In this document: positions 1 through 64,000 of the stretch, piece by piece
How positions within the stretch are numbered: position 1 is the stretch's first letter
How the letters are laid out: each line of letters starts with the position of its first letter
NCBI GenBank assembly: GCA_964493735.1
Contig: CAZBPN010000004.1
Location: forward strand, 4,109 to 68,108
From: an uncultured Rickettsiales bacterium
GTDB taxonomy: Bacteria > Myxococcota_A > UBA796 > UBA9615 > CAYRNR01
Direction of reading: 5' to 3'
DNA length: 64,000 nucleotides
The notes under the pieces: generated by a model
Told to the model about the DNA's origin: nothing
What the model saw: only the letters and a program-made list of their open reading frames with translations
The model's database searches: none
Program-made: the position numbers and the translations under genes

Positions 1-318
1 GAGCACCCCGTTGTCCGGGGGGGCGTCGGCGATCGGGTTGGTGGCGTCGATGACCGTCTTGCCGGCCAGCTCGTCGCTGCCGCACAGGGCCAGGGCGGCC
101 TCGGCGGCCGTGCCCTTGACCGCCAGGACCACCAGCTCGCCCCATCTCGCCGCCTCGGCGAAGGTGCCCGCGCTCGCCCGCTCGCCGGCGTCCGCCGCCC
201 AGTCCGCCAGAGCGTCCGGGTTCCGGGAAGAGCGCATCACCTCGTATCCGTTGTCCAGAAAGCCCGTCGCCAGGGCTCCGCTGACGATCCCGGAGCCGAT
301 GATCGCGACCTTGCTCAT
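1..318 (-). CDS. NAD(P)-binding oxidoreductase resembling F420-dependent NADP reductase; only the N-terminal part is in the window, the C-terminus runs off the left edge
   Basis: The reverse complement of 1-318 translates MSKVAIIGSGIVSGALATGFLDNGYEVMRSSRNPDALADW..., a Rossmann GxGxxG N-terminus typical of the F420-dependent NADP oxidoreductase family. The ATG is at 316-318 on the complement. This ORF was not in the supplied ORF track because it is truncated. Confidence 0.55.
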   Translation of the reverse strand, partial: MSKVAIIGSGIVSGALATGFLDNGYEVMRSSRNPDALADWAADAGERASAGTFAEAARWGELVVLAVKGTAAEAALALCGSDELAGKTVIDATNPIADAPPDNGVL

Positions 319-408
319 GTCGTTCCCCTGTCTCGCGGGCCCGCTCCGTGCCCGCGTCGTGTGTTCGTCCTTGTCACTAAGGGTGATCCGAGCGGTTTCA
401 ACTCGTGA

Positions 409-1635
409 TCAGGCGAACAGCGGCAGCTGGACCGGTCCGGTCGGAACGTCGTCCATGACCGTCCTGCCGCCGCGCGAGGCGGCCTGGCGCCACTCGTCGT
501 CGACGATCGCGTCGAACGAGGGGCCGCTCGCTTCCCGCTCCAGCCGCCGGACCCGGCGCTCGATGCGGCGCAGGGCCTCGACCTTGTCGGAGCGGCCGAT
601 GCGGGCCTGGTCGACCGCTCCGCGGAGAGCGTGGAGGGTGCGGTCGTACACCTTCAGGGGGACGGGGAAGGGGTGGCCGTCCTTGCCCCCGTGGGCGAAG
701 GCGTAGCGGGCGGGGTCGTCGAAGCGGCTCGGCGCGCCGAAGGCCACCTCGGCGACCAGCGCGATGGCCTGCATCGTCCGCGGCCCGAGGCCGGGGGTCA
801 GCAGCAGGTCGTCGAACTGCCCGGCGCCGGCCTCCCGGGCGGTCGCCAGCACGCCGTGGAGCCGTCGCAGGAAGACGTCACTGGCCCGGACCTCGTGGTG
901 GGCCGGCATCTGGAGGTGGCGCTGCCCCGCGATCCGGCGGACCTCGTCGACCGCCACGTCCGGCGCGCCCGTGGCGAGCTCCAGCGAGGCCGTCCGGGCG
1001 TGGGCCGAGCGGCGGTCGGTGAGGTTGACGATGGTCCCCTGGGGCGGCCCGACCACCGCGTCGTGGGGTTCCTCGACGAACGAGGACACGGACTCGGACC
1101 GCCAGTGGTAGCGGCGAGCCTGGCGGGCGTCGCCGTTCATGCCCTGCTGGACCACGACCCAGTCGCCGCCGTCGGTCAGCACGAAGGAGTGGAGGTAGAG
1201 CTGGAAGCCGTCCTGGAGGGCCACGCCGTCGACCTTGGCCACGAGCTTGCTCGTGCGGACCAGCGCCTCGCCGTCCAGCCCGAGCCGGTCCCCCAGCGCC
1301 AGCAGCTCCTCCGGGGTCCGGCGGGAGTGCCGCCCCCGCCCGCCACACACGTGGAGCCCCAGCTCGCCTGCCCGGGGCGTCAGCCCGCGCTTGAGGGCCC
1401 CCATCACCGAGGTGGTGATCCCCGACGAGTGCCAGTCCATGCCCATGGCGGCCCCGAAGGCCTGGAACCAGAACGGATCGGCCAGCCGCCGCAGGAAACC
1501 CCGTCTCCCCTCGGTGACGACCACCACCTCGGCGATGGCTGCCCCCAGTTCGGCCATCCGGCTCGCGAGCCACCGGGGCACACGACCGTTGTGCAGGGGG
1601 AGGGATGCGGTTCCGGCGCGGCTGGACATGAACAA
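409..1635 (-). CDS. conserved hypothetical protein, possibly DUF763-like
   Basis: 408-aa ORF with protein-like composition (HSSGITTSVMGALKRGL, HVCGGRGRHSRRTPEEL). The family assignment is from memory only. Confidence 0.5.
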   Translation of the reverse strand: MFMSSRAGTASLPLHNGRVPRWLASRMAELGAAIAEVVVVTEGRRGFLRRLADPFWFQAFGAAMGMDWHSSGITTSVMGALKRGLTPRAGELGLHVCGGRGRHSRRTPEELLALGDRLGLDGEALVRTSKLVAKVDGVALQDGFQLYLHSFVLTDGGDWVVVQQGMNGDARQARRYHWRSESVSSFVEEPHDAVVGPPQGTIVNLTDRRSAHARTASLELATGAPDVAVDEVRRIAGQRHLQMPAHHEVRASDVFLRRLHGVLATAREAGAGQFDDLLLTPGLGPRTMQAIALVAEVAFGAPSRFDDPARYAFAHGGKDGHPFPVPLKVYDRTLHALRGAVDQARIGRSDKVEALRRIERRVRRLEREASGPSFDAIVDDEWRQAASRGGRTVMDDVPTGPVQLPLFA

Positions 1636-1693
1636 TTGTTCAGTACCGCGTCGGGCGGGTCATGTCAAGGTCGGAGCATGGTCGTCCGCGGCG

Positions 1694-3097
1694 TCAGCAG
1701 CCGTCGTTGGCCCCGCCCGGCGTGCCCAGATCGCCGTCGCCGTAGCTCGAGCTGGCCTCGCACCAGTGGGAGCCGTCGTCGTTGGCGGTGTGGGTCAGGT
1801 AGGCCGGGGCCAGGCTCATCGACGCCCCGGTGGGATCGGGGAAGGTGGCGCCGTCGTCCCAGGCGATCCGGTCGATCTGAAGACCGCCGCAGCTGAGGAT
1901 CAGCTCGTCGTCGCCGTTGGTCAGGTTCAGTCCGCCGCCGTACTCGTAGTCCAGCGAGACACCGCCGTTGAGCCAGGTGTCGGCCTCGGTGCCCAGGACC
2001 ACGTAGCCACCGCCCCACACGACCAGCGGGCCCGCGATGGTGTGGTCCAGCCCGTCGTCGTCGGACAGCTGGCAGCCCTCCAGGTCCAGGGAACTGCCGG
2101 TGGTGTTGTGGAGCTCGAACCACTCCCCGTCGTTGTCGGAGACCGCAGCCGGGTTCTGCATCACCTCGGTGACGATGACACCGCCCACCGGGACACCGCC
2201 CCCTCCGCCGCAGTCGTCGTTCGCGGCGCCCGGCGTGCCCAGGTCGCCGTCGCCGTAGCTGGAGCTGGCCTCGCACCAGTGAGAGCCGTCGTCGTTGGCG
2301 CCCGCGTCCAGGGATCCGGGATCCAGGCTCATCGATGCGCCGTCCGGATCCGGGAAGTCCGGCCCGCCGTCGTACTCCACGGCGTCCACGGTCAGCCCCG
2401 CGCAGTCCAGGTAGATCTCGTCGTCGGAGTTGGAGAGGCTGACGGCGCCACCGTACTCGTAGTCGACCACGGCGCCGCCGTTGAGCAGCTGGTTCCCCAG
2501 CGCGCCGAGGACCAGGTAGTCGCCGGGACCCACCAGCAGGCTCGTCCCCGGGCTGATCACGTGGGAGTCCGCCCCGGCGTCGGAGACCACCCAGCCCATC
2601 AGGTCCACGAAGCCGCCGCTGGCGTTGTAGATCTCGAACCACTCCCCCTCGCCGTCGGCGACGGCCAAGGGGTTGGGCATGATCTCGCTGATCACCACGT
2701 CGCCGAACGAGACGAAGTCCTCGTCCGCGATCCCGTCGCAGTCCTGGTCGACGCCGTCGTCGATCTCGGCGGCTCCGGGGTGCACGCCCGGGTCCCCGTC
2801 GTCGCAGTCGTCCGGCTCCTCGTACCCGTCCCCATCGGCGTCGCCCGGCGCCGTGTCGTCGTCCCCGGTGTCGTCGTCCCCGGTGTCGTCGTCCCCGGTG
2901 TCGTCATCCCCGGTGTCGTCATCCCCGGTGTCGTCGTCGCCGGTGTCGTCGTCGCCGGTATCGTCGTCGCTGTTGTCGTCGTCGTCATCGTCGCCGTTGT
3001 CGTCGTCGTCCTGCGGCGGGGGCGGCGGCGGACAGCCGGCCCACAGCAGCGCGGCGAGCAGCAGGAGGGAGAGGCGCCACGGGATCCGGGCGTTCAT
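1694..3097 (-). CDS. secreted lipoprotein with an acidic (DDDTG)n linker and two tandem lamin-tail (LTD) domains
   Basis: Signal peptide plus lipobox LWAGC. Eight DDDTG repeats follow the lipobox. Two copies of the LTD signature are present: SEIMPNP..GEWFEIYN and TEVMQNP..GEWFELHN. A GAGGAGG ribosome-binding site lies upstream of the ATG. Confidence 0.75.
   Translation of the reverse strand: MNARIPWRLSLLLLAALLWAGCPPPPPPQDDDDNGDDDDDDNSDDDTGDDDTGDDDTGDDDTGDDDTGDDDTGDDDTGDDDTAPGDADGDGYEEPDDCDDGDPGVHPGAAEIDDGVDQDCDGIADEDFVSFGDVVISEIMPNPLAVADGEGEWFEIYNASGGFVDLMGWVVSDAGADSHVISPGTSLLVGPGDYLVLGALGNQLLNGGAVVDYEYGGAVSLSNSDDEIYLDCAGLTVDAVEYDGGPDFPDPDGASMSLDPGSLDAGANDDGSHWCEASSSYGDGDLGTPGAANDDCGGGGGVPVGGVIVTEVMQNPAAVSDNDGEWFELHNTTGSSLDLEGCQLSDDDGLDHTIAGPLVVWGGGYVVLGTEADTWLNGGVSLDYEYGGGLNLTNGDDELILSCGGLQIDRIAWDDGATFPDPTGASMSLAPAYLTHTANDDGSHWCEASSSYGDGDLGTPGGANDGC
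2853..2966. repeat. about 7.5 tandem copies of the 15-bp unit ccggtgtcgtcgtcc, which encodes (DDDTG)n on the minus strand
   Basis: Direct reading of lines 2821-3000 shows near-identical 15-mers in tandem. Confidence 0.8.
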
Positions 3098-3133
3098 GTC
3101 GGGACCTCCTCGTCCGGCGGGGGCGGCGCCGGA

Positions 3134-4072
3134 TCAGGGGACCAGTTTTGCCCCGAAGACCGAGTCGGATCCACTGTTGACCGTCGAATCCAGGATCACC
3201 TCGACCGTGCCCTCCAGGCAGTAGTGGCCGTGGTAGTCCCACACGTAGTCCCCGGAGGCATCCACCTGGTCGATGACCACGGCGTTGCCGTCCACGAGGA
3301 ACAGGGCGCCGTCGGGGTTGCGGTTCTCGGTGTGCCGGCCGCCCACGTACGCGTCGTACCAGCCGCGAGGCACGTTGGAGAAGGTGAACGTCGCGGTGCC
3401 GGTGCGCGATCCGTCCGGGGCGTACAGGGCGTCGCACTCCTCGTGCTCGTCCCCCGACGCCGTGTAGGCATAGGGCCGGCAGGTCAGCACCCAGTTGTGC
3501 CGCTCCGTGTAGGCGGCCACGTCGTAGTCGATCTCCATCTCGTAGGGCGGGTTGCCGGGATCCGTCTCGCAGGAGTCGTCGTCGTCGTCGTCTCCCCCGG
3601 GGAACTCGCACTCGCACCAGTCGGACTGGTGGCCGTTGACGTCGCCACAGCTCAGCACGTTCTGTGGCTCCTTGATGCAGCCCGGCTCACCGCCGTAGCG
3701 CCGGACGCAGACCATGCCGGCGGCCGCGCAGTAGGCCCCGCAGCCGGCGCCGTCGGTGAACACGCCGTTGCAGTAGTCGTCCCCGGTCTCACAGACCTCC
3801 CACGCCGGGTTGGTCTGGGAGATCAGCGAGCAGTCAGCCGGGGTGGTGTCGTCGTCCCCGGTGTCGTCGTCGGCCGTGTCGTCGTCTCCGGTGTCGTCGT
3901 CCCCGGTGTCGTCGTCCCCGGTGTCGTCGTCGGCGACGTCGTCGTCGTCCCCCGTCAGGTCGTCGTCGTCGCCCACGTCGTCGTCGCCGGCCACGTCGTC
4001 GTCGTGTACCGACGTACAGCTCAGCGCCCAGGGAGACAGTGCGAGCAACAAGGCCAGGATCGTGACACGCAT
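3134..4072 (-). CDS. secreted Cys-rich lipoprotein with an acidic (DDDTG)n linker; function unknown
   Basis: Signal peptide with lipobox LSC, then a DDDTG repeat, then a Cys-rich module and a C-terminal domain of unknown function. A GGAGGGG ribosome-binding site is upstream. Confidence 0.65.
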   Translation of the reverse strand: MRVTILALLLALSPWALSCTSVHDDDVAGDDDVGDDDDLTGDDDDVADDDTGDDDTGDDDTGDDDTADDDTGDDDTTPADCSLISQTNPAWEVCETGDDYCNGVFTDGAGCGAYCAAAGMVCVRRYGGEPGCIKEPQNVLSCGDVNGHQSDWCECEFPGGDDDDDDSCETDPGNPPYEMEIDYDVAAYTERHNWVLTCRPYAYTASGDEHEECDALYAPDGSRTGTATFTFSNVPRGWYDAYVGGRHTENRNPDGALFLVDGNAVVIDQVDASGDYVWDYHGHYCLEGTVEVILDSTVNSGSDSVFGAKLVP

Positions 4073-4139
4073 GGGGCCCCTCCGTCCGTCGGCAGGATAC
4101 CAGAGGGGGCGGCGTACCCCGCCGCTGGCGGATCGGGGA

Positions 4140-5084
4140 TCAGCCGAGGCGGGTCAGGAGCTCGGCGTGGGGTTCGTCTCCCAGGTCGCGGAGGCGAACG
4201 CGCTGGGCGGCCAAGAGGGCCGCCAGGTTGATCGCGGGGCGGTCGTCGCGGGCGGCGTCGGTGGCGTCGAGCAGGACGATGCGCAGGCGCGGCACGGTGG
4301 TCAGGGCGCGGGCCGCAGCCTCCTGCTCGGCGAGCATCGCCTCGTGGCCGGGGTGGGAGCCCACGTTGCCCCGCCCATCGGTGATCAGGACCAGCAACCG
4401 CCGCCGTCCATCATCCCGCCGTCCGTCCGCGGCCAGGGTGTCCAGGGATCGCTGCAGCGCGGACGCCAGTGGCGTCGTCCCGCCGCAGGGTAGACCGGCG
4501 ACGGCGCGCCGCACCAGCTCGGCCTGGGCGGTGGGCCGCAGCAGCAGGGGGGCATCACGGCCGGCGAACGCGATCAGCGCGACCTGGTCCCGCTGCAGGT
4601 AGGCGTCTCGCAGCAGGCCGACGGCGGCCCGCCGCGCCAGGGCGATCCGCTCGCCGCCCATGGAGCCGGAGGCGTCCACCGTGAACAGGACGAGGCGGCC
4701 CGGCCGGATGCGTCGGCGATGAGCGCGGAGGTCGGTCCGATCCAGACGCAGGGGCAGCTCCGGGGCACCGCTGGCCCCGAGTCGGGGCGCCGCCCGCGCC
4801 AGGGTCTGCGTCCAGGCCAGGTCCCGGGAACCGTCGGCCGGCCGGCTGCCCCAGGGGTGTCCCCGGTGGGGCCGCCCCGACGGCACCGACCGGCCCCGGC
4901 GCCGGCCGGGGTTGGCGGTCCGTTCCCGGTCGCCCGACAAGACCTGCTCCTCCCCGGGGAGGGGGGCAAGCAGGGGGGCGTCGGCGTTCGCCGGGGCGAA
5001 CAGCCCGAGCCCGAACAGCCCTTCTGAAGGGGATGCCGGCGCCTTGCCGTCCCGTGCCGCGGCGGTCGCGACGTCGCCCTGCAA
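4140..5084 (-). CDS. VWA (von Willebrand factor A) domain protein resembling the C-terminal half of the ChlD/BchD subunit. The start codon is uncertain: TTG at 5084 or GTG at 4886, or the protein is made as a fusion by a minus-one frameshift from the upstream ChlI-like gene
   Basis: The C-terminal 250 aa carry the MIDAS motif (VLFTVDASGSMGG) and match the ChlD-type VWA domain (LITDGRGNV). This frame has no in-frame ATG upstream of the VWA domain. The same frame continues upstream through a Pro-rich linker (RRPPPLTPGAPDREPPPPQ) to the ChlI-like stop codon. Confidence 0.5.
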   Translation of the reverse strand: MQGDVATAAARDGKAPASPSEGLFGLGLFAPANADAPLLAPLPGEEQVLSGDRERTANPGRRRGRSVPSGRPHRGHPWGSRPADGSRDLAWTQTLARAAPRLGASGAPELPLRLDRTDLRAHRRRIRPGRLVLFTVDASGSMGGERIALARRAAVGLLRDAYLQRDQVALIAFAGRDAPLLLRPTAQAELVRRAVAGLPCGGTTPLASALQRSLDTLAADGRRDDGRRRLLVLITDGRGNVGSHPGHEAMLAEQEAAARALTTVPRLRIVLLDATDAARDDRPAINLAALLAAQRVRLRDLGDEPHAELLTRLG

Positions 5085-5179
5085 CCGGCGGCCGTGGTTG
5101 CGGATGGCGTCCTGTGGGGGCGGAGGCTCTCGGTCGGGCGCGCCGGGGGTCAGCGGCGGGGGCCGCCTCGCCGCGGCGC

Positions 5180-6226
5180 TCAGGCTTTTTTTGCAGGAGC
5201 TTCCAGCATCTCCCGGGCCCGCCCGCGCAGCTCGTCGGGAGTCAGGCTCGCCTCCTCGAACGGGCGGCGACGGAGGCGGTGGGCGTACACCAGCGGCGCG
5301 GCCCGCTCCAGGTCGTCGGCGACCAGCTCGTCGCGGCCGGCCAGGGCGGCGAGGGCCATCGCCCCCTTGATCAGCAGCAGGTCGGCCCGGTGGCCGTCCA
5401 CCTCCAGGGAGAGGGAGAGCTCGGCCGCGGCCTCGAGCCAGCGGCGGGCGGGCCGGACCGCGGGCAGCCGCGCCCGCGCCGCGGCGATGGCCGTGGCCTC
5501 CTCGTTCTCCCGGTCGGCCCAGCGGGCGATGAAGCCCGCCGGATCCGCCTCGAAGGCCAGGTTGCGCTCGACGATCTCGGCCCGGCGGTCGGCGTCGGGC
5601 AGGTGGGCGATCTCCGCGCACAGGCCGAAACGGTCCTGCAGCTGGGGCCGCAGTTCCCCCTCCTCCGGGTTCATGGTGCCCACCAGCAGGAACTCGGCCG
5701 GGTGGCACACGGAGATCCCCTCCCGGGAGACCACGTTGACCCCGGACGCGGCCGCGTCCAGGAGCAGGTCCACCAGGGGGTCGTCGAGCAGGTTGACCTC
5801 GTCCACGTACAGGACCCCGCCGTTGACCCGGGCCAGCAACCCGGGCTCGAAGCGGCGGCGGCCGGACTGGAGCGCGTGCTCGATGTCCAGACTGCCCAGC
5901 AGGCGGTCCTCGGTGATGCCGAGGGGCAGGGTCTCGAAGGGCGCCCGGCGGCCCACGGGATCCGGGTCACCCTCCAGGGCCCGGCAGTCGTCGCACCAGT
6001 CCGCCGGGCGATCGGTCGCGCAACCGAACGCGCAGCCCCCGTTCACCCGCCCCACGGGGAGCAGTCGCGCCACTCCCCGGGCCAGGGTCGACTTGGCCGT
6101 GCCCTTCTCGCCGCGGATCAGCAGCCCGCCCAGGGCGGGATTGACCGCCAGCATCCGCAGCCCGAGCTTGACCTCGTCGTGTCCGACCACTGCGGACAGG
6201 GGCATCACGCGTTCCTCGGGCCGCAT
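5180..6226 (-). CDS. AAA+ ATPase of the magnesium-chelatase subunit I (ChlI/BchI) family, with a 4-Cys insert
   Basis: Walker A motif GEKGTAKST and the ChlI-typical blocks LLARVNGGVLYVDEVNLL and LVGTMNPEEGELRPQLQDRFGL are present. There is a Cys-rich insert, CAFGCATDRPADWCDDC. Confidence 0.85.
   Translation of the reverse strand: MRPEERVMPLSAVVGHDEVKLGLRMLAVNPALGGLLIRGEKGTAKSTLARGVARLLPVGRVNGGCAFGCATDRPADWCDDCRALEGDPDPVGRRAPFETLPLGITEDRLLGSLDIEHALQSGRRRFEPGLLARVNGGVLYVDEVNLLDDPLVDLLLDAAASGVNVVSREGISVCHPAEFLLVGTMNPEEGELRPQLQDRFGLCAEIAHLPDADRRAEIVERNLAFEADPAGFIARWADRENEEATAIAAARARLPAVRPARRWLEAAAELSLSLEVDGHRADLLLIKGAMALAALAGRDELVADDLERAAPLVYAHRLRRRPFEEASLTPDELRGRAREMLEAPAKKA
5186..5192 (-). other. 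A7 homopolymer (A_AAA_AAA followed by G) sitting two codons before the ChlI-like stop; candidate minus-one frameshift site or homopolymer sequencing error
   Basis: On the minus strand the zero frame reads GCA AAA AAA GCC TGA (A K K A stop). The minus-one frame reads TGC AAA AAA AGC CTG (C K K S L) and continues into the Pro-rich linker and VWA domain. Confidence 0.4.
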
Positions 6227-6248
6227 CGGGTCTCCCTCGCCGCTGGAT

Positions 6249-8096
6249 TCAGAAGCCGAAACCGAGCGCCCGTCGGCGCACCATCTGCTGGATGTAGTCG
6301 TCCACCTCGGCGTCCCGGTTGCGCCACCCGGCGGCCCGCACTCCCCGCAACGCCATGTCGATGGTGGTGTAGCGGACCTCCTCGAGCGCCCGCTCCGCCT
6401 TGACCTTGATCGGGCTGCCGCCGGGCCACTCGGTCTTGTAGGGCACCGGCGAGCCGTTCACCACGGCCTTGTCATAGGTGTAGCGCTTGAACGGCTCCTC
6501 CTTGGGGTGGCGATTGATCGGGTCGACCAGCTGGCGGGCCTTCAGGGCAGTCGCCAGCCCGTCGAGGGCGCCGGAGACCGCCTTCATCACCGGGGTCGGC
6601 TCGCCGATCAGCTGGCGGTAGCGCTCGTCGGCCTTGCGCACCCGTCGGCGGACCACGCCGTTGGGGGCGAAGCGGTCCATGCCCTTGAGCAGCAGCCAGA
6701 AGGTGGCGCTCTGCCGCTTGAAGTGCAGCGCCCGGTGACGCCGCAGCACCGGGTTGTCCGAGCGCCGGCAGTACTCGTAGCCGTTCATCAGCACGTCCAG
6801 GCGGCGCAGCAGCGACGGCCCCCAGGTGCGGTAGAGCAGGTCGTAGCCGTACTCGGTCAGGTTGAGGGTCTCGTGGGGCGCCAGCGACAGGTTCTTCTGG
6901 GCGCCGCTCCAGAAGTGCACGTCCTCCCAGGGCACGTCGTCGATCCGCCCCTCCTCCTTCAGCCGGTCCCACAGGGCCGTGCCCGGGAAGGGCGAGAGGC
7001 GGGTCAGCTGCTGGTAGGTGGGCATCAGCGACACGAAGTAGTTCAGGTCCTCGTGGATGTTGGTGTGGTCGTGGAAGTCCCAGCCGCAGATCCAGGCGCC
7101 CACGGTGCGGATCCCCATCGAGTGCAGCCGCGAGAAGCACTCGGCGGCGTCGATCTCGTCCCGCTTGTCGTAGCCGTGGTCGCCGGCGAACTTGGACTCC
7201 ACGCCGATGAAGACCGTGCCCAGCCCCAGCTCGGCGATGGCGTCCCAGCCGTACTTCTTCGCGAACTTGCCGATGTGGTCGATGGAGCCGAACCCGAACC
7301 AGTCGACGGCCTCCATCATCTCCGGGTGCCCCATCCAGTAGGGCCGCATCTCGTCCAGGTAGGCCGGCTGGCGGAAGTGGTCCTCCTCGACCACGAAGAC
7401 CTGGCGCACGTCCGGGAAGTGCTGGAAGTACAGGTGCATGTGCTCCACCAGCTCCTTGGGCGACAGCAGCTCGATGCGCTTGCGGTCGAACAGGGCGGTG
7501 GTCGAGCAGAAGTCGCAGCCGCCGATGCAGCCCAGCCCCGACACCAGGAAGCCGACCGCGCCCTTGGGATAGCGGCTGATGTAGGGCACGGTCCCGCCGG
7601 CCTTGGGCATCAGCGCCTGGCGGATCGGCCGGTCGGTGGCCTCGCCCAGCAGGCTGCGCATGAAGCGCACGCCCTCGCCGCTGACCACCCCGTCCACGTA
7701 CTGGCTCTGCTCCGCCTCGTCGTAGCTGGCCTGGAACGCCTGGCCGGCGTAGGAGCCCAGCAGGATCTTGGTGGCCGGCGATCGCTGGCGCACGTAGCGG
7801 CACATCTCCAGCACGCGGTCCAGGTGGACCGGGTAGGCGCTGATGCCCACCACCGGGTACCCCTTGTCGATCTCGGCGGTGAAGTCCTCCCAGCGGGGGT
7901 ACTCCAGCAGCACGGTCGGCGTGTCCACGTTCTGCGCCAGGATGTGGTTGGCGAAGCAGTGGGTGTGGGAGATCAACGAGAAGATGTCGTCCCCCTTGGT
8001 GAACCGCTGCCCGGTGGCGTCGGTCAACGAGTCGTTGGCCGGCAGGGTCGGGTAGGGGTAGGTCGGGGTGGTCAGCAGGATGCGGTTCTCCAGCAT
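6249..8096 (-). CDS. B12-binding-domain radical SAM enzyme (class B radical SAM methylase-like)
   Basis: The CX3CX2C cluster motif is present as GCIGGCDFCS, within a 615-aa protein that has an N-terminal Rossmann-like B12-binding region. The subfamily (BchE, HpnJ, HpnR or other) cannot be resolved by eye. Confidence 0.8.
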   Translation of the reverse strand: MLENRILLTTPTYPYPTLPANDSLTDATGQRFTKGDDIFSLISHTHCFANHILAQNVDTPTVLLEYPRWEDFTAEIDKGYPVVGISAYPVHLDRVLEMCRYVRQRSPATKILLGSYAGQAFQASYDEAEQSQYVDGVVSGEGVRFMRSLLGEATDRPIRQALMPKAGGTVPYISRYPKGAVGFLVSGLGCIGGCDFCSTTALFDRKRIELLSPKELVEHMHLYFQHFPDVRQVFVVEEDHFRQPAYLDEMRPYWMGHPEMMEAVDWFGFGSIDHIGKFAKKYGWDAIAELGLGTVFIGVESKFAGDHGYDKRDEIDAAECFSRLHSMGIRTVGAWICGWDFHDHTNIHEDLNYFVSLMPTYQQLTRLSPFPGTALWDRLKEEGRIDDVPWEDVHFWSGAQKNLSLAPHETLNLTEYGYDLLYRTWGPSLLRRLDVLMNGYEYCRRSDNPVLRRHRALHFKRQSATFWLLLKGMDRFAPNGVVRRRVRKADERYRQLIGEPTPVMKAVSGALDGLATALKARQLVDPINRHPKEEPFKRYTYDKAVVNGSPVPYKTEWPGGSPIKVKAERALEEVRYTTIDMALRGVRAAGWRNRDAEVDDYIQQMVRRRALGFGF

Positions 8097-8135
8097 CTCT
8101 CGGCTCCTATCGCCGCGCGTCGGGGCGGCGGTTGA

Positions 8136-9044
8136 TCACGAGACCACGGCGAGCGGCGCCGGCGCGTCGGCGGCGGCGTGCTCGACCAGGAATCGACCCA
8201 TGTGGGAGGCGAACTCGGCGGGCCGTTCCTCCTGCCAGAAGTGGCCGCAGAACGGGATCAGCTCGAAGCCGACGGTGCCGGGGATCTCCTCGGCCAGCTT
8301 CGCCCCCCACGAGGGTGAGATGTAGCGGTCCTCGGCCCCCCAGAGCACCAGGGTAGGCCGGTCGAAGCGACGCAGCCCCTCCACCGCGGCCAGGGAGTAG
8401 CGCGCGTGGCCGGCACGGAGGAAGCGGACGAACCGCGCCCGCTCGGCGGTCGTGCCGTGCAAGGGGCGCAGGTACTCGCGGATCGCCTCGTCCGAGAACG
8501 CCGCAGGATCGTGGACGCCCCGTCGGAACGCGGACCAGCGCGAGCGTGTCTCCCGCCACAGGAAGGCGCCGCTCCGGACGAGCAACGAGGGCAGCAGCGG
8601 CACCTGCCAGAGGGCCTGGAGGCGCGCGATCTCGGGCACGGGCCAGTTGTCGTAGGCCACGCAGTTGGTCAGGACCAGGGCGGTCACCCGCTCGGGCCAG
8701 CGGGCCGCCAGCAGCTGGGCCGCCGCTCCCCCCTGGTCGTGGGCCACCACGGCGAAGCGCTCGTGACCCAGGGTGGTCATGAACTCCAGCAGCATCTCGG
8801 CCTGGGCGTCCATGTGCAGGGGGGTGCGCTCCGGATCCACGTCCGTGTCCCCGAGCCCCATCAGGTCCGGCGCGTAGCCGTGGACGTCGTTGCCCAGCAT
8901 CCGCAGCACGTGCCGCCACAGCCATCCCGACGTGGGGATCCCATGGACGAACAGAACGGGCGGTCGCGTGCGCGAGCCCGCCTCCAGGTAGGCGATCTCT
9001 CCATACGACGTGTGGAGGCGCTGCTTCGGCGCCGAGGGGGTCAT
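8136..9044 (-). CDS. alpha/beta hydrolase with an Asp nucleophile, of the epoxide hydrolase or haloalkane dehalogenase type
   Basis: The nucleophile elbow reads VVAHDQGG (HD-x-GG). The ATG at 9044 overlaps the upstream MerR stop codon (ATGA). The 720-aa track ORF is an N-terminally over-extended version of this gene. Confidence 0.8.
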   Translation of the reverse strand: MTPSAPKQRLHTSYGEIAYLEAGSRTRPPVLFVHGIPTSGWLWRHVLRMLGNDVHGYAPDLMGLGDTDVDPERTPLHMDAQAEMLLEFMTTLGHERFAVVAHDQGGAAAQLLAARWPERVTALVLTNCVAYDNWPVPEIARLQALWQVPLLPSLLVRSGAFLWRETRSRWSAFRRGVHDPAAFSDEAIREYLRPLHGTTAERARFVRFLRAGHARYSLAAVEGLRRFDRPTLVLWGAEDRYISPSWGAKLAEEIPGTVGFELIPFCGHFWQEERPAEFASHMGRFLVEHAAADAPAPLAVVS

Positions 9045-10546
9045 CCGGTCCCCCTCCCCGGGCCGTCCAGGAACGCCCGCTCGGCCAGCGCACTGGCCGG
9101 ATCCAGCTGGCAGATCAGCGAGCGGAGATCGGCCCGGTGCGCCCCGGCCGCCTCGTCCTCGTCCCCGCGCCCCAGCGCCTCGAACAGCAGCCAGGCGGCG
9201 TTGATCTGGTGCCGCTCGGCGAGCCCGGGCAGGCCGGGGGCCGAGGGCGGGTCGTCCTGCAACCGCGCCAGCTGCGCCCGGAGCGCCTGGAGGCCCCGCT
9301 CCCGCTCCCGGAACGCCTCGGGCAGGGCGGTGAGCAGCCACGCGGCCAGGTACCCCACGTGGGACGCGTCGGCCTGGGGATCCCAGCGGTCGAGGGTCGA
9401 GTCGGCCAGGGCCCGGATGGTCGCGGCGTCGGATGCACCCCCCTTGTTCCCCTCGGTGCTCCGGGTGTAGAGCGCCAGCGCCAGGTAGACCGACGCCTCC
9501 GCGGGGGCGCGATCCCGGTCGACCTGGTCCTGGAGCAACTCGATCCCGGGGCCGGTCTCGCCGGAGAGCACGAGCGCGATGCCGTGCAGCGCCAGCAGCT
9601 CCGCATCCCCCGGGACCGCCTCCAGCCCCTGCTCCAGGGTGAACGCCGCCTCGCGGTAGCTGCCCGCGTGCATGTGGAGCTGGGCGGCCTGGCGCCACTC
9701 GGCGGGATCGCCGTGGCGGTTCGCCAGTAGCTGGCGGTGCTCGTCCACCGCCGACTGCAGATCGAAGCGCGCGCGGAAGGCCGCGCTGGGCCGGTAGACG
9801 ACCGTGGCCAGCACCCCCGCGGGCGCCGCGCCCAGCTCGAGGCGCCCGTGCAGCGCCCGCTGCAGCAGGGACTGCAGCACGTTGTGGACGAAGCTCGACG
9901 TGATCTCCCGGCGCACGAAGGCCTGGCCCAGCAGCCGCTCCGGCGTGCCCGCCTGTTCCCAGTCCAGCTCGATGAACTCCCGGTGCTCCAGCTCGAAGCC
10001 GACCCGCACGTAGGAGGCCACCGTGCGGAACGAGGCGAAGGGGATGCCGAGCTGGGTGCCCTGGTCGCACAGGGCGGCCACGTGGGCGTCGTAGGAGGTG
10101 AAGCGCGGCGGTGTCGTGCCCTCCAGCGGGCGGATCACCTGCTGGCCGATCAGCTCCTCGAGGCGGCTCACGTCGACGCCGGCCTCCTCGGCCAGCTCGT
10201 CGGCGCTCAGGGTCCGGCCGAGCCCCAGGTCCGAGGACTCCGCGAATCGACTCAGCCGCTGGGCCAGCGATTCGATGTGGAACAGGGGCTGCAGCCACTC
10301 GGGATCGAACTCGTAGAGCTCGAAGATGCGGCGCACCGTGTCCAGGGGCAGGTGGAACTCGTCCCGCAGCTTGCGCACCAGGTGCAGCAGCCGCAGGTGC
10401 TGCTCGCCGTAGCGAGCGCGGGTCTCGCAGGGCGGGAGGATCCCCTGGCGCAGGTAGTGGTGGATGAGCTCCTTGGACACGCCGGTGCGTTCCACCAGCT
10501 CGCTGATCCGGAGGCCTTCGGGACGGACGGGGGTAGAGGTGCTCAC
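9041..10546 (-). CDS. MerR-family transcriptional regulator with a large C-terminal TPR-like domain
   Basis: The N-terminal MerR helix-turn-helix is LRISELVERTGVSKELIHHYLRQGIL. It is followed by about 350 aa that are helical and repeat-like. Confidence 0.8.
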   Translation of the reverse strand: MSTSTPVRPEGLRISELVERTGVSKELIHHYLRQGILPPCETRARYGEQHLRLLHLVRKLRDEFHLPLDTVRRIFELYEFDPEWLQPLFHIESLAQRLSRFAESSDLGLGRTLSADELAEEAGVDVSRLEELIGQQVIRPLEGTTPPRFTSYDAHVAALCDQGTQLGIPFASFRTVASYVRVGFELEHREFIELDWEQAGTPERLLGQAFVRREITSSFVHNVLQSLLQRALHGRLELGAAPAGVLATVVYRPSAAFRARFDLQSAVDEHRQLLANRHGDPAEWRQAAQLHMHAGSYREAAFTLEQGLEAVPGDAELLALHGIALVLSGETGPGIELLQDQVDRDRAPAEASVYLALALYTRSTEGNKGGASDAATIRALADSTLDRWDPQADASHVGYLAAWLLTALPEAFRERERGLQALRAQLARLQDDPPSAPGLPGLAERHQINAAWLLFEALGRGDEDEAAGAHRADLRSLICQLDPASALAERAFLDGPGRGTG

Positions 10547-10565
10547 GTCAACTCCTGATTTAATC

Positions 10566-10710
10566 TACTACACGAAATCGTGTAACCAATGCAACCCTAA
10601 TCGTCAGGGGAGTGATGAAACGGGCTGGGAGTGGGGAAAACGTCCAGGTTTCCGATGGTTGCGAATTGTTCATCATCGCGTTCATCGTTTTCGTGTAACG
10701 AGTTTACACT
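10566..10710. promoter_or_regulatory. divergent promoter or operator region between the MerR regulator and the secreted peptidase genes, with lower GC and repeated TCGTGTAAC motifs
   Basis: An inverted repeat tacacgaAAtcgtgta lies at about 10569-10584. A second cgtgtaac copy lies within tgtaacgagtttaca at about 10690-10706. The region is markedly AT-richer than the flanking sequence. Confidence 0.3.
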
Positions 10711-10759
10711 AGGTTTCGACGCGGGGTGCAGACGATCTGCCCCTGGAGCGGGAGGAACG

Positions 10760-12004
10760 ATGAGGAACGTCGCCCGAACCTTCCTGAGCATCCTGGTGAT
10801 GGGGGCCCTGGTGGGCTGCTTTGCCGAGGCCCCGAAGGATCCGCCGGGGCCCCAGGCCGAGGACGACATGTCCGCCCGCAACGGCGGCCCGTCGGTGCGT
10901 CTGATGCACCCCCAGAACGGGCAGGCCGTGCCCAACCCGGTCTCCTTCGCCATCGACACCACCGCCGGGATCCACAAGGTCGTCTTGGACGCGGACGGCT
11001 GGGTCCTCGACGAGTGGGATCCCCACCACTACACGATCGTGGATTACACCTTCCAGGGCGTGAACACGCCGCGGGTGATCACCCTCACCGGGTTCGACGC
11101 CCACGGCACCCCGAAGGACACCGACAGCGTCGTTATCACGGTCTACAACGATGACGGCGGTGGCGGCTCCACCCCCGGGGGCACCGACGTCCGCATCACC
11201 GCCCCGGGCGACGGGGCCGACGTCCACAACCCCGTCACCTTCGACACCAGCTCCAACGGGATCCACGCGCTCAAGCTGTTCGCGGACGGCTACGACATCA
11301 GCGACTTCTGGAAGCCCGAGTGGGGCAGCACCCATACCTACGAGTTCTCCCAGGGCGGCACCCGGGAGATCGAGCTGGTCGGCTACGACAGCGGCTGGAA
11401 CCGGGTCGCCAAGGACGTCATCACCATCCACGTCGACGGGGCCAGCAACCCGGGCAACGACAACAACAACAACAACGGCAACAACAACAACGGGGGCAAC
11501 AACAACGGCTCGCTCAACGTCCCGTACTACTACCAGTACAGCAACGCGTACGAGCCGAGCGCCACCTGCGGGCTGACGTCGGCGGCCATGCTGCTGAGCT
11601 ACATGAAGGGCACCAGCGTCGACCCCGACACCCTCTACCTGAACTACGGCAAGGCCCAGGGGCAGTCGCCGGGTTCCCTCGCGCAGCTGTACAGCTGGGA
11701 GGGCCTGTACGCGGACTCCACCTACGGCGGCACCCGTTCCATGATCAAGAACCAGCTGGACGCTGGCCGGCCCGTGCTGGTGCACACCTTCCTCACCGGC
11801 GCGGGCCACATCATCTGCATCGTCGGCTACGACGGTAGCGGCTGGATCGTCAACGATCCGGCCGGCGACTGGTACCAGTGCTACGGCTGCGGCGCCTACG
11901 GCGACCACGTGCACTATCCCTACGGCGGCGGCGCCGACGATGCCTTCAGCCACGACGGGGACATCTGGATGTCCTCGGCGGACACGTCCTCGTTCGGCTT
12001 CTAG
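10760..12004 (+). CDS. secreted lipoprotein with two tandem N-terminal repeat modules of about 75 aa, a poly-Asn linker and a C39-like (papain-fold) cysteine peptidase domain
   Basis: The ATG at 10760 has a GGAGG ribosome-binding site and starts a signal peptide with lipobox LVGC. The two repeat modules read PNPVSFAIDTTAGIHKVVLDADGWVLDEW and HNPVTFDTSSNGIHALKLFADGYDISDFW. They are followed by NNNNNGNNNNGGNNNG. The catalytic Cys (SATCGLTSAAML) and His (GHIICIVGYD) are present. Confidence 0.7.
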   Translation: MRNVARTFLSILVMGALVGCFAEAPKDPPGPQAEDDMSARNGGPSVRLMHPQNGQAVPNPVSFAIDTTAGIHKVVLDADGWVLDEWDPHHYTIVDYTFQGVNTPRVITLTGFDAHGTPKDTDSVVITVYNDDGGGGSTPGGTDVRITAPGDGADVHNPVTFDTSSNGIHALKLFADGYDISDFWKPEWGSTHTYEFSQGGTREIELVGYDSGWNRVAKDVITIHVDGASNPGNDNNNNNGNNNNGGNNNGSLNVPYYYQYSNAYEPSATCGLTSAAMLLSYMKGTSVDPDTLYLNYGKAQGQSPGSLAQLYSWEGLYADSTYGGTRSMIKNQLDAGRPVLVHTFLTGAGHIICIVGYDGSGWIVNDPAGDWYQCYGCGAYGDHVHYPYGGGADDAFSHDGDIWMSSADTSSFGF

Positions 12005-12032
12005 CCGGACGACGGGCAGGAGGAACCTGACC

Positions 12033-13055
12033 ATGCATGCCATCCGACGCCTTCTGGGCGTGTGCGCACTCTGGACGATCCTGGCGGTCGCGGGCTGCTA
12101 CGCCCCCTACGGGGGTGGCGAGGAGCGGGAGCCCGGCGGCGGCCTGGACGGGGTGGCCCGGGACGGCTGGGGCGTCCCCGCCGTGGCCATCGTCTCCCCC
12201 TCGGACGGGTCCCGGGTCACCAACCCCGTCCTCTTCCGGATCGAGGCCACCGGCGTGGCCCGTGTCGCCCTCGACGCGGACGGCTGGGGGCTGGGTGATG
12301 CCTGGGATCCCGACCACCACCCCGAGGTGTCGTACTCCTTCAACGGGGTGGGGTTCGATCGCGTGATCACCCTCCGGGGTATCGACGAGTGGGGGGTCGA
12401 GGTCGCGAGCGACACCATCACGATCCTGGTGGAGGACGAGAGCACGCCCCCCGACGACGGCGGTGGTGATCCCCCCGACGGCGGTGATCCGGAGTGTCCG
12501 TGGTTCGAGTCGTCCATGCAGGAGTACGCCCCGGTGCAGATCGCGGCGGCGGGCCTGCCCTACGGCGCCAACCAGCTGGCCTGGTCGATGCCCTCCGCCT
12601 ATACGGTCCGCGTGCCCTTCTCCGGTCACCCCGGGTACTCGGCCAACCACGAGGGCATCGACCTGATCCACGACGACCCGGGCGTGCCGGACGTGGGCGT
12701 GCATGCGGCCGCGGACGGGGTGGTGGCCTACGTGCGGATCGGGTGCGCCGAGACCTCCCTGTTCAGCCCCAACGGACAGGCCCGCGAGTGCGGCTCGGGA
12801 TGGGGCAACCACGTGGTGATCCACCACGGCGACGGCGTGTACACCCGCTACGCTCACCTGCGGCCGGGCTACACCATCGTCGACGTGGGCTGGACCGTCA
12901 CCCGCGGCCAGCGACTGGGCGCCATGGGCAACTCCGGTCGCAGCGAGACGCGCCACCTGCACCTCGAGCTGGGCACCTCTGGCGGCTTCGATCCCTGCGC
13001 TCCGGCCCAGTCCCTCGATGCGGTCCACGACCCGGATCTGCTGCCCGGATTCTGA
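12033..13055 (+). CDS. secreted lipoprotein carrying the same N-terminal repeat module plus an M23 (LytM) metallopeptidase domain
   Basis: The ATG at 12033 has a GCAGGAGG ribosome-binding site and lipobox AGC. The shared module reads TNPVLFRIEATGVARVALDADGWGLGDAWDP. M23 motifs are HEGIDL (HxxxD) and ETRHLHLE (HxH). Confidence 0.8.
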   Translation: MHAIRRLLGVCALWTILAVAGCYAPYGGGEEREPGGGLDGVARDGWGVPAVAIVSPSDGSRVTNPVLFRIEATGVARVALDADGWGLGDAWDPDHHPEVSYSFNGVGFDRVITLRGIDEWGVEVASDTITILVEDESTPPDDGGGDPPDGGDPECPWFESSMQEYAPVQIAAAGLPYGANQLAWSMPSAYTVRVPFSGHPGYSANHEGIDLIHDDPGVPDVGVHAAADGVVAYVRIGCAETSLFSPNGQARECGSGWGNHVVIHHGDGVYTRYAHLRPGYTIVDVGWTVTRGQRLGAMGNSGRSETRHLHLELGTSGGFDPCAPAQSLDAVHDPDLLPGF

Positions 13056-13121
13056 GCCCGACGCCCTGGTAAAACGCGCCTAACCTTGTCTAGTGGCCCC
13101 TCGCCCGGGCACACTGTTGTG

Positions 13122-14207
13122 ATGGGCGAGAGCGGGGCTGCGGCCGAGGGCAACCAGGAGGCGAGCCAGGCGGAGCTGGCGGCGCGTTGGCGGGCGAGCG
13201 TCGACGGCGGGGGGACCCGCCGCGATGCGGCGCTGGCCGCGCTGCGGGGCGGCGGCCCGGCCGCCGAGCGGCCCCGGGATCTGCGGGGGATCGACCTGCT
13301 CCGCGAGGACCTGTCCGGCCTCGACCTGTCCCGCTGTGACCTGACCGGCGCTCACCTGGCCGAGGCGGACCTCTCCGGCGCCAATCTCTCCTTCTGCACC
13401 CTGGCGGACGCGGTCCTGTTCGAGGCCAACCTGGACGACGCGGAGTTGTTGAGCGCGGACCTCTCCGGCTCCGACCTGAACGGGTGCAAGGCGTCGCGGG
13501 CGGGCTTCGGCGGCGCCAACCTGACCCGGTCGACCCTGGTCAGCGCGACCCTCGAGGATGCCTCGCTGAGCAACGCGACCCTGGTGGACGCGGACTTCCG
13601 CGGCGCGTCGATGGCCGGTGCCCGGATGCGCACCTCGGACCTCTCCGGCGCCAACTTCGCCAAGGCGGACGTGCGGCGCGCGGACCTGCAGGAGAGCGAG
13701 CTGCGGGGCGCGGACTTCACCGACACCGACCTGCGTTCCGCCCACCTCAAGCGGGTGACCGGCTTCGAGCACGCCGGGTGGATCGGCACCGACGTGAGGG
13801 ACGTGGACTTCTGTGGTGCCTACCTGGTCCGGCGCCACATCATGGACGAGAACTACCTGGACGAGTTCCGGCGCCGCGACCGCCTGTCCGGGGTGCTGTT
13901 CCGCATCTGGTCGATCACCTCGGACTGTGGCCGTAGCTTCTATCGCTGGGCGCTGTGGACCGTGCTGGTGGCCGTGCTGTACGGCCTGGCGTACACGCGG
14001 GTCGACCTGGACTACGGCGACCACCCGACCTTCCTGTCCGCCATGTACTTCAGCGTGGTGACCCTGACCACCCTGGGCTACGGCGACGTGCTGCCCGCGT
14101 CGTCCGCGGCCCAGGTGCTGGCGGTGTCCGAGGTCGTCCTGGGCTACGTGGCCCTCGGCGGCCTGCTCAGCATCTTCGCGTCCAAGATGTCCCGACGGGC
14201 GGAGTGA
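13122..14207 (+). CDS. pentapeptide-repeat protein fused to a two-transmembrane potassium-channel pore domain
   Basis: About 200 aa of A(D/N)LxG-type pentapeptide repeats are followed by TM1, a pore helix with the selectivity filter TTLGYGD, and TM2. The start is either the ATG at 13122 or the TTG at 13086. Confidence 0.75.
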   Translation: MGESGAAAEGNQEASQAELAARWRASVDGGGTRRDAALAALRGGGPAAERPRDLRGIDLLREDLSGLDLSRCDLTGAHLAEADLSGANLSFCTLADAVLFEANLDDAELLSADLSGSDLNGCKASRAGFGGANLTRSTLVSATLEDASLSNATLVDADFRGASMAGARMRTSDLSGANFAKADVRRADLQESELRGADFTDTDLRSAHLKRVTGFEHAGWIGTDVRDVDFCGAYLVRRHIMDENYLDEFRRRDRLSGVLFRIWSITSDCGRSFYRWALWTVLVAVLYGLAYTRVDLDYGDHPTFLSAMYFSVVTLTTLGYGDVLPASSAAQVLAVSEVVLGYVALGGLLSIFASKMSRRAE

Positions 14208-14218
14208 GAGGGGGACCC

Positions 14219-15079
14219 GTGTTCAAGTTCCTGGCCCGCAAGAAGAAGGACCCCCGGGCCGAGCTGCGCAAGGTGCTCGGCGACCACGACCTGCCGGTGT
14301 TCTCCGGGGTGGTGATGCAGACCCTGGAGCGCATGCGGGATCCGCGCTCGTCGCCGGCCCAGATCGCCGCGGTGATGGCCGCGGACCCGGGCCTGTCCGT
14401 GCGCGTGCTCAAGTCCGTCAACACGGCGGCGTACTCGCTGCGCCGCAAGATCACCTCCCTGGACCAGGCCATCGGCCTGCTGGGGCTGGCCACGGTGGAG
14501 TCGCTGGTCCTCGCGGTGGCGGTCAAGGACTCCCTCCCCACGGCGCCGGCGCAGGGCTACGACGCAACCCGGTTCTGGAGGGCAGCGGCGCGGCGGGCCA
14601 CCACGGCCCGCGCCATCGCCGCCCGGTTCCATCCGGCGCAGGCTGCCGAGAGCTTCACGGCCGCGTTGCTCCAGGACATGGCCATCCCGGTGCTGGCGAG
14701 CGACGAGATCGGCTCCTACGGCGCCCTGCTCGAGCACTGGCACAACTCCGATGACGATCTGGCGGTCCTCGAGCACGCGGAGTTCGGCTGGAACCACCCG
14801 GAGGTGGCCACCTGGATGTGCGACGAGTGGGTCCTGCCCGAGGCCCTGGCCTCGTCCATCGGCGCCCACCACGGCGTGGTCGGCGAGGGGACCGAGGGGC
14901 TGGTCTGCCCGCCGGCGGTGACCCTGGTCTCCCACCTCCGCGAACCCGAGGATCGTGACGGCTCCGACCGGCTGGTCGAGGCGGTCCACGACGAGTTCGG
15001 CGTCGCGACCGACGAGGTGGTCGTCCTGGTCGAGGAGAGCTTCGACAACGCGGAGGAACTCGCGGCGCTCTTCGTCTGA
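14219..15079 (+). CDS. HDOD (HD-related output domain) signalling protein
   Basis: A GTG start lies 12 nt after the channel gene stop, with a GAGGGGG ribosome-binding site. The HDOD-like segment reads VVMQTLERMRDPRSSPAQIAAVMAADPGLSVRVLKSVNTAAYSL. Confidence 0.7.
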   Translation: MFKFLARKKKDPRAELRKVLGDHDLPVFSGVVMQTLERMRDPRSSPAQIAAVMAADPGLSVRVLKSVNTAAYSLRRKITSLDQAIGLLGLATVESLVLAVAVKDSLPTAPAQGYDATRFWRAAARRATTARAIAARFHPAQAAESFTAALLQDMAIPVLASDEIGSYGALLEHWHNSDDDLAVLEHAEFGWNHPEVATWMCDEWVLPEALASSIGAHHGVVGEGTEGLVCPPAVTLVSHLREPEDRDGSDRLVEAVHDEFGVATDEVVVLVEESFDNAEELAALFV

Positions 15080-15094
15080 GCCCGCAGGGCGAGA

Positions 15095-16354
15095 TCAGCC
15101 CTGGAGCCGACGCCGGCGCAGGCCGATCAAGATCAGCGGGGCGGCGAGCCCCACCCGGGCCCACGGACGCGCCGCGTGGGGCTCGGAACCGCAGGAGCAA
15201 CCGTCCTGCCCTCCGCCGGGCGGACCGGGCGGATCGCCGCCCGTGTCGTCATCCCCCGTCGCGTCGTCGTCGTCATCCCCGGCCGTCGCGTCGTCGTCAT
15301 CATCGTCGCCTGTGGCGTCGTCGTCCCCGGTGGCGTCGTCGTCGTCATCGTCGCCGGTGGCGTCGTCATCGTCCCCCGGCGGCGAGTAGCTGAACCGCAT
15401 CGCGTCGTACCCGATCTTGCGGCCGAGGGTCTCGTAGTCCTCACCGGTGTTGTCGCCCAGGTGGACGTACTGCTCGGACGAGCCGTCGAAGCGGAACGTG
15501 CCCAGGGTCTGCCAGCCCTTGTCCTCGGACTGGTTCACCGTGGCGGGGCTGACACCGTCGGCGTGGTGGATCTGGTAGGTGGCGTGGTGGGAATCGGCCT
15601 CGGTGTCGGGGATGTGGGCGTCCACCCGGTAGTCGCCGGCCACGGTCACCTCGAAGAGCCACTCCCCGGTGGTCTCCTCGACCGGCTCGTCGGTGGCGTA
15701 GGTGTAGTAGTGGTGTCCGTCGTGGCCCTCGGCCACGTCCCACCACCACTGGCTGACCCGCCGGAAGCAGCTGCCGTCGCTCTCGCTGACCACCGTCTCG
15801 TCGCCGTCCAGGGTGGCCTCGCACCCGCAGCCGGATCCGCAGTTGTCCGACGTCACCGAGGTCGGGTAGAGGGGGTCGCCCACGTCCAGGAACTCCGCGT
15901 GGATCGACTGGCACCACCAGGAGTTGCACAGCTCCTGGATCTGGTAGTGCAGGTGGGCTCCACAGACCCAGCCGGTCAGCCCCACCCGCCCGACCACGTC
16001 GCCAGCACAGACGTCGTCCCCCACCTGGAGGGAGGACGACCAGGTGTCCAGGTGCAGATAGAGTGCCGCGCTCCCGTCGCCGTGGTCGACGACCACGTAG
16101 TTGGCGTCGTTGGCGTAGGCCGCGTCGCAGCCGCCCGTGGTGGAGTCCATCCGGATCTCGTCGACCACCCCCGGCGCCGACGCCCAGACCTCCTCGCCGA
16201 CCCCCATCCCGAAGTCCCAGGCCCAGGCCCCCATGCCCGTGTGACTGCCGCCGTTGTGGTCCTGGGTGATCTGGAAGGTCGCGCCACAGCTCCACGGCAG
16301 CTCCAGCGGAGGGGTGGAGAGCACCACCAGGGTGAGGAGCGCGGGGAGCTGCAT
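15095..16354 (-). CDS. secreted M23 metallopeptidase with a D-rich (DDDATG)n region and a MYXO-CTERM sorting signal
   Basis: M23 motifs present include HTGMGAWAWDF and HGDGSAALYLHL. A C-terminal D-rich repeat is followed by GCSCGS, a hydrophobic stretch (LAAPLILIGL) and RRRRLQG, which matches the MYXO-CTERM sorting signal. Confidence 0.75.
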   Translation of the reverse strand: MQLPALLTLVVLSTPPLELPWSCGATFQITQDHNGGSHTGMGAWAWDFGMGVGEEVWASAPGVVDEIRMDSTTGGCDAAYANDANYVVVDHGDGSAALYLHLDTWSSSLQVGDDVCAGDVVGRVGLTGWVCGAHLHYQIQELCNSWWCQSIHAEFLDVGDPLYPTSVTSDNCGSGCGCEATLDGDETVVSESDGSCFRRVSQWWWDVAEGHDGHHYYTYATDEPVEETTGEWLFEVTVAGDYRVDAHIPDTEADSHHATYQIHHADGVSPATVNQSEDKGWQTLGTFRFDGSSEQYVHLGDNTGEDYETLGRKIGYDAMRFSYSPPGDDDDATGDDDDDDATGDDDATGDDDDDDATAGDDDDDATGDDDTGGDPPGPPGGGQDGCSCGSEPHAARPWARVGLAAPLILIGLRRRRLQG

Positions 16355-16428
16355 GGATCCTCCTTCCCGTGGGGGGCTTGACCTTCCATCATATCGTCCG
16401 CAGCGGATCCACCGGCAGGGAGGTGACG

Positions 16429-16992
16429 ATGCCCGGCGAGGACGTGCTCGGGATTCACGTGGCGCTACTGCGAGGCATCAACGTGGGCGGGAAGAACAAG
16501 CTCCCCATGAAGCCGCTGGTGGGGATCTTCGAGGCGGCCGGGTGCGTGGACGTCTCGACCTACATCCAGAGCGGCAACGTGGTCTTCCGTGCCAGCGGCG
16601 ACCTCGCCCGGGAGATCCCGGAGCGGATCCGGATGGCCATCGAGGCAGATCTCGATCTTCGGGTGCCCGTGGTGACGCGGACCGCGGACGAGCTGCGCGC
16701 GGTGCTCGCCGACCATCCGTTCCTCGCGGCCGGCGTTGATCCGAAGCAGCTCGCGGTGGGCTTCCTGGCGGAGCGGCCCGCCCCGGAGGACGTGGCCCGC
16801 CTCGACCCGGATCGCTCCCCACCGGACGAGTTCGCCGTCCGGGGGAGGGAGATCTACCTGCGCTTCCCCAACGGCGTGGCCCGCAGCAAGCTCTCCAGCG
16901 CCTACCTGGACTCCCGCCTGGGGACCACCACGACGGTCCGCAACCATCGCACGCTGGTCGCGCTGATCGAGCGGGTTGACGCGCTGTCCTAG
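16429..16992 (+). CDS. DUF1697 family protein
   Basis: The ATG at 16429 has a GGAGG ribosome-binding site. HVALLRGINVGGKNKL is typical of DUF1697. Confidence 0.6.
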   Translation: MPGEDVLGIHVALLRGINVGGKNKLPMKPLVGIFEAAGCVDVSTYIQSGNVVFRASGDLAREIPERIRMAIEADLDLRVPVVTRTADELRAVLADHPFLAAGVDPKQLAVGFLAERPAPEDVARLDPDRSPPDEFAVRGREIYLRFPNGVARSKLSSAYLDSRLGTTTTVRNHRTLVALIERVDALS

Positions 16993-17348
16993 CTCCTGCG
17001 GCGGGCATAGCTGGCCCGGTGCATGTCGGTCACCCGGGCGCTCAGGGAGCCGCGCAGGGCCTCGAGAGCCCCGGCGAAGTGGCGGTCGAGCAGCTCGAGC
17101 GCGCCCGCGGTGATCCGGGACTTCAGCTCGTCCGACCGGCCGTCGAGGATGCAGATTTCCAGGGCGGCGAAGCCCCGATCGGGGCCACCGGCGCCGACGA
17201 GGAAGTCGGCGCACGGGCGGGCGCGGCTCTTGATGTCATCCCGCTGGAATTCCCCGGTGCCGACCAGCAGATCGTGGAGCTCGCCGAACAGGGCCCCGAA
17301 GTCTGGCGGGGCCATGTTGTCGGTGTATTCGAGGATGCAGTGGGGCAA
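16989..17348 (-). CDS. 5-carboxymethyl-2-hydroxymuconate isomerase (CHMI) family protein
   Basis: The N-terminus MPHCILEYT and a length of about 119 aa fit the CHMI fold family. Confidence 0.65.
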   Translation of the reverse strand: MPHCILEYTDNMAPPDFGALFGELHDLLVGTGEFQRDDIKSRARPCADFLVGAGGPDRGFAALEICILDGRSDELKSRITAGALELLDRHFAGALEALRGSLSARVTDMHRASYARRRS

Positions 17349-17384
17349 GGGGGATCCTCCCTCCCGGCGGTGGACCTCGATCCG

Positions 17385-17401
17385 GCCGGCGCGGCCGGCC
17401 T
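17385..17401 (-). terminator. GC hairpin (ggccggc-gcg-gccggcc) between the cytochrome c gene and the CHMI gene
   Basis: A 7-bp perfect stem with a 3-nt loop. There is no U-tract. Confidence 0.2.
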
Positions 17402-17406
17402 GGCTG

Positions 17407-17769
17407 CTACTTCACGTCCTTGATGGCGAAGTCGACGGCGGCCTTGAGCTCGGCTTCGGAGCAGTCCATGCACAGGCCCCGGGGGGGCATCCCCTTGGTG
17501 CCCGAGATCGTGGACGCGTACAGGACCTCGATCCCCTTGGGCAAGAGCGCAGCCCACTCCGCGGCGGTCTTCGGCGCGCCCGCCGCGCCCGTGCCGTGGC
17601 AGGCGAAACACTTGGACTGATAGACCTCCTCACCCGAACGGGCGGTCTCTCCGGCGGGATAGACGGGTTCGGTGCGTGAGGGCTCCCGCGCATCGGGTGA
17701 ACGGGGAGACAGGGAAACCGCGGCAAGGACGCCGATGGCGATGACGAATCCGATCGTGATGTTCCTCAA
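17407..17769 (-). CDS. periplasmic c-type cytochrome of the cytochrome c5 family
   Basis: A TTG start with a GGAGGA ribosome-binding site gives the signal peptide MRNITIGFVIAIGVLAAVS. The heme-binding CFACH motif and a c5-like C-terminus (GMPPRGLCMDCSEAELKAAVDF) are present. The long 542-aa track ORF is an artefactual upstream extension. Confidence 0.6.
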   Translation of the reverse strand: MRNITIGFVIAIGVLAAVSLSPRSPDAREPSRTEPVYPAGETARSGEEVYQSKCFACHGTGAAGAPKTAAEWAALLPKGIEVLYASTISGTKGMPPRGLCMDCSEAELKAAVDFAIKDVK

Positions 17770-18024
17770 GATTCCTCCATGCCCCACGATCCCGGGGCGC
17801 AAGCTCCTCGGACGAGCGCGGACCTGGGAAGGCACGTCCGCTTCCTGGAGGCGCGGATGGTCCCACACCCAGGATCGGGACCATATCAGGACACCGGGCA
17901 GCCGTGCCCTTCGAACGCCCGCCGCGTTGCCCGGACGTCCGCGAGGTGGCCATACTCTCCCCCACGGACGCGGGTCACGGACGGATGTCGCCGTCGGCTC
18001 GGCCGATCCGTGAGGGAACCCGCC

Positions 18025-18783
18025 ATGAAGACCATCCGACGGTCCCTGTCGCTCTTCCTCCTGCTGCCAGCGCTGGCTGGCTGCACCAGTGCCCGCTGCC
18101 TCAACACGGTCTCGACTCACCTCACCCTGGGCACGGCCTACCTCAACGAGGGGGGGTGCGAGATGGCGGCAAGCGAGTTCTACAAGGCCGAATCCGCCTG
18201 CGCGGCCGCGGCCCAGGAACCGGAGATCCAGCACCGGCTGGGGCTCTCGTTGATGTGCCAGGACCTGTTCGCGGACGCGGAAGAGCGCATGCTCCTCGCC
18301 CTGGAGCTGGCAAAGGAGCCGATGCCCCACGCGCTGGTGAACCTCTCGGCCCTCTACATCGCGCAGGAGCGGTGGGGGGCCGCGGAGGAGGCCGCGCGGG
18401 AAGCCCTGGACGATCCGACCTATGCGGAGGCGGCTCGCGCGTGGAACAACGCCGCCTATGCGGCCCACCAGCAGGGCAAGCTGGACGAGGCGGACGAGGC
18501 CTACCGGATCGCCATCCGGCAGTCGCCCGAGTTCTGTCCGGCCTGGTTCGGCCTGGGGGATGTGGCCGAGGCCCGGGGTGATCTCGACGCCGCCCAGGAG
18601 CACTACCGCGTCGCGTCCGAGTGCGCCCCCACGAACTTGCGGTACCGGTTCGAACACGGGCGGGTCCTGGACCTGCTCGGCCACCTCGACGAGGCGCGCG
18701 ACGTGCTCCAGTCCGTCGTGGACCGAGCGTCCGACGGGGAGCTCAGGGCCCGTGCCGAGGACCTCCTGACCACCCTCCCGTGA
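18025..18783 (+). CDS. TPR-repeat lipoprotein
   Basis: The ATG at 18025 starts a signal peptide with lipobox LAGC. TPR-like helical repeats follow. Confidence 0.7.
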   Translation: MKTIRRSLSLFLLLPALAGCTSARCLNTVSTHLTLGTAYLNEGGCEMAASEFYKAESACAAAAQEPEIQHRLGLSLMCQDLFADAEERMLLALELAKEPMPHALVNLSALYIAQERWGAAEEAAREALDDPTYAEAARAWNNAAYAAHQQGKLDEADEAYRIAIRQSPEFCPAWFGLGDVAEARGDLDAAQEHYRVASECAPTNLRYRFEHGRVLDLLGHLDEARDVLQSVVDRASDGELRARAEDLLTTLP

Positions 18784-18896
18784 TGGCCGGCAACTCCCCG
18801 CCGCTCCCGTCCCCCTCGACGGATGGAACCTCTGGCCCGTTGGCGGGTCCCATGGAACGCAGCGGCCCCTGCGCTCGACGGAGGAGGAAGACCTGG

Positions 18897-19427
18897 ATGT
18901 ACAACCCGCGACGCCTTGCTGTGACCCTGGCCATTCTCTCCCTGCTTGCCGGCATGCCTTGCGGCGCCGCGGCGCAACCTGCCTCCCGATCCGCCCCGAC
19001 CGCCCCGGATTCCCTCGAGCCCCTGCGTGTCGCACTGGCTCCCCTGCTCGACGGCGGCCAGGTGACGCTCGGCACCCGCGCCGAGGAGCAGATCCTGACC
19101 GTCCGCACCGAGACCCTGTTCCTCCAGGGCACGGACACGTGGGCCGCCGAGGGCCGGGACCTGGCCGTGGAGATCGCCCGAGCGTTGACGACGATCCCGG
19201 CCACCACGTGGCGCGTGGAGGCCCACACCGACAGCTCAGGATCGTCGGGTTTCAACGAGCGGCTATCCCAGCTGAGGGCCGACCAGATGAAGCAGCTGAT
19301 GGTCTCCGAGGGGATCGTGGCCAAGCGAATCGTCGCGTCGGGGTTGGGAGAGAGCCAGCCCGTGGCCCCCAACACGACCGCCGAAGGCCAGGCCTCCAAC
19401 CGCAGGCTGGAGATCCTCTGGCGCTGA
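18897..19427 (+). CDS. OmpA-family peptidoglycan-binding protein
   Basis: A GGAGGAGG ribosome-binding site precedes the ATG and signal peptide. The OmpA C-terminal domain is WRVEAHTDSSGSSGFNERLSQLRADQ...NRRLEIL. Confidence 0.75.
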   Translation: MYNPRRLAVTLAILSLLAGMPCGAAAQPASRSAPTAPDSLEPLRVALAPLLDGGQVTLGTRAEEQILTVRTETLFLQGTDTWAAEGRDLAVEIARALTTIPATTWRVEAHTDSSGSSGFNERLSQLRADQMKQLMVSEGIVAKRIVASGLGESQPVAPNTTAEGQASNRRLEILWR

Positions 19428-19551
19428 CCGACCCCCCCTTACCCGGGGCCCCCGTCCAGCTGCCACCCACCGCGGGTGGAATCGAGCTAGTCTGGGTTCC
19501 TCCCGATCGAGTCGGTGGCGCCCGGACGATCGCGGACCGAGGGGATTCTCG

Positions 19552-22098
19552 ATGGAGATCGTGCTCACCGCCGCCGTGTCCCTGTTGCTGGCCGCCTGTC
19601 CGCCGCCGGCCTTCCTGTCCAAGATGGAGGGCTGGATCGCCGATGGCGACCTGGACAGGGCGGTGGAGGTCGGGGAGAAGCGGCTCGAGAAGTGCGGCGA
19701 CGCGGAGGGGACCGCGGCGCTGATCGGGCTGCTGCAGCGGGCGTGGCTGGAGCGGGCCGAGCGGGAGGACACGATCCCGGCGTTCGTGGCGGTGGCCGAG
19801 CGTTTCCCGGGCAGCCCGGCTGCGACCGAGGCGCGGGCGATGGAGATCGAGCTGGCCTGGGCCGACGCCAGGTTGGGAAACGACGTAGCGGCCTACCGCG
19901 CCCACCGCGAGAACTACCCGGACAGCCCCCACGCGGCCGACGCGGCCGATCTGGAGGCGCGACGCGCGTTCGCCGGGGTCCAGCAGGAGCCCACGGTGGA
20001 GGCGCTTGGCGGATTCCGGGAGAGGTACGCCGACCACGAACTGGCCGCCGAGGCGTTCGCGCTCGAGGGGGAGCTCGCCTACGGCCTTGCCGTGGAGGCA
20101 GAGCTGGCGGCGACCTGGGCGGACTACGTGAGAACCTATGCCGACCACCCCCGGCGACCCGAGGCCGAGTCCGCGTGGGGTGCGACAGCGTATCGTGACG
20201 CGCGGAACGCCGAGGGCATCGACGCCCTGCTGGCGTTCGTCGACGACTTCCCGGCCGACGAGCACGTCCTCGACGCTCGCTGGGACGTGGTCGCCCGCGC
20301 CGCCACGCTGGGGCTGGGCGGGATCGGGGAGAACCGGGAGCTGTCCGCGTCGGATCTGTCCGCGGGGGTCTCACTCCCCGAGCTACCCGCCGGGGCGGAG
20401 CTCACGCTCCGGTTCCCGATCCCGATGCCCGACGAGTTCGTGGCCGCCGTCAGCCTCGACCTCCAGGTCGCGGTGGCGGACGGCGCGCCCCGGCCGCTGG
20501 AGGACCTACTGGCGGGGGGGGTGGTCGTCCGCCCGGACGCGGGGGTGCCGTCACCGGGGCTGACCGAGCTGCTCGCGACGCGGGAGCACGCGGCCGACGG
20601 CCTGACGCTGCGCCTGCGCCAGCCGCTGATCCACCCCGCGGGGATCCGCGGCCTGGTCGCCGCGGAGGGGTATGCCCTGGTGCTCGCCCCACCCGAGGAG
20701 CTGGAGCGCGAGCCGCTGGTCTGTCCCCTGAGCCTGCCCGCGCTGGACGGCGAGGTCGAGGGCGGGCACGACCCGGGCGCCACCGTGCTGTACGCCAGGG
20801 CCGATGGGCTCTACCTGGCCTCCGCGACCGGCTCACCGCCGACGAGGTTGGCCGCGCTCCCCGCGGGGACGAAGGGCTGGCGCCTCGAGGCGATGGACAC
20901 CCGCCTGACATGGTGGGGAGAGGGGGGCGCAGGTGTGGTCGGGCTGGTCACCGGGCAGGCCGTTGTCGACCTGGGAGGGGACCAGGCCGTCCGTGAGGTC
21001 CGGACGTGTCGGGGTGGCTGGCTGGTCCACCTCCAGCGGCACCGCGAGACGCCGGAGGGCTGGAAGCGGACAGACCATGGCCTGACTCTCGTTCCCGAGG
21101 GCGGTGGCGCGCGCGAGGATCTGATCGGGTTCGAGGATGGCTGGACGGGGGCCCTGGAGGCCAACGACCGGTGGCTGGTGTTTCCCCTTCGGGACGAGGC
21201 GAGCAAGACCAGCCCGCTGCACGTCATCGACCTGGACGATCCAGGCGCCCCGCTCTCTCTGGAGTTCGAGGCCGCCACCTTCGCGCTGGGGCCCGGGCGC
21301 GAGTCGGAGCTGGCGTACATGCTGCGCTACTGTGACGGCAGCCTGCTGGCCATCACACTCCCGGATGCCAGGGCCTCCCACATCTGGTCCCTGGGTGGCC
21401 GACGGGAGTGCTGCGGTATGGACGTGAGCTGGCCGGAGGGGGCCGGCGGACCGGTAGTCGGGTACCAGGAGATCTGTGGCTGGCCCTACAGCTACAGGCT
21501 GATCCCTCGCCAGGCTGGCGGGTGGGGGGCGGCTCGGGACGTGTCCGAGGCCCAGGTCCAGGCGTGGAACGCGGCAGGCGCTTCGGATGTGGACGTGGCC
21601 CCGGGTACGCCCGACGGATACAGCCTCGAGCAGCGATCCGTGCGGGGCGTGGACGAGTTGTTCTCGATCGAGGTGGGGAGCGGACGTGAGGCGCAGGTCT
21701 CCCGGGTGGCGAAGTACCGCTCCGACCGCTGGTGCGGCAACGCAGACGCCGAGAAGATCAGTGGCCTCCGCCACGAGGTCGTGCCCAACGGCGAGCACGT
21801 CGTCATGCTGGCCTACCGCCACGGCTGCGACGCCGCCGCCGGCCCCTTGCTCATCCGCCGGGTCGACGGCGGCGGAGAACAGGTGGAACTCGGAACCGAC
21901 AGCGGAATCCCCGGCTGGGTCTTCCGCGAGTGGTCCACCGACGGCCGATACCTGCTGGTCGGCGCCCGGCGGGGCTCCCCCCAGGACCTGACGGTCTACG
22001 GCCCCGAGGGGACGCTGGAGATGCTGGACAGCGAGGTCTCGCACGCTCGCTGGTTCGAGCCGACCCTCCCCCTCCTCCTGTCCGGCGTCCTTCGCTGA
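19552..22098 (+). CDS. large lipoprotein of unknown function, 848 aa
   Basis: Lipobox LLLAAC. The composition is protein-like and high in GC at third codon positions. I recognise no domain. Confidence 0.6.
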   Translation: MEIVLTAAVSLLLAACPPPAFLSKMEGWIADGDLDRAVEVGEKRLEKCGDAEGTAALIGLLQRAWLERAEREDTIPAFVAVAERFPGSPAATEARAMEIELAWADARLGNDVAAYRAHRENYPDSPHAADAADLEARRAFAGVQQEPTVEALGGFRERYADHELAAEAFALEGELAYGLAVEAELAATWADYVRTYADHPRRPEAESAWGATAYRDARNAEGIDALLAFVDDFPADEHVLDARWDVVARAATLGLGGIGENRELSASDLSAGVSLPELPAGAELTLRFPIPMPDEFVAAVSLDLQVAVADGAPRPLEDLLAGGVVVRPDAGVPSPGLTELLATREHAADGLTLRLRQPLIHPAGIRGLVAAEGYALVLAPPEELEREPLVCPLSLPALDGEVEGGHDPGATVLYARADGLYLASATGSPPTRLAALPAGTKGWRLEAMDTRLTWWGEGGAGVVGLVTGQAVVDLGGDQAVREVRTCRGGWLVHLQRHRETPEGWKRTDHGLTLVPEGGGAREDLIGFEDGWTGALEANDRWLVFPLRDEASKTSPLHVIDLDDPGAPLSLEFEAATFALGPGRESELAYMLRYCDGSLLAITLPDARASHIWSLGGRRECCGMDVSWPEGAGGPVVGYQEICGWPYSYRLIPRQAGGWGAARDVSEAQVQAWNAAGASDVDVAPGTPDGYSLEQRSVRGVDELFSIEVGSGREAQVSRVAKYRSDRWCGNADAEKISGLRHEVVPNGEHVVMLAYRHGCDAAAGPLLIRRVDGGGEQVELGTDSGIPGWVFREWSTDGRYLLVGARRGSPQDLTVYGPEGTLEMLDSEVSHARWFEPTLPLLLSGVLR

Positions 22099-22117
22099 AG
22101 CACTCCCGCGGCCGGGG

Positions 22118-22771
22118 TCATGCGCCGTCGGCCAGCCGCGTGCAGATGCGGTGAATCACCGGCTTCACGGCGAGAATGCGGGGGTCGTCGGAGCGGAACG
22201 AGCCCGGATCCCAGTCGGGGCCCATCTCGTAGTGTCCCAGGATCTCGCGGTTGCGCCCCCCGTGAAAAGCCTCGCCCGACGCCGGGGCCAGTTCCAGCTG
22301 GACGCCCCCGACGGACGCCGAGCTGAGGTGATCGCCGTGATCCGTGAACCCCGTGAGCGTGAACGCGCCCCACGCCCCCGTGACGGCCTGGATCGAGCTG
22401 CCCGCCCCGACACCTTCCCGGGTCCGGAACGAGGGCGACGTGGTGCAGACGAACATCTCGCCGGCGTCCGGGTAGATCACGTCGAAGGCGTCGGCGGTGC
22501 CCTTGGCGATGCGGTAGGCGGTCATGTCACCCGTCGCGCCTGGCAGGAACTCGATGTCCGCTGCGGGAAGGGCCGACACGTTGGAGGCCCCGTACAGCGC
22601 GTTGATCTCGATCACGGAGGTGGCGCCGGTGACCAGCCCGAAGGACTTTCCGGGCACGATCAGGTGGGCCGCGTCGGGGCCCGCGGGCTCCCCGCCCGAA
22701 GATATCGTCGGCGAGAGCAGGACGAGCGCGAGCATGGTCATCACGGGGGCGGCTGGGCGACGACGGCGCAT
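22118..22771 (-). CDS. secreted hypothetical protein
   Basis: N-terminal signal peptide (MTMLALVLLSPTISSG) and coding-like codon usage. Confidence 0.45.
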   Translation of the reverse strand: MRRRRPAAPVMTMLALVLLSPTISSGGEPAGPDAAHLIVPGKSFGLVTGATSVIEINALYGASNVSALPAADIEFLPGATGDMTAYRIAKGTADAFDVIYPDAGEMFVCTTSPSFRTREGVGAGSSIQAVTGAWGAFTLTGFTDHGDHLSSASVGGVQLELAPASGEAFHGGRNREILGHYEMGPDWDPGSFRSDDPRILAVKPVIHRICTRLADGA

Positions 22772-22853
22772 GGGTACCTCCCTCGCCGGACGGTAGCACA
22801 GACGACCGCGACGCCCCGGTTCCGGTCGAGCCTTCCGGAATCCGGAATCCGGA

Positions 22854-24401
22854 TCAGTCCACGTAGCCGAGGGCCTTCATCCGTTCCAGCGCTTCCGGGG
22901 TGACGGCGGGGGCGGAGCCGGTGGCCCAGGGGCGGGTGCCGTCCTCGTGGGTGGGGACGGTACGGACCGGTCGGCGACGGGCGGCTCGGTCGGTGAGGGC
23001 CGTGGTGATCGGACGGCCGGCCATGTCCTCGCCCACGGGTAGGCCCATCAGCCACAGGGCGGTCGGGGTCACGTCGACCGACGCGACCGGGGCTTCCAGG
23101 GCACCCGGGCGGACGCCGGGGCCGAGGACGGCGAAGATCCCCTGGTCCTCGACCCGGTGGTAGCCGCTGTTGACGAACACCGAGAAGGTGGGCTCCACGT
23201 GGCGACCCAGGGTCGCGGCGGCGGTGGCGAGGACCGGGTCGGTGGGGATCAGCTTGCCGCGCCGCTCCCGGAGCAGGGGCTCGCCGGAGTGGGTGCGGGC
23301 GGCGAGGAGGCGCTCGACCACGGCCGGCGCGCCTTCGCCGGTGACCGTCAGCTCCGGGGCGCTGAGCCGGTAGGTGAGCTCGGGCACGGCCCCGTCGACC
23401 CAGCGGTGGCCGGACTCCAGGCGGATGGAGGCGCCCTCGCTGTCGAAGGTCCCCCGCTCGACCGTGCCGTCCCCCCCGTCGAGCAGGGCGCGGGAGAGGG
23501 CGATCCGGCGGTGGGACGAGTCGGTTCCGGTGTGGCCGTGGTCGCTGATCACGATCACGTAGCCGTCGTCGCCGACGTACCCGAGCGCGCGCCCCACGAG
23601 CGCGTCGGCCATGGCGTGGGTCTGCAGGACCAGGTCGTGGCCCGTCTGGGTGCGAGCCCGTTCGGCCTCCGGGACGCGGGTCAGGTCCGCGCCGCCGGCC
23701 ACGGCGGCGTGCTCTGCCCACAGCATGTGGAGGGCCAGGTCGACCGGGTACACGGGCAGGACCAGCAGGTCGAATCGCTCGGCGTCCATCCACCCGTCCA
23801 TCCACGCCGTCGAGCTGTCCGACAGCAGGTCGAGGGCGCCGAGCTCCTCCCGACGGGCCGAGGGCTCGATGGCATCGCCCAGCCGCTGGTGGGCGTCGGC
23901 CGGGTGGGCCGAGGGGCCGCCAGGGATGTCCGCGGCCGGGGCGAAGGCGGCCTTGCCGATCATCACGCCTTCGATGGCATAGGCCGGGTGGGTCAGCCAG
24001 TAGTCGACCACCAACGACCGCTTGCCCGCGCTGCTGGCGATGTCCCACACCCGTTTGACCCGTACCTGGTCGCCGCCCATCTGCAGGACGTCCTGCCGGC
24101 GGTCGGGCAGGGACACCCCGTGCACCTCCGGGTGGTGGCCGCTGGCCAGGGTGGTCCAGCTGACCGGGGAGAACGCGCTGTCCACGTCCAGCCGTGCCGA
24201 GGCCCCGTCGCGTCGCATCCGCGCCAGGTGGGGTAGCCCGCCGGCCTCGATGTGGGGGTCGATCAGGTCCCAGTCCCCGCTGTCGATGCCGACGATGGCG
24301 ACGGTGGCGCCCGGGGCCTCGCCGCGGCAGCCCCCGCCGGCTGTGGCCAGGATCGCCAGCAGTACCAGGGCGGGGGCTGTGCGCGGAGGAGCGGGGATCA
24401 C
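22854..24401 (-). CDS. alkaline-phosphatase superfamily protein (type I phosphodiesterase or nucleotide pyrophosphatase-like), predicted lipoprotein
   Basis: The AP-superfamily metal-site motifs VIVISDHGHTG and GIDSGDWDL are present. The start is a GTG at 24401, overlapping the upstream stop codon as GTGA. The N-terminal Arg-rich part of the 631-aa track ORF is an artefact. Confidence 0.6.
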   Translation of the reverse strand: MIPAPPRTAPALVLLAILATAGGGCRGEAPGATVAIVGIDSGDWDLIDPHIEAGGLPHLARMRRDGASARLDVDSAFSPVSWTTLASGHHPEVHGVSLPDRRQDVLQMGGDQVRVKRVWDIASSAGKRSLVVDYWLTHPAYAIEGVMIGKAAFAPAADIPGGPSAHPADAHQRLGDAIEPSARREELGALDLLSDSSTAWMDGWMDAERFDLLVLPVYPVDLALHMLWAEHAAVAGGADLTRVPEAERARTQTGHDLVLQTHAMADALVGRALGYVGDDGYVIVISDHGHTGTDSSHRRIALSRALLDGGDGTVERGTFDSEGASIRLESGHRWVDGAVPELTYRLSAPELTVTGEGAPAVVERLLAARTHSGEPLLRERRGKLIPTDPVLATAAATLGRHVEPTFSVFVNSGYHRVEDQGIFAVLGPGVRPGALEAPVASVDVTPTALWLMGLPVGEDMAGRPITTALTDRAARRRPVRTVPTHEDGTRPWATGSAPAVTPEALERMKALGYVD

Positions 24402-25063
24402 AGCAGCTGGATGATCGTGACCATGGTCTCGCAGCCGTCGACGCCGCCGGCGGCGGCCGCCGGCCCGCCCAGGTAGCCCACCGGGATCGACTCCTCGGCC
24501 GCGACCTGGGCGTTGTGGTTGGAGTCGATGATCGAGCCGCCGGTGTCGTAGAGCGTCACCTGGGCCGCGCCGCCGCCCACGTAGTCGATCACCCCGGCGA
24601 TCATCCGGGTCACCTCGCAGTCCAGACCCGAGAAATCCAGATACAGCTCGGCGGGGTAGATCCAGACGTCGCCACTTGCCGCCTCGCCCGCGCAGCCGGA
24701 GCAGACGCTGCTGTCCCGCAGCACCAGCTCGACCTCCAGCTCGTTCCACGCCGTGTCGCAGCTGTTGATGGACTGGCTGGTGTCCAGGGTCAGGGTGATC
24801 CCCCCCTGGTCGACGCAGGGGGGCAACCCCGAGTCGTCGTCGTCCCCGGAGTCGTCGTCTCCGGTGTCGTCGTCCCCGGAGTCGTCGTCCCCGGTGTCGT
24901 CGTCGTCCCCGGTGTCGTCGTCCCCGGTGTCGTCGTCGTCCCCGGTGTCGTCGTCCGCCCCGCTGTCGTCGTCGTCATCGTCGTCGTCATCCGCGGTCGG
25001 GCAACCCGGGCCCGCCAGCAGCCACGCGGTGGCGAGCAGCCACACCATCCAGGATTTCTTCAT
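24398..25063 (-). CDS. small lipoprotein with an acidic ([10 protein letters not shown])n linker
   Basis: Lipobox AGPGC followed by a D-rich repeat and a 140-aa Cys-containing domain. Confidence 0.65.
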   Translation of the reverse strand: MKKSWMVWLLATAWLLAGPGCPTADDDDDDDDDSGADDDTGDDDDTGDDDTGDDDDTGDDDSGDDDTGDDDSGDDDDSGLPPCVDQGGITLTLDTSQSINSCDTAWNELEVELVLRDSSVCSGCAGEAASGDVWIYPAELYLDFSGLDCEVTRMIAGVIDYVGGGAAQVTLYDTGGSIIDSNHNAQVAAEESIPVGYLGGPAAAAGGVDGCETMVTIIQLL

Positions 25064-25139
25064 CGCGCGATCCTCCCCGGCGGATTCCCCGATCCGCCGC
25101 CGGGATCCTAGCAGCCTCGAGGCGTGTGGGTTCGCCGGG

Positions 25140-26402
25140 TCAGAAGGGCACGTTGCACTGGCCGTAGGCGTTGTTGCCCCAGCACTTCAGCTTGCCGTCG
25201 GCCGTGAGCCCGCAGGCGTGGTAGACTCCCCCCCTGACCGGGACGAAGTGCGCCGGCGGCGGGTTGCACTGGCCGTCTCCGTTGAGGCCGAAGCAGACCA
25301 GCTCGTCGTCCACGGTCAGGGCGCAGGTGTGGCGGATGGTGCAGTCGACCCACTGGTACTGCAGGGGCGGCACGTTGCACTGGCCGAAGTTGTTGTTGCC
25401 CCAGCAGATCAGGGTGCCGTCGGCCTTGAGCCCGCAGACGTGGAAGCCGCCCGCGATCACGGAGACGAAGTCCTCGTTGGGCGGTATGTCCAGCTCCCCC
25501 CAGTCGTTGGTGCCCCAGCAGACGGTCTCGCCGGCGGTGGACAGGGCGCAGGCGTGGTAGTGGCCCAGGCTCACCTGGGTGAAGGTCCCGGTCGGGGGCG
25601 TGATGGGCGCGTAGACCCCCGTACCCCAGCAGAGGATCTCCTCGGTGGTCGTCAGCCCGCAGGTGAAGTGGTAGCCGGCGCTGATCTGGGTGAAGGTGTC
25701 CGGGGGCGCGTTGGACTGGCCGTGGGCGTTGCCCCCCCAGCAGCTGACCGTGCCGTCGGTGCGGCGCCCGCAGGTGTGGTGCTTGCCCGCGCTGACCTCG
25801 GCGAAGGGCTCGTAGGGCGCCGACGCCTGGCCCAGGTCGTTGCGACCCCAGCAGGTCAGGTAGCCGTCCGAGCCCAGGGCACAGTTGTGGTCGCGGCCCG
25901 CGTCGATCTGCACGTAGCCGTATTCGTCGATGGTGCCGTCGCAGTCGTTGTCGATCCCGTCGCCGTACACGTCGAGGGCGAAGGGGTGGGTGTTGGCGTC
26001 CACGTCGTCGCAGTCGCCGTCGCACTCGGTGAACCCGTCGCCGTCCACGTCGGTCTCGTTCCCGTCGATCGACCCGTCGCAGTCGTTGTCCATGATCCCG
26101 TCGCAGGCGTGCTCGGCGTCCGGGTGGACCGCGTCGTTGGCGTCGTTGCAGTCCACGTCCTCGGTGTAGCCGTCGCCGTCCGCGTCCACCCCGGTCGTGG
26201 TGGTGTCGTCGTCTCCGGACGTATCGTCGTCTCCGGTGGCGTCGTCGTCCCCGGTGGCGTCGTCGTCTCCGGTGGCGTCGTCGTCTCCGGTGGCGGCGTC
26301 GTCTCCTTCGATGGTGCCCGTGCAGGCGGGCGCGAGCAGGGCCGCCGCGAGGAGAATCACCGCGGCGAGCCACCCCACCTCATTCCATCGAAGTTCTGCC
26401 AC
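25140..26402 (-). CDS. RCC1-repeat (beta-propeller) secreted protein with an acidic linker and two MopE-type metal-binding motifs
   Basis: A GTG start has a GGAGG ribosome-binding site. The signal peptide is AELRWNEVGWLAAVILLAAALLAPAC. A (DDDATG)n linker follows. The MopE-type motifs read DCNDANDAVHP...CDGIMDNDCDG. The protein has seven RCC1-like HTCG/HxCA...CWG repeats. The upstream part of the 784-aa track ORF is an artefact. Confidence 0.7.
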   Translation of the reverse strand: MAELRWNEVGWLAAVILLAAALLAPACTGTIEGDDAATGDDDATGDDDATGDDDATGDDDTSGDDDTTTTGVDADGDGYTEDVDCNDANDAVHPDAEHACDGIMDNDCDGSIDGNETDVDGDGFTECDGDCDDVDANTHPFALDVYGDGIDNDCDGTIDEYGYVQIDAGRDHNCALGSDGYLTCWGRNDLGQASAPYEPFAEVSAGKHHTCGRRTDGTVSCWGGNAHGQSNAPPDTFTQISAGYHFTCGLTTTEEILCWGTGVYAPITPPTGTFTQVSLGHYHACALSTAGETVCWGTNDWGELDIPPNEDFVSVIAGGFHVCGLKADGTLICWGNNNFGQCNVPPLQYQWVDCTIRHTCALTVDDELVCFGLNGDGQCNPPPAHFVPVRGGVYHACGLTADGKLKCWGNNAYGQCNVPF

Positions 26403-26458
26403 GGGCCGGGCCTCCTCTGTCGCCCATGCTACCCGATGGCGCGGCCCCGGTCTCCGAG

Positions 26459-28123
26459 CTAGCTCACCACCAGGTGGTCGAGGCCCTTCTCCCGGAGGTA
26501 TTCGGGGTAGAGCTGGAAGGCGGGCTTGAGGATCGGCAGCAGCTTGACCGCCTTCTGGACGGCGCCCCGGGAGGTGACCTGGCGGCGGGTCAACGCGGAG
26601 ACCACGTTGGCCTTGCCCAGCCAGAACGCGTGGGCGAAGTCGGCGTCCATGGTCATCTCGACCTCGGGGGTGCGGGCGCTGTCGCCCAGGTCGTAGTCCA
26701 CCTCGGCGCCGGTGGCGTCGATGGTGATGACCGCATCCGGGTTGCGGTAGTTGAACCGGATCAGCAGGTTGGAGTCGGCGAACTTGGGCCCGATCTCCGG
26801 GTGGTCCTTCAGCGACAGCAGGAATCCGCCGAGCACGTCGTACAGGTCGTCCGTGTCCTTGTAGGCCCCCCGGACCTCCCGGGCGCGGGCCCGCTGGGCG
26901 GCGCGCTTGAGCCGGGCCTTGCTGACCGGCAAGGGGAAGGCCGGCTGCTTGTAGGCCCGCCGGACGATCTTCTCGACCGCGTCGGGTTTGACCGGGCAGG
27001 GGTTGTACAGCATCGAGCCGTCGACCATCGCGGTCTCGACCACCTGGTCCAGCCGGGCGAGCCCGTCGCCGACGCCCGCCTGCTCCAGGTTGGCCGGCAG
27101 CGCCTTGAGGTAGCTGAGCTTGCGGCTGAGCACCCGCACCTTGAGGATGCCCATCCGCGCGGTGAGCGCCGGCGTGGGCATCTGGGGCACACCCAGGGCC
27201 AGGGCCACGTCCGCCAGCCGCTCCGTGCGGGCGTCCAGGTTGTGCTCCATGCCGAAGGGCAGGATCAGGGCGTTGGCCTCGCCGTGGGCGATCCCGTACA
27301 CGCCGCCCAGGGAGTGGGCGATCCCGTGGACGATGCCCACCATCGAGTGGGAGAAGGCGATCCCCGCCAGGCAGCTGGCGGTCAGCATCTGGCCGCGGGC
27401 CTCGATGTCGTCGGGGTGGGCGGCGGCGACCAGGATGTTGCGCGCGATCATCTGGATCGCCTGGATCGCCATCGCGTCCGACGCGGGGGACCACTCGGTG
27501 TCCAGGTAGGCCTCGATGGCGTGGGTCAGGGCGTCCATGCCGGTGGCACCGGTGATCCGCGGGGGCATGGTCGCGGTGATCTCCGGGTCCAGCACCGCCA
27601 GGTCGGGCTGCAGGTAGTCCTCGGTGAACGGCAGCTTGACGTCGTTGGCCTTGTCCGCGATGACCGCCACCCGGGTGACCTCGGAGCCCGTGCCGGCGGT
27701 GGTCGGCACCACGACCAGCGGGAACAGGGGCTTGGTCACCAGCTGGGCGCCCTGGTGGTCGGCCACCCGGCCCCCCTTCTTCATCAGGATGTTGGCCACC
27801 TTGGCGGTGTCGATCACGCTGCCACCGCCGACGGCGATGATCAGGTTGGCCTTGGCCGCCAGCCCCGCGTCCGCGCAGGCCTCGACGGTCGTGATCTCCG
27901 AGTTGGGGGGCACGTCGTCGAAGGTGGCGACCACCTTGACCTTCGACCCCGCCAGACCCTTCTGGATCATCTCGGGCAGGCCCAGTCCGGCGATCACCCG
28001 GTCGGTCACCAGCAGCGCCCTGCGGCGGCCGAATCGGCCGAACTCGTCGGCCAGCTTGGCGGCCAGGCCGGCGCCGTAGACCACCTTGGTGGGCAGCTGG
28101 AAGCTGAAATACTCCGGTAGCAT
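26459..28123 (-). CDS. iron-containing (group III) alcohol dehydrogenase fused to a C-terminal SCP2 sterol-carrier domain
   Basis: Fe-ADH motifs are GGGSVIDTAK, the His cluster HGIAHSLGG and GIAHGEANA. A C-terminal 110-aa SCP2-like domain follows (FNYRNPDAVITID...FWLGKANVVSALTRRQV). Confidence 0.85.
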   Translation of the reverse strand: MLPEYFSFQLPTKVVYGAGLAAKLADEFGRFGRRRALLVTDRVIAGLGLPEMIQKGLAGSKVKVVATFDDVPPNSEITTVEACADAGLAAKANLIIAVGGGSVIDTAKVANILMKKGGRVADHQGAQLVTKPLFPLVVVPTTAGTGSEVTRVAVIADKANDVKLPFTEDYLQPDLAVLDPEITATMPPRITGATGMDALTHAIEAYLDTEWSPASDAMAIQAIQMIARNILVAAAHPDDIEARGQMLTASCLAGIAFSHSMVGIVHGIAHSLGGVYGIAHGEANALILPFGMEHNLDARTERLADVALALGVPQMPTPALTARMGILKVRVLSRKLSYLKALPANLEQAGVGDGLARLDQVVETAMVDGSMLYNPCPVKPDAVEKIVRRAYKQPAFPLPVSKARLKRAAQRARAREVRGAYKDTDDLYDVLGGFLLSLKDHPEIGPKFADSNLLIRFNYRNPDAVITIDATGAEVDYDLGDSARTPEVEMTMDADFAHAFWLGKANVVSALTRRQVTSRGAVQKAVKLLPILKPAFQLYPEYLREKGLDHLVVS

Positions 28124-28304
28124 CGCGCTCTCCCCTCGCCGCCGGTTCGGCGACCCGGGGATTCTAGCCCCGCCGCCTCGCCCGCGCGAGGATCCCCGTG
28201 GGAACGGGCTCTCCGGAAAAAAACCACAAAAACCCTAGACGTTCGGAGGGGTGGTTACTAGAGCAATTTCCGTAGCAGGAAGCACACGAAAAGAGGGCCA
28301 CAGG

Positions 28305-28601
28305 ATGCTGAACGAGGGGTTCGTGAGCGGAACGATCCGGGGAAGCGCCAAGGCGGAGATGGTTCGCCAGCTCGACCAGCTCGGCGAGGCGAGCGCGGAC
28401 CGCTGGGAGCGCGCCGTGTTCACCGCCCTCACCGGTCGCGTCCGCGAGGACGTGGACCTGGACATCGAAGAGAACCGCGCAGGCTACTGCGCGTGGATCC
28501 GGAGCTTCGACAGCCTGACGGACGAGCTCGTGGTCGACGACCACGTGTCCGTGCGGCAGGTCGATCGCGGGCGGGCCCGCAGGGCGTACGCGCCCCGCTG
28601 A
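28305..28601 (+). CDS. small hypothetical protein
   Basis: The ATG has an AAGAGGG ribosome-binding site. Third-position GC is high. There is no recognisable domain. Confidence 0.4.
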   Translation: MLNEGFVSGTIRGSAKAEMVRQLDQLGEASADRWERAVFTALTGRVREDVDLDIEENRAGYCAWIRSFDSLTDELVVDDHVSVRQVDRGRARRAYAPR

Positions 28602-28620
28602 CTCCCCGCGGCCAACGACC

Positions 28621-28652
28621 TCTCCTGCCCGATCACGGGATCGCAGGAGAGC
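28621..28652 (+). terminator. perfect 9-bp hairpin (ctctcctgc...gcaggagag) 20 nt after the stop codon of the gene at 28305-28601
   Basis: The inverted repeat was read directly from the sequence. There is no U-tract. Confidence 0.3.
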
Positions 28653-28793
28653 CGAGTCCAGGCGAGGAAAGGAGGGATGCGATCGCACGAGAGACACAGC
28701 CAAGTGAAACTGGCGAAACCACAGACGAAGCCATAGGGAAGGATGGAGGGAGTCGCTGACATGATGTCAGCCCAGTGATTCTCTCCACCGACT

Positions 28794-28830
28794 GGCCACC
28801 CCGGTCCAAGCCACGCGGACCGGGGTGGCC
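28794..28830. other. perfect 14-bp inverted repeat (ggccaccccggtcc / ggaccggggtggcc) with a 9-nt loop, in a low-GC intergenic region
   Basis: Read directly from the sequence. It lies 70 nt upstream of the TerB-like gene. Confidence 0.4.
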
Positions 28831-28901
28831 ATGTCGCGTTCTGGGCTCGCCACCGCGGGCCGCGTACTCGTGCTACCTTGCCCGGGCTGCTGGAGACGAC
28901 G

Positions 28902-29234
28902 ATGAGTGAGAGCCTCGCGGACTACCTGGACGCCGACACCCGCCGGAACCTGTTGAAGCTGGCCTGCCACGCGGCCTGGGCCGACCTGGAGGTCGTGCCC
29001 GAGGAGCGGGCGGCCGTGCTGGAGCTGGCGGCGGTCCTGGCCGTCGGCCAGGAGCAGCTGGACGAGGTCCGCGGCTGGCTGAACCACGCCCCCGAGGAGT
29101 TCGATCCCGCCGAGGTCGACCCGGCCCACCGGGACCTCTTCCTCGAGACCCTCACCGCCGTCGTCCTCGCCGACGGCCGCTTCGTCCCGGACGAGTGCGT
29201 GACCCTGCAGCTGATCTCCGAGCTGCTGCGCTAG
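28902..29234 (+). CDS. TerB-like (tellurite-resistance TerB fold) small protein
   Basis: LLKLACHAAWADLEVVPEERAAVLEL...VLADGRFVPDECVTLQLISELL resembles the TerB/DjlA N-terminal domain. The ATG at 28902 is preceded by a GGAGACGACG motif. Confidence 0.45.
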   Translation: MSESLADYLDADTRRNLLKLACHAAWADLEVVPEERAAVLELAAVLAVGQEQLDEVRGWLNHAPEEFDPAEVDPAHRDLFLETLTAVVLADGRFVPDECVTLQLISELLR

Positions 29235-29307
29235 CCCCTCCCCGGACCTCCCCCTTGACGACTGCCCCGGTGGGCAGCAGGGAGAACCACGTACGGGGAG
29301 TTCCGCC

Positions 29308-30060
29308 ATGCGTACCATCGGCCTTCTCTGGATCTCGATCCTCCTGTTCGCCCTGCTCACGACCGGGTGCCCGACGGACGACGACGACGCCACGGGCGAT
29401 GACGACGCCACGGGTGACGACGATGACGCCACGGGCGACGACGACACCACGGGCGACGACGACACCTCCGGCGACGACGATTCCACCGGCGGAGGCGAGG
29501 TGATCGCGGACTCGGTCGCCGAGTTCTCCTCGACCCAGGGGCAGGACGGCTGGACCTATGGTTTCTGGGACCGGACGGAGGACGAGGCCACGGGCGACGG
29601 CGCCTACGCCGCGGACGAGTTCGTGGAGATGGCGGAGTGGTCCGTCGACGTCAGCGTCTGGGACGTTGCCGAGGGCGAGGGGGGGTACTGGACGCGCCTG
29701 AGTGCGTCGGCGGCGCACCCCAATGGTCTCGACGGCCGCCAGGGGCGTCTCGCCGTCCGCCACTGGGCGATCCGGCGATGGACCGCCGAATCCGACGGGG
29801 ATGTCCGCATCACCGGGAACGTGCACAAGCTCCAGACCGAGGGCGACGGCGTCATCGCGCTGGTCCTCGTCGACGGTGTGGTCGAGCAGGGCGACACGAT
29901 CGCGCCCACCGACACCACGGGGGTGGATCTGGATCTCTGCGTGGCCCTGACCGCCGGCCAGTCGGTCGACTTCGCGGTCACCGACGGCCAGAACGGCAGC
30001 GACGAGGGGGACCGCTCCCACCAGGTCGTGGTCGTCGAGACCGTCCCCGGCGGCTGCTGA
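29308..30060 (+). CDS. lipoprotein with an acidic (DDDATG)n linker; function unknown
   Basis: Lipobox LTTGC followed by a D-rich repeat and a 180-aa domain. Confidence 0.65.
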   Translation: MRTIGLLWISILLFALLTTGCPTDDDDATGDDDATGDDDDATGDDDTTGDDDTSGDDDSTGGGEVIADSVAEFSSTQGQDGWTYGFWDRTEDEATGDGAYAADEFVEMAEWSVDVSVWDVAEGEGGYWTRLSASAAHPNGLDGRQGRLAVRHWAIRRWTAESDGDVRITGNVHKLQTEGDGVIALVLVDGVVEQGDTIAPTDTTGVDLDLCVALTAGQSVDFAVTDGQNGSDEGDRSHQVVVVETVPGGC

Positions 30061-30124
30061 GGGATCCCCTGCCGCACTTGAGCGATCCCGCCGCCCCGGG
30101 CGATGATCCCCGGGGAGGTGTCCC

Positions 30125-31054
30125 GTGGCCGCTCACTCCGCTCGCTGGTTGCCCGTCTGGCTGATCGGTTGCCTGCTCGCCGCGGGATGCCCGGACCCCC
30201 TGGACGACGACGTGGTCGGCGACGACGACGTGGGCGACGACGACGTGGGCGATCCCACCCTCTACAACCACGTCGCGGCCGGGGAGTACCACACCTGCGC
30301 GGTCCGGCTGGATGGCACCCTGGCCTGCTGGGGCCGGGACGACTACGGCCAGGCCTCGCCCCCGGACGGCACCTTCACCTGGGTCGGCGCGGGCGGCTCC
30401 AACAACGAGGCCCACAGCTGCGCCATCCACACGGACGAGACCATCCGCTGCTGGGGGTTCGGCGACGACGGGCAGCTGGACGCGCCGGGGGGCAACTACA
30501 TCCGGCTGGACGCGGGCGGCTGGCACAACTGCGCCGTCGGCGCCGGCGGGGACCTCTCCTGCTGGGGCGCCGACTTCAGCGGCCAGGCCACCCCCCTACC
30601 CGGGAGCTACAGCGACGTCTCCTGCGGCGGTGCCCACACCTGCGCCATCTCCGACGTGGACGGGTCCGCCGTCTGCTGGGGACACGACGCCAACGACCAG
30701 TCGACCCCCGTACCCGGCGACTACGATCAGATCGACGCCGGGGGCCTCCACACCTGCGCGGTCCAGACCGACGGCGGCCTCGGCACCTGCTGGGGTGCTC
30801 CCTGGCAGGACATGTCGATCCCACCGCCGGGCGTGGCCTTCGTCACGATGGGCCTCGGCGAGAACCACTCCTGCGGGGTGACCACCGACGGCGAGATCGT
30901 CTGCTGGGGAGAGAACCTGGACGCCCAGGGCGACGCACCCGAGGGCAACTACATCCAGGTCACCGCCGGCCGCAAGCACACCTGTGGCCTGACCTTCGAC
31001 CAGCGGATCGTCTGCTGGGGGAGCAACGACGAGGGGCAGTGCGACGTGCCCTAG
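30125..31054 (+). CDS. RCC1-repeat lipoprotein with an acidic (DDDVG)n linker
   Basis: Lipobox LAAGC. Seven HTCA/HxCG...CWG RCC1-like repeats. Confidence 0.75.
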   Translation: MAAHSARWLPVWLIGCLLAAGCPDPLDDDVVGDDDVGDDDVGDPTLYNHVAAGEYHTCAVRLDGTLACWGRDDYGQASPPDGTFTWVGAGGSNNEAHSCAIHTDETIRCWGFGDDGQLDAPGGNYIRLDAGGWHNCAVGAGGDLSCWGADFSGQATPLPGSYSDVSCGGAHTCAISDVDGSAVCWGHDANDQSTPVPGDYDQIDAGGLHTCAVQTDGGLGTCWGAPWQDMSIPPPGVAFVTMGLGENHSCGVTTDGEIVCWGENLDAQGDAPEGNYIQVTAGRKHTCGLTFDQRIVCWGSNDEGQCDVP

Positions 31055-31063
31055 GCGCTCGGC

Positions 31064-32026
31064 CTACACGGTCACCCGGTTGGCGGCCCGCCGGGCGCGG
31101 GCCAGCTCCGACTCCACCTCGGCCTCGGCCTCGAGCTCGCCGCGCAACCGGTCGAGCTTGGGGGCCAGCGAGGGGGCGACGGGCTGCTCGGTGATCCCGG
31201 CGCTGAGCAGGTCCAGCCGGGCCCCCTGCAGCTGGTGCAGCAGGGCGCGCTCCCGGGATCGCAGTCGCTCGGAGGCGGCGAAGGCGCCGCGCATCGCGGC
31301 CAGCCGCTCGGCGATGGCGCGGGCCTCGGCGTCGAAGGTCTCGGCGGTGCGCTGGTCCGGGGCGTCCGCTGCGTCCTCGCGCACCTGCTCCAGGTCACCC
31401 TCCAGCTTCGACTGGAGCCGCGTGTCCACCAGGTCGAGCAGCGCCAGGCGCCGTCCGTGCGCATCCTCCGCCGCCGTCCGGATCCGCTCCAGATCGGGCG
31501 GGTCGGGCAGCTTGTCCGGTGACTCCTCGAGGGCGGACCGCAGCTCCCGGATGGCGGTGGCGAGCTCCTCCAGGTAGGGGTCGTGGCGGAGGGCCTGCTC
31601 GGCGGTCTGCTCGCCGGACAGGCTGCTGCTTTCCCCGCCGGTGGCGCCGACGGTGGGCGTGGGCCGCGCGGGCTTGCCCGCCAGGCGCCGCGCCGCTGGC
31701 ATGCTGCGCAGCCCGTGGCCCACCAGCCCCAGCCCCCAGAACGCCAGGAACCAGGGCCAGCCGAGGATGAAGCCGACGATGACGAAGCAGGCGGCGTGAA
31801 AGGCGAAGCCCATCAGCTGGCGGTGACCCGCGGCCGCCGCGGGATCGCCCACGTGGGGGACCTCCTCGCCGAACACGGAGTAGTCGTGGAGGGGGGCCCA
31901 GTCCTCCCGGTCCTCGCGGCGGGCCAGCTCGGTGCCGGACAGATCGTTGCCCCGCAGCTGCTTGCGCAGCTTCTCGTCGGTCAGCGTGAGGACCTCGCTG
32001 CCCTTCTGGACGACCCACCCGCTCAT
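31064..32026 (-). CDS. membrane protein with a two-transmembrane hairpin and a coiled-coil C-terminus
   Basis: The segment FAFHAACFVIVGFILGWPWFLAFWGLGLVGHGL forms two TM helices, followed by a charged helical tail. Confidence 0.5.
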   Translation of the reverse strand: MSGWVVQKGSEVLTLTDEKLRKQLRGNDLSGTELARREDREDWAPLHDYSVFGEEVPHVGDPAAAAGHRQLMGFAFHAACFVIVGFILGWPWFLAFWGLGLVGHGLRSMPAARRLAGKPARPTPTVGATGGESSSLSGEQTAEQALRHDPYLEELATAIRELRSALEESPDKLPDPPDLERIRTAAEDAHGRRLALLDLVDTRLQSKLEGDLEQVREDAADAPDQRTAETFDAEARAIAERLAAMRGAFAASERLRSRERALLHQLQGARLDLLSAGITEQPVAPSLAPKLDRLRGELEAEAEVESELARARRAANRVTV

Positions 32027-32060
32027 GGACCGCTATTGTAGTCCCGCCGCACCCGGGGCT

Positions 32061-32507
32061 CTACCGGTCGCCCGACTCGTCCTCCGGCTCGTCCTCTCCG
32101 CCGCCGGAATCCGGGGGTTCCGCCTTGTCCAGGGCCTTGCCCAGCTCCCGGTTGAGGAAGCGCAGACCGCCGAGGACGCCGGTGCGCAGCTCGCGGGCGG
32201 CGCTGCCGGCTCCCTTCTTGGCGCTCTCCATGGCCGGCGTGCCGGCCAGGTCCTCGCCCAGCCTGTGGATCTCCTTTCCGGCCCGCTGCAGGCCGTCGGT
32301 CAGCTCGTCCTCGACCCGCTTGCGCTCGTCGCTCTCCCAGGCCCGGCTGACGGCGGTCCCCAGCTGCCGTCCGAGACGGTTGATCTCGGACAGCACCTCG
32401 AATACCTCCTCGTTCTCCTCGTTCTCCCCGTCCTCACCCTCCGGCGGGCCGCTCTCCGGCTCCTCGATGGGTTCGTCTTCGCTCTTCGGCTTCTGGTCGT
32501 CGGGCAT
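32061..32507 (-). CDS. acidic hypothetical protein
   Basis: High third-position GC. Separated from the upstream gene by 34 nt. Confidence 0.45.
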   Translation of the reverse strand: MPDDQKPKSEDEPIEEPESGPPEGEDGENEENEEVFEVLSEINRLGRQLGTAVSRAWESDERKRVEDELTDGLQRAGKEIHRLGEDLAGTPAMESAKKGAGSAARELRTGVLGGLRFLNRELGKALDKAEPPDSGGGEDEPEDESGDR

Positions 32508-32654
32508 CTTCGCTCTCCTCGTCCCGGTGTCGCGCCGGGCTCACCGCTTCATACTCGCACGGCCGCGCGATATTGCACCCCACCGGTCGCTGCCCCTTGC
32601 GCATCGCCCGCGGGATGGTGACCCTTGGCGAGGGCCAATCCCTAGGAGGAGACC

Positions 32655-33470
32655 ATGTCCAACGGCAACGTGGCGGTCATCGGCGGCGCGGGCAAGATGG
32701 GCATCGCCCTCATCGACGGGCTGATCGCCGCCGGCGAGGTGTCGCCGGAGCACATCGTCGCGACCGCGCGCCACAATCGATCCCTGGACAAGCTGGGCGA
32801 GCGGGAGGTCGGCCGCACGGTCGACAACCGGGCCGCCGCCAACGACGCCTCGGTGATCGTGCTGTCGGTGCACCCCACCGACGTGGACGAGGTGCTGGCC
32901 GAGATCGCCCCCGGGTTGGCCGACGACTCCCTGCTGATCTCGATCATCACGGGGATCCCGACTCGCCGGATCGAGGCCGGCCTCGGCCGGGAGCTGGCGG
33001 TGGTGCGGGCGACCCCCAACATCGCGGCCGTGGTCGGCTCGTCGATGACCGCGGTCTGCCGCGGTGCCCACGCCGACCGGGGCCATCAGCGGCAGGCGCG
33101 CCGCATCTTCGAGACCGTCGGTCGCGTGGTCGAGCTGGACGAACGTCACCTCAACTCCTGCACCGGACTGGGGGGCTGCGGGCCGGCGTTCGCGTTCAAG
33201 ATGATCGAGGCGCTCGCCGAGGGTGGGGTCAAGATGGGTCTGCCTCGGGAGGCATCCAGGACCATGGCCGCCCAGGTGCTCCGGGGCGCCGCCGACCTGG
33301 TGCTCGAGACAGGGCGCCACCCGGCGGCGCTCAAGGACGAGGTGACGACCCCCGGGGGCTGCACCATCGACGGGATCACGAAGCTGGAGGAGCGCGGCCT
33401 GCCGATCGCCCTGATCGAGGCGGTCGAGGTCTCGTCCACCAAGGCCGGTTTGCTGGGCAAGGAGGACTAG
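32655..33470 (+). CDS. proC: pyrroline-5-carboxylate reductase
   Basis: A GGAGGAGACC ribosome-binding site precedes the ATG. The NADP-binding N-terminus is VAVIGGAGKMG. The P5CR C-terminal block is TTPGGCTIDGITKLEERGL. Confidence 0.85.
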   Translation: MSNGNVAVIGGAGKMGIALIDGLIAAGEVSPEHIVATARHNRSLDKLGEREVGRTVDNRAAANDASVIVLSVHPTDVDEVLAEIAPGLADDSLLISIITGIPTRRIEAGLGRELAVVRATPNIAAVVGSSMTAVCRGAHADRGHQRQARRIFETVGRVVELDERHLNSCTGLGGCGPAFAFKMIEALAEGGVKMGLPREASRTMAAQVLRGAADLVLETGRHPAALKDEVTTPGGCTIDGITKLEERGLPIALIEAVEVSSTKAGLLGKED

Positions 33471-34478
33471 ATGGGGGAGGAGAGCTTCGCGGACCGCGTC
33501 GGCCGGATCACCAACGGGTTCATCGAGGCCAAGATCGTGATGGCGGGGGTCGAGCTCTCTCTGTACGACCGGCTCTCGACAGGGCCTGCGACCGCCATTC
33601 GGCTCGCACGGGACCTGGACGTGACCCGTCGGGGGATCGAGATCCTGGCCGATGCGCTGGTCGCCCTGGGCTACCTGACCAAGGACGGGGACCGCTACGG
33701 CAACGCGGACGGGACCGAGCGGTTCCTGGTGCGGGGGAAGCCGGGGTCGATCGCCCACATCACCGCGCACCGCAACCACATGTACGGCGGCTGGGCCGGG
33801 CTGGAGGAGGTCATCCGCCAGGGCAAGGAGGCGCGGGAGTGGGACAAGCCCACGCTGGCGGACGTGGAGACCAACCGCAACTTCATCCTGGGCATGGCCG
33901 AGGTCAGCCGGGAGCGCCAGGGCGCGATCCTGGACCGGCTACCCCTCGCCGACGCCGCGCTGTTCGTCGACCTGGGCGGCGGCCCGGCCCACTACTGCTG
34001 CGAGGCCGTCCAGCGCCACCCGGACCTGCGAGCGCTGCTGGTGGATCTGCCGCTGACCACCGAGGTGGCCCGGGAGTACATCGCCGGGCAGGGGCTGACC
34101 GACCGGGTCGCGACCCGGGTGATCAACTTCTACGCCGAGGACGAGATCGACTGGGGGGAGCCGGCCGATGTCGTCTTGATCTCCCAGGTGCTCCACGCCG
34201 AAGGCCCCGACGAGAACCGGGCGCTGCTGCGAAAGGTGTGGCCCCTCGTGCGCGCCGGCGGGTCCGTCGCGATCGTCGAGAACCCGGTGGACGAGGGGCG
34301 GACCTCGCCCGTGCCGGGCGCGGTCTTCGCCGTCAACATGCTGGCGTCCACCGTCCGCGGCCGCACCTACACCGAGTCCGAGATGGCAGGCTGGCTGGCC
34401 GAGGCGGGGTTCGAGCCACGTCCCGGTGAGCTGGTCGCGCCCCGCACCCTGCTGATCCAGGCCCGCAAGCCCGCCTGA
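33471..34478 (+). CDS. SAM-dependent O-methyltransferase (family 2, with an N-terminal dimerisation or winged-helix domain)
   Basis: SAM motif I is FVDLGGGPAHY. The ATG directly abuts the proC stop codon, indicating translational coupling. Confidence 0.8.
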   Translation: MGEESFADRVGRITNGFIEAKIVMAGVELSLYDRLSTGPATAIRLARDLDVTRRGIEILADALVALGYLTKDGDRYGNADGTERFLVRGKPGSIAHITAHRNHMYGGWAGLEEVIRQGKEAREWDKPTLADVETNRNFILGMAEVSRERQGAILDRLPLADAALFVDLGGGPAHYCCEAVQRHPDLRALLVDLPLTTEVAREYIAGQGLTDRVATRVINFYAEDEIDWGEPADVVLISQVLHAEGPDENRALLRKVWPLVRAGGSVAIVENPVDEGRTSPVPGAVFAVNMLASTVRGRTYTESEMAGWLAEAGFEPRPGELVAPRTLLIQARKPA

Positions 34479-34497
34479 CCGCCGTGGCGCGCCCCGC

Positions 34498-35775
34498 TCA
34501 GGGTTCCTCGATCGACTCCGGATCGTCCACCATCGGCAGGGTGAAGGAGAACGTCGTGCCCTCGCCCTGCATCGACCGGGCCTGGATCGCGCCGCCGTGC
34601 CGCTCGACGATCCGGCGGCAGATGGACAGGCCGATGCCGGTCCCCGGGTATTCCTCCCGGGTGTGCAGCCGCTGGAACACGCCGAAGACGCGCTCCAGGT
34701 ATTCCTCGTCGATCCCGATGCCGTTGTCCCGCACCGAGACGTTCCACCGACCGCAATCGATCCGGGCTGACACGTGGATCCGCGGCGGGGACTCGCTGCG
34801 GAAGCGGAGGGCGTTGGACAGCAGGTTCTGCAGCAGCTGGGTCACCTGGGTCGGGTCCGCGAGGACGGTGGGCAGGGGGTCGTGGTCGACCTCGGCGCCC
34901 ACCTCTTCGATCTGGGTCGCCAGGCTGCGGGACGCCGCCGCCAGCGCGTCCTCCAGCGCCACCGGGGTGGCTGGCTTCGCGTGGGTGCTCACCCGGGAAT
35001 AGGCGAGCAGGCCGTTGATCAGGCCCCGCATGTGATCCGCGCCGTCGACGGCGAAGCCGATGTAGGTGTCGGCGCGCTCGTCGATCTTGCCCTTGTAGCG
35101 GCGCTGGAGCAGCTGGAGGAAGGACGAGACCGTGCGCAGGGGCTCCTGCAGATCGTGGGAGGCGATGTAGGCGAAGCGCTCCAGCTCGTCGTTGGAGCGC
35201 GCCAGCTCCTCGTTGGCCTCGGTCAGCTCCGCGGTCCGCTCCTCGACCCGCTCCTCCAGGGTCTCCTTGGCGGCCTCGAGGGCCTCCTCGGCCTTCTTCC
35301 AGGCGGTGATGTCCCGGAACGAGACCGCGAACTGCCCCTTCTGCGGGCAGTAGGCCGAGATGTCGTAGTGGCGATCCAGAGGGGTGGAGTACTGCTGGAA
35401 CTCGATGGGCTCCCCGGTGAGGGCCACCTTGCCGTAGATCTCGATGAAGTCGTCGTGCTCGATCCCGGGCAGGGCCTCGGTGACCCGCTTGCCCAGCACC
35501 ATCTCCGGGGTGAGCCCGGTCAGGGTGGTGAACGCCGGGTTGATGGCCAGGAAGACGTAGTCCACGGGCACGCCGTCGTCGTCCAGCACCATCTCGTGCA
35601 GGGCGACGCCGTTGACCGAGTGCTCGAACAGCCCGCGGAAGCGCTCCTCGACCAGGTGCAGCTTGGCCCGGGACCGCTCCGCCTCCCGCTCCGCCTGCTC
35701 CAGCTGCTCGAGGCGGCCGCGGAGGGCGAGGAGTTCGGCCTCCAGCTCCTCCCGCGTCCGCCCGTCTTCACTCAT
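34498..35775 (-). CDS. PAS-domain sensor histidine kinase
   Basis: Coiled coil and PAS domain, the HisKA H-box (FAYIASHDLQEPLR) and an HATPase_c domain (DNGIGI...GTGIGL). The ATG at 35775 has a GAGGGG ribosome-binding site. Confidence 0.8.
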   Translation of the reverse strand: MSEDGRTREELEAELLALRGRLEQLEQAEREAERSRAKLHLVEERFRGLFEHSVNGVALHEMVLDDDGVPVDYVFLAINPAFTTLTGLTPEMVLGKRVTEALPGIEHDDFIEIYGKVALTGEPIEFQQYSTPLDRHYDISAYCPQKGQFAVSFRDITAWKKAEEALEAAKETLEERVEERTAELTEANEELARSNDELERFAYIASHDLQEPLRTVSSFLQLLQRRYKGKIDERADTYIGFAVDGADHMRGLINGLLAYSRVSTHAKPATPVALEDALAAASRSLATQIEEVGAEVDHDPLPTVLADPTQVTQLLQNLLSNALRFRSESPPRIHVSARIDCGRWNVSVRDNGIGIDEEYLERVFGVFQRLHTREEYPGTGIGLSICRRIVERHGGAIQARSMQGEGTTFSFTLPMVDDPESIEEP

Positions 35776-37198
35776 GGTCGACCCCTCGCGCTCGGTACAG
35801 ATCATACTTGCGCAGCATGGTCATCAGGTAGGTGCGCGAGATGGCGGCGATCCGCGCGGCCCGGGAGAGGTTGCCCTCGGCACGCTCGAGCAGGCGGGCG
35901 AAGTAGGCGCTCTCGTGCTCGGCCAGGATCGCGGCCTTGAACTCCTTGAACGTCAGGTCCAGCTGGCCCGGTCCGATGGGCTCGGTCCGCGGCCCGGTCG
36001 GATCGGCTGGCGCGGTCGGCGCCTCGTCGGCGACCCAGCTGGTCAGCAGGATGTCCTCGGGGCCGAGCAGGGGGCCGTCCGAGAGGGCCACGGCCCGCGA
36101 GATGACGTTGTCCAGCTCGCGAACGTTGCCCGGCCAGGGGTGGTCGAGGAGTTCCCGCAGCGCCTCCTCGCCGATGCCGTGCAGGAAGGGCGCCGTCGAC
36201 GGGCCCCGCCCGGCGGCCTCGGCGTGGCGGGTCAGGAAGGACTGGGCCAGCAGGGGTAGATCCTCGCGGCGCTCCCGCAGGGGAGGCAACGTCAGCTCGA
36301 GTCCGGCGATCCGGTAGTACAGGTCCTGACGGAAGCGGCCGTCGGCCACGTCCTGGGCCAGGGTGCGGTGGGTGGCGGCGATCAAGCGCACGTCCACGTC
36401 CACCTCCTGTTGCGCCCCCACCGGCCGGACCCGCCGGGACTCCAGAACCTGCAGCAGCTTGGGCTGCAGGTTCAGCGGCATCTCCCCGATCTCGTCGAGC
36501 AGGACCGTGCCGCCGTCCGCCTGTTCGAAGATCCCGGTCGCGCTGCGGTGGGCGCCGGTGAACGCGCCCCGCACGTGGCCGAACAGGGTGCTCTCCACCA
36601 GGTCGGGGGGCAGGGCGCCGCAGTTGATCGAGACGAAGGGCCGGTCCGCGCGGGCGCTCATCTCGTGGAGAGCCTTCGCGACCGCGGTCTTGCCCGTGCC
36701 GGTCTCGCCCAGCAGCACCACCGCCAGGTTGAGGGGGGCGACCCGGGCCATCATGTCGAACACCCGTTGCATGGCCGGGGCGGTCCCGATCAGCTGGCCG
36801 GTGGGATCGAAGGGCGAGCGCTCCAGGACCCGACGCCCGTCCTTGCCCTGCAGCCGCAGCTCGGTGTCACCCACGCGCAGGGTCATGTCGGGGGCCAGGT
36901 AGGCCTCGACGATACGCGCGTCGCCGCAGAACGAGCCGTTGGTGCTGTCCAGGTCGCGGATCCGGATCTCGTCGTCGCCCAGCAGGATCTCGCAGTGCTG
37001 GCCGCTCACCCGGGGGTCGGAGAGGACCAGGTCACACCAGGGATCCCGGCCAATCAGGGTCCGCTCGCCCAGGGGGTCCAGGCGCAGCTCGGTGTCGGGG
37101 CCCGCCGTCACCACCAGGGCACAGCGCCGGACCTTCAGCCTGGGCAGCCCCAGCATCCGCGGCGGGATGGTGGTCTTGATCGAGGGATCGTCTCCCAT
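35768..37198 (-). CDS. sigma-54-dependent transcriptional activator with an N-terminal FHA domain
   Basis: The order is FHA domain, the sigma-54 AAA+ domain (GETGTGKTAVAKALH, GAFTGA, ESTLFGH) and a C-terminal Fis-type helix-turn-helix. The gene overlaps the histidine kinase start by 8 bp. Confidence 0.85.
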   Translation of the reverse strand: MGDDPSIKTTIPPRMLGLPRLKVRRCALVVTAGPDTELRLDPLGERTLIGRDPWCDLVLSDPRVSGQHCEILLGDDEIRIRDLDSTNGSFCGDARIVEAYLAPDMTLRVGDTELRLQGKDGRRVLERSPFDPTGQLIGTAPAMQRVFDMMARVAPLNLAVVLLGETGTGKTAVAKALHEMSARADRPFVSINCGALPPDLVESTLFGHVRGAFTGAHRSATGIFEQADGGTVLLDEIGEMPLNLQPKLLQVLESRRVRPVGAQQEVDVDVRLIAATHRTLAQDVADGRFRQDLYYRIAGLELTLPPLRERREDLPLLAQSFLTRHAEAAGRGPSTAPFLHGIGEEALRELLDHPWPGNVRELDNVISRAVALSDGPLLGPEDILLTSWVADEAPTAPADPTGPRTEPIGPGQLDLTFKEFKAAILAEHESAYFARLLERAEGNLSRAARIAAISRTYLMTMLRKYDLYRARGVDHE

Positions 37199-37380
37199 CC
37201 GCTCTCCCCGTCGAAATCCCCGCTGGAGACGACCTTAGAGGACCGCCGCGGCTGTGCCAAGGGGGACGGATACGTCGATCCCGTGAAACGATCCGGGCCG
37301 CTGGTGGCTCTATCCCTGTGAGCCACGGCGAACGTGAGCCCGGTACCGACGCCCCAGGGCGACGATTGAAGGAGAGACCC

Positions 37381-37764
37381 ATGTCCACCCTGACGATGAC
37401 CAAGGACAACTTCGAGACGACCATCGAGAACAACGACCTGGTGCTGATCGACTTCTGGGCGGGGTGGTGCGGCCCCTGCAAGATGTTCGGACCGATCTTC
37501 GAGAAGAGCGCCGACAAGCACGATGACGCGGTGTTCGCCAAGGTCGACACCGAGGACCAGCAGGAGCTGGCGGGCCAGTTCGGCATCCGCTCGATCCCCT
37601 CGCTGGCCATCTTCCGCGAGCAGGTCCTGGTGTTCCTCCAGGCCGGCGCCCTGCCGGAGACCGCCCTCGACGAGATCGTGGGCAAGGTCAAGGACCTGGA
37701 CATGGATGAGGTCCGCGCCAAGATCGCCGAGGAGGAGGCCAAGCGGGCCACCGCCGAGGCCTGA
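37381..37764 (+). CDS. trxA: thioredoxin
   Basis: Active-site motif WAGWCGPCK with an AAGGAGAG ribosome-binding site. The upstream part of the 148-aa track ORF is an extension. Confidence 0.85.
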   Translation: MSTLTMTKDNFETTIENNDLVLIDFWAGWCGPCKMFGPIFEKSADKHDDAVFAKVDTEDQQELAGQFGIRSIPSLAIFREQVLVFLQAGALPETALDEIVGKVKDLDMDEVRAKIAEEEAKRATAEA

Positions 37765-37873
37765 GCGCGCCCTCAAGTTTTCCCGACACCAACCGATAAA
37801 CTCCCTGGTGGTCGTGTCGGCCGCCCGTACCGGGGGGTGCGCGGGGACGCACGGCGGCGATGCGAGCGCGCGC

Positions 37874-38182
37874 ATGCACGATCCCCTTGCCCCCCGTCGC
37901 TCCACCTTCCGCAACCTGCTGATCTCGATGATCGCCTTCGGGGCGGTGGTGGGGGTGATCTTGTCGCCCTTCGCCCACGTCGTGCTGGGGTCGGACAAGG
38001 CGCTGGAGCCGCCGTTCTGGGCGATGTGCATCGGCGCCGGCCTGCTGGTCGGCGGTGTGAACTACCTGCTGTTCCATGTGGTGGTGTCCCGCAACATCCG
38101 GCGGCTGGCGAGGCCCTCCACGAGGCCAAGCGACAGGGCCGCCCCCGCGTCTGCTCCGCCGGCCGCGGCGAGCTGGAGTTGA
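37874..38182 (+). CDS. small two-transmembrane membrane protein; possibly a remnant of a sensor N-terminus
   Basis: The sequence MHDPLAPRRSTFRNLLISMIAFGAVVGVILSP...FWAMCIGAGLLVGGVNYLLFHVVVSRNIRRLA ends abruptly. The call is weak. Confidence 0.3.
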   Translation: MHDPLAPRRSTFRNLLISMIAFGAVVGVILSPFAHVVLGSDKALEPPFWAMCIGAGLLVGGVNYLLFHVVVSRNIRRLARPSTRPSDRAAPASAPPAAASWS

Positions 38183-38371
38183 TCGAGGACACCGGCGAGA
38201 CGCCGGCCCGCCCGCGCACCACCCTGACCATCGAGCGCTCCCTGGCCTGATCCCCCTCCCGGGCCGTCTCGGGTAATGTCCCGGTAATCGGGTCTCCGCG
38301 GAATTCGTGGCACCATGGGCCTCGTACCGTCGACGGATTCATCCAACCCGATGCTCAGAGAGGACTGTCAC

Positions 38372-38862
38372 ATGCGTGCGATCGAACGTTCTCGGCTCTC
38401 CTGGATCCTGATCCCCGCGGCCCTCGGGCTGCTCTCCCTGGGGCTGATCCTCGGAGTCGGTTGCCCGACGGTGACCGATGACGACGACACCGCGGGCGAT
38501 GACGACGACGACGGTAGCGGGGACGAGTGCGGGGGTGGCGACTGCGTCTGCGCGGGCCAGAACTGCGTGTGCGTGGATGACGAGGAGTGCGACATCACCT
38601 GCGAGACCGGGGGCGGCAACTGCGCGGTCGAGTGCGGCCCAGGCTCCCTCTGCGACGTGGACTGCGACGGCTCGGCCAGCTGCGCGGTGGAGTGCATGAA
38701 CGCGGACGACTGCGAGGTCGACTGCTCCACCTCCGACAGCTGCGCGGTGACCTGCCCGACGTCCAACTGCGTGGTCCACAACTGCGACTTCGGGCTGGGG
38801 TGTGCGGTGACCTGCGGCGCCGGTGGGATCCCGGTCCAGCAGGGCGACGACTGGGTCTGTCT

Positions 38863-38866
<4 letters not shown>
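38372..38866 (+). CDS. Cys-rich secreted lipoprotein with an acidic linker
   Basis: An AGAGAGGA ribosome-binding site, lipobox GVGC and a [13 protein letters not shown] linker are present. About 30 Cys lie in CxC / CxxxC repeats ([31 protein letters not shown]...). Confidence 0.6.
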
Positions 38867-40137
<1,271 letters not shown>

Positions 40138-40146
40138 CGTTTGCTC

Positions 40147-41124
40147 CTATCGGCGTGCCAGGACGCGGGCGGCGTCCCGGGCGAAGTAGGTCAGGATCAT
40201 CTTGGCGCCGGCGCGGCGGATGGACAGCAGCAGCTCCATCATCACCGCGTCGCCGTCGATCCAGCCCCGCTGGGCGGCGGCGTGGACCATGGCGAACTCG
40301 CCGCTGACGTTGTACGCCGCCAGCGGCACATCGAACCGGTCGCGGGCGGCCCGCAGGATGTCCAGGTAGGGCAGCGCGGGCTTGACCATCACGATGTCCG
40401 CGCCCTCCTCGATGTCCAGGGCGATCTCCCGCAGGGCCTCGTCCGCGTTGGCCGGATCCATCTGGTAGGCCTTGCGATCGCCGAAGGCCGGGGCGCTGTC
40501 GGCGGCCTCGCGGAACGGGCCGTAGAACGCCGACGAGTACTTGGCGGCGTAGGCCATGATCGCGACCTGGTCGAAGCCCGCCCCGTCCAGCCCCGCGCGG
40601 ATGGCCGCCACCCGGCCGTCCATCATGTCCGAGGGGGCCACCATGTCGGCGCCGGCCCGCGCGTGGGAGACGGCCGCCCGGGTCAGCAGCTCCAGGGTCG
40701 GGTCGTTGAGCAGGTCGTGGCCGTCGAGGACGCCACAGTGGCCGTGGCTGGTGTACTCACACATGCACACGTCGGTGAGGACCATCAGGTCGGGGAGGGC
40801 CTCCTTGATCGCCGAGACCGCCCGCTGCACCGGGGCGTCCATCGACCAGGCCTCGGAGCCCTCGGGGTCCTTGGTCTCCGGCAGGCCGAAGAGGATCACG
40901 GCCGGGATGCCCAGCTCCGCCACCTCGCGGGCCTCCTCGACCACCCGGTCCACCGACAGGTGGAAATTGCCGGGCATCGACGAGATCTCCGTGCGCACCC
41001 CCTCGCCCGGGCAGACGAACAGGGGCAGGACCAGGTCGTCGACCGAGAGCCGGGTCTCGGTCACCATCCGTCGCAGGGTCGGGTGACGCCGCAGGCGCCT
41101 CATTCGCCGGGTGGGAAAGCCCAT
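40147..41124 (-). CDS. hemB: porphobilinogen synthase (delta-aminolevulinic acid dehydratase)
   Basis: [13 protein letters not shown] is the typical HemB N-terminus, and the active-site Lys region is [10 protein letters not shown]. Confidence 0.9.
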
Positions 41125-41125
41125 C

Positions 41126-42070
41126 TCACTCCTCCTCAGGGGTCGCCAGGTCCAGCGACCGCAGGATCTCGTCCCCCCCGGCGGCCAGCAGCCGTTCGGC
41201 CAGCTGCAGGCCGATCGCCTCGGCGTCCTCCGCAGCCCCCCGCTCCTGGTCGCGCAGCAGGGGGGCGCCGTCCAGCGCAGCGATCACGCCGTCGAGCAGC
41301 AACTCCCCGTCGACCCAGCGCCCGTGGACCGCCACCGGCACGTGGCACCCGGCCTCGAGCCGCGCCAGGAAGGCGCGCTCCGCGGCGGTGGCGCGCTCGG
41401 TGGCAGGATGGGTCAGCGGGGCCACCCGCGCCAGGGTCTCGCCGTCGTCGGCGCGAACCTGGATCCCCAGGGCCGCCTGCCCGCCGGCGGGCACGAAACG
41501 CTCCACGTCCAGCAGCTCCACGGCCCGGTCGAGCCAGCCCATCCGGGAGAGGCCCGCGGCCGCCACCAGGGTCGCGTCCAGCTCCGGGAGCTCGCGGACC
41601 TTGCGCAGCCGCGTGTCCAGGTTGCCCCGGATCGGGGCCAGCTGCAGGTCGGGGCGGAGCGCCCCCCCCACGGCGCGGCGGCGAAGGGCGCCCGGGGCCA
41701 GGCTCGCCCCCTCCGGCAGCTCGTCCAGACGGTGGCCGGCGGGGCAGATCAACGCGTCCCGCGGGTCCTCCCGCTCGGGGACCGCGGCCAGCACCAGCCC
41801 CTCTCGCATCAGCGCCGGCAGGTCCTTGAGGCTGTGGACGGCCACGTCCACCTCGTCCTCCAGCAGCGCCCGCTCGATCTCGCGGGTGAACAACCCGGCG
41901 CCGCCCACCTGGTGCAGGGGCCGGTCCTGGACCCTGTCGCCGACCGTGGAGATCACCTGGATACGGACCTCCACGTCCGGGTGCAGGCTGGCCAGCGTCT
42001 CGCGGGTCCAGGTCGCCTGGGCCATCGCCAGGGCGCTGCCGCGGGTCCCGATCCGGATCGGCCTGCTCAT
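41126..42070 (-). CDS. hemC: hydroxymethylbilane synthase (porphobilinogen deaminase)
   Basis: The ATG at 42070 has a GAGGAGGG ribosome-binding site and begins [15 protein letters not shown]. It overlaps the hemA stop codon as ATGA. The 408-aa track ORF is over-extended. Confidence 0.85.
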
Positions 42071-43332
42071 CGTCCGCCCTCCTCGTCCAGCCCCAGCAGC
42101 AGCCGCAGCGCCTTGACCATCGAGCCCCCCTCCGGCTTGCTGGCGGACTGCTTCATCTGCACGGTCGGGTGGTGCAGCAGCTTGTTGACCATGCCCCGGG
42201 TCATCCCGTCGACCCGCTTGAAGTCCTCGTCCGAGAGCTTGCCTCGAAGCTTCTCGATCTCCGCCTGCCGCACCCCCTCGAACTGCTCGCGCATCTGCAC
42301 GATGGTCGGGGTGACCCCCTGGCGCCGGTGCCACTCCAGGAACTTGTCGCACTCGCCGGCCACGATCGCCCGGGCGCGATGGACCTCTCCCCGGCGCCGC
42401 TCCACCACCTCCTTGACCACCTCCTGGAGGGCGTCGATGTCGTAGAGGAAGACGTCCTCGATGCGGTCGACGTCCGGGTCGACATCCCGTGGCACGGCGA
42501 TGTCGATGATGAACAGCGGGGTCTTGCGGCGGGCGACCGCCCGGCGGATCAGCGGCGCCGTGATGACCGGCTCGGTCGCCCCGGTGGAGGTGACCAGCAC
42601 GTCCGTGTCGTTCAACGCCTCGTCGAGCTGCTCCCAGGGCACCGGGGTGCCGCCCAACTCCTCGGCCACGGCCTCGGCGCGTTCGTAGGTGCGGTTGGTG
42701 ATCAGCAGCTGGCGGATGCCCCGGTCCAGCGCGTGGCGCGCGACCAGCTCGCCCGTCTCGCCGGCGCCCACCATCAGCAGGGTCCGCTCGTCCAGGTCGG
42801 CGAAGATCTTCTCGGCCAGGTCGCAGGCCACCGCCGCCACCGACATGCGGCCCTCGCCCACTCCGGTCTGGGTCCGGACCTGCTTGCCGACCCGCAGGGC
42901 CCGGTGGAGCAGCTTGTTGACCAGCGGGCCGTTGGTCCGGCAGGTGACCGCGTGGGAGTAGGCGTCCCGCACCTGGCCCAGGATCTGGTTCTCGCCGATC
43001 ACCATCGAGTCCAGGCCGCCGGCCACCATGAACAGGTGCTCGACCACGTCCCGGTCCGAGCGGCGGTAGACGTGGCCGTCCAGGTCCTCGCGGGGCAGGG
43101 TCGTGCCGCTGGCCAGCAGATCCGCCAGCTCGTCGTGGTGGCCGTCGTCGTCGCTGTAGACCGCGTAGACCTCGGTGCGGTTGCAGGTGGACAGGACCAT
43201 CGCCTCGACCACGGTGGACGTCTCGCGCAGGCTGTTGAGCGTGCGGACGATCCCCGGCTGGTCCAGCGCCACCTGCTCGCGGAACTCCACCGGAGCGGTC
43301 TGGTGGCTCAGTCCGACCATCCTCAGGCGCAC
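42067..43332 (-). CDS. hemA: glutamyl-tRNA reductase
   Basis: Motifs VVGLSHQTAPVEFRE and CNRTEVY and the NADP-binding block are present. The start is either the GTG at 43332 or the ATG at 43320. Confidence 0.85.
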   Translation of the reverse strand: MRLRMVGLSHQTAPVEFREQVALDQPGIVRTLNSLRETSTVVEAMVLSTCNRTEVYAVYSDDDGHHDELADLLASGTTLPREDLDGHVYRRSDRDVVEHLFMVAGGLDSMVIGENQILGQVRDAYSHAVTCRTNGPLVNKLLHRALRVGKQVRTQTGVGEGRMSVAAVACDLAEKIFADLDERTLLMVGAGETGELVARHALDRGIRQLLITNRTYERAEAVAEELGGTPVPWEQLDEALNDTDVLVTSTGATEPVITAPLIRRAVARRKTPLFIIDIAVPRDVDPDVDRIEDVFLYDIDALQEVVKEVVERRRGEVHRARAIVAGECDKFLEWHRRQGVTPTIVQMREQFEGVRQAEIEKLRGKLSDEDFKRVDGMTRGMVNKLLHHPTVQMKQSASKPEGGSMVKALRLLLGLDEEGGR

Positions 43333-43336
43333 GGGA

Positions 43337-44158
43337 TCACCAGCTGTGCCGCGACTCGACGATCAGGTCGAGCAGGGAGAAGGTGAAGGTCAGCGCGCCG
43401 AAGCAGACCAGCAGCCACAGGGAGCGGACCCGTCGCGAGACGGTGGGCAGCCAGCGGGACGCCACCCCCAGACCGTACATGGCCCAGACCACGAGGATGG
43501 CGAGCAGCTTGGGATCCGCCGGGACCAGGGTTCCCCACTCGTGGGCGGCCCACATGGCCCCGGTCACCACCCCCAGAGACAGCAGCGCGAAGCCCATCAG
43601 GGTCGCGTGGAAGCTCATGGTGTCCAGCACCCTCAGGGAGGGAAGGCGTCGGTAGATCCGGCCGATCTTCCGGCGTTTGATCTGCCGGCGCAGGACCAGC
43701 ATCAGCAGCGAGAACACCGCGCCGATCGCCAGCCCCGCGTAGCCCAGGACGGCGGGCAGGGCGTGGATCGGCAGCCGGGCCGTCAGCAGGGTCTGGGGCA
43801 CCTCGGTCAGCTCGCCGGTGAGGAAGGTGGACAGCACCTGGAACAGCAGCGCCGGCGCGATCAGGAAGACGCCCATGACCCGGTTGTTCGAGCGCCACTC
43901 GATCACCAGGTAGACGGCCAGGATCGCGGCGGCGGTCATGGTCATCGCGTGCCCGGGCGAGATCAGCGGGATCCAGCCGTGGTGGGCTCCCATCAACGCC
44001 AGGAAGACGCCGTGGGCGCCCAGGGCGGTCAGCAGTGCCAGCCGGCACAGCTGGCGCAGGGGGCGGGCCCGGGTCACGTAGTAGCGCAGGTAGACCGCGC
44101 CCGCGCCCAGATAGAGCAGGGGGAGCAGGAGCTGGAAGACCGTGATCAGAACTCGCAC
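43337..44158 (-). CDS. CcsA-like cytochrome c assembly membrane protein of the HemX type
   Basis: A polytopic membrane protein with a WAxxxWG-like tryptophan-rich segment (AMWAAHEWG). Its position immediately upstream of hemA matches the hemAX arrangement. Confidence 0.65.
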   Translation of the reverse strand: MRVLITVFQLLLPLLYLGAGAVYLRYYVTRARPLRQLCRLALLTALGAHGVFLALMGAHHGWIPLISPGHAMTMTAAAILAVYLVIEWRSNNRVMGVFLIAPALLFQVLSTFLTGELTEVPQTLLTARLPIHALPAVLGYAGLAIGAVFSLLMLVLRRQIKRRKIGRIYRRLPSLRVLDTMSFHATLMGFALLSLGVVTGAMWAAHEWGTLVPADPKLLAILVVWAMYGLGVASRWLPTVSRRVRSLWLLVCFGALTFTFSLLDLIVESRHSW

Positions 44159-44183
44159 GGGGGCAGATTAGGGCCTTTCGCGA

Positions 44184-44390
44184 TCAACCGCCACCGACCT
44201 GGACGACCGCGCTGACCTCGTCGTCGTCGTGGAGCTCGTGGAGGTCGTAGCGGGAGCGCCGGATCACCCGCCCGTTGACCACCACCGAGAACAGCGGCGC
44301 GCTCAACTCCAGGAGACGGAGCAGATCCCCGATCGTGGAGCCCTCGGGTAGCTCCAGATCTTCGCCGTCGAAGCGCACGCGGATCGCCAT
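44184..44390 (-). CDS. ThiS/MoaD-family ubiquitin-like small protein ending in Gly-Gly
   Basis: 68 aa with a beta-grasp-like sequence, ending VQVGGG and then stop. Confidence 0.5.
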   Translation of the reverse strand: MAIRVRFDGEDLELPEGSTIGDLLRLLELSAPLFSVVVNGRVIRRSRYDLHELHDDDEVSAVVQVGGG

Positions 44391-44515
44391 TCCGATCGCC
44401 GTTTCTCCCCCCGTCGGAGCATTCCCCACGCCGGGTCGAGATGCAATGTTCGCGTGCTATCCTGTGTTCTGTCCTCGGCAGGAGGGGTGCCGTGGGCCGT
44501 CGATTGGGAGCGATC

Positions 44516-45463
44516 ATGGGTCAATATCAATCCGTTGTCACAGCTGTGTTCGTCGACTTCGACAACCTCCGTCTGGGGGTCCCCGACCCCTACCCCAAGA
44601 CCGACAGCGCCATCGAGATCCTGCGCCAGATGCAGCGGCGGTTCGAGCGGGAGGGTCAGCAGATCCTGATCCGCCGGGCGTACGCAGACTGGGAGGCGGA
44701 GGGGCTCGAGGGGGTGCAGGGCCAGCTGTCGCTGATGAGCTACCTGCCGGTGTTCGTCCTGGGGCAGCCGGGCAAGAACAGCGCCGACCTGGAGATGAGC
44801 CTGGACGCCATGGACATCCTGCTGAGCCGGGGGGACGTGGAGCGGTTCGTGCTGGTGGCCGGCGATCGGGACTTCATCCCCATCGTCCGGCGCATCATCG
44901 AGTCGGGCAAGCAGGTCAAGATCGCGTCGTTCCGCGGGTCGACCAGCGCGGACCTGGTGGAGATCGCCGGGCGGCGGAACTTCATCGACGTGTCGCGGTT
45001 CATGGACGATCCGCGCCGGCGGGAACAGCACGGCCAGAGCGCCACGGCGTCGATGACCGCCACGCGGACCATCGAGGAGGCCCTCGCCGAGCCGGACGAG
45101 GAGCCCTACGAACCCACCGACGAGGACCTGGACCGGGCGATGCAGCTCGTGGTCCAGGCGGACCGCAAGTACCGGGGCCGCGGGATCTGGCTGGTGCCCT
45201 TCTTCAAGGAGTGGATGAACCCCGAGTTCGCCGGGATGAACAACGAGAGCCGCAAGGCCATCCTGTCCACCCTGTCCAACGACAACGCCGTGGTGATCGA
45301 CACGCGCGAGGATGGGCTGGGCCGCTCCAACTCCTACTCCGTGCTGGTCCCCGACCGGGAGCACGACCGCTACAAGAAGGCCGAGGCGTCCCTGGACGCC
45401 GAGCCGGCGGCGGAGGCCGCGACCGAGCTCGCCGCGCCGGTGGTGGCGGTGCCGGAGGAGTAG
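44516..45463 (+). CDS. NYN-domain (LabA/DUF88) protein with a C-terminal OST-HTH/LOTUS-like domain
   Basis: NYN motifs are VFVDFDN and LVAGDRDFIPIVRRI. A GGGAG ribosome-binding site precedes the ATG at 44516. Confidence 0.7.
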   Translation: MGQYQSVVTAVFVDFDNLRLGVPDPYPKTDSAIEILRQMQRRFEREGQQILIRRAYADWEAEGLEGVQGQLSLMSYLPVFVLGQPGKNSADLEMSLDAMDILLSRGDVERFVLVAGDRDFIPIVRRIIESGKQVKIASFRGSTSADLVEIAGRRNFIDVSRFMDDPRRREQHGQSATASMTATRTIEEALAEPDEEPYEPTDEDLDRAMQLVVQADRKYRGRGIWLVPFFKEWMNPEFAGMNNESRKAILSTLSNDNAVVIDTREDGLGRSNSYSVLVPDREHDRYKKAEASLDAEPAAEAATELAAPVVAVPEE

Positions 45464-45467
45464 AGAT

Positions 45468-45505
<38 letters not shown>

Positions 45506-45509
45506 AAGA

Positions 45510-45527
45510 GGACCACGGGCAGCAAGC
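45510..45527. terminator. hairpin (gggcag-caag-ctgccc) between the convergent NYN-domain gene and the MopE-repeat gene
   Basis: A perfect 6-7 bp stem. It could act as a bidirectional terminator, but there is no clear U-tract. Confidence 0.3.
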
Positions 45528-45625
45528 TGCCCGTGCCACCCAAGCTGCGGGGCGATTCGACGCCGGGTGGCACGGCGAGCTCGCTCGCCGTGGTTCCCGG
45601 AACCGAGACCGAGTCCGAGGCGGGG

Positions 45626-48469
45626 CTAGCAGCCGTTGCCGGGGTAGACGGTGGGATCCCGGTCGTCGCAGTCCCAGCCGTCGGCGGGGTAGCTGACCGG
45701 GTCGTAGCTGCCCGGCTGCCACCACTCGGGGAAGCCGTCGAAGTCCAGATCGAACCCGTCCGCGTCGGGACCGCCGTACGCGCCGATGTCGGAGCGGGAG
45801 CCGTCGGGGTCGTACATGTTGTACACGCCCGTGTCGTACAGGCCCGACGCGCTGTCCAGGTGCAGGTCCCAGTCCAGCGGGTCGCCGGCGGCGGTGCCCA
45901 GGAAGGCCGGATCCACCGAGATGTTGCCGTTGAGTCCGCTCGGATCCGATCCGCCGGCGTAGTTGTCCGGCGAGTTGTCCCAGGCGTTGCAGTAGGTGAA
46001 CTGGGCGGTGGCCCAGTGGTAGACGCCGCCGCCCTCGACCGTGGCGGCGTTGCCGGCGGCGTTGAGGTTCTTGATGATCGGTGAGGTGTTGTACAGGTAG
46101 ACCCCGCCGCCGGTCTCCGCCTCGTTGCCGACCACGGTCAGGTTGAGCAGGTCCGGGTAGCCGAAGCCCTCCATGTACAGCCCGCCCCCCTCGCCCAGGG
46201 CCGAGTTGCCCAGCAGGCTGAGGTTGGTGAACTCGACCCCCGAGCCGTAGGCGTAGATGCCGCCACCCGCCAGGGCGATGTTGTCGGCGATCAGCACGTT
46301 GGTCAGCTCGGGCACGCCCCCGTACATGTAGATGCCGCCGCCCTCCAGGTCGGCCCCGTTGTCGTCGATCAGCACGTTGACCAGGGTCGGGCTCCCGCCC
46401 TGTACCGCCATCCCACCGCCCTGCCCCGCGGTGGCGCAGTCGGTGATCCAGACATCGGTCAGCGTCGGGCTCGACGCGGAGACCATCACGCAGCCGCCCA
46501 TCGTCCCGTCGTAGCCCCCGGTGATGGTGAAGCCCTCGAGCACCGTCGACGGGGTCTCACCGCCCGAGAACAGCACCGTGCGGGCCAGGTCGCCGCCGTC
46601 GATGATGGTCTCGTGGGGGCCCTCGACGCCGTACAGGTGGACCTCCCGGCCGCCGAAGTCCAGGTTCTCCTCGTAGATCCCGGCCGCGACGCAGATCACG
46701 TCCCCGTCGGCCGCGCCGTCGATGGCGTCCTGGAGGGTCGGGTACTCGCCGGGCACCGATCCGACCCCGGGCGCGCCCGGGTAGATGGTCGGATCGTCGT
46801 CGTCGCAGTCCCCCTCGCACAGGAAGGCGCCGTCCCCGTCCCCGTCCACCTCGTCGGCGAGCAGGTTGCCGTCGCAGTCGTTGTCCGCGCCGTCGCAGAT
46901 CTCGGGGGCGCCCTCGTAGACCGTCGCGTCGCCGTCGTCGCAGTCCAGGTCGTCGGCCGCGAAGTTCAGCGGCTGCTCGCAGGTCACCTGGGTCACGGCC
47001 TGGGTACCGTGGCCGTCCCCGTCCAGGTCCTGGTACCAGAGGGTGGCGTCGACCGCGTCGTCCTCGTCCACCTCCCCGTCGCAGTCGTCGTCGTGACCGT
47101 CGCAGTACTCGTCGGCGCCGGGGAAGATGGTGTCGTCGCCGTCGTCGCAGTCGGTGCACTCGCCGATGCCGTCCCCGTCCCCGTCCGGATCGTCGTCGGT
47201 GGCGCCGTCGCAGTCGTTGTCCGCCCCGTCGCACAGGATCTCCGGCAGCCCGGGGTGGACCAGCGGGTTGGTGTCGTCGCAGTCCACGCAGACCGGGAAC
47301 AGGTCCCCGTCCCCGTCGGGCTGGTCGTCGGTCACCAGGCTGCAGTCGTTGTCGATGCCGTCGCAGATGACCTCGGTCGCGCCCGGGAACACCGCCGGGT
47401 CGGTGTCGTCGCAGTCGTCGCAGGCGTCGAAGCCGTCCCCGTCGGCGTCGGGCATGTCGAGGGTGGCGGGGTCGCAGTCGTTGTCGACCCCGTCGCAGTG
47501 GGTCTCGCCGGCGCCCGGGTTGATCGCCGGGTCGGCGTCGGCGCAGTCGTCGCACGCGGAGTACCCGTCCGCGTCCACGTCCGGCTCGTCGATGGTGGCG
47601 GGGTCGCAGTCGTTGTCGACCGCGTCGCAGACCAGCTCCGGGGCGCCGGGGTAGGTCGTGGGCTCGGAGTCATCGCAGTCGGGCTGGCCGGCGGGGCCCC
47701 CGCAGACCATGTGGCCGTCGCCGTCCAGGTCGTCCTCCTCGCCCGGGACGGCGCCGTCGCAGTCGTTGTCCAGGCCGTCGCACAGCTCCTCGGCGCCCGG
47801 GTAGCGGGTGGGGTCGTCGTCGTCGCAGTCCACGCAGGAGTCGTGGCCGTCGAAGTCCGAGTCGTCCAGGTCCAGGGAGAGGGCGTCGCAGTCGTTGTCG
47901 ATGCCGTCGCAGGGGATCTCCTGGGCGCCCGGGTGGATGGCGGCGTCCCCGTCGTCGCAGTCCACGCAGCTGCCGTACCAGTCCCCGTCCCCGTCCGGGT
48001 TGTCCAGGGTGGCCTCGTCGCAGTCGTCGTCCACGCCGTTGCAGGCGGTCTCCTCGGCCGCCGGCCGCTCCGGATCCGCGTCGTCGCAGTCGCCGGCGCA
48101 GACCATCAGCCCGTCGCCGTCGCCGTCCTCCTCGTCCGCGCCGAGGCTGCCGTCGCAGTCGTCGTCGACACCGTTGCACTGTTCGTACGCGCCGGGGTGC
48201 ACGGTCGGATCGGCGTCGTCACAGTCACCGTCGTCAGGGCTCCAGCCGTCCCCGTCCTCGTCCACCTCCTCGGTGGCGTCGTCGTCTCCGGTGGTGTCGT
48301 CGTCCCCGGTGTCGTCATCCCCGGTGTCGTCGTCCCCGGTGTCGTCGTCTCCGGTGTCGTCGTCTCCGGTGTCGTCGTCGTCCGAGGCGGTGTCGTCGTC
48401 GTCGTCGGTGGGGCACCCACCGAGCACGAGGGCGAGCCCCAGCAGGATCAGCAGCAAGCGCGATGGCAT
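45626..48469 (-). CDS. giant lipoprotein with about 12 MopE-type Cys/Asp putative metal-binding motifs and a C-terminal right-handed beta-helix domain
   Basis: Lipobox LGGC followed by a (DDDTG)n linker. Repeated DCDDxDPxxxPGAxExCDGxDNDCDG units follow. The C-terminal 330 aa contain GGG-centred beta-helix rungs (GGGIYMYG, GGGIYAYG, GGGLYMEG, GGGVYLYN). Confidence 0.8.
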   Translation of the reverse strand: MPSRLLLILLGLALVLGGCPTDDDDDTASDDDDTGDDDTGDDDTGDDDTGDDDTGDDDTTGDDDATEEVDEDGDGWSPDDGDCDDADPTVHPGAYEQCNGVDDDCDGSLGADEEDGDGDGLMVCAGDCDDADPERPAAEETACNGVDDDCDEATLDNPDGDGDWYGSCVDCDDGDAAIHPGAQEIPCDGIDNDCDALSLDLDDSDFDGHDSCVDCDDDDPTRYPGAEELCDGLDNDCDGAVPGEEDDLDGDGHMVCGGPAGQPDCDDSEPTTYPGAPELVCDAVDNDCDPATIDEPDVDADGYSACDDCADADPAINPGAGETHCDGVDNDCDPATLDMPDADGDGFDACDDCDDTDPAVFPGATEVICDGIDNDCSLVTDDQPDGDGDLFPVCVDCDDTNPLVHPGLPEILCDGADNDCDGATDDDPDGDGDGIGECTDCDDGDDTIFPGADEYCDGHDDDCDGEVDEDDAVDATLWYQDLDGDGHGTQAVTQVTCEQPLNFAADDLDCDDGDATVYEGAPEICDGADNDCDGNLLADEVDGDGDGAFLCEGDCDDDDPTIYPGAPGVGSVPGEYPTLQDAIDGAADGDVICVAAGIYEENLDFGGREVHLYGVEGPHETIIDGGDLARTVLFSGGETPSTVLEGFTITGGYDGTMGGCVMVSASSPTLTDVWITDCATAGQGGGMAVQGGSPTLVNVLIDDNGADLEGGGIYMYGGVPELTNVLIADNIALAGGGIYAYGSGVEFTNLSLLGNSALGEGGGLYMEGFGYPDLLNLTVVGNEAETGGGVYLYNTSPIIKNLNAAGNAATVEGGGVYHWATAQFTYCNAWDNSPDNYAGGSDPSGLNGNISVDPAFLGTAAGDPLDWDLHLDSASGLYDTGVYNMYDPDGSRSDIGAYGGPDADGFDLDFDGFPEWWQPGSYDPVSYPADGWDCDDRDPTVYPGNGC

Positions 48470-48604
48470 GGAGCGGAACCTCCGCGTCCCCCCACGTCTC
48501 CCCCGAGCCGTGAGGGCAAAGAATAGCAGAGGATCCGGGAAACTCCTTGCCCCCCATGAAACCCGGCGTATACTAGGAAACGGAAAGAGTCACTTAGAGT
48601 TTCC

Positions 48605-49261
48605 TTGGTAACCGGAGGGCACGTGGCGGACCAAGAGACCCGGAACGAGCGCGACTGGGAGGGCACACCGACCCAGCTGCGAATCCTCGACCGCGCCACC
48701 GCGCTGTTCCAGCAGTTCGGCTTCAAGCGGGTGACGATGGACGACATCGCCCACCAGCTGGGCATGAGCAAGAAGACCCTCTACCAGCACATCCCGGGCA
48801 AGGACGCGCTGGTGGAGGCCTTCGTCGAGAACCTGATGACCCAGGCGCTGGGCGCCGCCCGCGCGATCTTCGAGGGCCCGGGGGACGTGGTCTCGATCAC
48901 GCGCACGCTGATCCCCCTGATCCACGCACGCCTGCAGACCGTCACCCCGGTGATGATGGCCGACCTGGAGCGCCACTGGCCCCACCTGTGGGACCGCATC
49001 AACGAGCGGCGCATGTCGGTGCTTCAGCTGTACCTGGGCCACCTGGTGGAGGCCCGCGAGCGCGGGCTGGTGAGGGAAGAGGTCAACCCCAAGGTGATGG
49101 TGCGGGTGATCGAGACGGTCGTGCGGGAGGTCGCCAATCCCCACACGATCCTCGAGCTCGAGGTCCCGGTGGGCGAGGTGCTGCAGACCTTCATGACGAT
49201 CATGCTGCGCGGGGCGTTGACCGACGACGCCCAGCGCCGGTTCGAGGAGGGCGACCGATGA
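48605..49261 (+). CDS. TetR-family transcriptional regulator
   Basis: The helix-turn-helix is FKRVTMDDIAHQLGMSKKTLYQHI. The start is either the TTG at 48605 or the GTG at 48623. Confidence 0.8.
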   Translation: MVTGGHVADQETRNERDWEGTPTQLRILDRATALFQQFGFKRVTMDDIAHQLGMSKKTLYQHIPGKDALVEAFVENLMTQALGAARAIFEGPGDVVSITRTLIPLIHARLQTVTPVMMADLERHWPHLWDRINERRMSVLQLYLGHLVEARERGLVREEVNPKVMVRVIETVVREVANPHTILELEVPVGEVLQTFMTIMLRGALTDDAQRRFEEGDR

Positions 49262-50238
49262 ATCATCACGACATGGTGCTGGGGGGAATCCTGTCCCTGC
49301 TGCTGATCGTGGCGGGCTGCCCCTCGAACGACAACGGCCGGCTGGACGTGAGCGGCAGCATCGAGGCCGACGAGGTCCGCGTCTCCTCGACGGTGGGCGG
49401 CCACGTCGCCGACGTGATGGGCGCCGAGGGGCAGACGGTGGCCGAGGGCGAGGTGCTGATGCGCTTCGACACCGTGGACATCGAACTCCAGGCCGACCAG
49501 GCCCGGGCCGCGGTGCGGCTGGCGGAGGCCCAGCTGGCGCTGGCCCACGCCGGGGCCCGGCCCGAGGACATCGCCGCGGCCCGCGAGCTGGTCAAGCAGG
49601 CCGAGGCCGCCGAGACGATGGCCACCGCCGATCTGGAGCGGGTCGGCGAGCTGGAGAACGAGGGGGCGGTCACCGGCAAGCAGGCCGACGACGCCCGCAC
49701 CGGCCACGAGGTGGCGGTCTCCCGCACGCGGGCGGCCAGGCAGCAGTACAACAAGGCGCTGCGGGGGGCCCGCCCCGAGGAGCTGGAGATGGCCGAGGCG
49801 GGGGTGGCCCAGGCCGAGGCCCTGCTGGCGCTGGCCGAGAAGAAGCTGGCCGACTGCGAGGTGACCGCGCCCCTGTCCGGGACGGTCATCCACCGGCTGG
49901 TGGAGCCCGGCGAGGTCAGCCGGCCCGGGGCGACCCTGTTCGTGATCCAGGACCTGAGCACGGTGCGGCTGACGGTCTTCGTGCCGGAGACCGAGATCGG
50001 CGCCGTCCGGCTCGGGGATCCGGTGCAGGTGTTCATCGACTCCCACCCGGGCCAGCCCTTCCCGGGCAAGGTCTCCCGCATCCGGGATCACGCGGAGTTC
50101 ACCCCCAAGAACGTCCAGACCAAGGACGAGCGGGTGAAGCTGGTGTTCGGGGTGGAGGTGGAGCTGCCCAACCCGGACGGATACCTCAAGCCGGGCTTGC
50201 CCGCGGACGCCTTCATCGGCTCGCAGGCAGGGGGCTGA
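49258..50238 (+). CDS. HlyD-family membrane-fusion (periplasmic adaptor) lipoprotein
   Basis: The ATG overlaps the TetR stop codon as ATGA. Lipobox VAGC, coiled-coil regions and a beta-barrel domain are present. Confidence 0.8.
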   Translation: MNHHDMVLGGILSLLLIVAGCPSNDNGRLDVSGSIEADEVRVSSTVGGHVADVMGAEGQTVAEGEVLMRFDTVDIELQADQARAAVRLAEAQLALAHAGARPEDIAAARELVKQAEAAETMATADLERVGELENEGAVTGKQADDARTGHEVAVSRTRAARQQYNKALRGARPEELEMAEAGVAQAEALLALAEKKLADCEVTAPLSGTVIHRLVEPGEVSRPGATLFVIQDLSTVRLTVFVPETEIGAVRLGDPVQVFIDSHPGQPFPGKVSRIRDHAEFTPKNVQTKDERVKLVFGVEVELPNPDGYLKPGLPADAFIGSQAGG

Positions 50239-50248
50239 GGAGGCGACC

Positions 50249-51217
50249 GTGAGCACCCCCGTGGTCGACTTGCAGGGTCTGGTCCACCGCTACCGGGACG
50301 ACCTGCCCCCCGCCCTGGATGGGATCGACCTGCAGGTCGCCCCCGGGGAAGCGTTCGGGCTGGTGGGGCCCGACGGCGCCGGCAAGACGACGTTGATGCG
50401 GCTGCTCTGCGGTCTGCTGGCGCCGTCCGATGGCGAGCTGCGGGTGTTCGGCGAGACGCTGCCGGCGGGCATCGAGCGGATCAAGCCCCGGATCGGGTAC
50501 GTGTCCCAGCGGTTCTCCCTGTACGGCGACCTGACGATCCAGGAGAACCTGGACTTCTTCGCCGACATCCACGGGGTCCGCGGCAAGGTGGCCCGGGAGC
50601 GCAAGGAGGCGTTGCTGGCCTTCACCCGGCTGACTCCCTTCCGCCGCCGGCTGGCCGACCGGCTCTCCGGGGGCATGCGTCAGAAGCTGTCGCTGATCTG
50701 CACCCTGGTCCACGAGCCGGAGCTGCTGCTGCTGGACGAGCCGACCACGGGCGTCGATCCCATCACCCGGCGCGATTTCTGGTCGATCCTGTCCACCCTG
50801 CTGGAGCAGGGATTGACCATCGTGATGAGCACCCCCTACCTGGACGAGGCCGAGCGCTGTGGCCGGGTGGCGCTGGTGGACCGGGGGCAGGTCCTCGCCT
50901 GTGGGACCCCCGATCAGCTGCGGCGAGGATCGACCCAGCAGGTCGTCGAGGTGGTCTGCAGCCCGGTCCGCGCCGCCGCCGAGGGGCTGGCAGGCGCGCC
51001 GGGGGTGGCCGACGTGCACTCCTTCGGCGACCGCCTTCACGTCCTGCTGGCCCCAGACGCCCCGGCCGAGGCTCCGGCCGATGCGCTGGCCCAGCGACTG
51101 CGCGGACAGGGGATCGAGGTGCGCGCGGCGCGGCCGGTGGTCGCCGGGCTGGAGGACGTGTTCATCCAGCTGGTCCAGCGGGGTCGGGACGACGCGGCAG
51201 CGGGGGAGGCGCCATGA
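50249..51217 (+). CDS. ABC transporter ATP-binding protein
   Basis: A GTG start with a GAGGAGG ribosome-binding site. Walker A is GPDGAGKTT, the signature motif is LSGGMRQK, and Walker B is LLLLDEP. Confidence 0.85.
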   Translation: MSTPVVDLQGLVHRYRDDLPPALDGIDLQVAPGEAFGLVGPDGAGKTTLMRLLCGLLAPSDGELRVFGETLPAGIERIKPRIGYVSQRFSLYGDLTIQENLDFFADIHGVRGKVARERKEALLAFTRLTPFRRRLADRLSGGMRQKLSLICTLVHEPELLLLDEPTTGVDPITRRDFWSILSTLLEQGLTIVMSTPYLDEAERCGRVALVDRGQVLACGTPDQLRRGSTQQVVEVVCSPVRAAAEGLAGAPGVADVHSFGDRLHVLLAPDAPAEAPADALAQRLRGQGIEVRAARPVVAGLEDVFIQLVQRGRDDAAAGEAP

Positions 51218-52146
51218 GCGACGTCACCGTGGCCGCCTGGAACCTGACCCGCCGCTTCGGCGACTTCGTGGCCGTCGACGACGTGACGCTGTCGGTCCAG
51301 GCGGGCGAGATCTACGGGTTCCTGGGTTCGAACGGGGCGGGCAAGTCCACGACGATCCGTATGCTCTGCGGCCTGCTGACGCCCACCTCCGGCCGGGCCG
51401 AGGTGGCGGGCTTCGACGTGGGCCGCAAGCCGGAGCAGGTCAAGCGCCGCATCGGCTACATGTCCCAGAAGTTCTCGCTCTACCTGGACCTGACGGTGGT
51501 CGAGAACCTGCGCTTCTTCGGCGGGGTGTACGGGCTGAAGCCCGGCCCCCTGTCCGAGCGCGTCGACTGGGCGCTGGAGATGGCGGAGCTGCGCGGGAGC
51601 GAGGGCAAGCTGGCCGCCGAGCTCTCCGGCGGCTACCGTCAGCGGCTGGCCCTGGCCTGCTCCCTGCTCCACGAGCCGCCGGTGGTGTTCCTGGACGAGC
51701 CCACCGGCGGGGTCGACCCGGTGGCGAGGCGCCGCTTCTGGGACCAGATCTACGCCCTGTCGGCGGCGGGCAAGACCGTGTTCGTCACCACCCACTTCAT
51801 GGACGAGGCCGAGCACTGCCACCGGATCGCGCTGATGGACGCGGGCAAGGTGGTCGCCGAGGGCAGCCCCGGCGAGCTCAAGCAGGGGCTGGGTGATCTG
51901 CTCCACCTGGAGGTGGCCTGCCAGCCCGCCGCCCGCGCCCTCGAGGTGCTCCGGGCACAGCCCTTCGTCGCCGGAATCTCCATCTTCGGTACCTCGGTAC
52001 ACGTCAGCACCCCCGAGCGGGGCCAGGGGGACGACCTGGTCCGCCGCACGCTGGCCGATGCCGGGATTCACGTGGACCGTATCTCCCCGATCCTTCCGTC
52101 CCTGGAGGACGTGTTCCTCCACGTCCTGGGCAAGGAGGTCGCCTGA
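51214..52146 (+). CDS. ABC transporter ATP-binding protein (second ATPase)
   Basis: Walker A is GSNGAGKST, the signature motif is LSGGYRQR, and Walker B is VVFLDEP. The gene overlaps the upstream gene by 4 nt. Confidence 0.85.
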   Translation: MSDVTVAAWNLTRRFGDFVAVDDVTLSVQAGEIYGFLGSNGAGKSTTIRMLCGLLTPTSGRAEVAGFDVGRKPEQVKRRIGYMSQKFSLYLDLTVVENLRFFGGVYGLKPGPLSERVDWALEMAELRGSEGKLAAELSGGYRQRLALACSLLHEPPVVFLDEPTGGVDPVARRRFWDQIYALSAAGKTVFVTTHFMDEAEHCHRIALMDAGKVVAEGSPGELKQGLGDLLHLEVACQPAARALEVLRAQPFVAGISIFGTSVHVSTPERGQGDDLVRRTLADAGIHVDRISPILPSLEDVFLHVLGKEVA

Positions 52147-53534
52147 TGACACCCCTTCGTTTCTCCCTGCCGCTGCTGGCGCTGATCCTGTGCCTCCCGA
52201 CCGCGGCCACGGCGCGGACTTACACCCTGGCCGGGGCGGTCGGCGAGGCCCTGAGGCTGAGCGACGCCGTGGTGGTCGCCGAGGCCAAGACCGAGATGGA
52301 GAAGGCCAAGGCGGACGAGGCTCTGCTGATGTTCTTCCCCCGCGTGGCGCTGACCGGCGGCTGGGCCCACCTGGACTCGGTGCCCTACGTGGAGCAGACG
52401 GTGGACTTCGCCGAGTGGCTCCCCGAGGACCTCACCGAGAATCCCCTGTTCGGCGACATGTTCGCCGACATGGAGCCGGTCACCCTGCAGCTCGAGTTCG
52501 GTCGCCAGGACATGTTCCAGTTCCAGCTCCAGGCCGAGCAGATCCTGTTCGGCGGCACGGGGCTGCACCGCCAGCGGGCGATGGCCATGGCCCAGCTGCG
52601 GTCGGCCCGCGAGGAGGAGCGGACCACCGAGCACGAGGTGGTCCACCAGGCCGAGGAGATGTTCTGGAAGCTGGCCCTGGCCCGCCAGGCGCTGGAGGTC
52701 ACCCAGGAGGCCATCGAGACCGCCAACACCCACGTCGAGCTGCTCGACGCGTTCGTGGAGGTGGGGCTCGCCTCGGACGCCGACCTGATGGCGGCGCGGG
52801 TCCAGCTGGCCTCCCTGCGGCTCAATGCACTGCAGGCGCGACAGGGAGTCGACCTGGCCGAGGCGGCGTTCCGGATGATCGTCCACGTGCCCGACGGGGA
52901 GTCCATCGAGCTGGACCTGGAGGGAGGCCAGCTGCCGCTGGGGGTCGACGTGGAGGCCCAGGCGCTCACCGAGATCGCCCGCGATTCCCGGCCCGAGATG
53001 AAGGTCCTCGGCGAGCAGATGACCTCGGTCCGCCACGCGGCCGGCGCGTCCTGGGCCAGCTGGCTGCCGGCCCTGGCCCTGCAGGGCAACGTCTACCTGA
53101 AGAACCCGGACCGGGCCAACGAGCCGTCCTTCTACTGGTCCGCGGACATCACCCTGGGCCTCCAGTGGCACCTGTGGGACCGGGGCCAGGCCCTGAGCCG
53201 CAACCGCCAGGCCAAGGCCGGCATGCGGCAGGTCGAGGCCTATCGCCGCCAGCTCCGCGACGGCATCAAGCTCGAGATCGACGTGGCCATGGCCGCCTAC
53301 CGGGAGGCGGACGAGCAGCGCACGGTGGCCGCGGAGGCGGTCGAACTGGCCCAGGAGAGCCTGCGGCTGGCCAAGCTGAATTTCGGCGAGGGTGTCGCCC
53401 GCAACGTGGACGTGCTCGAGGCCCAGACCGCCCTCTCCAAGGCCCGCCTCGACGCCCTCGGCGCGGAGACCAGCTACCGCATCGCCGTCGCCGGGCTGCG
53501 CAGGGCCTCCGGCCTGGACGTGGAAGGGATCTAG
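52146..53534 (+). CDS. TolC-family outer-membrane efflux protein
   Basis: A signal peptide is followed by two repeated alpha/beta halves typical of OEP/TolC. The TGATG junction overlaps the upstream stop codon. Confidence 0.8.
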   Translation: MTPLRFSLPLLALILCLPTAATARTYTLAGAVGEALRLSDAVVVAEAKTEMEKAKADEALLMFFPRVALTGGWAHLDSVPYVEQTVDFAEWLPEDLTENPLFGDMFADMEPVTLQLEFGRQDMFQFQLQAEQILFGGTGLHRQRAMAMAQLRSAREEERTTEHEVVHQAEEMFWKLALARQALEVTQEAIETANTHVELLDAFVEVGLASDADLMAARVQLASLRLNALQARQGVDLAEAAFRMIVHVPDGESIELDLEGGQLPLGVDVEAQALTEIARDSRPEMKVLGEQMTSVRHAAGASWASWLPALALQGNVYLKNPDRANEPSFYWSADITLGLQWHLWDRGQALSRNRQAKAGMRQVEAYRRQLRDGIKLEIDVAMAAYREADEQRTVAAEAVELAQESLRLAKLNFGEGVARNVDVLEAQTALSKARLDALGAETSYRIAVAGLRRASGLDVEGI

Positions 53535-53543
53535 GAGGCTCCG

Positions 53544-54677
53544 ATGCACCCCGTCCGCCTGCTCGCCATCGCGCGCAAGGAGTTCCGGCAGCTGCTGCGG
53601 GACTGGCGGACGCTGTTCATCCTGGTGGCGCTGCCGGCGCTGCTGCTGCTGATCTTCGGCTACGCCCTGAGCTTCGACGTGCGCAACGTGCCGCTGGCGG
53701 TGCTGGACCGGGACCAGACGCCCCAGAGCCGCGAGCTCGTCCGGGCGATGCTGGGCTCCGAGTCCTTCGCCGGCGTCGGCGTCCTGCGCACCGAGGACGA
53801 GGCCAGCGCGTTCCTGAACGGCGGCCGTGCCGACGCGGTCCTGGTGATCCCCCGGGGCTACGGGCGGGCGGTGCTGTCCGGCGAGCGGGCGGTGGTCCAG
53901 GCGCTGGTGGACGGCTCCAACTCCCAGCAGGCGGCCACCACCCTGGGGTACCTCAACGCCCACTTCACCACCCATGCGGTGGACGTGGTGCAGACCGAGG
54001 CCGAGCGCATCGGCTTCCGCATCCCCGATCCGCCGATCCACGCCATCGCCCGCATCTGGTACAACCCGGAGCTGCGCTCCTCCATGTTCCTGGTGCCGGG
54101 GCTGATGGGCTTCGTGCTGATGATCTCGGCCACCATCTCCACCGCCCTGGGGGTGGTCAAGGAGCGGGAGCGCAACACCATCGAGCAGCTGCTGGTCTCG
54201 CCGATCCGGGCGCCGGAGCTGATCCTCGGCAAGACGATCCCCTACCTGCTGGTGTCGCTGATCGCCACCGTCCTGCTGGTGGCGACCGGCTGGATCCTGT
54301 TCGACGTGGCGGTCAAGGGCAGCCTCTGGCTGCTGGGGCTCTCCTGCCTGCTGTTCTGCCTGTGCGCCCTGGGCCAGGGGCTGATGATCTCGTCGGCCAC
54401 CGACAGCCAGCAGGTGGCCTTCTTCCTGGCGGTGATGACCACGGTCCTGCCGACCTTCCTGCTGTCCGGGTTCGTCTTCCCCCTCGACAGCACACCCGTC
54501 GCCGTCCAGGTGATCAGCCACGCGGTGCCGGGCCGCTACTTCCTGGAGGTGGCCCGGGCGGTGATCCTGCGGGGAGCGGACTTCCACGCGATCTGGAAGC
54601 CCCTGGTCTCCCTGTCGGTGTTCTCCTTCGTGATCCTGGCGCTGGCGTCGGTCCGCACCTCGAGGATCCACCTGTGA
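53544..54677 (+). CDS. ABC-2 type transporter permease
   Basis: An AGGAGG ribosome-binding site, an N-terminal TM helix, a large periplasmic loop and a six-TM ABC-2 membrane domain. Confidence 0.8.
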   Translation: MHPVRLLAIARKEFRQLLRDWRTLFILVALPALLLLIFGYALSFDVRNVPLAVLDRDQTPQSRELVRAMLGSESFAGVGVLRTEDEASAFLNGGRADAVLVIPRGYGRAVLSGERAVVQALVDGSNSQQAATTLGYLNAHFTTHAVDVVQTEAERIGFRIPDPPIHAIARIWYNPELRSSMFLVPGLMGFVLMISATISTALGVVKERERNTIEQLLVSPIRAPELILGKTIPYLLVSLIATVLLVATGWILFDVAVKGSLWLLGLSCLLFCLCALGQGLMISSATDSQQVAFFLAVMTTVLPTFLLSGFVFPLDSTPVAVQVISHAVPGRYFLEVARAVILRGADFHAIWKPLVSLSVFSFVILALASVRTSRIHL

Positions 54678-54690
54678 GGGGGACGCGCCG

Positions 54691-55809
54691 ATGCTGAAGC
54701 ACCTGATCCGCAAGGAGTTCCTGCAGATCCGCCGGGACCGGCGGATGGCGCCGATCATCTTCGTGGCGCCCATGCTCCAGCTGCTGATCTTCGGCTACGC
54801 GGCGACCCTGGACGTGGTCGAGATCCCCCTGGTGGTCTGCGACCAGGACCGCAGCTCCACCAGCCGCGAGCTGGTCCGGCGGATGGAGGGCGCCGACACC
54901 TTCTCGCCGATCCTGTACGTGGAGCAGCCGGATCAGATCGACCTGATGCTGACCCGTGGCGACGCGGGCGTCGCCCTGGTGATCCCGACGGGGCTCGGGG
55001 AGCGGGTGCTGTCCGGGGGGACCGCGGACGTCCAGGTGCTGGTGGACGGGGCCGACAGCGTCACCGCCTCCCAGGGGCTGAGCGCGGCGGTCCTGATCAG
55101 CGGCGAGTACGCCCAGGACGTGCTCCGTGAGCGGCTGGCGGCCGTGGGCATGGAGATGCCCGAGCTGCCCCGGCTCGAGCCCCGGGTCTGGTACAACCCG
55201 GAGCTCAAGTCCCGCAACTACATGGTCCCGGCCCTGCTGGGGCTGATCCTGATGCTGATGACCATGATGCTGACCTCGATGGCGCTGGTGCGCGAGAAGG
55301 AGGCGGGCACCATGGAGCAGCTGGCGGTCACGCCGGTCCGCCCGGTCCAGCTGATCCTGGGCAAGCTGATGCCCTTCGTGATGATCGGCTTCGTCCAGGT
55401 CACGGTGATCACGGCGGTGGCCGTGCTGTGGTTCCAGGTGCCCTTCCGCGGCAACCTGCTGGCGCTCTACCTGATGGTGCTGCCCTTCCTGCTCAACACC
55501 CTGGGCATCGGCCTGATGGTCTCGACCCTGTCGTCCACCCAGCAGCAGGCGATGATGACCGCGATGTTCTTCTTCATGATGCCGATGATCTACTTCTCCG
55601 GCTTCGTGTTCCCCATCGAGTCGATGCCCGCCTGGGTCCAGCCGGTGTGCTACCTGGTCCCCCTCAAGTACTTCCTGGAGATCATCCGCGGCATCTTCCT
55701 GCGCGGGGTCGGCATCGAGGTGCTGTGGAAGGACGTGCTCGCCCTGACCGTGCTCGGCGTCGGCTGGCTGAGCTTCTCGGTGTTCCGCTTCCGCAAGACC
55801 GTGGACTGA
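54691..55809 (+). CDS. ABC-2 type transporter permease (paralogue)
   Basis: Same architecture as the preceding gene, a YbhS/YbhR-like pair. Confidence 0.8.
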   Translation: MLKHLIRKEFLQIRRDRRMAPIIFVAPMLQLLIFGYAATLDVVEIPLVVCDQDRSSTSRELVRRMEGADTFSPILYVEQPDQIDLMLTRGDAGVALVIPTGLGERVLSGGTADVQVLVDGADSVTASQGLSAAVLISGEYAQDVLRERLAAVGMEMPELPRLEPRVWYNPELKSRNYMVPALLGLILMLMTMMLTSMALVREKEAGTMEQLAVTPVRPVQLILGKLMPFVMIGFVQVTVITAVAVLWFQVPFRGNLLALYLMVLPFLLNTLGIGLMVSTLSSTQQQAMMTAMFFFMMPMIYFSGFVFPIESMPAWVQPVCYLVPLKYFLEIIRGIFLRGVGIEVLWKDVLALTVLGVGWLSFSVFRFRKTVD

Positions 55810-55818
55810 GCGACCCCC

Positions 55819-57768
55819 TCAGCGCACCACCACCCGCACCGGCGATCCGGCCGAGCCGTGGGCGGCGGTCCCGCAGCCGCTGGCCTCCACGTAGTAGAGG
55901 ATCGCCGGGCGGTGCTCGGCGGTGACCGGCAGGGACCAGGAGAACGAGGGCCCGTCCCCCCCCAGCGCCGCGGTCCGCCAGGCGCCCGACCCCTCCACGG
56001 TCCAGTGGACGGCCACGTCGCAGCCGGTCCTGCCGGTGTCGACGCGGGTGGTCAGGGTGGTGTTGCGCAGGGTGCGGCGGGAGCCCTCGACGGCGAGGGT
56101 GAGGGGGGCGTCGACCTCGGCGAGGACGAAGGCGTCGGCGTCTGTCTCGGTCTCGGTCTCGTCCTCGTCCTCGGCCTCGGTCTCGTCCTCGGTCTCGTCC
56201 TCGGTCTCGGTCTCGGACTCGGACTCGGTCTCGGACTCGGTCTCGGACTCGGTCCCGTCCTCGGCGGAGCTCCCGGCCCCGCGCTCACCTCCGAGCTCGG
56301 GTGGCACGGGCAGCTTGCTGCCCGTGGGGGGAACGGGAACAGCCTCCTCCTCGTCCTCGATCTCGATCTCCGTCAGCGCATCGTCGCCCACCACCTCGTC
56401 GCCCCCACCGGTCGACGCCGGCGAGACGGTCCCGGTCGCGGGGGGTCCCGCCGAGTCCCGGCTGAGCAGGCCCCAGCCCGCCACCGACGCGATCCCGACG
56501 ACGACCACCCCGAGGAAGAGCAGCAGCAACGGGATCGCCAGCCAGAGCCAGATCGCCCGCTTCTTGCGCGGCTCCTCCTCCACGGGCGTGGGCGGTTCCT
56601 CGGGGGGCGCGACGACCGGCGGATCGTCCTTGACCGTGTCGTCGATGGGCTCGTCGTCGCGCTCGGTCGCCTCGCCGGCGGGAGCCTCGATCCGGTCGGT
56701 GGGATCGTCCCAGTCCGGGTGGTGACGGGCGCCGGCGTAGGGCCGTTGCTCGGTCTTGTCGCCCCGGGGTTCCCCCTCGGCGCCGTGGAGGACCGAGTAG
56801 TCCCCGCTGCGATCCGACGGCAGCTCCTCCAGGCTCCCCTCGTCCAGCTCCTCGGCCAGCCGCTCCTGCCAGCGGGCCACCAGCGCCGGCATCTGTTGCT
56901 CCAGCGGGTACACGGAGCGCAGCCCCCTCAGCTCGCGGGCCACCTCCGCGGCGCTCTCCGGGCGGTCCCCGGGCTGGGGCTGGAGCAGGCGCCGCAGCAG
57001 GGGCGTGAAGGCGTCGGCCGTCCCCGGCAGGGCCAGCAGCAGCTCCTCGGGATCCGGCGCCACCTCGGTGATCGGCTGGCCCCGGCGGTAGGCCATCTTG
57101 GCCGGCACGATCGAGGTCAATCCCTGCAGCAGCATGACCCCCAGGGAGAACAGGTCGCTGGCCGGTGACACCTCGCCGGCGACCGCCTGCTCGGGGGACA
57201 TGTAGCCGGGGGTGCCGACGATCGTCTCCTTGGCGGTGATTCGCTCCTTGGCGCGGGCGCTGACCACGCCGAAGTCGGTGATCTTGACCCGCCCGGAGCG
57301 GTGGACCAGCACGTTGGAGGGCTTCAGATCCCGGTGGACGAGCTCCAGGTGCTTGCCCTCCAGGTCATGCAGGTCGTGGATGTGCTCCAGCCCGCGACAG
57401 ATCTGGTGGCCCACCTCGGCCACGAGCCCCGGGCTCATGACCTCCTCGTGCTCCATCATGTGGAAGTACAGGTCGCCCAGGTCGATGCCGTCCACGTACT
57501 CGGTGATCAGGAAGTACTCGTCCTTGACCTTGAGCAGGTCGATGGTGCCCACGACGTTGTCGTGGTTCATCAGCCCGCCGATCTGGGCCTCGCGGATCAG
57601 GAGCTTGACGACCGCCGGATCCCGGGTCGCCGAGCGGTGCAGCCGCTTCATCGCCACCTGGCGGACGAAGGGCCCCTCGCCCTCCATGCGGGCCAGGTAG
57701 ACGGTGGAGAACGCGCCGCTGCCCAGGGGCCGGACGATGGTGTAGCGCCCGATCCGTACCTCGTCCAT
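55819..57768 (-). CDS. Hanks-type Ser/Thr protein kinase with a single TM helix and an extracellular (SE/TE/DE)n acidic repeat region
   Basis: Kinase motifs are GSGAFSTVY...AMK, HRDLKPSNVL, DFG and GTPGYMSPE. The TM helix is AIWLWLAIPLLLLFLGVVVVGIA. The repeat region reads TESETESETESESETETEDETEDETEAEDEDETETETD. Confidence 0.85.
   Translation of the reverse strand: MDEVRIGRYTIVRPLGSGAFSTVYLARMEGEGPFVRQVAMKRLHRSATRDPAVVKLLIREAQIGGLMNHDNVVGTIDLLKVKDEYFLITEYVDGIDLGDLYFHMMEHEEVMSPGLVAEVGHQICRGLEHIHDLHDLEGKHLELVHRDLKPSNVLVHRSGRVKITDFGVVSARAKERITAKETIVGTPGYMSPEQAVAGEVSPASDLFSLGVMLLQGLTSIVPAKMAYRRGQPITEVAPDPEELLLALPGTADAFTPLLRRLLQPQPGDRPESAAEVARELRGLRSVYPLEQQMPALVARWQERLAEELDEGSLEELPSDRSGDYSVLHGAEGEPRGDKTEQRPYAGARHHPDWDDPTDRIEAPAGEATERDDEPIDDTVKDDPPVVAPPEEPPTPVEEEPRKKRAIWLWLAIPLLLLFLGVVVVGIASVAGWGLLSRDSAGPPATGTVSPASTGGGDEVVGDDALTEIEIEDEEEAVPVPPTGSKLPVPPELGGERGAGSSAEDGTESETESETESESETETEDETEDETEAEDEDETETETDADAFVLAEVDAPLTLAVEGSRRTLRNTTLTTRVDTGRTGCDVAVHWTVEGSGAWRTAALGGDGPSFSWSLPVTAEHRPAILYYVEASGCGTAAHGSAGSPVRVVVR
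56143..56262. repeat. imperfect tandem hexamer array of about 19 units (ctcggt / ctcgtc / ctcgga) encoding the (T/S/D)E repeat of the kinase
   Basis: Read directly from lines 56101-56280. Confidence 0.75.
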
Positions 57769-57774
57769 GGTGCT

Positions 57775-58980
57775 TCAGTAGTCCCCGCCGCAGCCGCCGG
57801 GGACCTCGGCCGGGGCGCCGTTCTCGGCGATCACGCCCTCGACGTACCAGCACATCCGCAGCAACTCCTCGTCGCTCATCTCGTCGCCGTCCTCGACCCG
57901 CTCGGACCCCCCGGCGTCATCGATGGGGCCGACGAAGGGCAGGTGGACGTTGTCCGGCTCCGAGAGCTGGGCGAAGGTCGACTCGACCTGCATGACCACC
58001 GAGGTGGGGACGTCCTCGTGGATGTCGGCCAGGTAGACCGTGCTGGTCTCGCGGTCGATCTGGACCTGGTCCCAGACGGTCGCGTAGGGGTCCCAGCTGC
58101 CCTCCATCATCTGCTGGACGAGCCGGGCGTAGAGCGGTCCCCAGTTCCAGTAGGGCGCGGTCAGGCAGGTGTCCGGGGCGAAGTCGCAGCTGTCCTCGTT
58201 GTCGTAGCCGATCGAGTAGATGTCGAAGGGGTAGGTCGCCGAGTTGGCCAGCGCGTCCACCGTCTCCAGGGGGATGGTGGTGTCGGTCTTGCTGACGATC
58301 ACGTCCGCACCGGCGGCGATCAGCGCCTCGGTGACCAGCGGCTCCTGCTCGATGTCGAACCAGTTGTGGATCCACTCCACGTGGACCACCACGTCCGGGT
58401 TGACCGAGCGGGCCCCCAGGGTCATCGCGTTGAGGTGGCGGACGGTCTCGGGGATCACCACCGGCCCCACCACGCCGATGCGGTCGCTGCCGGTCTGCTC
58501 GGTCACGTGCCCCGCCACGATCCCGGCCAGGTACCAGACCTGGTACATGCGGCCGAAGTAGGAGCCCAGGTTGGGGGACGAGACGAAGCCCGAGCAGTTG
58601 AGGAAGCGGGCCTCGGGGTGGTTGGCGGCGGCGGTCTGGGTGGCGGACAGGAAGTCGAAGCTGGTGGTGACCAGCACGTTGTCCCCGCCGGCGATGAACT
58701 CCTCCATCACGTCCACCGCGTCCGCGGCGATCACCGACGGCTGGTACTGGGTGGTCACCCCGTCCAGCTCGCTCTCCAGGTACTCACGGCCCACGTCGTG
58801 GGCCTTGGTCCAGCCGTGGTCGCCCACGGGGCCGACGTACAGGAAGCCGACCCGGGCCTCGTCCATCTCCCCGGGCCAGGACCCCATCCAGCAGGAGGAG
58901 CAGAGAACGGCGAGCCCCACGCTGGCCGCGGTCCGCAGCAGCAGGCCCGTCAACCGTCCCCGTCGTCGCCTCGTGCCCAC
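57775..58980 (-). CDS. BMP-family (Med/PnrA-like) ABC-transporter substrate-binding lipoprotein
   Basis: Lipobox LCSSC. RVGFLYVGPVGDHGWTKAHDVGREYLE is the hallmark of BMP/PnrA proteins. The gene ends 6 nt upstream of the kinase start. Confidence 0.8.
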   Translation of the reverse strand: MGTRRRRGRLTGLLLRTAASVGLAVLCSSCWMGSWPGEMDEARVGFLYVGPVGDHGWTKAHDVGREYLESELDGVTTQYQPSVIAADAVDVMEEFIAGGDNVLVTTSFDFLSATQTAAANHPEARFLNCSGFVSSPNLGSYFGRMYQVWYLAGIVAGHVTEQTGSDRIGVVGPVVIPETVRHLNAMTLGARSVNPDVVVHVEWIHNWFDIEQEPLVTEALIAAGADVIVSKTDTTIPLETVDALANSATYPFDIYSIGYDNEDSCDFAPDTCLTAPYWNWGPLYARLVQQMMEGSWDPYATVWDQVQIDRETSTVYLADIHEDVPTSVVMQVESTFAQLSEPDNVHLPFVGPIDDAGGSERVEDGDEMSDEELLRMCWYVEGVIAENGAPAEVPGGCGGDY

Positions 58981-58990
58981 GTCCCTCTCC

Positions 58991-59761
58991 TCAGAACCGC
59001 CAGGTCGCCGCCAGCCCGGCCCGTCCCGGCCCCGGCGTGATCACCGGCGCCGTCAGCCCGGTCGAGCGGGCCGGATTCCGCCGACCGGCGGTGGCCAGGT
59101 CCGCGATCAGGCCCGCCAGGGCCACCCCGCCGCTGGCGGCGGCTGCGATGAACGTCACGTTGTTCAGGGGCCTGCGGGCGTCGTAGAGTTCCCGGTCCCC
59201 TTGCTCGATCCACTGGCGGCTCTGGACGAAGGTGATCGTCGCCGTCGCGCCGAACCCGGCCGCCAGTCCGCCGCCGATGCCCGCGACCACCAGTCCCGGG
59301 GGGGCGTTGCCCCTGCGATTGGGGGGTGCGCGCTCGACCCGGGTCGAGCCGATCGGCGAGGTGCCCGGATCATCGTCGGGGTCGACCTCGGCCGGAGCGC
59401 TCCGCCGTACCTCCCCGAGCAGCTCCTCCAGCTCCTGGCGGATGGGCTCGTCCGACGGCTCCATGCAGCCGACGAAGTCGGTGTAGGCCTCGGTGGCGCG
59501 GTCCAGCTCCCCCAGCTCCGCGTAGGTGCGGGCCAGGTACTCGTCGAGGATGCAGCACTCCGGATCCTCGGTCTTGGCGCGCTTCAGCAGGGAGAGGGCG
59601 AGGGCGGGATCCCCGTCGTCCAGGGCCTCGGTGGCCGCAAACAGGTAGTTCTCTGTCTTGAGGCTGACCTCGCCGTCGGCCGCGGGCAGGGCACACGCCA
59701 CCATGGCGATGGCCGCCAATGAACCGACGAGCGCGGTGGGTAACGGACCCCACGACCGCAT
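58991..59761 (-). CDS. TPR-like protein with a signal peptide and C-terminal hydrophobic segments
   Basis: The N-terminal signal is MVAC. TPR-like helices (LARTYAELGELDRATEAY) are followed by two Gly/Ala-rich TM-like segments. Confidence 0.5.
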   Translation of the reverse strand: MRSWGPLPTALVGSLAAIAMVACALPAADGEVSLKTENYLFAATEALDDGDPALALSLLKRAKTEDPECCILDEYLARTYAELGELDRATEAYTDFVGCMEPSDEPIRQELEELLGEVRRSAPAEVDPDDDPGTSPIGSTRVERAPPNRRGNAPPGLVVAGIGGGLAAGFGATATITFVQSRQWIEQGDRELYDARRPLNNVTFIAAAASGGVALAGLIADLATAGRRNPARSTGLTAPVITPGPGRAGLAATWRF

Positions 59762-59904
59762 GACGAAGCCCCTCCACCCGGGCCATCCCCGGCCGGGCGA
59801 CGGGACCGGCTGGAACCGCCGGGACGCCTGTCGCCATCGGTCAGAATACCAGCGTTGGGCGCGCGCGGGGCGGTTTCCCCGGAGGCTTCACCCGGACGAG
59901 TGCG

Positions 59905-60432
59905 CTACGCGCGGATCGCCGCGATGAACGCGTCCGGGGATGGGTGGTCGCCGGCTTCGCGGCACACGTACTCGAAGTGGGTCGCGTCGCCGGGGCCGAG
60001 GACGAACACGCCCCCCTGCTGCCAGGGATCCCCCTGGGTCGAGCCCTGGCGGTTGCCGCCGCGGATCGCCCGGCCCAGGTGGCGCAGGGCCCGCAGGTTG
60101 GCGGTGGTGCGGATCCCCTTGCGCAGATCGGCGGCGCGGTAGGCCTCCATGGACGGGTCGACCAGCACCGGGAACGGCAGCCCGTGCTGCTCGACGAAGT
60201 CCGCCGCCATCGCCGGCTGGCCCTGGCCGATCACCACCAGGTCGGCGCCGCGGTCATGGATGTCGGGGAGGACGTCGCGCAACTGCGCGACCTGCTCGCG
60301 GCAGAACAGTCACCCGTAGTGGCGGATGAACACGACCACCCGCGGGGCGTCCGACCACAGGTCGCCCAGGCGCACGGGGCGGTCGTCGTGATCTCGGAGC
60401 TCGATGGGAGCCAGTCGGGTCGCGGTGTCCAT
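59905..60432 (-). CDS. candidate selenoprotein: AhpC/TSA (peroxiredoxin-like, redoxin fold) protein with an in-frame TGA at codon 41 (60310-60312) giving a U-x-x-C active-site motif
   Basis: The reverse-complement translation from the ATG at 60432 is MDTATRLAPIELRDHDDRPVRLGDLWSDAPRVVVFIRHYG-U-LFCREQVAQLRDVLPDIH..., which is peroxiredoxin-like. The supplied ORF track shows only the 125-aa portion downstream of the TGA. Confidence 0.5.
60274..60291 (-). other. bSECIS-like hairpin: perfect 7-bp stem GUCGCGC / GCGCGAC with apical loop AGUU, beginning 18 nt 3' of the in-frame UGA
   Basis: Read directly from the sequence. A G and a U in the apical loop and the spacing from the UGA both fit bacterial SECIS geometry. 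Confidence 0.4.
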
Positions 60433-60473
60433 GAAGCGGACTGTAGTCACGCCGCCGGCCCGGGGCCAGCGAT

Positions 60474-62042
60474 CTAGTCCATCACCAGGACGATGAACTG
60501 GACCCGGCGGTTCTCGGCGTGGGCGGCCTCGGTGTTGGCGGGGTCGATCAGCTGCTGTTCACCGTATCCGGCGGCGACCAGGCGGTCGGCCCCGATCCCC
60601 TTGCCGATCAGGTAGGCGCGGACGGCGTTGGCCCGGTCCTGGGAGAGCTCCAGGTTGTAGCCGTCGTCGCCGCGGGTGTCGGTGTGGCCCTGGATCTCCA
60701 CCTTGCGGATGTTGGGGTACGCGACCAGGATCTCCTGCACCGCGTCGAGGACCTTGTGGGACTCGGGCTTGATGGTGGCCTTGGCCAGGTCGAAGTAGAC
60801 CTTCTCGAAGATCCGGATCTCGGCCACGGTGTCCTCCACCACCAGCTCCACCAGCGCCGTGTCGGGGCAGCCGTCGTCGTCCTCGACCCCGTTGACCGTC
60901 TCCGGCTGGGTAGGGCAGTCGTCCTCGTCGTCGAGGAACCCGTCCCCGTCCCGGTCGCCGGCGGCGTCGGGGCAGCCGTCCTTGTCGTCGGTCCCGTTGA
61001 GGGTCTCGGGCCGGTCCGGGCACTCGTCCTCGGTGTCCAGGACCCCGTCGCCGTCGTTGTCCGGGTCCGGGCAGCCGTCGTCGTCCTCCCAGCCGTCGAT
61101 GTCCTCGGGCTCGCCCGGGCACTCGTCGGCCTTGTCCGACACCCCGTCCCCGTCCCGATCCGTCGGCGGCATGATGGTGTAGCCCAGGCCGAACACGATC
61201 CGGCCCTCGGGGGACGGCACCCCCTGACCGATGGAGGTCCCCGCCGCGATCCGGAAGGCCACGCCGGGCACCGGGTAGATGGTCGCGCCGGCGAGCCACT
61301 CGGTCGGGTCGTTGCGGGGCACGCCCCGCACGTCGCCGAAGATCTCCCCGCTGAAGGCGAGGGCGTCGATGGGCGTCACGCTGACCGCGGCGCGCCACAG
61401 GAAGGCGTTGCCCGCGATCAGGTCCTCGACCTCCTCGGGCCGCGTGATCCGGTACCCCAGGTTGGCGCCCATCCGCAGCATGCCGATGTGACCCGACAGC
61501 ATCAGCATCGGCGCGAACGACAGGAAGGAGCGGCCCGCGTAGAGCGCCTCGTTGCCGGACGGCAGGCTCAGGGGCAGCACGAAGCCGACGCCGAACTTCT
61601 TCTCCTCGGCGTCCATGAACCGCACCTTGGGCACGATCCGGATGTCGCCGACCGCGGTGCCGACGAAGGCGTCGGTCCAGCCATCGAAGCCGTCGCCGCT
61701 GATGGCCAGGTGGATCGGGATGTCCACCGCCAGGTCGGCGGGGCCGAAGCCGATGGCCGCCTGCAGGTCCATGGTCGCCAGGTCGCCCACCACCCGCTGG
61801 AAGCTGCCGTCGTCGTACCGGTAGAGGACCGGATCGCGGGCGTAGGTGAACCACATCGCGAACGCGGGCTTGCCCAGCTCGAGGGTGCGCGCGTAGTGGG
61901 TGGTGAACCAGCCGTGGTAGTCCGTGTGGGGCTGGAAGTTCTGGGCGTCCATCGGCGGGGGATCCGCCGCCGCCGGCCGGGCCATCGCCGCGACCATCGC
62001 CAGCACGATCCACGCTCCCTGGAGTCTCGTCAGCATCCGCAT
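60474..62042 (-). CDS. OmpA-family outer-membrane protein with an N-terminal beta-barrel, thrombospondin type-3 calcium-binding repeats and a C-terminal OmpA domain
   Basis: A signal peptide is followed by DxDxDGxxDxxDxCP TSP3 repeats. The OmpA C-terminal domain is NIRKVEIQGHTDTRGDDGYNLELSQDRANAV...NRRVQF. Confidence 0.8.
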   Translation of the reverse strand: MRMLTRLQGAWIVLAMVAAMARPAAADPPPMDAQNFQPHTDYHGWFTTHYARTLELGKPAFAMWFTYARDPVLYRYDDGSFQRVVGDLATMDLQAAIGFGPADLAVDIPIHLAISGDGFDGWTDAFVGTAVGDIRIVPKVRFMDAEEKKFGVGFVLPLSLPSGNEALYAGRSFLSFAPMLMLSGHIGMLRMGANLGYRITRPEEVEDLIAGNAFLWRAAVSVTPIDALAFSGEIFGDVRGVPRNDPTEWLAGATIYPVPGVAFRIAAGTSIGQGVPSPEGRIVFGLGYTIMPPTDRDGDGVSDKADECPGEPEDIDGWEDDDGCPDPDNDGDGVLDTEDECPDRPETLNGTDDKDGCPDAAGDRDGDGFLDDEDDCPTQPETVNGVEDDDGCPDTALVELVVEDTVAEIRIFEKVYFDLAKATIKPESHKVLDAVQEILVAYPNIRKVEIQGHTDTRGDDGYNLELSQDRANAVRAYLIGKGIGADRLVAAGYGEQQLIDPANTEAAHAENRRVQFIVLVMD

Positions 62043-62083
62043 CGGCTCGACCTCCCCGTCGTCAGCCGTTCCTCGTCAGCAGT

Positions 62084-64000
<1,917 letters not shown>

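Follow-up and report, generated by a model that had tools for sequence, protein, structure and literature searches.

Among the wall-expansion endopeptidases of Escherichia coli, MepS is a lipoprotein of the NlpC/P60 cysteine peptidase type and MepM is an M23 enzyme. MepM is grouped with ShyA, LytM and zoocin A in the M23 / LytM-lysostaphin family. Another family of cysteine peptidases, Peptidase_C39_2 (PF13529; YvpB-type), is represented by a crystal structure from Bacillus anthracis (3ERV), and is counted as a lytic domain in phage lysin surveys (PMC8223927). A lysozyme and a C39_2-like domain are joined in the endolysins of cyanophages (PHROG 10051; Synechococcus phages ACG-2014f, S-RIM14, and S-N03). 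In the literature searched, we found neither a biochemically defined substrate for Peptidase_C39_2, nor an experimentally characterised C39-like peptidoglycan hydrolase, nor a demonstrated peptidoglycan activity for the C39_2 subfamily described below. Papers on giant genes of predatory bacteria and on archaeal peptidoglycan hydrolases had no bearing on this family. As for accessory domains, known systems for comparison are Big_7 (PF17957) and, in glycoside hydrolases, FN3-like/Ig modules such as the Fn3-like ones of CbhA (3PE9/3PDD).

Relatives of these systems are brought together in one locus of the window, the whole 64-kb stretch of DNA analyzed here. Two neighboring genes on the plus strand, gene 1 (10760..12004; 414 aa) and gene 2 (12033..13055; 340 aa), encode a C39_2 and an M23 protein, respectively, both with Ig-like modules, and a gene on the minus strand (9041..10546; 501 aa) encodes a MerR family regulator with a TPR C-terminal half. 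Taken as a whole, it is somewhat probable that the locus specifies two lipid-anchored peptidoglycan peptidases equipped with Ig modules, and that the MerR-TPR protein acts through the control region shared by the two transcription units. With enzymes from known families in a conventional architecture, this is a fairly ordinary cell-wall hydrolase locus, and it does not overturn current understanding.

Two Predicted Lipoproteins With Different Peptidase Domains

The signal peptides of the gene 1 and gene 2 products end in the lipoboxes LVGC (residues 17–20) and VAGC (residues 19–22), respectively, and both proteins are thus predicted lipoproteins by the pattern [LVI][ASTVI][GAS]C at the signal peptide end, in agreement with a preliminary description of this DNA. 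A lipobox-like motif is found within the first 45 aa in 78 of 110 C39 homologues and 62 of 113 M23 homologues, while in a control stretch (residues 100–145) it is found in 0 of 115 and 2 of 120, respectively. The same description had assigned different hydrolase domains to the two proteins, and this is borne out by the family matches and active-site residues given below.

In gene 1, the two Ig-like modules and an N/G linker are followed by the catalytic domain (11513..12001), which matches Peptidase_C39_2 at residues 252–368 with an E-value of 2e-18 (67.7 bits vs. a Pfam cut-off of 24). The papain-like fold is accompanied by the conserved Gln/Cys/His/Asp(Asn) active site, consisting of Gln259, Cys270, His350, and Asp366. 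A sequence search of the PDB gave no meaningful match for gene 1, and NCBIfam has no family for it. The best viral structural matches of the domain are lysozyme/endolysin proteins of Synechococcus phages (TM 0.8, 24–30% identity, E 1e-10 to 1e-12), and PHROG 10051, “endolysin,” matches gene 1 at an E-value of 1e-12. Furthermore, C39_2 homologues of the gene 1 subfamily are fused to a GH25 muramidase, and also to a phage lysozyme plus PG_binding_1. Unlike the cyanophage endolysins, the gene 1 product is cellular, predicted to be lipid-anchored, and devoid of a muramidase domain, and unlike a phage lysis cassette, the gene adjoins a transcription factor gene. The protein also differs from the YvpB-type enzyme 3ERV in being a lipoprotein, in the two Ig-like modules at its N-terminus, and in its source, a Gram-negative-type organism of high GC content. 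A bacteriocin-processing C39 peptidase (PF03412, PCAT type) was considered as another identity and rejected: PF03412 has no match to the gene 1 protein at E ≤ 0.01 (Pfam), the lipoprotein signal places the protein outside the cytoplasm, and, unlike in PCAT/ABC-transporter C39 domains, no transporter is fused to it, and gene 1, like its counterparts in five related loci, has no ABC transporter gene next to it. The linker preceding the catalytic domain (11456..11509), previously taken as 16 residues of Asn and Gly, is indeed present as an N/D/G run of 18 residues (233–250), and is coded by trinucleotide tandem repeats (CAA/CAACGG at 11455–11509). Its length and composition differ between the gene 1 homologues.

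Gene 2 starts 28 nt past the end of gene 1 with its own AGGAGG ribosome-binding site, and encodes a single Ig-like module followed by the M23 metallopeptidase domain (12645..12977). The match to Peptidase_M23 (PF01551) has an E-value of 1e-16 (60.9 bits vs. a Pfam cut-off of 28.7), and both motifs of the family, HxxxD and HxH, are intact as HEGID at 206–210 (H206, D210) and HLH at 308–310 (H308, H310). Among solved structures, those of ShyA- and LytM-type enzymes are closest, with ShyA as the best match (E 1e-8). Assignment to a named M23 equivalog (MepM, ShyA, DipM, NlpD, EnvC, or the archaeal NF052336) was rejected, since the best NCBIfam score, 47.4 bits, does not approach its cut-off of 500 and the others are also far below theirs. 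Unlike in ShyA, MepM, LytM, and zoocin A, the accessory domain of gene 2 is Big_7-like and not LysM, SH3b, or coiled coil, and the M23 domain has a Cys-containing insert. By analogy with MepS and MepM, the pair may represent a cysteine peptidase lipoprotein and an M23 enzyme working on the cross-links of the cell's own peptidoglycan, with the differences that C39_2 takes the place of NlpC/P60 and that genes 1 and 2 are adjacent and linked to a regulator. At a distance of 2 kb from the gene pair, there is a gene for a third M23 hydrolase, which has a Golvesin_C domain and a MYXO-CTERM-like tail.

Ig-Like Modules and Their Partners

The module shared by the two proteins is found three times by a profile HMM, with domain E-values of 1e-31 to 1e-36: at 10886..11158 (residues 43–133) and 11180..11449 (residues 141–230; E 5.4e-31) in gene 1, and at 12174..12446 (residues 48–138; E 7.4e-36) in gene 2. 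Thus, the earlier count of two copies and one copy holds, while the length is about 90 aa instead of 75 aa, with 26 invariant columns common to the three copies. The identity of the gene 2 module reaches 55% with modules from other C39 proteins, but 46% and about 35% with the two copies in gene 1. On these identities, a recent local duplication between genes 1 and 2 was rejected for the module, which had been described earlier as duplicated.

In its fold, the module is a generic sandwich of the Ig/FN3-like type, related to Big_7. The copies in the window score 20.0 and 18.2 bits for Big_7, below the Pfam cut-off of 24.1, and 38 of 83 module relatives match Big_7 at E ≤ 1e-4. Because of these matches and the Ig/FN3-like fold, we regard the module as a divergent relative of Big_7. 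The Pfam partners in the best 83 of 961 module profile matches are Amidase_2 (19), C39_2 (16), 3D (9), SpoIID (7), M23 (5), VanY (4), S13 (2), GH25 (2), and SLT (2); that is, the closest relatives within these best 83 reside mostly on peptidoglycan enzymes. In this respect, the sub-family is unlike the FN3-like/Ig modules of glycoside hydrolases, since its carriers are mainly peptidoglycan enzymes, not polysaccharide hydrolases. Related Ig repeats are also present in giant proteins without a hydrolase domain. Since the fold is generic and the repeats occur in giant proteins of this kind, substrate binding by the module is something that we infer.

The MerR-TPR Regulator and Its Conserved Neighborhood

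The regulator has a MerR-type HTH at the N-terminus (MerR_1, 52.3 bits vs. a Pfam cut-off of 21.6) in addition to TPR_14/TPR_19, and its family is small, consisting of 28 clusters. It resembles the FtsR/Rv1828-type MerR regulators in that the N-terminal HTH is followed by a region weakly similar to FtsR and Rv1828_C, and differs from them in its size of about 500 aa and the TPR C-terminal half. Identification as FtsR itself was rejected, because the NCBIfam score is 37.8 bits against a cut-off of 150 and the protein has 501 aa with a TPR half vs. about 220 aa. The gene is the first of an operon reaching about position 4140, in which genes for an alpha/beta hydrolase, a B12/radical-SAM-like protein, a ChlI-like AAA+ protein, and a VWA protein follow. 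This downstream operon is the most widely conserved partner of the regulator, and the two are seen together in the window and in the related loci L007, L011, and L013–L016. Five to six MerR-TPR loci are without any C39 gene. A scan of genome contigs with the regulator as query gave a single locus, L007, and a scan of metagenomes gave three, all of them weak or partial (L008–L010); the regulator is full-length in L008 alone, and L009 contains a partial match.

The divergent pair of a MerR-TPR gene and a two-module C39 gene is found in eight of eight two-module genes with visible context, down to 46% identity (the window, L001, L004, L005, L007, L012, L017, and the locus of P0278), and the other neighbors differ between these eight loci. 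The surroundings of a C39 gene with a single module are different. In six of the pairs (L001, L004, L005, L012, L017, and P0278; 46–82% identity), the regulator gene is without the downstream operon, the C39 gene is still its divergent neighbor, and the flanks are otherwise unrelated. There is also a rearranged form, in which the M23 gene is located on the other side of the regulator gene (L017/L018). The regulator, C39, and M23 proteins diverge roughly in step, with identities of 75–82% in L001/L007 and 46–60% in L017, and this parallel divergence suggests vertical inheritance. Judging from sequence comparison, a functional link between the MerR-TPR gene and the peptidase genes is supported by the conserved, even rearranged, neighborhood and by the conserved repeat core described below.

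The Divergent Control Region

MerR-family operators are dyads located inside the over-long (19–20 bp) −35/−10 spacer of the target promoter. The region between gene 1 and the regulator gene (10547..10759) was correctly noted before as having a low GC content and two inverted repeats; its length is 213 bp, not 214 bp, and its GC content is 0.51 vs. 0.71 over the whole window. In L001 and L007, which are close relatives, the region is shorter by about 120 bp. TCGTGTAAC has two copies in 64 kb, both inside this region, against an expectation of 0.09. Site 1 (10569..10585), a candidate operator, is a dyad of TACAC-N6-GTGTA (TTACACGATTTCGTGTA on the minus strand) located 28–38 nt before the start codon of MerR-TPR; it has zero mismatches to TTACAC-N6-GTGTA, and its position agrees with that of the hexamer in other loci. 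Site 2, a dyad of GTGTAA-N5-TTACAC at 10693–10709, is included in a block of TTCATC..CGTTCATCGTTTTCGTGTAAcGaGTTTA (10668..10709). Compared with L001 and L007, this block of the window is nearly invariant between divergent flanks, and L004, L005, and L017 have a related element. A scan of 10300–13400 detected no sigma-70-like promoters or intrinsic terminators. An Rfam scan of 10300–13300 gave chance-level matches only, far below the gathering scores, and no known RNA element.

Upstream of MerR-TPR genes in general, CGTGTA/TACACG is the most enriched hexamer, occurring 14 times in 1646 bp, whereas 20000 shuffles averaged 0.75 and never exceeded 6. A single fixed dyad, TTACAC-N6-GTGTA, was rejected as the element of all loci, as it fits the window and L013, loosely fits L004, L005, and L014, and fails in L017 and L012. 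Because this fixed dyad does not fit all loci, our claim is limited to the enriched hexamer core. This core lies 18–53 nt before the start codon of the regulator and at a variable distance, about 41–114 nt, from that of C39, and it is also present in loci without a C39 gene. Since the repeat is positioned by the start codon of the regulator and exists without C39, it would primarily be a promoter/operator element of the regulator itself, and may serve for autoregulation only. As to control of the peptidase genes by the divergent regulator, as proposed in the preliminary description, neighborhood and repeat core support a functional link, but the repeat belongs in the first place to the regulator.

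Possible Roles of the Locus

A peptidoglycan peptidase is the best reading for the C39_2 protein, because relatives of its modules are on peptidoglycan enzymes, its homologues are fused to GH25 or phage lysozyme, and cyanophage endolysins match its catalytic domain. We infer peptidoglycan as the substrate, binding of the repeats by the regulator, and co-regulation. Genes 1 and 2 would form a two-gene operon, whose products, a papain-fold C39_2 cysteine peptidase and an M23 zinc endopeptidase, would both be lipid-anchored outside the cytoplasm and act on peptidoglycan, probably by cleaving different bonds of its stem peptides or cross-links. The domain fusions and endolysin relatives thus point to paired extracytoplasmic cell-wall enzymes, as envisaged from the outset. 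The Big_7-like Ig modules may be rigid spacers or sacculus-targeting modules, keeping the catalytic domain off the membrane anchor. Half-sites of the CGTGTAA type in the shared control region are most likely bound by the MerR-TPR protein, which would thereby control both divergent operons, its own and that of the peptidases. If confirmed, the locus would provide a first defined substrate for Peptidase_C39_2, a family present in endolysin catalogues and many genome annotations, as well as, for the unstudied MerR-TPR family, a regulator with its operator and targets. The Big_7-like Ig sub-family would then be an accessory domain accompanying peptidoglycan enzymes of many catalytic types, and would aid annotation of wall hydrolases in metagenomes.

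As to the physiological role, regulated remodeling of the cell's own wall is tentatively and slightly favored over lysis of prey or competitors, which is nevertheless possible, and lipoprotein anchoring fits housekeeping remodeling and predation equally well. In its full form, the predatory or competitive reading, in which lipoproteins at the cell surface or in outer-membrane vesicles lyse other bacteria and the Ig modules target the prey wall, seems somewhat doubtful. It draws on the endolysin domains as the closest viral relatives, on the GH25 and phage lysozyme fusions in the family, on the third M23 hydrolase nearby, and on some homologues labeled Myxococcota or Deltaproteobacteria by their depositors, names that make an assignment to Myxococcota plausible, but no immunity or secretion-system gene adjoins genes 1 and 2, the in-step divergence suggests vertical inheritance and not the patchy spread typical of weapons, and housekeeping wall hydrolases in Gram-negatives are normally anchored as lipoproteins, too. 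Rather unlikely is a further reading, a dedicated signal-responsive lysis cassette (MerR-TPR, two-module C39_2, and module-M23) in a high-GC lineage that is uncultured and perhaps belongs to Myxococcota. In it, C39_2 would be an uncharacterised class of peptidoglycan-cleaving cysteine peptidase also found in cyanophage endolysins, the module a true peptidoglycan-binding domain specialised for wall hydrolases, and the TPR half a sensor of an envelope or prey-derived cue that turns on the enzymes for predation or programmed autolysis.

Very improbable is a protein- or peptide-processing role of the C39_2 enzyme, for example cutting after Gly-Gly or activating the neighboring M23 enzyme: the lipoprotein signal directs it outside the cytoplasm, while such leader peptidases are cytoplasmic domains of ABC transporters, neither a transporter nor a precursor peptide gene adjoins it, and the partners of both the catalytic domain and the modules are peptidoglycan enzymes. 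It is also unlikely that the neighborhood of the regulator is without regulatory meaning, MerR-TPR controlling its own operon alone and the peptidase genes adjoining it by descent. The wider conservation of the downstream operon as partner, and the distance of the repeat core, fixed from the regulator start and variable from the C39 start, would agree with this. Nevertheless, the six loci that have lost the operon keep the divergent C39 gene, and in L017 the M23 gene has moved and yet still adjoins the regulator gene.

Paired lipoprotein peptidases

The preliminary description reported paired lipoprotein peptidases with a shared module and a divergent regulator, and this observation is confirmed. 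Gene 1 (10760–12004, 414 aa) and gene 2 (12033–13055, 340 aa), as given by the ORF list and translation, are co-directional, separated by 28 nt, and each preceded by a strong ribosome-binding site. Both had been taken for lipoproteins; indeed, their signal peptides lead to lipoboxes, LVGC at residues 17–20 in gene 1 and VAGC at residues 19–22 in gene 2. A lipobox-like motif is found within the first 45 residues in 78 of 110 C39 homologues and 62 of 113 M23 homologues, and in 0/115 and 2/120, respectively, when an internal stretch of the same families is taken as the control, so that the motif is enriched at the N-termini. Judged from these sequences, lipoprotein status is a family trait of the C39 and M23 proteins alike. 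The poly-Asn/Gly linker described in gene 1 is present as an N/D/G run of 18 residues, not 16, encoded by CAA-type tandem repeats (CAA/CAACGG, 12 trinucleotide copies, at 11455–11509). The repeat may be slippage-prone, because the length and composition of the linker differ between homologues.

Hydrolase domains

The C39-like domain proposed for gene 1 is recognized as Pfam Peptidase_C39_2 at 67.7 bits (cut-off 24). Its best matches among predicted viral structures are Synechococcus phage proteins named “lysozyme” and “endolysin” (TM 0.8, 24–30% identity, E 1e-10 to 1e-12), and PHROG 10051 “endolysin” matches the domain at E 1e-12. Cellular homologues join C39_2 to GH25 muramidase, to phage lysozyme with PG_binding_1, or to Golvesin_C. 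Phage lysin surveys include Peptidase_C39_2 among lytic domains (PMC8223927; PMC10541714). A review of papain-like enzymes regards members of the C39_2 family as peptidases whose specificity is unknown (PMC10318531), and no biochemical proof of peptidoglycan activity for C39_2 was found in the published literature searched. Because of the endolysin relatives, the lysozyme and GH25 fusions, the lysin surveys and the extracytoplasmic location, the gene 1 product is best read as a putative peptidoglycan peptidase or amidase. The window protein and P0001, a 414-aa cluster representative in public data, are identical except at one residue: P0001 has Ala in place of Asp366 (codon at 11855–11857), an otherwise invariant active-site residue. 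P0001 may be a naturally inactive form, or one of the assemblies may contain an error.

The M23 assignment of gene 2 holds: Pfam Peptidase_M23 scores 60.9 bits (cut-off 28.7), with intact zinc and catalytic motifs. ShyA and other LytM-type enzymes are its nearest solved relatives, while named NCBIfam M23 equivalogs were rejected as its identity, every score being far under cut-off. The M23 sub-family comprises at least 291 clusters, and the module, judged by query coverage, is included in some members and absent from many. GH25, Golvesin_C, the Ig-like module and PG_binding_1 are variously combined with C39_2 or M23 (homologues P0019, P0038, P0072, P0062, P0067, P0115 and others; window 15095–16354), and these many combinations indicate extensive domain shuffling among the hydrolases. 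The gene order is C39, M23, DUF1697 in the related loci L001 and L007; in the window, three extra genes (13086–16354) lie between M23 and DUF1697 (16369–16992). One fuses a pentapeptide repeat to a potassium channel, another encodes an HDOD protein, and the third encodes a further M23 hydrolase, which has Golvesin_C and a MYXO-CTERM-like tail rich in Asp/Thr.

The shared Ig-like module

The module is located by a profile of all three window copies at residues 43–133 and 141–230 of gene 1 and 48–138 of gene 2 (E-values 1e-31 to 1e-36). In the set of homologues gathered with gene 1, one copy is found in 85 sequences, two in 12 and three in 3; the most frequent layout is a single module ahead of C39_2 in a protein of about 300 aa. 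The gene 2 module shares 55% identity with modules of other C39 proteins, but only 46% and about 35% with the two of gene 1; the two genes therefore have a domain family in common, and a recent local duplication is ruled out by these identities.

Against 1.84 billion representatives, the profile gave 961 matches. In the best 83 of these 961 that were short enough to scan, the Pfam partners are Amidase_2 (19), C39_2 (16), 3D (9), SpoIID (7), M23 (5), VanY (4), Peptidase_S13, GH25 and SLT (2 each) and NAGPA (1), with unrelated domains in just a few. Big_7 is matched in 38 of the same 83, which makes the module a diverged relative of Big_7; the copies in the window score just under the Big_7 cut-off. 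The alternative of a generic Ig-like spacer, found also with non-hydrolase domains, which the preliminary description had named as its refutation, applies to the fold and to the outer fringe of the family, where four giant proteins carry 11–19 partial module-related repeats and no hydrolase domain. It does not apply to the close relatives, which are overwhelmingly on peptidoglycan enzymes. On these domain partnerships, the module family is biased to peptidoglycan enzymes.

Regulator and its gene neighborhood

The divergent gene at 9041–10546 encodes MerR_1 and TPR domains (Pfam), as had been described, and belongs to a small family of 28 clusters with 35–100% identity. A two-module C39 gene is divergent from MerR-TPR in eight of the 14 loci examined (the window, L001, L007, L004, L005, L012, L017 and the P0278 locus), with regulator identity falling from 82 to 46% and the remaining flanking genes unrelated. 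All eight two-module C39 genes with visible context are paired with MerR-TPR, and P0039, a single-module C39 gene, instead lies behind a sigma-54 activator. In the window, L001 and L007, M23 comes after C39; in L017/L018 the M23 gene flanks the regulator on its opposite side and is convergent with it. Because the trio stays together through this rearrangement, gene order gives good evidence for a functional tie. The closest genome record is that of L007 (CAZITQ010000167.1), with a regulator 81% identical to that of the window. The window has about 70% GC, and some homologues are named Myxococcota or Deltaproteobacteria.

Furthermore, MerR-TPR opens a conserved operon in seven loci: the window, L007, L011 and L013–L016. 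The operon includes a BchO-like alpha/beta hydrolase and a B12-binding/radical-SAM-like protein of about 615 aa; a ChlI-like AAA+ protein comes next in three of the loci (the window, L007 and L016), joined in the window by a VWA protein. There, the operon (4140–10546, minus strand) contains the hydrolase at 9020–8136, the 615-aa protein, with weak HpnJ similarity, at 8096–6249, the AAA+ protein at 6226–5180 and the VWA protein at 5708–4140, the last being ORF limits and not a fixed start codon. In relatives, successive genes often have overlapping or almost adjoining start and stop codons. The regulator–operon partnership is older and wider than the C39 pairing. Operon-bearing loci without C39 have other genes in the divergent position. 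In L011 (1995–3422), a GH5 cellulase-family protein replaces C39 as the divergent neighbor of a 55% identical regulator.

Possible physiological role

Remodelling of the cell's own wall is a role to which we give slightly less than an even chance. The lipid anchor on both peptidases and the roughly parallel divergence of the C39, M23 and MerR-TPR proteins across loci point to it, as does analogy with the MepS/MepM pair of Escherichia coli. Attack on other cells is only somewhat less likely; it is suggested by the endolysin relatives and lysozyme fusions of C39_2 and by a third hydrolase, the M23 enzyme with Golvesin_C and the MYXO-CTERM-like tail, 2 kb away. Overall, the earlier interpretation is partly supported. 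The genes add new members to known families, and their arrangement is conserved yet conventional; what is added is the module family's bias to peptidoglycan enzymes and the conservation of both the MerR-TPR/C39/M23 trio and the repeat core.

Control region

The low-GC region reported upstream of gene 1 is 213 bp long, not 214, with a GC content of 0.51 versus 0.71 for the window. Both inverted repeats claimed to contain TCGTGTAAC were found: this sequence occurs twice in 64 kb (0.09 expected), both times between gene 1 and MerR-TPR. Site 1 (10569–10585) is the dyad TTACACGATTTCGTGTA, and site 2 (10693–10709) is GTGTAA-N5-TTACAC, within a block of about 28 nt near-invariant across the window, L001 and L007. 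The window region exceeds those of L001 and L007 by about 120 bp, and site 1 is in the extra DNA. At 10587–10667 this DNA also holds GGGAGTGATGAAA/GGGAGTGGGGAAA, a direct repeat with a spacing of 19 nt, for which no match was seen in Rfam.

CGTGTA/TACACG is top-ranked of all hexamers across 12 regulator-upstream regions. With L017 added, it has 14 matches in 1646 bp (20000 shuffles: mean 0.75, maximum 6), compared with 0–1.0 per kb elsewhere in the same loci. In 10 of 13 loci, among them L013, L014 and L016, which lack C39, it is located 18–53 nt before the regulator start codon, while the C39 start codon is at a variable distance from it, about 41 to 114 nt. Because of this near-fixed spacing to the regulator, the variable spacing to C39 and its presence without C39, the element is predicted to belong primarily to the promoter/operator of the regulator itself. 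Where the divergent region is short, control of the peptidase promoter by the element is conceivable too, a step that we infer, since no sigma-70-type promoter was detected in a scan of 10300–13400. Upstream of the relocated M23 gene in L017 (4930–4975), a −35-like hexamer, TTGACG, precedes CTTACTCGCTATCGTGCATCCT, which resembles, by eye, the L013 regulator-upstream element CTTACACAAAATCGTGTATGCT (16/22 identical) and may represent a second operator.

What the first reader, a model, noticed from the sequence alone, without database searches (positions are those of the whole stretch)
13086..15079. Pentapeptide-repeat domain fused to a two-TM potassium-channel pore (TTLGYGD), translationally coupled to an HDOD signalling protein
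Seen in the sequence: about 200 aa of tandem pentapeptide repeats of the A(D/N)LxG type precede TM1, a pore helix with the canonical selectivity filter TTLGYGD, and TM2. The downstream HDOD-domain gene starts 12 nt after the stop.

Established knowledge: pentapeptide-repeat proteins form right-handed quadrilateral beta-helices that often mediate protein-protein interactions or mimic DNA. Fusion to a K+ pore is uncommon.

Inference: this is a K+ channel gated or scaffolded by a cytoplasmic beta-helix, possibly feeding a signalling partner through HDOD.
Basis: partly seen in the sequence, partly recalled or inferred. Interest (0 to 1): 0.5.

Follow-up and report, generated by a model that had tools for sequence, protein, structure and literature searches.

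The report
Pentapeptide-repeat potassium channel with HDOD partner
The locus encodes a small potassium channel whose whole cytoplasmic part is a pentapeptide-repeat beta-helix, followed 11 bases later by an HDOD protein; the pair is almost never separated across many bacterial lineages, which gives the unexplained HDOD domain a concrete partner to test.

Summary
Window 13122-14207 (+) encodes a 361-aa protein. It has 37 in-register pentapeptide repeats, a conserved two-helix linker, and a two-transmembrane potassium pore with the filter TTLGYGD. An 11-nt gap with a Shine-Dalgarno-like sequence separates it from a 286-aa HDOD-only gene (14219-15079).

The linker+pore module matches 948 clusters (50% identity) at E<=1e-10. 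All ten longer (365-519 aa) hits from the best-150 list that I sampled carry Ion_trans_2, and nine also carry pentapeptide repeats.

The real finding is the gene pair:
- 60 of 65 testable non-redundant loci have an HDOD gene directly downstream.
- The median gap is 9 nt.
- All three reciprocal look-ups from HDOD relatives found the channel upstream.
- The two proteins co-diverge (Mantel r=0.67).
- Outer neighbours are unrelated, except that 10 of 65 HDOD-linked loci hold flagellar or stator-like genes, against 0 of 43 control loci.

There are no phage hits, no close plasmid relatives and no PADLOC hits.

Best reading: a dedicated channel plus regulatory-subunit module, inferred rather than shown. 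I found no description of it in the held literature.

The parts
13122..14207 (+). Channel gene (361 aa plus stop): pentapeptide-repeat beta-helix fused to a two-TM potassium pore.
13137..13247 (+). N-terminal cap, two helices at residues 6-22 and 33-42. It holds the family motif LxARW...RRD.
   Evidence: AlphaFold secondary structure; alignment consensus
13272..13826 (+). 37 pentapeptide repeats (residues 51-235), about 9 coils of a right-handed quadrilateral beta-helix. Residues 51-233 carry net charge -13; the family mean is -7.9.
13821..13934 (+). Two-helix linker (residues 234-271) with the family signatures MDENYLxEFR and TSDCGRS. It is among the best-conserved parts of the protein. The second helix may act as a slide helix, which is inference.
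   Evidence: Invariant R238, D242, E248, F249, W263, S267, C269, G270; helices 234-252 and 254-271
13938..13994 (+). TM1 (residues 273-291)
14037..14087 (+). Pore helix (residues 306-315) and selectivity filter TTLGYGD (residues 316-322, nt 14067-14087)
   Evidence: Ion_trans_2
14103..14204 (+). TM2 and a short conserved basic C-terminal tail, LGGLLSIFxxKMxRRA(D/E). There is no C-terminal cytoplasmic domain.
   Evidence: Invariant G341, Y342, L345, G346, G347, S350, K355, R358, R359; helix 328-360
14208..14218 (+). 11-nt intergenic spacer GAGAGGGGGAC with a Shine-Dalgarno-like core
   Evidence: the median gap in relatives is 9 nt, and several overlap
14219..15079 (+). HDOD-only gene (286 aa plus stop), GTG start
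   Evidence: Pfam HDOD E 3.9e-44; AlphaFold pLDDT 90.6; Foldseek TM 0.72 to 3m1t, also 3hc1 and SadB
14219..14254 (+). Conserved hydrophobic-basic N-terminal peptide of HDOD, MFxFLKxKKxDP. Mean charge is +2.5 on a protein of mean net charge -12. It is predicted to be flexible.
   Evidence: residues 1-5 have pLDDT below 50
14672..14872 (+). Partly degenerate HD pocket. Q152-D153 replaces the HD motif, and H193, H217 and H218 are retained.
   Evidence: Alignment to the di-iron HDOD 3HC1; invariants; the 3HC1 pocket is described in PMC12075610

Best explanation
This is a two-gene operon for a potassium channel and its dedicated cytoplasmic partner.

**Gene 1.** It makes a minimal two-TM potassium-selective pore, presumably a tetramer. 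Its only cytoplasmic mass is an acidic N-terminal beta-helix of 37 pentapeptide repeats. Two very conserved helices join the beta-helix to TM1, and a short basic tail follows TM2.

**Gene 2.** It makes an HDOD-only soluble protein with a flexible hydrophobic-basic N-terminal peptide and a half-degenerate HD metal pocket.

**Proposed mechanism (inference).** HDOD acts as an auxiliary regulatory subunit. It docks on the beta-helix and linker 'crown' beneath the pore and sets the open probability, possibly in response to a metal or small ligand held in its pocket. The output is potassium flux and membrane potential. In flagellated lineages this output appears tied to the flagellar motor or export apparatus.

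**What is shown.** The domain anatomy, the conserved filter, the near-obligate gene pairing, the co-divergence and the flagellar enrichment.

**What is inferred.** The tetramer, potassium selectivity, physical contact between the two proteins, the direction of control and the physiological output.
For: **Anatomy.**

**Pairing.**
- 7 of 7 look-ups of channel homologues (52-85% identity) show an HDOD gene of 279-299 aa immediately downstream, with unrelated outer neighbours.
- 3 of 3 look-ups starting from HDOD homologues (40-50% identity) find the channel upstream.
- 60 of 65 testable non-redundant loci have HDOD directly downstream. The five without are L002 plus four outgroup loci at or below 40% identity.
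- The median intergenic gap is 9 nt and several pairs overlap.
- The GC content of 31 representative HDOD-linked loci runs from 0.43 to 0.73, so the pairing spans many lineages.
- Pairwise identities of channel and HDOD correlate: r=0.665, with 0 of 2000 permutations reaching it.

**Membrane-proximal role for HDOD.** It has a conserved, flexible, basic-hydrophobic N-terminal peptide on an otherwise acidic protein.

**Motility link.** 10 of 65 HDOD-linked loci hold flagellar or stator-like genes against 0 of 43 control loci (Fisher p=0.005). Examples are flgE | pair | fliN-R flhBA, flgFG | pair | flgAHI and pair | motAB. Stand-alone HDOD proteins alter swimming in Pseudomonas (PMC11813219; PMC11004494).
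Against: - No direct evidence of contact between the two proteins. A co-fold could not be run here.
- The pairing alone fits signal flow in either direction.
- The window's own 64 kb has no flagellar genes. Only about 15% of loci do, so motility cannot be the general role.
- Three flagellar loci supplied the queries. Without them the count is 7 of 62. Two of those hits are weak or ambiguous: a MotA-like hit at 24% identity in L085 and a short FlhB-like hit in L040.
- Both the beta-helix and HDOD are acidic overall. This does not favour simple electrostatic docking, apart from the HDOD N-terminal peptide and the channel's basic tail.
- One close relative, L002, has no HDOD within 940 nt downstream.
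Confidence: 0.55

Rival explanations
1. The channel is the sensor and HDOD is the output. Potassium flux or the conformation of the beta-helix is read by HDOD, which then passes the signal to other targets such as the flagellar motor, chemotaxis proteins or a protease adaptor route.
For: HDOD was named an output domain. SadB's HDOD-containing protein acts as a proteolysis adaptor without needing a ligand (PMC12075610). The HDOD protein PSPTO_4229 suppresses swimming through residues predicted to mediate protein contacts. The pairing and flagellar data fit this reading equally well.
Against: The channel has no recognisable sensor domain other than the beta-helix. In the only characterised analogue the soluble partner controls the channel. 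HDOD has no further output domain.
Confidence: 0.2
2. The two genes are co-expressed but the proteins do not touch. The beta-helix is a scaffold or localisation device, for example anchoring the channel near the motor or the pole, or it gates the pore on its own. HDOD has a separate function needed under the same conditions.
For: Pentapeptide-repeat domains are generic interaction surfaces. No contact evidence was obtained here.
Against: The adjacency is near-obligate, with gaps of -8 to about 20 nt, across loci of GC 0.43-0.73 whose other neighbours all differ. The two proteins also co-diverge. This is unusual for functionally independent genes.
Confidence: 0.12
3. A Hailong-like abortive-infection system. 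The HalA-like channel is held closed by a signal made or kept by HDOD in place of the nucleotidyltransferase HalB, and it opens on phage attack to depolarise the cell.
For: HalA is the only solved full-architecture analogue. [quoted passage not shown] An integrase gene lies 1.4 kb downstream in the Deferrisoma locus. An outgroup pentapeptide channel sits beside an nSTAND3 NTPase.
Against: - No nucleotidyltransferase is adjacent.
- The potassium filter is canonical and invariant, whereas HalA is reported to let sodium in.
- No PADLOC match. That version is said not to detect Hailong, so this counts only against systems already described.
- No phage match, and only remote Haloferax megaplasmid and Acaryochloris plasmid matches.
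- Some pairs sit inside flagellar operons.
- Sequence identity to HalA is 10-11%.
Confidence: 0.07

Closest known systems
HalA, the DNA-gated ion channel effector of the Hailong anti-phage system (PDB 9nyi; Tan et al. 2025, known here only through reviews)
   Different: Sequence identity is 10-11%. The partner is a nucleotidyltransferase that makes oligo-dA, not HDOD. HalA is reported to admit sodium, whereas this family keeps an invariant TTLGYGD filter. HalA is found in defence settings, whereas this family sits in chromosomal and partly flagellar contexts.
Two-TM prokaryotic potassium channels (KcsA, NaK, KirBac; Pfam Ion_trans_2)
   Different: There is no C-terminal cytoplasmic domain (no RCK, no Kir Ig-like domain, no KcsA helical bundle). 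All cytoplasmic mass is an N-terminal beta-helix. The Pfam IRK match is below its cut-off (20.4 against 22.7 bits).
Soluble pentapeptide-repeat proteins (MfpA, Qnr, AlbG, HetL, Np275/276)
   Different: Those are soluble proteins. Qnr, MfpA and AlbG interact with DNA gyrase or protect it from inhibitors. Every NCBIfam named family scores far below its cut-off here. In this protein the helix is tethered to a pore.
Stand-alone HDOD proteins (PSPTO_4229, Cj0248, Shewanella 3M1T, Geobacter 3HC1) and SadB
   Same: The same fold (TM 0.65-0.76). PSPTO_4229 (273 aa), 3M1T and 3HC1 are of similar size. Several affect motility.
   Different: None of them is reported with a channel partner. This clade has the N-terminal MFxFLKxKKxDP peptide and a QD-for-HD pocket that keeps 4 of the 6 di-iron ligands of 3HC1.
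Kv-beta auxiliary subunits of eukaryotic Kv1 channels (functional analogy only, from my own knowledge)
   Same: A soluble, enzyme-like cytoplasmic subunit that hangs under a potassium channel. Some carry a hydrophobic-basic N-terminal 'ball' peptide that plugs the pore.
   Different: An unrelated fold (aldo-keto reductase). No homology exists, and the analogy was not tested here.

Membership tests
Pentapeptide-repeat proteins (PF00805) | Tandem A(D/N)LxX pentads in an unbroken register | tested here: met
   37 pentads with clear phase composition; Pfam E 2.6e-34
Pentapeptide-repeat proteins (PF00805) | Right-handed quadrilateral beta-helix fold | tested here: met
Potassium channel pore (Ion_trans_2, two-TM/P-loop) | TM1, pore helix, T-x-G-Y-G-D filter and TM2 | tested here: met
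Potassium channel pore (Ion_trans_2, two-TM/P-loop) | Tetrameric assembly and potassium-selective conduction | not testable with these tools
   Needs multimer modelling and electrophysiology or flux assays
Inward-rectifier / KirBac (PF01007 IRK) | Kir transmembrane signature plus a C-terminal Ig-like cytoplasmic domain | tested here: not met
   IRK scores 20.4 bits against a cut-off of 22.7. The protein ends 9 residues after TM2.
Hailong (HalA/HalB) | HalA-type channel with a cytoplasmic crown | tested here: inconclusive
Hailong (HalA/HalB) | Adjacent HalB nucleotidyltransferase | tested here: not met
   The partner is HDOD in the window and in 60 of 65 loci. No nucleotidyltransferase family appears among the called neighbours.
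Hailong (HalA/HalB) | Oligo-dA ligand holds the channel closed; phage exonuclease releases it | not testable with these tools
   Biochemical and phage assays are needed
Hailong (HalA/HalB) | Defence-island or mobile-element context | tested here: not met
   No PADLOC hit, although that version does not cover Hailong. No phage match and only remote plasmid matches. Some loci lie in flagellar operons.
HDOD (PF08668), downstream gene | HDOD sequence profile and all-helical HD-like fold | tested here: met
   Pfam E 3.9e-44; profile against PDB 1e-33 to 3m1t; Foldseek TM 0.72
HD-superfamily metal-dependent phosphohydrolases | Complete H...HD...H...HH metal-binding set, as in the di-iron HDOD 3HC1 | tested here: not met
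   The HD motif is Q152-D153 and the first His is absent. D153, H193, H217 and H218 are kept (the pocket is described in PMC12075610). Catalysis itself was not tested.

The most novel reading that the evidence does not exclude
HDOD proteins of this clade are gating subunits of a potassium channel, which would be the first defined molecular partner for the HDOD domain. Their conserved flexible N-terminal peptide MFxFLKxKKxDP might act as a tethered blocker or membrane anchor, in the manner of a 'ball and chain'. The state of the HD-like pocket would be coupled to it. The pair would set membrane potential and so tune flagellar motor output in the lineages where it sits among flg, fli and mot genes. 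More broadly, pentapeptide-repeat 'crowns' would be a general gating module for prokaryotic channels, recruited once for immunity (Hailong) and once for physiology (this clade).
Probability: 0.3. Interest if true: 0.8.

Novelty: new variant of a known kind. Interest (0 to 1): 0.6.

Why it matters
HDOD is a very common bacterial signalling domain, and no mechanism has been agreed for it. The papers read here still call it a domain of unknown function. A near-obligate partnership with a minimal potassium channel offers a direct assay for an HDOD protein, through currents, flux and membrane potential.

It also defines a large uncharacterised class of prokaryotic potassium channels. Their regulatory domain is a beta-helix rather than an RCK, cyclic-nucleotide-binding or Kir-type domain.

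The flagellar association suggests a route by which potassium or membrane potential is tied to motility.

Finally, it places the recently described Hailong channel HalA within a broader and mostly non-immune superfamily.

Tried and rejected
**Searches that gave little or nothing**
- The genome-contig scan with the single protein found only two true relatives, L001 and L002. The other hits were generic pentapeptide proteins. I later used those as controls.
- The primary Hailong paper is not held, so HalA is known here only through reviews and PDB matches.
- The HalA sequence could not be retrieved for a direct alignment. 9nyi is not among the best 60 rows shown by either PDB sequence search.
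- Literature searches returned nothing for 'pentapeptide repeat' with 'potassium channel' and 'selectivity filter', for HDOD with pentapeptide, for 'pentapeptide repeat' with Ion_trans_2, and for HDOD with 'potassium channel'. Searches on pentapeptide repeats with bacterial potassium or ion channels, and on HDOD with 'ion channel', found only incidental co-mentions, apart from the Hailong-like lead in PMC13586616.
- PADLOC gave no hits.
- NCBIfam gave only sub-threshold matches for the channel and none for HDOD.
- The promoter and terminator scan of 10400-15400 found nothing.
- Rfam and tRNA scans of the window found nothing.
- Cluster look-up gave no organism names.

**Ideas considered and dropped**
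- Low-complexity artefact: rejected because of the repeat register and the fold.
- DNA-mimic or gyrase-protection role of the Qnr or MfpA type: rejected because the helix is tethered to a pore and every Qnr or MfpA model scores far below its cut-off.
- KirBac membership: rejected.
- The upstream C39/C70 and M23 peptidase genes as part of the module: rejected because they are not conserved next to the pair in relatives.
Full report
**1. What is in the sequence**

The window has about 71% GC throughout. ORF 13086-14207 (+) is real. Its probable start is ATG 13122, giving 361 aa. This matches full-length homologues of 361 aa and the gene call on a contig that carries an identical sequence.

Pfam finds Pentapeptide (E 2.6e-34, six stretches), Pentapeptide_4, Pentapeptide_3 and Ion_trans_2 (E 2.8e-13). 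Residues 51-235 read as 37 pentads in one unbroken register. Alanine dominates phase 1, D/N/T phase 2 and L/F/M phase 3. These are true A(D/N)LxX repeats, not compositional bias. The underlying DNA shows the expected 15- and 30-nt periodicity.

An AlphaFold model built on 53 homologues has mean pLDDT 89.1. Its elements are:
- two N-terminal cap helices;
- a beta-helix from about residue 50 to 233, with pLDDT above 95;
- two helices at 234-252 and 254-271;
- TM1 at 273-291;
- a pore helix at 306-315;
- TM2 at 328-360.

The filter TTLGYGD is at nt 14067-14087. The protein ends nine residues after TM2, so the beta-helix is its only cytoplasmic domain.

The stop codon (14205-14207) is followed by 11 nt, GAGAGGGGGAC, and then GTG 14219. 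That GTG starts a 286-aa protein made of a single HDOD domain (E 3.9e-44). The next gene lies on the opposite strand.

**2. How common the fusion is**

The word-indexed search returned 3,044 significant proteins among the 8,000 candidates it scored. The best 120 all have the same Pentapeptide + Ion_trans_2 architecture at 48-85% identity and near-full coverage.

An exhaustive search with only the linker+pore segment (141 aa) found, among 1.84 billion cluster representatives, 51 at E<=1e-30, 948 at E<=1e-10 and 7,852 at E<=1e-3. Ten hits of 365-519 aa taken from the best-150 list all carry Ion_trans_2, and nine of them also carry pentapeptide repeats. The fusion is thus a large superfamily.

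Within the close family the most conserved parts are not the repeats. They are the linker (MDENYLxEFR, TSDCGRS), the filter and the C-terminal LGGLLSIFxNKMARRA(D/E).

**3. The gene pair is the main result**

Seven look-ups of channel homologues at 52-85% identity all showed an HDOD gene of 279-299 aa immediately downstream on the same strand, 8-12 nt away. The outer neighbours were unrelated from one lineage to the next. The homologues come from MAGs labelled Myxococcota and Gammaproteobacteria, from Deferrisoma, and from unlabelled marine metagenomes.

The reverse test used three HDOD homologues at 40-50% identity. All three had a pentapeptide channel gene directly upstream.

A metagenome scan with the family alignment added 80 loci. 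After clustering at 90% identity, 69 loci carry the family's linker+pore module and 65 are testable. Of those, 60 have HDOD directly downstream. The five without are L002, a close relative with only 940 nt of odd downstream sequence, and four loci at or below 40% identity that belong to other subfamilies.

Further points on the pairing:
- The median intergenic distance is 9 nt, and several pairs overlap by 1-8 nt.
- Thirty-one representative HDOD-linked loci span GC 0.43-0.73.
- Pairwise identities of the channel and HDOD correlate across 51 pairs (r=0.665; 0 of 2000 permutations reach it). The two genes have travelled together.
- No third gene is conserved.

**4. Context**

In three of the ten annotated loci the pair lies among motility genes:
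- fliK-flgD-flgE | pair | fliN-O-P-Q-R-flhB-flhA;
- flhF-flhG-fliA-flgF-flgG | pair | histidine kinase ... flgA-H-I;
- pair | motA-motB.

I used the flagellar proteins of these three loci as queries. With them, 10 of 65 HDOD-linked loci hold flagellar or stator-like genes, against 0 of 43 control loci. The controls are pentapeptide or potassium-channel hits without HDOD and total 387 kb (Fisher p=0.005; details).

There are caveats. Three of the ten supplied the queries, which leaves 7 of 62. One MotA-like hit and one FlhB-like hit are weak. The window itself has no flagellar gene in 64 kb. The association is real but partial.

The linker+pore segment has no match in 50,697 phage records. In 72,556 plasmids it has only remote matches, on Haloferax megaplasmids at 27% identity and on one Acaryochloris plasmid. 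PADLOC finds nothing, although that release is said not to detect Hailong.

**5. The HDOD partner**

The model (pLDDT 90.6) matches solved HDOD proteins: 3m1t with TM 0.72, 3hc1 and SadB.

I aligned it against the Geobacter HDOD 3HC1. That protein's pocket binds two iron ions through five histidines and one aspartate (PMC12075610). This clade keeps D153, H193, H217 and H218. It has Q152 in place of the HD histidine and lacks the first histidine. The pocket is half-degenerate, so ordinary HD-type catalysis is doubtful and a sensing or binding role is more likely. That is inference.

The first 12 residues, MFxFLKxKKxDP, are conserved, hydrophobic and basic (mean +2.5) on a protein of mean net charge -12. 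They are predicted to be flexible. The beta-helix of the channel is acidic (mean -7.9, and -13 in the window). The channel's linker and C-tail are basic.

**6. Comparison with what is known**

According to reviews (PMC13434031 and PMC13276650), HalA is a tetrameric channel with a cytoplasmic crown. Oligo-dA made by the operon partner HalB binds between subunits and keeps the pore shut. Phage exonucleases remove the oligo-dA and the cell depolarises. [quoted passage not shown]

The present family shares the logic of a channel with a crown plus a soluble operon partner. It fails the defining Hailong features that could be tested:
- there is no nucleotidyltransferase;
- there is no defence or mobile context;
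- the potassium filter is invariant and canonical, whereas HalA is reported to admit sodium.

I therefore do not file it as Hailong. It also fails KirBac membership, because the IRK match is below its cut-off and there is no C-terminal domain. Other pentapeptide-channel subfamilies have yet other neighbours, for example an nSTAND3 NTPase beside L101. This suggests the crown+pore chassis has been paired with different partners.

Stand-alone HDOD proteins have been tied genetically to swimming in Pseudomonas syringae and P. protegens, and the latter paper cites the HDOD proteins GsmR of Xanthomonas and Cj0248 of Campylobacter. No mechanism or partner is known. Ten full-text searches found no paper that links HDOD or pentapeptide repeats to a potassium channel in the way seen here. 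The library lacks most subscription journals, so this is absence within the held library only.

**7. Most likely mechanism**

My best-supported reading, at confidence about 0.55, is a two-component potassium channel. Four pore subunits would hang four acidic beta-helices and a conserved helical collar under the membrane. The HDOD protein would bind this crown and set gating, perhaps using its N-terminal peptide and reporting the state of its pocket. The output would be potassium flux or membrane potential, and some lineages have wired this into the flagellar regulon.

The rivals are:
- the reverse signal direction, with HDOD as the output (0.2);
- co-expression without contact (0.12);
- a Hailong-like defence role (0.07).

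**8. Verdict**

The finding is real and better than it first looks in one respect: the obligate HDOD partnership and the motility link. It is more ordinary in another: the fusion itself is widespread.

It is a new variant of a known kind, a partner-regulated prokaryotic potassium channel. It has been seen in databases but, within the held library, has not been described or studied. Interest 0.6.

Noticed in passing
L031:1976-4997: In a 5.87-Mb metagenomic contig the channel gene is split by a group II intron. Exon 1 covers residues 16-265 (1976-2716). Then come intron domains D1-D4 (2728-2863), a reverse-transcriptase/maturase ORF (3160-4539) and domain V/VI (4563-4634). Exon 2 covers residues 250-361 (4662-4997). 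HDOD and motA-motB follow. A second group II intron fragment lies on the minus strand at 7947-8065.
   Followed up: partly
window 10631-13055 and 15095-16354 (-): The pair is flanked by three predicted peptidase genes. Upstream and co-directional are a Peptidase_C39_2/C70 protein with a poly-Asn linker (CAA-type repeats at 11455-11509) and a Peptidase_M23 protein; both have weak Big_7 Ig-like matches. Downstream and convergent is a Peptidase_M23 + Golvesin_C protein with an acidic D/T/G-rich repeat (tandem repeats at 15245-15373). These genes are not conserved next to the pair in relatives.
   Followed up: partly
L085:8001-9344, L087, L088, L090: A longer sub-clade (about 448 aa, 37-39% identity) has an insertion of about 115-130 codons between TM1 and the pore helix, probably an extracellular loop. 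Its HDOD gene lies 45-500 nt downstream rather than about 10 nt. L088 also has fliP-fliQ-flhB-flhA nearby, and L085 has fliA and a motA-like gene.
   Followed up: no
L101:1057-4559; L096:1908-5601: Outgroup pentapeptide-channel subfamilies at or below 40% identity lack HDOD. L101 sits next to an nSTAND3 NTPase gene on the opposite strand, which is defence-like. L096 is a 302-aa version with filter TFTTLGFGD, followed by two ORFs with no Pfam match and then a third ORF of 124 aa that was not scanned.
   Followed up: partly
Plasmid hits H1-H5 (e.g. NC_013964.1:408213-408605): Haloferax megaplasmids encode 'pentapeptide repeat-containing proteins' that match the linker+pore segment at 27% identity, so the crown+pore chassis reaches archaea.
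   Followed up: no
L001 (CAYTBN010000031.1): An 85%-identical locus with 68.5% GC is deposited as 'uncultured Rickettsiales bacterium'. The nearest named protein is from a Myxococcota MAG (P0001). The taxonomic label of that bin looks doubtful.
   Followed up: no
L002:6963-7906: This is the one close relative (54% identity over the full length, 65% in the linker+pore) without HDOD downstream. The 940 nt after the channel hold no convincing gene before the contig ends. It could be a rearrangement or an assembly break.
   Followed up: partly
window 34534-35241 (-): A histidine-kinase-like region is 41% identical to the GAF-HisKA kinase that follows the pair in L032. It lies about 20 kb from the pair in the window, so it is probably unrelated.
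   Followed up: no

Follow-up and report, generated by a model that had tools for sequence, protein, structure and literature searches.

A conserved trio of BMP-family lipoprotein, TPR/membrane protein and receptor Ser/Thr kinase genes in Myxococcota: a candidate SBP-dependent sensing module

Introduction

Receptors that depend on a substrate-binding protein (SBP) are well established, and GlnH-GlnX-PknG is described as the sole characterised case in which an SBP stimulates a Ser/Thr kinase (PMC8050422, PMC9769921). In this actinobacterial system three genes form a unit that encodes an SBP lipoprotein, a membrane protein and a Hanks-type Ser/Thr kinase (PMC6069109, PMC9769921, PMC8050422); the SBP does not serve transport and instead informs the kinase of a nutrient outside the cell. 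In LuxP-LuxQ, TorT-TorS, ChvE-VirA and MBP-Tar, a ligand-loaded periplasmic binding protein docks on a membrane receptor, and the genes for SBPs acting on kinases are found beside signalling genes rather than transporter genes (PMC8050422). The BMP family is absent from that review of SBP-dependent receptors. Within the BMP family, the lipoprotein Med of Bacillus subtilis (PDB 2hqb), which has no role in a transporter, is reported to be required for signalling by the membrane histidine kinase KinD (Banse et al. 2011). The locus described here has GlnH-GlnX-PknG as its closest known system, and is assembled from different parts.

Results

The three-gene unit

Three tightly packed minus-strand ORFs lie in the window (the whole 64-kb stretch of DNA that was analysed), with exactly the boundaries given in a preliminary description of this DNA:

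58991..59761, minus strand: gene 1, secreted TPR/membrane protein, 256 aa (ORF list)
57775..58980, minus strand: gene 2, BMP-family substrate-binding lipoprotein, 401 aa (Pfam Bmp PF02608)
55819..57768, minus strand: gene 3, single-pass receptor Ser/Thr kinase, 649 aa (Pkinase E=2.4e-41)

The gaps within the unit are 10 and 6 nt, the GC3 of the three ORFs is 0.91-0.98, and GGAGG stands 9 nt upstream of the ATG of gene 1. The window contains one kinase gene, one BMP gene and one TPR/membrane gene, all adjacent. The initial statement that no ABC permease or ATPase genes accompany the SBP has to be narrowed: an ABC ATPase and permease set does lie directly downstream, convergent and 9 nt from the kinase stop, but it is of TetR/HlyD/OEP/ABC-2 efflux type, unrelated to a BMP-type importer, and permease probes for BPD_transp_2 have no match anywhere in the window.

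The BMP lipoprotein

The identification of gene 2 as a BMP-family lipoprotein holds, its match to PF02608 (E=1.2e-37) lying above the cut-off and its predicted lipidation cysteine, Cys30, being nearly invariant in alignment A1, in the context [GSA]-C-W or [GSA]-C. Two regions are referred to below:

58891..58914, minus strand: lipobox region LAVLCSSC (Cys30 conserved in alignment A1)
57778..57855, minus strand: MCWYVEGV motif and C-terminal extension PAEVPGGCGGDY (C377...C397; alignment)

Med (2hqb), for which we know of no ligand, is a detectable homologue of gene 2 (E=7e-9), at low identity. The closest solved relatives, AtzT (6pi5) and a Brucella BMP protein (3s99), both at E~1e-53, bind the purine bases guanine/adenine, not nucleosides (PMC6834077), and the purine nucleosides first suggested as the ligand class give way to bases on that ground. 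Gene 2 shares with both the fold and subfamily, the aromatic sandwich and the Ser/Glu/Asp contacts. The pocket mapped from guanine-bound AtzT and adenine-bound 3s99 consists of W57, S107, E178, W207 and D233, with 3s99 identical at five of five positions. These residues are kept, with few substitutions, in kinase-linked, fused and ABC-linked members, and most of D54, W57, H61, S107, R144, E178, W207 and D233 are kept in the majority of the clade loci and in the fusions. We propose gene 2 as a putative ligand-binding subunit with a purine-base-type pocket. Conservation of the pocket is equally expected of an SBP still feeding a transporter.

AtzT and the Brucella protein are importer components, whereas gene 2 has no importer genes nearby, and it further differs from them in an extra disulfide-type Cys pair, a C-terminal extension and its link or fusion to a kinase. 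The signature of the MCWYVEGV motif and the extension (C377/C397) is present in all loci linked to a Ser/Thr kinase (STK) in which the BMP C-terminus is covered (L007 falls outside this count, its C-terminus lying beyond its matched stretch) and in 4/4 fusions, whereas in ABC-linked relatives the first of the two Cys sites is D, N, M or Q and the second is V, F or an alignment gap. Only the kinase-linked clade and the fusions have the cysteine pair, the extension and, in most members, H182; C377 and C397 may form a disulfide, and the motif together with the extension is a candidate docking surface.

The receptor kinase

Gene 3 comprises the following parts:

56956..57744, minus strand: cytoplasmic Hanks-type kinase domain, residues 9-271 (Pfam and alignment)
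56464..56556, minus strand: transmembrane segment, residues ~405-435 (hydropathy scan)
56098..56466, minus strand: disordered acidic extracellular linker, residues 435-557 (composition)
55822..56097, minus strand: C-terminal extracellular Ig/FN3-like beta-sandwich domain, residues ~558-649

The Pkinase match and the single transmembrane segment, preceded by RKKR on the cytoplasmic side, bear out the original reading of a kinase with one membrane helix, and the catalytic motifs are complete (G16xG18, K41, H145-R-D147, D165-F-G167, P192-E193). The best NCBIfam match is to the PASTA type (PknB/Stk1), at a score of 184 against a cut-off of 450. Gene 3 shares with those kinases a Hanks-type catalytic domain, a single membrane pass and an extracellular sensor part, but it has no PASTA repeats, and sensing would, in the model proposed below, be delegated to a separate protein.

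The ectodomain, at first described as an (SE/TE)n region, does contain that repeat, but the description overlooked a conserved Ig-like domain at the C-terminus; the ectodomain as a whole consists of a low-complexity tether carrying a generic beta-sandwich. In the sandwich, of ~95 residues, two Cys are conserved and the stretch VTAEHRPAxLY is invariant. The linker contains 29 Glu, 13 Asp, 16 Thr and 11 Ser in 123 residues, begins at pLDDT <50 in the ectodomain model, and differs in length and sequence in every kinase orthologue compared (P0122-P0126). According to clade, the kinase ectodomain is Ig-like, PEGA or almost none, PEGA domains taking its place in other clades and occurring on the TPR partner as well; because the ectodomains differ in this way, no one docking surface that all these kinases conserve is identified.

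The TPR/membrane protein

Two regions are distinguished in gene 1:

59399..59662, minus strand: TPR-like helical domain, residues 34-121 (single-sequence AlphaFold model)
59093..59296, minus strand: Gly/Ala-rich hydrophobic segments, residues 156-179 and 203-223 (family alignment)

Pfam TPR matches (TPR_19/TPR_16) fall below the cut-off (E=3e-4). The TPR assignment is nevertheless supported by an HMM built from 11 family members (E=1e-66) and by the single-sequence AlphaFold model, whose five helices (34-48, 52-65, 70-82, 86-99 and 102-121; pLDDT ~90) make up two TPR units and a cap. The hydrophobic part is modelled at pLDDT <50; the family alignment places a conserved loop, GDxExY..R..N, between its two segments, and the protein ends in ..GLAATWRF (58994-59017). 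The membrane topology of these segments is a prediction, and the role of the membrane part in the module is a guess. By the family HMM, almost every Myxococcota locus has a homologue of gene 1 beside its BMP gene; the protein, treated as incidental at the outset, is a conserved third component.

Conservation, fusions and importer genes

The clade set holds 52 loci, of which 36 have 4 kb or more of flanking sequence on each side, and neighbour searches spanned the 64-kb window and +/-10 kb around every other locus. In 31 of the 36 well-flanked Myxococcota loci, both a kinase gene and a TPR/membrane gene lie within 4 kb of the BMP gene, and one further locus is a fusion; co-occurrence of BMP and STK genes in relatives had been named beforehand as a check, and their adjacency is indeed kept across Myxococcota. 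In 32/39 cases the BMP gene and the kinase gene closest to it share a strand. In about 10% of the well-flanked loci (L033, L043, L044 and L065) the kinase is absent, and no other transducer was seen in these four. Several MAGs carry two paralogous modules (L003/L004, L006/L030, L031/L034, L013/L025). The gene set is retained while gene order is shuffled, with TPR-BMP-STK, STK-TPR-BMP, BMP-TPR-STK, STK-BMP-TPR and divergent arrangements all occurring.

Four protein clusters (L067/P0290, P0249, P0276 and P0281) are single Pkinase-TM-Bmp proteins, P0249 being identical across three independent assemblies. Because the BMP parts of the fusions are closest to different unfused branches, fusion arose at least two or three times. 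No TPR/membrane gene was seen near the fusion loci (0/4).

Importer genes accompany the relatives from other phyla. BPD_transp_2 probes match only 14 loci, among relatives from Chloroflexota, Atribacterota and Firmicutes-type genomes, and a tandem ABC ATPase lies directly 3' of the BMP gene in 15 loci from other phyla; neither a BPD_transp_2 permease nor a tandem ATPase was found within 10 kb in ~50 Myxococcota loci. The BMP protein of one Myxococcales contig (L061) has a transporter-type signature, and for that reason purine-type importers may exist in Myxococcota.

Discussion

A proposed sensing module

Comparative evidence, from kept adjacency, the fusions and the want of a nearby importer, supports the original suggestion that the orphan SBP may be the ligand sensor of the kinase. 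We consider it reasonably probable that the trio forms one extracytoplasmic sensing module with the BMP lipoprotein as the ligand-binding subunit of the kinase; most likely this protein senses a purine-like molecule outside the cell on behalf of the kinase.

In such a module, the lipoprotein would have its origin in a purine-type ABC importer, as the substrate-binding subunit, and have become detached from transport, its intact aromatic-sandwich pocket probably binding adenine, guanine or a related planar heterocycle. The kinase, which has no small-molecule-binding domain of its own, would obtain ligand binding from its neighbour. Its exterior is a long disordered acidic tether, partly array-encoded, followed by the small Ig-like domain, which resembles a module for protein docking. 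As a third, membrane-anchored partner, the secreted TPR protein with its two hydrophobic segments would probably bridge or stabilise the contact of liganded SBP and kinase, and this contact would alter the oligomeric or activation state of the kinase and hence its cytoplasmic phosphorylation output. We infer from sequence these contacts, as well as the direction of regulation, the ligand, the substrates and the site of the lipoprotein at the inner or outer membrane.

Alternative readings

The BMP protein might instead be an ordinary or dual-use transport SBP delivering purines to an importer encoded elsewhere, with the kinase sharing its regulation or being informed on the side, as in MBP->Tar and ChvE->VirA. 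Its pocket is fully conserved with ABC-linked relatives, its closest solved homologues are transport SBPs, the importer search covered +/-10 kb per locus and the 64-kb window, and there is the transporter-type protein of L061. We nonetheless think this rather unlikely, given the contrast between Myxococcota and the ATPase-bearing relatives of other phyla, the clade-specific Cys and C-terminal changes, and the paired paralogous modules, which are typical of sensor families; moreover, an SBP fused to a kinase behind a transmembrane helix cannot easily serve a transporter.

A protein-protein envelope complex without small-molecule input, in which the BMP fold is a scaffold and the kinase reports envelope state or the TPR partner, would suit the TPR, Ig-like and PEGA parts, all of them protein-interaction modules, as well as L030, where a degenerate BMP paralogue has as its neighbour a protein that carries the same Ig-like domain but no kinase. 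It is improbable, since the retention of most pocket residues, both in the majority of the clade loci and in the fusions, is hard to explain without ligand binding.

A separate question concerns the repeat within the linker:

56144..56254, minus strand: GAG-NNN hexamer array, 18.5 units (Tandem Repeats Finder)

Read as GAG-NNN, the array codes for TESETESETESESETETEDETEDETEAEDEDETETETDADA, the (SE/TE/DE)n part of the linker, and Tandem Repeats Finder (period 6, 18.5 copies, 82% matches, score 131) agrees with the imperfect array of about 19 units first reported. The accompanying idea of a slippage-prone ectodomain of variable length fares unevenly: length does vary between species, but three independent assemblies of the same population, from different samples, differ by 3-6 SNPs across the operon and by no change in array length, which leaves slippage unsupported. 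An adaptive contingency locus, varying the ectodomain between cells or strains, would accord with the near-identical in-frame units and with linkers that differ greatly in length between orthologues, the closest of which (P0122) lacks the array. We find it quite unlikely in view of the constant array length, of a 6-nt unit that cannot switch frame, and of the Pro/Ala-rich linkers of other clades, which are similar in length without repeats. The pattern fits neutral drift of a disordered spacer.

Finally, that kinase and BMP genes are neighbours by chance is extremely improbable: Myxococcota encode many Ser/Thr kinases, which could inflate such adjacency, but the far-zone control argues against this explanation, kinases being ~7.5-fold enriched near the BMP gene (1.23 per 10 kb, versus 0.16 per 10 kb farther away), as do the conserved trio, the fusions and the single kinase in the window.

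Comparison with known systems

If the sensing-module reading is right, the likeness to GlnH-GlnX-PknG would extend to a TPR element, here on the partner and not on the kinase, and to FHA proteins, which are the output in Actinobacteria; an FHA gene adjoins the module in Sandaracinus. The parts differ throughout. The SBP is of the BMP/PF02608 type (cluster B, purine-type pocket) rather than an amino-acid SBP, the kinase is a single-pass membrane receptor with an ectodomain rather than the soluble PknG, and the place of GlnX, a protein of four TM helices and two 4-helix-bundle domains, is taken by a secreted TPR protein that has two hydrophobic segments; the phylum is another, and there is no homology beyond the kinase fold. 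KinD differs in being a histidine kinase and in having a sensor domain itself, and the Med-KinD pair in having no TPR partner, while LuxQ, TorS, VirA and Tar are histidine kinases or MCPs, as against an output here of Ser/Thr phosphorylation.

The three-gene module

The module consists of three minus-strand reading frames separated by gaps of 10 and 6 nt, an arrangement for which the preliminary description proves exact to the nucleotide:

58991-59761, minus strand: gene 1, TPR/membrane protein (256 aa)
57775-58980, minus strand: gene 2, BMP-family substrate-binding lipoprotein (SBP, 401 aa)
55819-57768, minus strand: gene 3, receptor Ser/Thr kinase (STK, 649 aa)

The GC content at third codon positions is 0.91–0.98 for all three, in a window of 71% GC, and we therefore take them to be real reading frames. 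Gene 2 matches PF02608 (BMP/PnrA-like) at 130 bits (cut-off 24.1, E=1.2e-37) and is a predicted lipoprotein, with a cysteine (Cys30) following the hydrophobic signal sequence that is nearly invariant among 28 relatives. Its signal peptide (58891-58980) opens with a twin-arginine-like stretch, as do those of its sub-branch (proteins P0002, P0005 and P0008; RRRRGRL, RRRIGLL, HRRFGVL); such a start points tentatively to Tat export within the sub-branch, the stretch not being conserved across the wider clade.

Gene 3 matches the Pkinase profile at 142 bits and, judged by its complete set of catalytic motifs (G16xG18, K41, H145-R-D147, D165-F-G167, P192-E193), is a Hanks-type Ser/Thr kinase. The single transmembrane helix ascribed to it is indeed one segment, at residues ~405–435, with RKKR just before it. 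The score against the PASTA receptor kinase family NF033483 (NCBIfam) is 183.9 bits, below the cut-off of 450, and a Pfam search of gene 3 returns no PASTA repeats. For gene 1, the best TPR profile is TPR_19, at 21.4 bits under a cut-off of 25; relatives reach TPR_2 at 29.7 bits (cut-off 27), and residues 34–121 are confidently modeled as five helices forming a helical repeat. Between 55000 and 61000 no Rfam family, such as a purine riboswitch, is matched, and neither a sigma-70-like promoter nor an intrinsic terminator was found for the module.

Two further minus-strand genes of the window encode Asp-rich repeat proteins:

60474-62042, minus strand: OmpA-family protein with similar Asp-rich repeats, adjoining the next
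62084-63856, minus strand: 590-aa protein built of Asp-rich repeats of the bacterial TSP3 (thrombospondin type 3) kind and containing long runs of poly-Asp

The TSP3-repeat protein ends in GGCKC, a hydrophobic stretch and RRRIR, an ending that resembles a MYXO-CTERM sorting tag.

Linkage of lipoprotein, kinase and TPR protein across the Myxococcota

From an alignment of the 28 BMP relatives, 79 loci were fetched from species-representative genomes, in which tblastn located kinases, ABC ATPases and other proteins of the window, the matches then being mapped to open reading frames. At the Myxococcota loci, a single-pass kinase adjoins the BMP gene or sits one gene away. A third gene, between the two or on the far side, encodes a protein with a signal peptide, a short TPR region, sometimes a PEGA domain, and two Gly/Ala-rich hydrophobic segments flanking a conserved loop, the last residue being mostly aromatic. 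Gene 1 of the window shows this same architecture, and an HMM built from 11 such TPR/membrane proteins places one beside the BMP gene in nearly every Myxococcota locus.

The clade comprises 52 loci, 36 of them with at least 4 kb of flank on both sides. In 31 of these 36, the BMP gene has a kinase gene as well as a TPR/membrane gene within 4 kb, so that the co-occurrence of BMP and STK genes in relatives, earlier proposed as a check, is borne out; the others are one fusion, two loci with the TPR gene only and two with neither. Kinases occur at 1.23 per 10 kb near the BMP gene vs 0.16 further away, and in 32 of 39 cases the closest one shares the BMP gene's strand. No alternative transducer was seen at the kinase-less loci L043, L044 and L065. 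The order TPR-BMP-STK is that of the window's own branch; elsewhere one finds STK-TPR-BMP, BMP-TPR-STK, STK-BMP-TPR and divergent layouts, and in the cultured Sandaracinus amylolyticus FHA-STK-BMP-TPR. That the gene set is kept while its order is shuffled argues for functional dependence rather than inherited synteny.

Several features of these loci merit mention in their own right. The FHA gene directly upstream of STK-BMP-TPR recurs in Sandaracinus and two related loci (L083 3564-4085; L014; L029); such neighbors are confined to the Sandaracinus branch, and FHA was dropped as a general fourth component, though the FHA proteins beside these modules may be kinase targets. Of the 11 aligned TPR/membrane proteins, 9 have an aromatic last residue that follows a hydrophobic stretch containing Gly (..GLAATWRF in the window, 58994-59017; ..GLLLGGRF; ..FISLTW); at low confidence, the AlphaFold model suggests a terminal β-hairpin. 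In other branches the kinases carry short conserved extracellular tails, ...R[VI]P[IV]VD or ...NP[WF][DEG] (L014, L017, L022, L024, L026, L028, L029 and L037; L019, L020, L060, L070 and L079), which recall the C-terminal peptides bound by TPR domains. Locus L030 encodes a short membrane protein (~11200-11976, plus strand) that has the C-terminal Ig-like domain of the window's kinase without a kinase domain, beside a degenerate BMP paralogue (10001-11164; F108P, H182Q, T234S); an intact module (L006) is found in this MAG as well. Finally, several TPA MAG records bearing the Myxococcota-type module (L001-L004, L006-L010 and others; 61–71% GC) are labeled "uncultured Rickettsiales" or "Enterobacterales", labels that look wrong.

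Natural kinase-BMP fusions

In locus L067, a single reading frame encodes a kinase domain (residues 76–344), a TM helix (404–424), a Cys-rich module and a BMP domain (481–853). Whereas a metagenome scan for close relatives of this fusion returned only unrelated kinases, the fusions were recovered by a full HMMER search of the BMP profile against 1.84 billion representative sequences, which yielded 11,219 relatives; among the best 150 of these, the Pkinase-TM-Bmp architecture occurs in four 50%-identity clusters (P0249, P0276, P0281 and P0290, the last corresponding to L067). Three independent assemblies encode an identical P0249, which is thus not an assembly error. The BMP parts of the fusions are nearest to different unfused branches (57% identity to L032; ~48% to L058; at most 39% to anything), from which it follows that fusion arose at least two or three times. 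No TPR/membrane gene is found near the fusions at any of the four fusion loci; this fits a role for the TPR protein as an adaptor that is dispensable once the SBP is tethered, four loci being few.

Convergent with the P0249 gene, in all three assemblies, lies a gene for an FHA-FHA-ABC-2 exporter (L087, 8151-10595), which may be a target of the kinase. This exporter resembles Rv1747, found next to PknF. Other BMP-domain fusions, among P0282, P0350 and P0374, join PNP_UDP_1 nucleoside phosphorylase, PG_binding plus FGE-sulfatase, or RCC1 repeats; the PNP_UDP_1-BMP fusion is P0282, a transporter-type relative, and fits with purine chemistry in this BMP subfamily. In many BMP lipoproteins of the clade (e.g., P0047, P0070 and P0099), and also in the L067 fusion (residues 440–477), the region from the membrane anchor to the BMP domain contains one or more Cys-rich modules (C..C.S..C....C...C).

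The ligand pocket

Among solved structures, the window's BMP protein comes nearest to AtzT (6pi5) and to the Brucella lipoprotein 3s99, each matched at E~1e-53; all remaining BMP-family structures, including Med, stand at E>=2.5e-10. The affinity of AtzT is 110 nM for guanine and 2.5 μM for adenine, and 3s99 was deposited with adenine (PMC6834077). The aromatic sandwich and the Ser, Glu and Asn/Asp base contacts of this subgroup are all present in the window's protein.

Pocket contacts of AtzT and the aligned residues of the window's BMP protein and 3s99
AtzT Tyr45: window W57; 3s99 W
AtzT Ser97: window S107; 3s99 S
AtzT Glu165: window E178; 3s99 E
AtzT Trp194: window W207; 3s99 W
AtzT Asn220: window D233; 3s99 D

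All fusions and most of the 79 loci preserve these five residues as well as D54, H61 and R144, which indicates an intact pocket of the purine-base type. On this alignment the protein probably binds a purine-like ligand, and the label "nucleoside-binding" that it had been given is probably wrong, the strong structural matches being to base binders. Three features set the kinase-linked clade apart from its ABC-linked sisters: a second Cys pair (C397, and C377 within the motif MCWYVEG), in most cases His182, and a C-terminal extension, ...PAEVPxGCxGD; these are candidate surfaces for new partners.

Does the binding protein still serve an importer?

A tandem ABC ATPase gene lies directly downstream of the BMP gene in 15 relatives, which come from Chloroflexota, Atribacterota and Firmicutes-type genomes. 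BPD_transp_2 permeases were detected in 14 of these loci, and where the contig reaches, two such permeases follow the ATPase; this is the classical importer operon. Neither the tandem-domain ATPase nor BPD_transp_2 permeases occur in the 64-kb window or within ±10 kb at the Myxococcota loci, and BMP-type permeases (PF02653) are absent throughout the window. The main rival to a dedicated sensor is that the SBP still serves an importer encoded at a distance, possibly in a double role. As the search reached 64 kb here and ±10 kb at the other loci, such an importer could lie beyond it; a purely transport function is, however, at odds with the kinase-BMP fusions, with the clade-specific changes in the kinase-linked BMPs and with several MAGs each having a pair of paralogous modules, and we regard a distal importer as rather unlikely.

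The ABC genes that do adjoin the module belong to an efflux system:

48605-55809, plus strand: tripartite efflux cluster of TetR, HlyD, two ABC ATPases, OEP (TolC-like) and two ABC-2 permeases

This cluster converges on the kinase gene, the two stop codons lying 9 nt apart, and can be ruled out as the SBP's transporter by its ABC-2 permeases and HlyD/OEP partners under a TetR gene. The earlier statement that no ABC genes accompany the BMP gene thus holds for a BMP-type importer and overlooks the efflux genes. Locus L004 keeps the same neighbor, with an ATPase 91% identical.

The kinase ectodomain

The ectodomain was initially characterized by its (SE/TE)n repeat, and TRF confirms the underlying hexamer array, with period 6 and 18.5 copies at 56144-56254; direct reading gives GAG-NNN. 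What that characterization missed is a conserved domain of ~95 residues behind a 123-residue acidic linker. A word-indexed homologue search with the 110-residue C-terminal part of the ectodomain returned one fragment only; relatives of the domain were obtained through tblastn on the fetched loci and from full-length kinase matches. Kinase orthologues are 63–75% identical overall, yet the stretch that links the TM helix to the final ~95 residues shares neither length nor sequence among them. The closest (P0122, 75%) is without the array, and others have Pro/Glu-rich stretches.

A 6-nt repeat unit cannot cause frameshifts. The preliminary description suggested that slippage may vary ectodomain length. 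Across three assemblies of the population (L080, L081 and L082, three samples of one study), the operon is of identical length with 3–6 SNPs, which speaks against that suggestion; the repeat-number differences within a population that mark a simple-sequence contingency locus are absent from these three. The array makes best sense as a stretch of a disordered spacer that drifts freely.

A putative sensing mechanism and its precedents

The reading best supported by these observations has four steps. The lipoprotein would capture a purine-like ligand in the periplasm; once liganded, it would contact the distal Ig-like domain of the kinase, the TPR partner or both; this partner, sitting in the membrane beside the kinase, would bridge or stabilize the contact between lipoprotein and kinase; and cytoplasmic kinase activity would change as the outcome. 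What the sequences show is the set of parts, how they are linked, that importer genes are missing locally, the fusions and a conserved pocket; the contacts, the ligand, the sign of the regulation, the kinase substrates and the membrane in which the lipoprotein is anchored are what we infer here. The core of the original suggestion, that the SBP is the ligand sensor of the kinase, is supported by the linkage, by the fusions and by the lack of local importer genes, even as its details have had to be corrected.

SBP-dependent receptors are well established among histidine kinases, chemoreceptors and GGDEF/EAL proteins, and a 2021 review names only one characterized case of an SBP-stimulated Ser/Thr kinase, GlnH-GlnX-PknG, with no mention of the BMP family (PMC8050422). 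There, too, one operon combines a lipoprotein SBP with a membrane partner and a Ser/Thr kinase, and a TPR element is involved. The GlnH-GlnX-PknG SBP is, however, of the amino-acid type rather than BMP; its membrane partner has four TM helices and two 4-helix-bundle domains, as opposed to TPR and two hydrophobic segments; and its kinase is soluble and TPR-bearing (PMC9769921), while the kinase here has its own TM helix and ectodomain. With SBP family, partner and kinase type all unmatched, the module works like GlnH-GlnX-PknG and is not a member of that system. As to BMP proteins in signaling, the closest precedent is Med of B. subtilis, a BMP-family lipoprotein described as required for KinD (Banse et al. 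2011, as cited), its partner being a histidine kinase. Our search found no paper on BMP proteins (PF02608) with Ser/Thr kinases or on the trio, a mention in a domain catalogue being possible.

In its core, then, the evidence supports an SBP-dependent receptor kinase, a known type of system in a new form and one widespread in the Myxococcota. To the fuller proposition, that receptor Ser/Thr kinases across the Myxococcota employ an ABC binding protein as a ligand-binding subunit of their own, detached from transport and probably recognizing purine bases, with a TPR membrane adaptor and repeated SBP-kinase fusion, we give about an even chance.

Significance

Myxobacteria have very large numbers of Ser/Thr kinases, and to our knowledge almost none has a known signal. 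More generally, the activating signals of bacterial Ser/Thr kinases are referred to as a long-standing open question in one account (PMC6069109). The module is a concrete case that lends itself to testing: its lipoprotein is soluble and has a predicted purine-type pocket, its kinase partner is defined, Sandaracinus amylolyticus provides a cultured host whose genome is complete, and the natural fusions supply a ready-made single-chain receptor. It also documents a path from transport protein to sensor, in which permease genes are lost, a Cys pair and a C-terminal extension gained, and fusion follows. If the proposal is true, this would be the second known pathway from an SBP to a Ser/Thr kinase and the first with a receptor-type kinase; a binding protein would have been turned into a receptor ectodomain, as with the Venus-flytrap modules of eukaryotic receptors, and a myxobacterial kinase family would have its first predicted ligand class.

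Follow-up and report, generated by a model that had tools for sequence, protein, structure and literature searches.

An interrupted redoxin frame on the minus strand

In the window, i.e. the complete 64-kb stretch of DNA that was analyzed, a frame of 175 codons could be identified on the minus strand between an ATG at 60432 and a TAG at 59907..59905. Translation from the ATG results in MDTATRLAPIELRDHDDRPVRLGDLWSDAPRVVVFIRHYG, after which a TGA is encountered at 60312..60310. Beyond this codon the same frame runs on as LFCREQVAQLRDV... until it closes at the TAG. The TGA (60312-60310), present in the context RHYG-TGA-LFC-REQ, is the sole interruption of the frame. The following features were assigned to the locus.

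59905..60432, minus strand: predicted complete selenoprotein coding sequence of 175 codons, with selenocysteine (Sec) at codon 41; the span takes in the TAG at 59905-59907
60313..60432, minus strand: N-terminal 40 codons located 5' of the UGA, encoding beta strands of the redoxin fold and ending in RHYG
60310..60312, minus strand: in-frame UGA, predicted Sec codon and first position of the UxxC motif; aligns with the invariant Cys of homologues
60301..60303, minus strand: TGC codon for the second UxxC residue, the predicted resolving Cys; invariant in Sec and Cys forms alike
60274..60291, minus strand: putative core hairpin of a bacterial SECIS, with the 5' arm at 60291-60285 (GUCGCGC), the loop at 60284-60281 (AGUU) and the 3' arm at 60280-60274 (GCGCGAC)
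60010..60033, minus strand: GDPWQQGG signature motif of the subfamily, nearly invariant in protein alignments and usable as a TGA-neutral probe

The initial annotation had described a redoxin N-terminus read on the minus strand from the ATG at 60432, a TGA at 60310-60312 and a continuation into a 125-aa ORF, and all of these coordinates were found to be right. The supplied 125-aa ORF corresponds to a TTG-initiated ORF at 59905..60282. The 40-aa upstream piece is listed as an ORF of its own in the annotation of three metagenome contigs (L068-L070) and is otherwise dropped by gene callers. A GTG at 60450 is in frame with the ATG at 60432 and represents an alternative start; the ATG agrees with the N-termini of homologues (MD.../MS...). 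A promoter and terminator scan of 59700-60700 yielded nothing.

Reassignment of TGA in the genetic code was considered as well and was rejected, since TGA ends 27 of the 46 window genes selected by GC3 (19 of the 46 end in TAG) and since homologues have Cys, and not Trp or Gly, at this position. A second selenoprotein was not detected in the window: the in-frame TGA codons with high GC3 on both sides were ordinary gene ends followed by neighbors in the same frame.

UGA and Cys forms among relatives and selection on the frame

A protein search resulted in 53 matches. The full-length ones (168-206 aa) all contain RHFG-C-LFC-REQ, and in 15 full-length homologues the UGA was aligned with the invariant first Cys of the CxxC motif, in agreement with the proposal in the initial annotation that the TGA occupies the redox-active Cys position of such a motif. 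Approximately 30 of the 53 matches are ORFs that are broken at or soon after the TGA codon; they have a length of 125-147 aa and are limited to the C-terminal 65-77% of the query. Among these short matches, many start with M[FL]CREQVAQLRD, which is the pattern that ORF callers give when they restart just past a stop. Indeed, when the DNA of truncated matches was inspected, an in-frame TGA was found at exactly that codon in 6/6 cases, with a conserved redoxin N-terminus upstream of it. The orthologue check that had been proposed thus resulted in Cys in the full-length homologues, TGA at the same codon in many others and a conserved upstream frame.

Metagenome contigs were scanned with the GDPWQQGG motif, a pattern that is neutral to both the TGA and the hairpin. 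Among the best 80 metagenome loci, the codon was TGA in 76 and TGC in 1, and 3 could not be parsed; since a Sec-form query was used and these 80 loci are its best tblastn matches, the value of 76/80 may overstate the share of Sec forms in the family as a whole. Over the parsed loci, TGA was counted 89 times and TGC/TGT 10 times. Sec forms seem to prevail in the clade. Cys-form controls (L001-L067) were collected by a contig scan with RH[FY]GCL[FL]C, a pattern that requires the Cys, so that this set consists almost solely of Cys forms. One of these loci, L062, also has a Sec-form paralogue beside the Cys form.

A nonsense-mutated pseudogene, or a sequencing or assembly error for TGC/TGT, would look much the same at a single locus, as a gene that is intact but for a lone in-frame stop and is split by gene callers, and TGA is only one base away from TGC and TGT. 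Three observations on the relatives argue against both. The window gene was found with the identical TGA on contigs of three separate JGI metagenome samples (L068-L070), which are independent of each other. The source population is represented in the datasets JGI 3300009008 and 3300007510 and ENA ERZ23498639, ERZ23498658 and ERZ23498660. The same TGA is shared by the 76 of the best 80 relatives mentioned above. It is also present in the L078 orthologue, which shows 69% protein identity and is separated from the window gene by a dS of 0.45-0.72.

For the 40 codons upstream of the TGA, comparison with L078 resulted in a dN of 0.15, a dS of 0.72 and a dN/dS of 0.21, and for the downstream part in a dN/dS of 0.45, showing selection on both halves of the frame. 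In 70 Sec-form relatives, conservation of the upstream residues is accompanied by free variation at synonymous sites, with 4-5 different codons used at Arg-4 and Gly-1; the residues ...FIRHFG directly upstream of the TGA are conserved among the metagenome relatives. From the conserved residues, the low dN/dS and the free use of codons, it is concluded that the segment before the UGA is translated in the same frame. This selection on the upstream part excludes a decaying pseudogene.

Translation could also simply stop at the UGA, in which case the product would be the downstream ORF of 125-134 aa and the upstream 40 aa would be a separate peptide or leader. This is how the locus appears in public annotation, with ORFs of 40 and 125 aa on the contigs L068-L070 and a 129-aa 'AhpC/TSA family protein' in RefSeq (WP_373047335.1). 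The downstream ORF by itself, however, would be without the first three beta strands and without the attacking residue of the fold, as judged from the model of the homologue P0003 (see below). The annotated start codons also vary among relatives (TTG, ATG and CTG, at different codons), whereas the register TGA-xx-TGC is invariant, and the two 'ORFs' were not separated by a spacer or a frame shift in any of more than 70 relatives. Termination at the UGA is therefore regarded as very unlikely, and a single frame read through the UGA is preferred.

The genes flanking the locus vary between the lineages compared, and a conserved operon partner was not found among them. OmpA and Bmp are the neighbors both at the window locus and at L078; at other loci an SDR gene (L071), a DUF924 gene (L075) or MerR and NmrA genes (L082) were observed.

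The hairpin downstream of the UGA codon

The initial annotation had also pointed to a perfect 7-bp hairpin, GUCGCGC-AGUU-GCGCGAC, at 60274-60291, and both its coordinates and its start 18 nt past the TGA were confirmed. The GU in its loop is located 27-28 nt after the UGA. In the published model of the bacterial SECIS, the loop has 3-9 nt, the stem has 4-16 bp and the MFE is ≤ -7.5 kcal/mol (PMC13188914, Fig. 2 legend); one of the first two loop nucleotides is a G, the next one usually being G or U, and the distance from the UGA to the loop is 16-37 nt (PMC13188914). A prediction of this kind had been suggested for the region around 60260-60310, and the hairpin of the window agrees with the model on every constraint, with a 4-nt loop with GU at positions 2-3, a stem of 7 bp, a distance of 25 nt to the loop and a folding energy of -13.7 kcal/mol.

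Judged from the window sequence by itself, the hairpin is just slightly out of the ordinary and constitutes weak evidence. Its folding energy corresponds to a z of -2.8 compared to shuffled sequences, and 2/200 dinucleotide shuffles folded equally well. The window has a G+C content of 71%, and a perfect hairpin with 7 or more bp that satisfies the same SECIS constraints occurs downstream of 23 of its 1099 TGA trinucleotides (2.1%). It is because of the comparative evidence that the hairpin can be considered to lie beyond chance.

Among distinct Sec forms, all 7 pairs were present at the same place in 63/72, and the loop was AGUU or AGGU in 69/72. Among the Cys forms, all 7 pairs were present in 0/67. 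When 60 distinct Sec forms were aligned, 95.7% of the pair cells contained standard pairs and 6 of the 7 pairs showed compensatory changes on both sides; examples are GUCACGC/GCGUGAC, GUGGCGC/GCGCCAC, GUGGCCC/GGGUCAC and GCGGUGC/GCACCGC. None of 500 shuffles of this alignment (0/500) matched the observed values on any of five measures. When the 3' partner was displaced by 1-3 columns, pairing in the Sec forms fell to 10-63%, compared with 95.7% in register. In 43 Cys forms the same columns were paired to 44.9%, which is the level of shuffles and slid registers. The Cys controls include L001-L003, which are 48-53% similar to the window protein, as are most of the Sec forms.

The stem and the AGUU loop are encoded by V-A-Q-L-R-D. 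The codon for the Leu in the loop is TTG, elsewhere a rare codon, in 98% of the Sec forms, whereas six different codons are used there in the Cys forms; at other Leu positions of the same Sec-form sequences 3-6 codons are used. Variant placements were also observed. In a soil clade with the motif U-A-S-C (L142-L160), the 7-bp stem has moved by 1 nt and the loop is the 5-nt AGUUG, and L150, L158 and L161, which do not have the standard hairpin, contain instead a 6-bp stem with the loop AGGUC that starts 16 nt past the UGA. As the stem is kept in these altered positions, it is the structure, and not the sequence, that is preserved. Judged from these alignments, the UGA forms, and only these, share the hairpin as a conserved RNA structure.

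A covarying hairpin that occurs only in TGA forms would be left unexplained by gene decay or by sequencing error. The two alternatives that had been raised for this locus, a pseudogene and a sequencing error, are in practice excluded by the combination of the recurrent TGA, selection on the frame and the covarying hairpin, and we regard either as extremely improbable.

Protein family, proposed recoding of the UGA and predicted function

The joined protein was scored with U written as C. With the NCBIfam model NF040769 (SelL-related redox protein) it scored 127.2 bits at a curated cut-off of 120, residues 8-172 aligning with positions 4-172 of the 173-position profile. The Pfam model PF13911 AhpC-TSA_2 (Prx-like2) resulted in 66 bits at a cut-off of 27; the scores were 51.8 bits with PF00578 AhpC-TSA and 34.7 bits with the Pfam model Redoxin. 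With the NCBIfam BCP model merely 19.4 bits were reached at a cut-off of 140. Among solved structures, the closest by sequence is that of human PRXL2B (prostamide/prostaglandin F synthase; E 1.2e-7, PDB 9us9), in which RRFG-C-VVC-R is aligned with RHYG-U-LFC-R, placing the UGA opposite Cys44 of PRXL2B.

The fold was modelled on P0003, a full-length Cys homologue that is 54% identical to the window protein, and not on the window protein itself. The AlphaFold model of P0003 (pLDDT 95.9) has a thioredoxin/peroxiredoxin fold, in which the first Cys of the CxxC motif immediately precedes the helix 47-57 and the strands 16-18, 24-26 and 36-40 are all located N-terminal to CxxC. Its best fold match is again PRXL2B, with TM values of 0.77/0.85, followed by BCP, AhpE and ResA.

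True peroxiredoxins contain a TxxC motif, with Thr at the position where CxxC oxidoreductases have the attacking Cys. The PxxxTxxC motif of typical peroxiredoxins is absent from the window protein: the Thr position is taken by Sec (by Cys in homologues), and FIRHYG-U-LF-C has no Pro four residues ahead of the Thr-equivalent position. The UxxU motif of the SELENOL type is absent as well, since all relatives examined, like the window gene, have TGC (Cys) at the second position. The initial annotation had proposed a Sec-containing thiol peroxidase or thiol-disulfide oxidoreductase. Assignment to the classical AhpC/Prx enzymes could not be upheld; on the basis of AhpC-TSA_2 and NF040769 the predicted protein belongs instead to the redox branch formed by Prx-like2, SelL and SELENOU (PRXL2). 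According to the alignments, the predicted Sec takes the place of the nucleophilic Cys at the N-terminal end of a thioredoxin-type CxxC motif. As Sec occupies the Thr position of TxxC in a motif of this type, a thiol-disulfide reductase or an endoperoxide-type reductase is more likely than a typical peroxidase.

The components required for Sec insertion were searched for in the window and its surroundings. With ARAGORN, no tRNA, and hence no tRNA-Sec, was found in the 64-kb window, and no tRNA-Sec was found in the fetched loci. No Rfam family was identified in the window at gathering thresholds, and Pfam domains of the Sec machinery were not present among the 40 predicted window genes. By tblastn, E. 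coli SelA, SelB and SelD had no match in the window together with 1.55 Mb of loci of relatives and homologues. No Sec machinery was encoded in ~6 kb past the low-coordinate end (L169-L171) or in ~2.7 kb past the high-coordinate end (L068) of the window. Because the UGA and the SECIS have long been maintained in the lineage, the organism may nevertheless be expected to possess the Sec-decoding trait.

Given that Sec machinery was not found in the window, its flanks or the fetched loci, recoding of the UGA might occur independently of selenium metabolism, by near-cognate insertion of Trp or Cys, by a Cys-charged tRNA(Sec) or by read-through stimulated by the hairpin. Hairpins located 3' of stop codons are generally able to stimulate read-through. 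The position of the UGA argues against such recoding, as it coincides with the catalytic Cys, the site at which exchange of Sec and Cys is the rule in selenoproteins (PMC13188914), and so does the hairpin loop, which has the G[G/U] feature and the spacing of a bacterial SECIS (PMC13188914). Moreover, Trp at the position of the nucleophile would inactivate the enzyme, and the occurrence of Sec and Cys forms within one family is the pattern by which selenoprotein families are defined. Recoding without Sec is consequently judged unlikely.

It is thus highly probable, as far as can be judged from sequence, that the locus represents a true selenoprotein gene of the UxxC type whose coding region contains a functional SECIS. 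The evidence likewise strongly favors reading 59905-60432 on the minus strand as one gene, encoding a 175-residue cytoplasmic oxidoreductase of the thioredoxin fold with the active site Sec41-Leu-Phe-Cys44. By analogy with the established bacterial mechanism, the UGA at 60312-60310 would be recoded as Sec. The hairpin with its AGUU loop would act as the bacterial SECIS and bind the SelB-GTP-Sec-tRNA(Sec) complex, which would be handed to the ribosome once the UGA enters the A site. In the protein, the selenolate of Sec41 would be located just ahead of the N-terminus of the first long helix, like the attacking Cys of CxxC enzymes. Sec41 might then attack an oxidized substrate, which could be a disulfide, a sulfenic acid or a peroxide/endoperoxide, and Cys44 would resolve the adduct to form a selenenylsulfide, which a thioredoxin-type reductant could subsequently reduce.

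Comparison with known selenoprotein families

Among predicted bacterial selenoproteins, no class is more common than the UxxC proteins of the thioredoxin fold. The predicted selenoprotein of the window is of a kind that is already known, and an NCBI model exists for the SelL-related family. Joining two 'ORFs' of 40 and 125 aa into one redox enzyme of 175 residues repairs the annotation but does not amount to a discovery; it leaves knowledge of selenoproteins as such unchanged and implies the use of Sec by the source organism. The repair is not limited to this locus, since records in JGI, in ENA and even in RefSeq (WP_373047335.1) break the whole SelL-related/Prx-like2 clade at this codon. The unusually uniform SECIS of the clade could be a simple handle in searches.

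Tentatively, the clade characterized by RHFG-U-LFC-REQ and GDPWQQGG might represent a distinct, uncatalogued subfamily, a bacterial counterpart of SELENOL/SELENOU. In such a subfamily, the Sec form would predominate in soil, wetland, sediment and marine bacteria and would have a near-invariant SECIS of its own, and nearly all public members would be mis-annotated as truncated ORFs. We consider this a possibility of rather modest likelihood. The lineages in which members of the clade were seen are Myxococcota, a genome with a planctomycete-like gene neighborhood and a MAG labelled Spirochaetaceae. The source of the window itself is assigned to an uncultured marine member of the Myxococcota, its HemB being 96% identical to a partial protein of a 'Myxococcota bacterium'.

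In bacteria, Prx-like selenoproteins with UxxC form an established class, which includes the groups Prx-like 1-3 of the Sargasso Sea and GOS selenoproteomes (PMC1088965, PMC2398784, PMC9312934, PMC13188914). By 2005, the known bacterial selenoproteins already included a Prx-like family in which TxxU is replaced by a thioredoxin-like UxxC motif (PMC1088965). In the GOS study, Prx-like proteins were split into Prx-like 1-3, and SelL was described as a Prx-like selenoprotein of prokaryotes and eukaryotes (PMC2398784). The 'Prx-like thiol:disulfide oxidoreductase' was later defined by PF00578 in combination with UxxC/UxxU (PMC9312934, PMC13188914). The predicted window protein resembles these oxidoreductases in being a distant homologue of peroxiredoxins and in having UxxC for the TxxU of Sec-peroxiredoxins with Sec at the first position, a coding-region SECIS after the UGA, Cys homologues and relatives that are common in aquatic metagenomes. 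With 51.8 bits for PF00578 and the UxxC motif, it also fits the operational definition used in the catalogues, in which WP_010940744.1 from Geobacter is the reference protein. The motifs RHFG-U-LFC-REQ and GDPWQQGG were absent from the text-form GOS supplementary sequence files. Unlike the window protein, the cd02970-type (Prx-like2) selenoproteins in the 2026 catalogue are given solely as UxxS, and NF040769 is absent from its table.

A Cys-form homologue in a Myxococcota MAG, P0007, bears the NCBI name of NF040769. All members seen under this name are Cys forms, whereas the Sec forms are annotated as truncated proteins, labelled 'hypothetical protein' at JGI or, in the case of the 129-aa WP_373047335.1 from Vulgatibacter sp., 'AhpC/TSA family protein'.

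Human PRXL2A, B and C are Cys homologues of SELENOU, to which the Prx-like selenoprotein SELENOL is related (bioRxiv 10.1101/2025.05.29.656587); Sec forms of SELENOU occur in fish and birds (bioRxiv 10.1101/2025.05.29.656587; PMC2398784). The window protein shares with SELENOU/PRXL2 the same fold, the same Pfam family AhpC-TSA_2 and a redox motif at the same place, although sequence identity is just ~22-26%. In the eukaryotic Sec forms the SECIS is located in the 3'-UTR, whereas the hairpin of the window gene lies in the coding region. Fish SELENOL has UxxU (diselenide), unlike the UxxC of the window protein, and a prostaglandin substrate, as used by PRXL2B, is implausible for a bacterium.

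With the SECIS of E. coli fdhF, the window hairpin has no sequence similarity, and a bulged U is not evident in it. Nevertheless, both hairpins lie in the coding region immediately 3' of the UGA, and both have a loop of 4 nt with GU at positions 2-3. The SECIS loop of E. coli fdhF is GGUC, with its GU at +23/+24 counted from the U of the UGA. In the window the loop GU is found at +30/+31, which is 7 nt further, yet within the 16-37 nt of the bacterial SECIS model (PMC13188914).

Variant motifs and hairpin placements

In a soil-metagenome subclade of Sec forms (loci L142, L143, L149, L151-L157 and L160), the motif U-L-F-C is replaced by U-A-S-C, and within this subclade L160 carries U-P-A-C. 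The SECIS stem of these loci reads GUGGCCG/CGGCCAC, is displaced by 1 nt and encloses a 5-nt loop, AGUUG.

The usual hairpin is absent from three further Sec forms (L150:1260-1316, L158:2480-2536 and L161:441-497), which encode the protein motif RHYG-U-[LM]FCREQVAR[LF]. These carry an earlier 6-bp stem with the loop AGGUC, starting 16 nt past the UGA, which reads GCGAGC/GCUCGC in L150 and L158 and GUGAGC/GCUCGC in L161. This early stem may represent an alternative SECIS placement.

Sec and Cys forms in relatives

A Cys form with TGT in an Acidimicrobiales MAG (L040:10118-10174) has retained most of the hairpin (GCCGCGC-AGTT-GCGCGAG), which would fit a recent Sec-to-Cys conversion.

In a MAG labelled uncultured Spirochaetaceae (L062), a Sec form and a Cys-form paralogue were identified on one contig with ∼1.7 kb between them:

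3745-3801 and 5419-5475, family copies: Sec form with TGA and the canonical hairpin; Cys form with TGT, without hairpin

The RefSeq protein WP_373047335.1 from Vulgatibacter sp., in the cluster of protein match P0035, is annotated as an 'AhpC/TSA family protein' of 129 aa and comprises only the part after the TGA. At the DNA level its locus (L077:9875-10417) encodes the complete Sec form, and the hairpin there carries compensatory changes (GUGGCGC/GCGCCAC).

On a 6.0-Mb contig with planctomycete-like neighbour genes encoding PSD/PSCyt domains (L071:8844-9973), the start of the selenoprotein gene (from 9788) overlaps the end of the upstream short-chain dehydrogenase gene (8844-9791). This arrangement suggests that both genes might be translationally coupled, which would be restricted to the L071 lineage.

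Gene content of the window

A thioredoxin gene was found 22 kb from the selenoprotein gene, and its product is a possible reductant of the selenoprotein. No linkage of thioredoxin and selenoprotein genes was observed in any relative examined. The window also contains a haem-biosynthesis cluster.

37318-37764, plus strand, thioredoxin of 148 aa (PF00085, 89.5 bits)
38863-43332, minus strand, haem-biosynthesis cluster (glutamyl-tRNA reductase, porphobilinogen deaminase, HemB, class-III aminotransferase)
38863-40137, minus strand, class-III aminotransferase
40147-41124, minus strand, HemB

A plus-strand ORF at 41111-42445, chosen in error by the GC3 filter, has no Pfam match; the gene calls of locus L166 place the genes on the minus strand.

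Among the 46 window genes selected by GC3, 27 end in TGA, 19 in TAG and none in TAA. Pfam further identified the following products:

1694-3097, lamin-tail-domain protein
35768-37198, FHA/sigma-54 activator
45626-48469, MopE-repeat protein
55819-57768, Ser/Thr kinase
60474-63856, TSP3 and OmpA proteins

The gene content of the window is consistent with Myxococcota.
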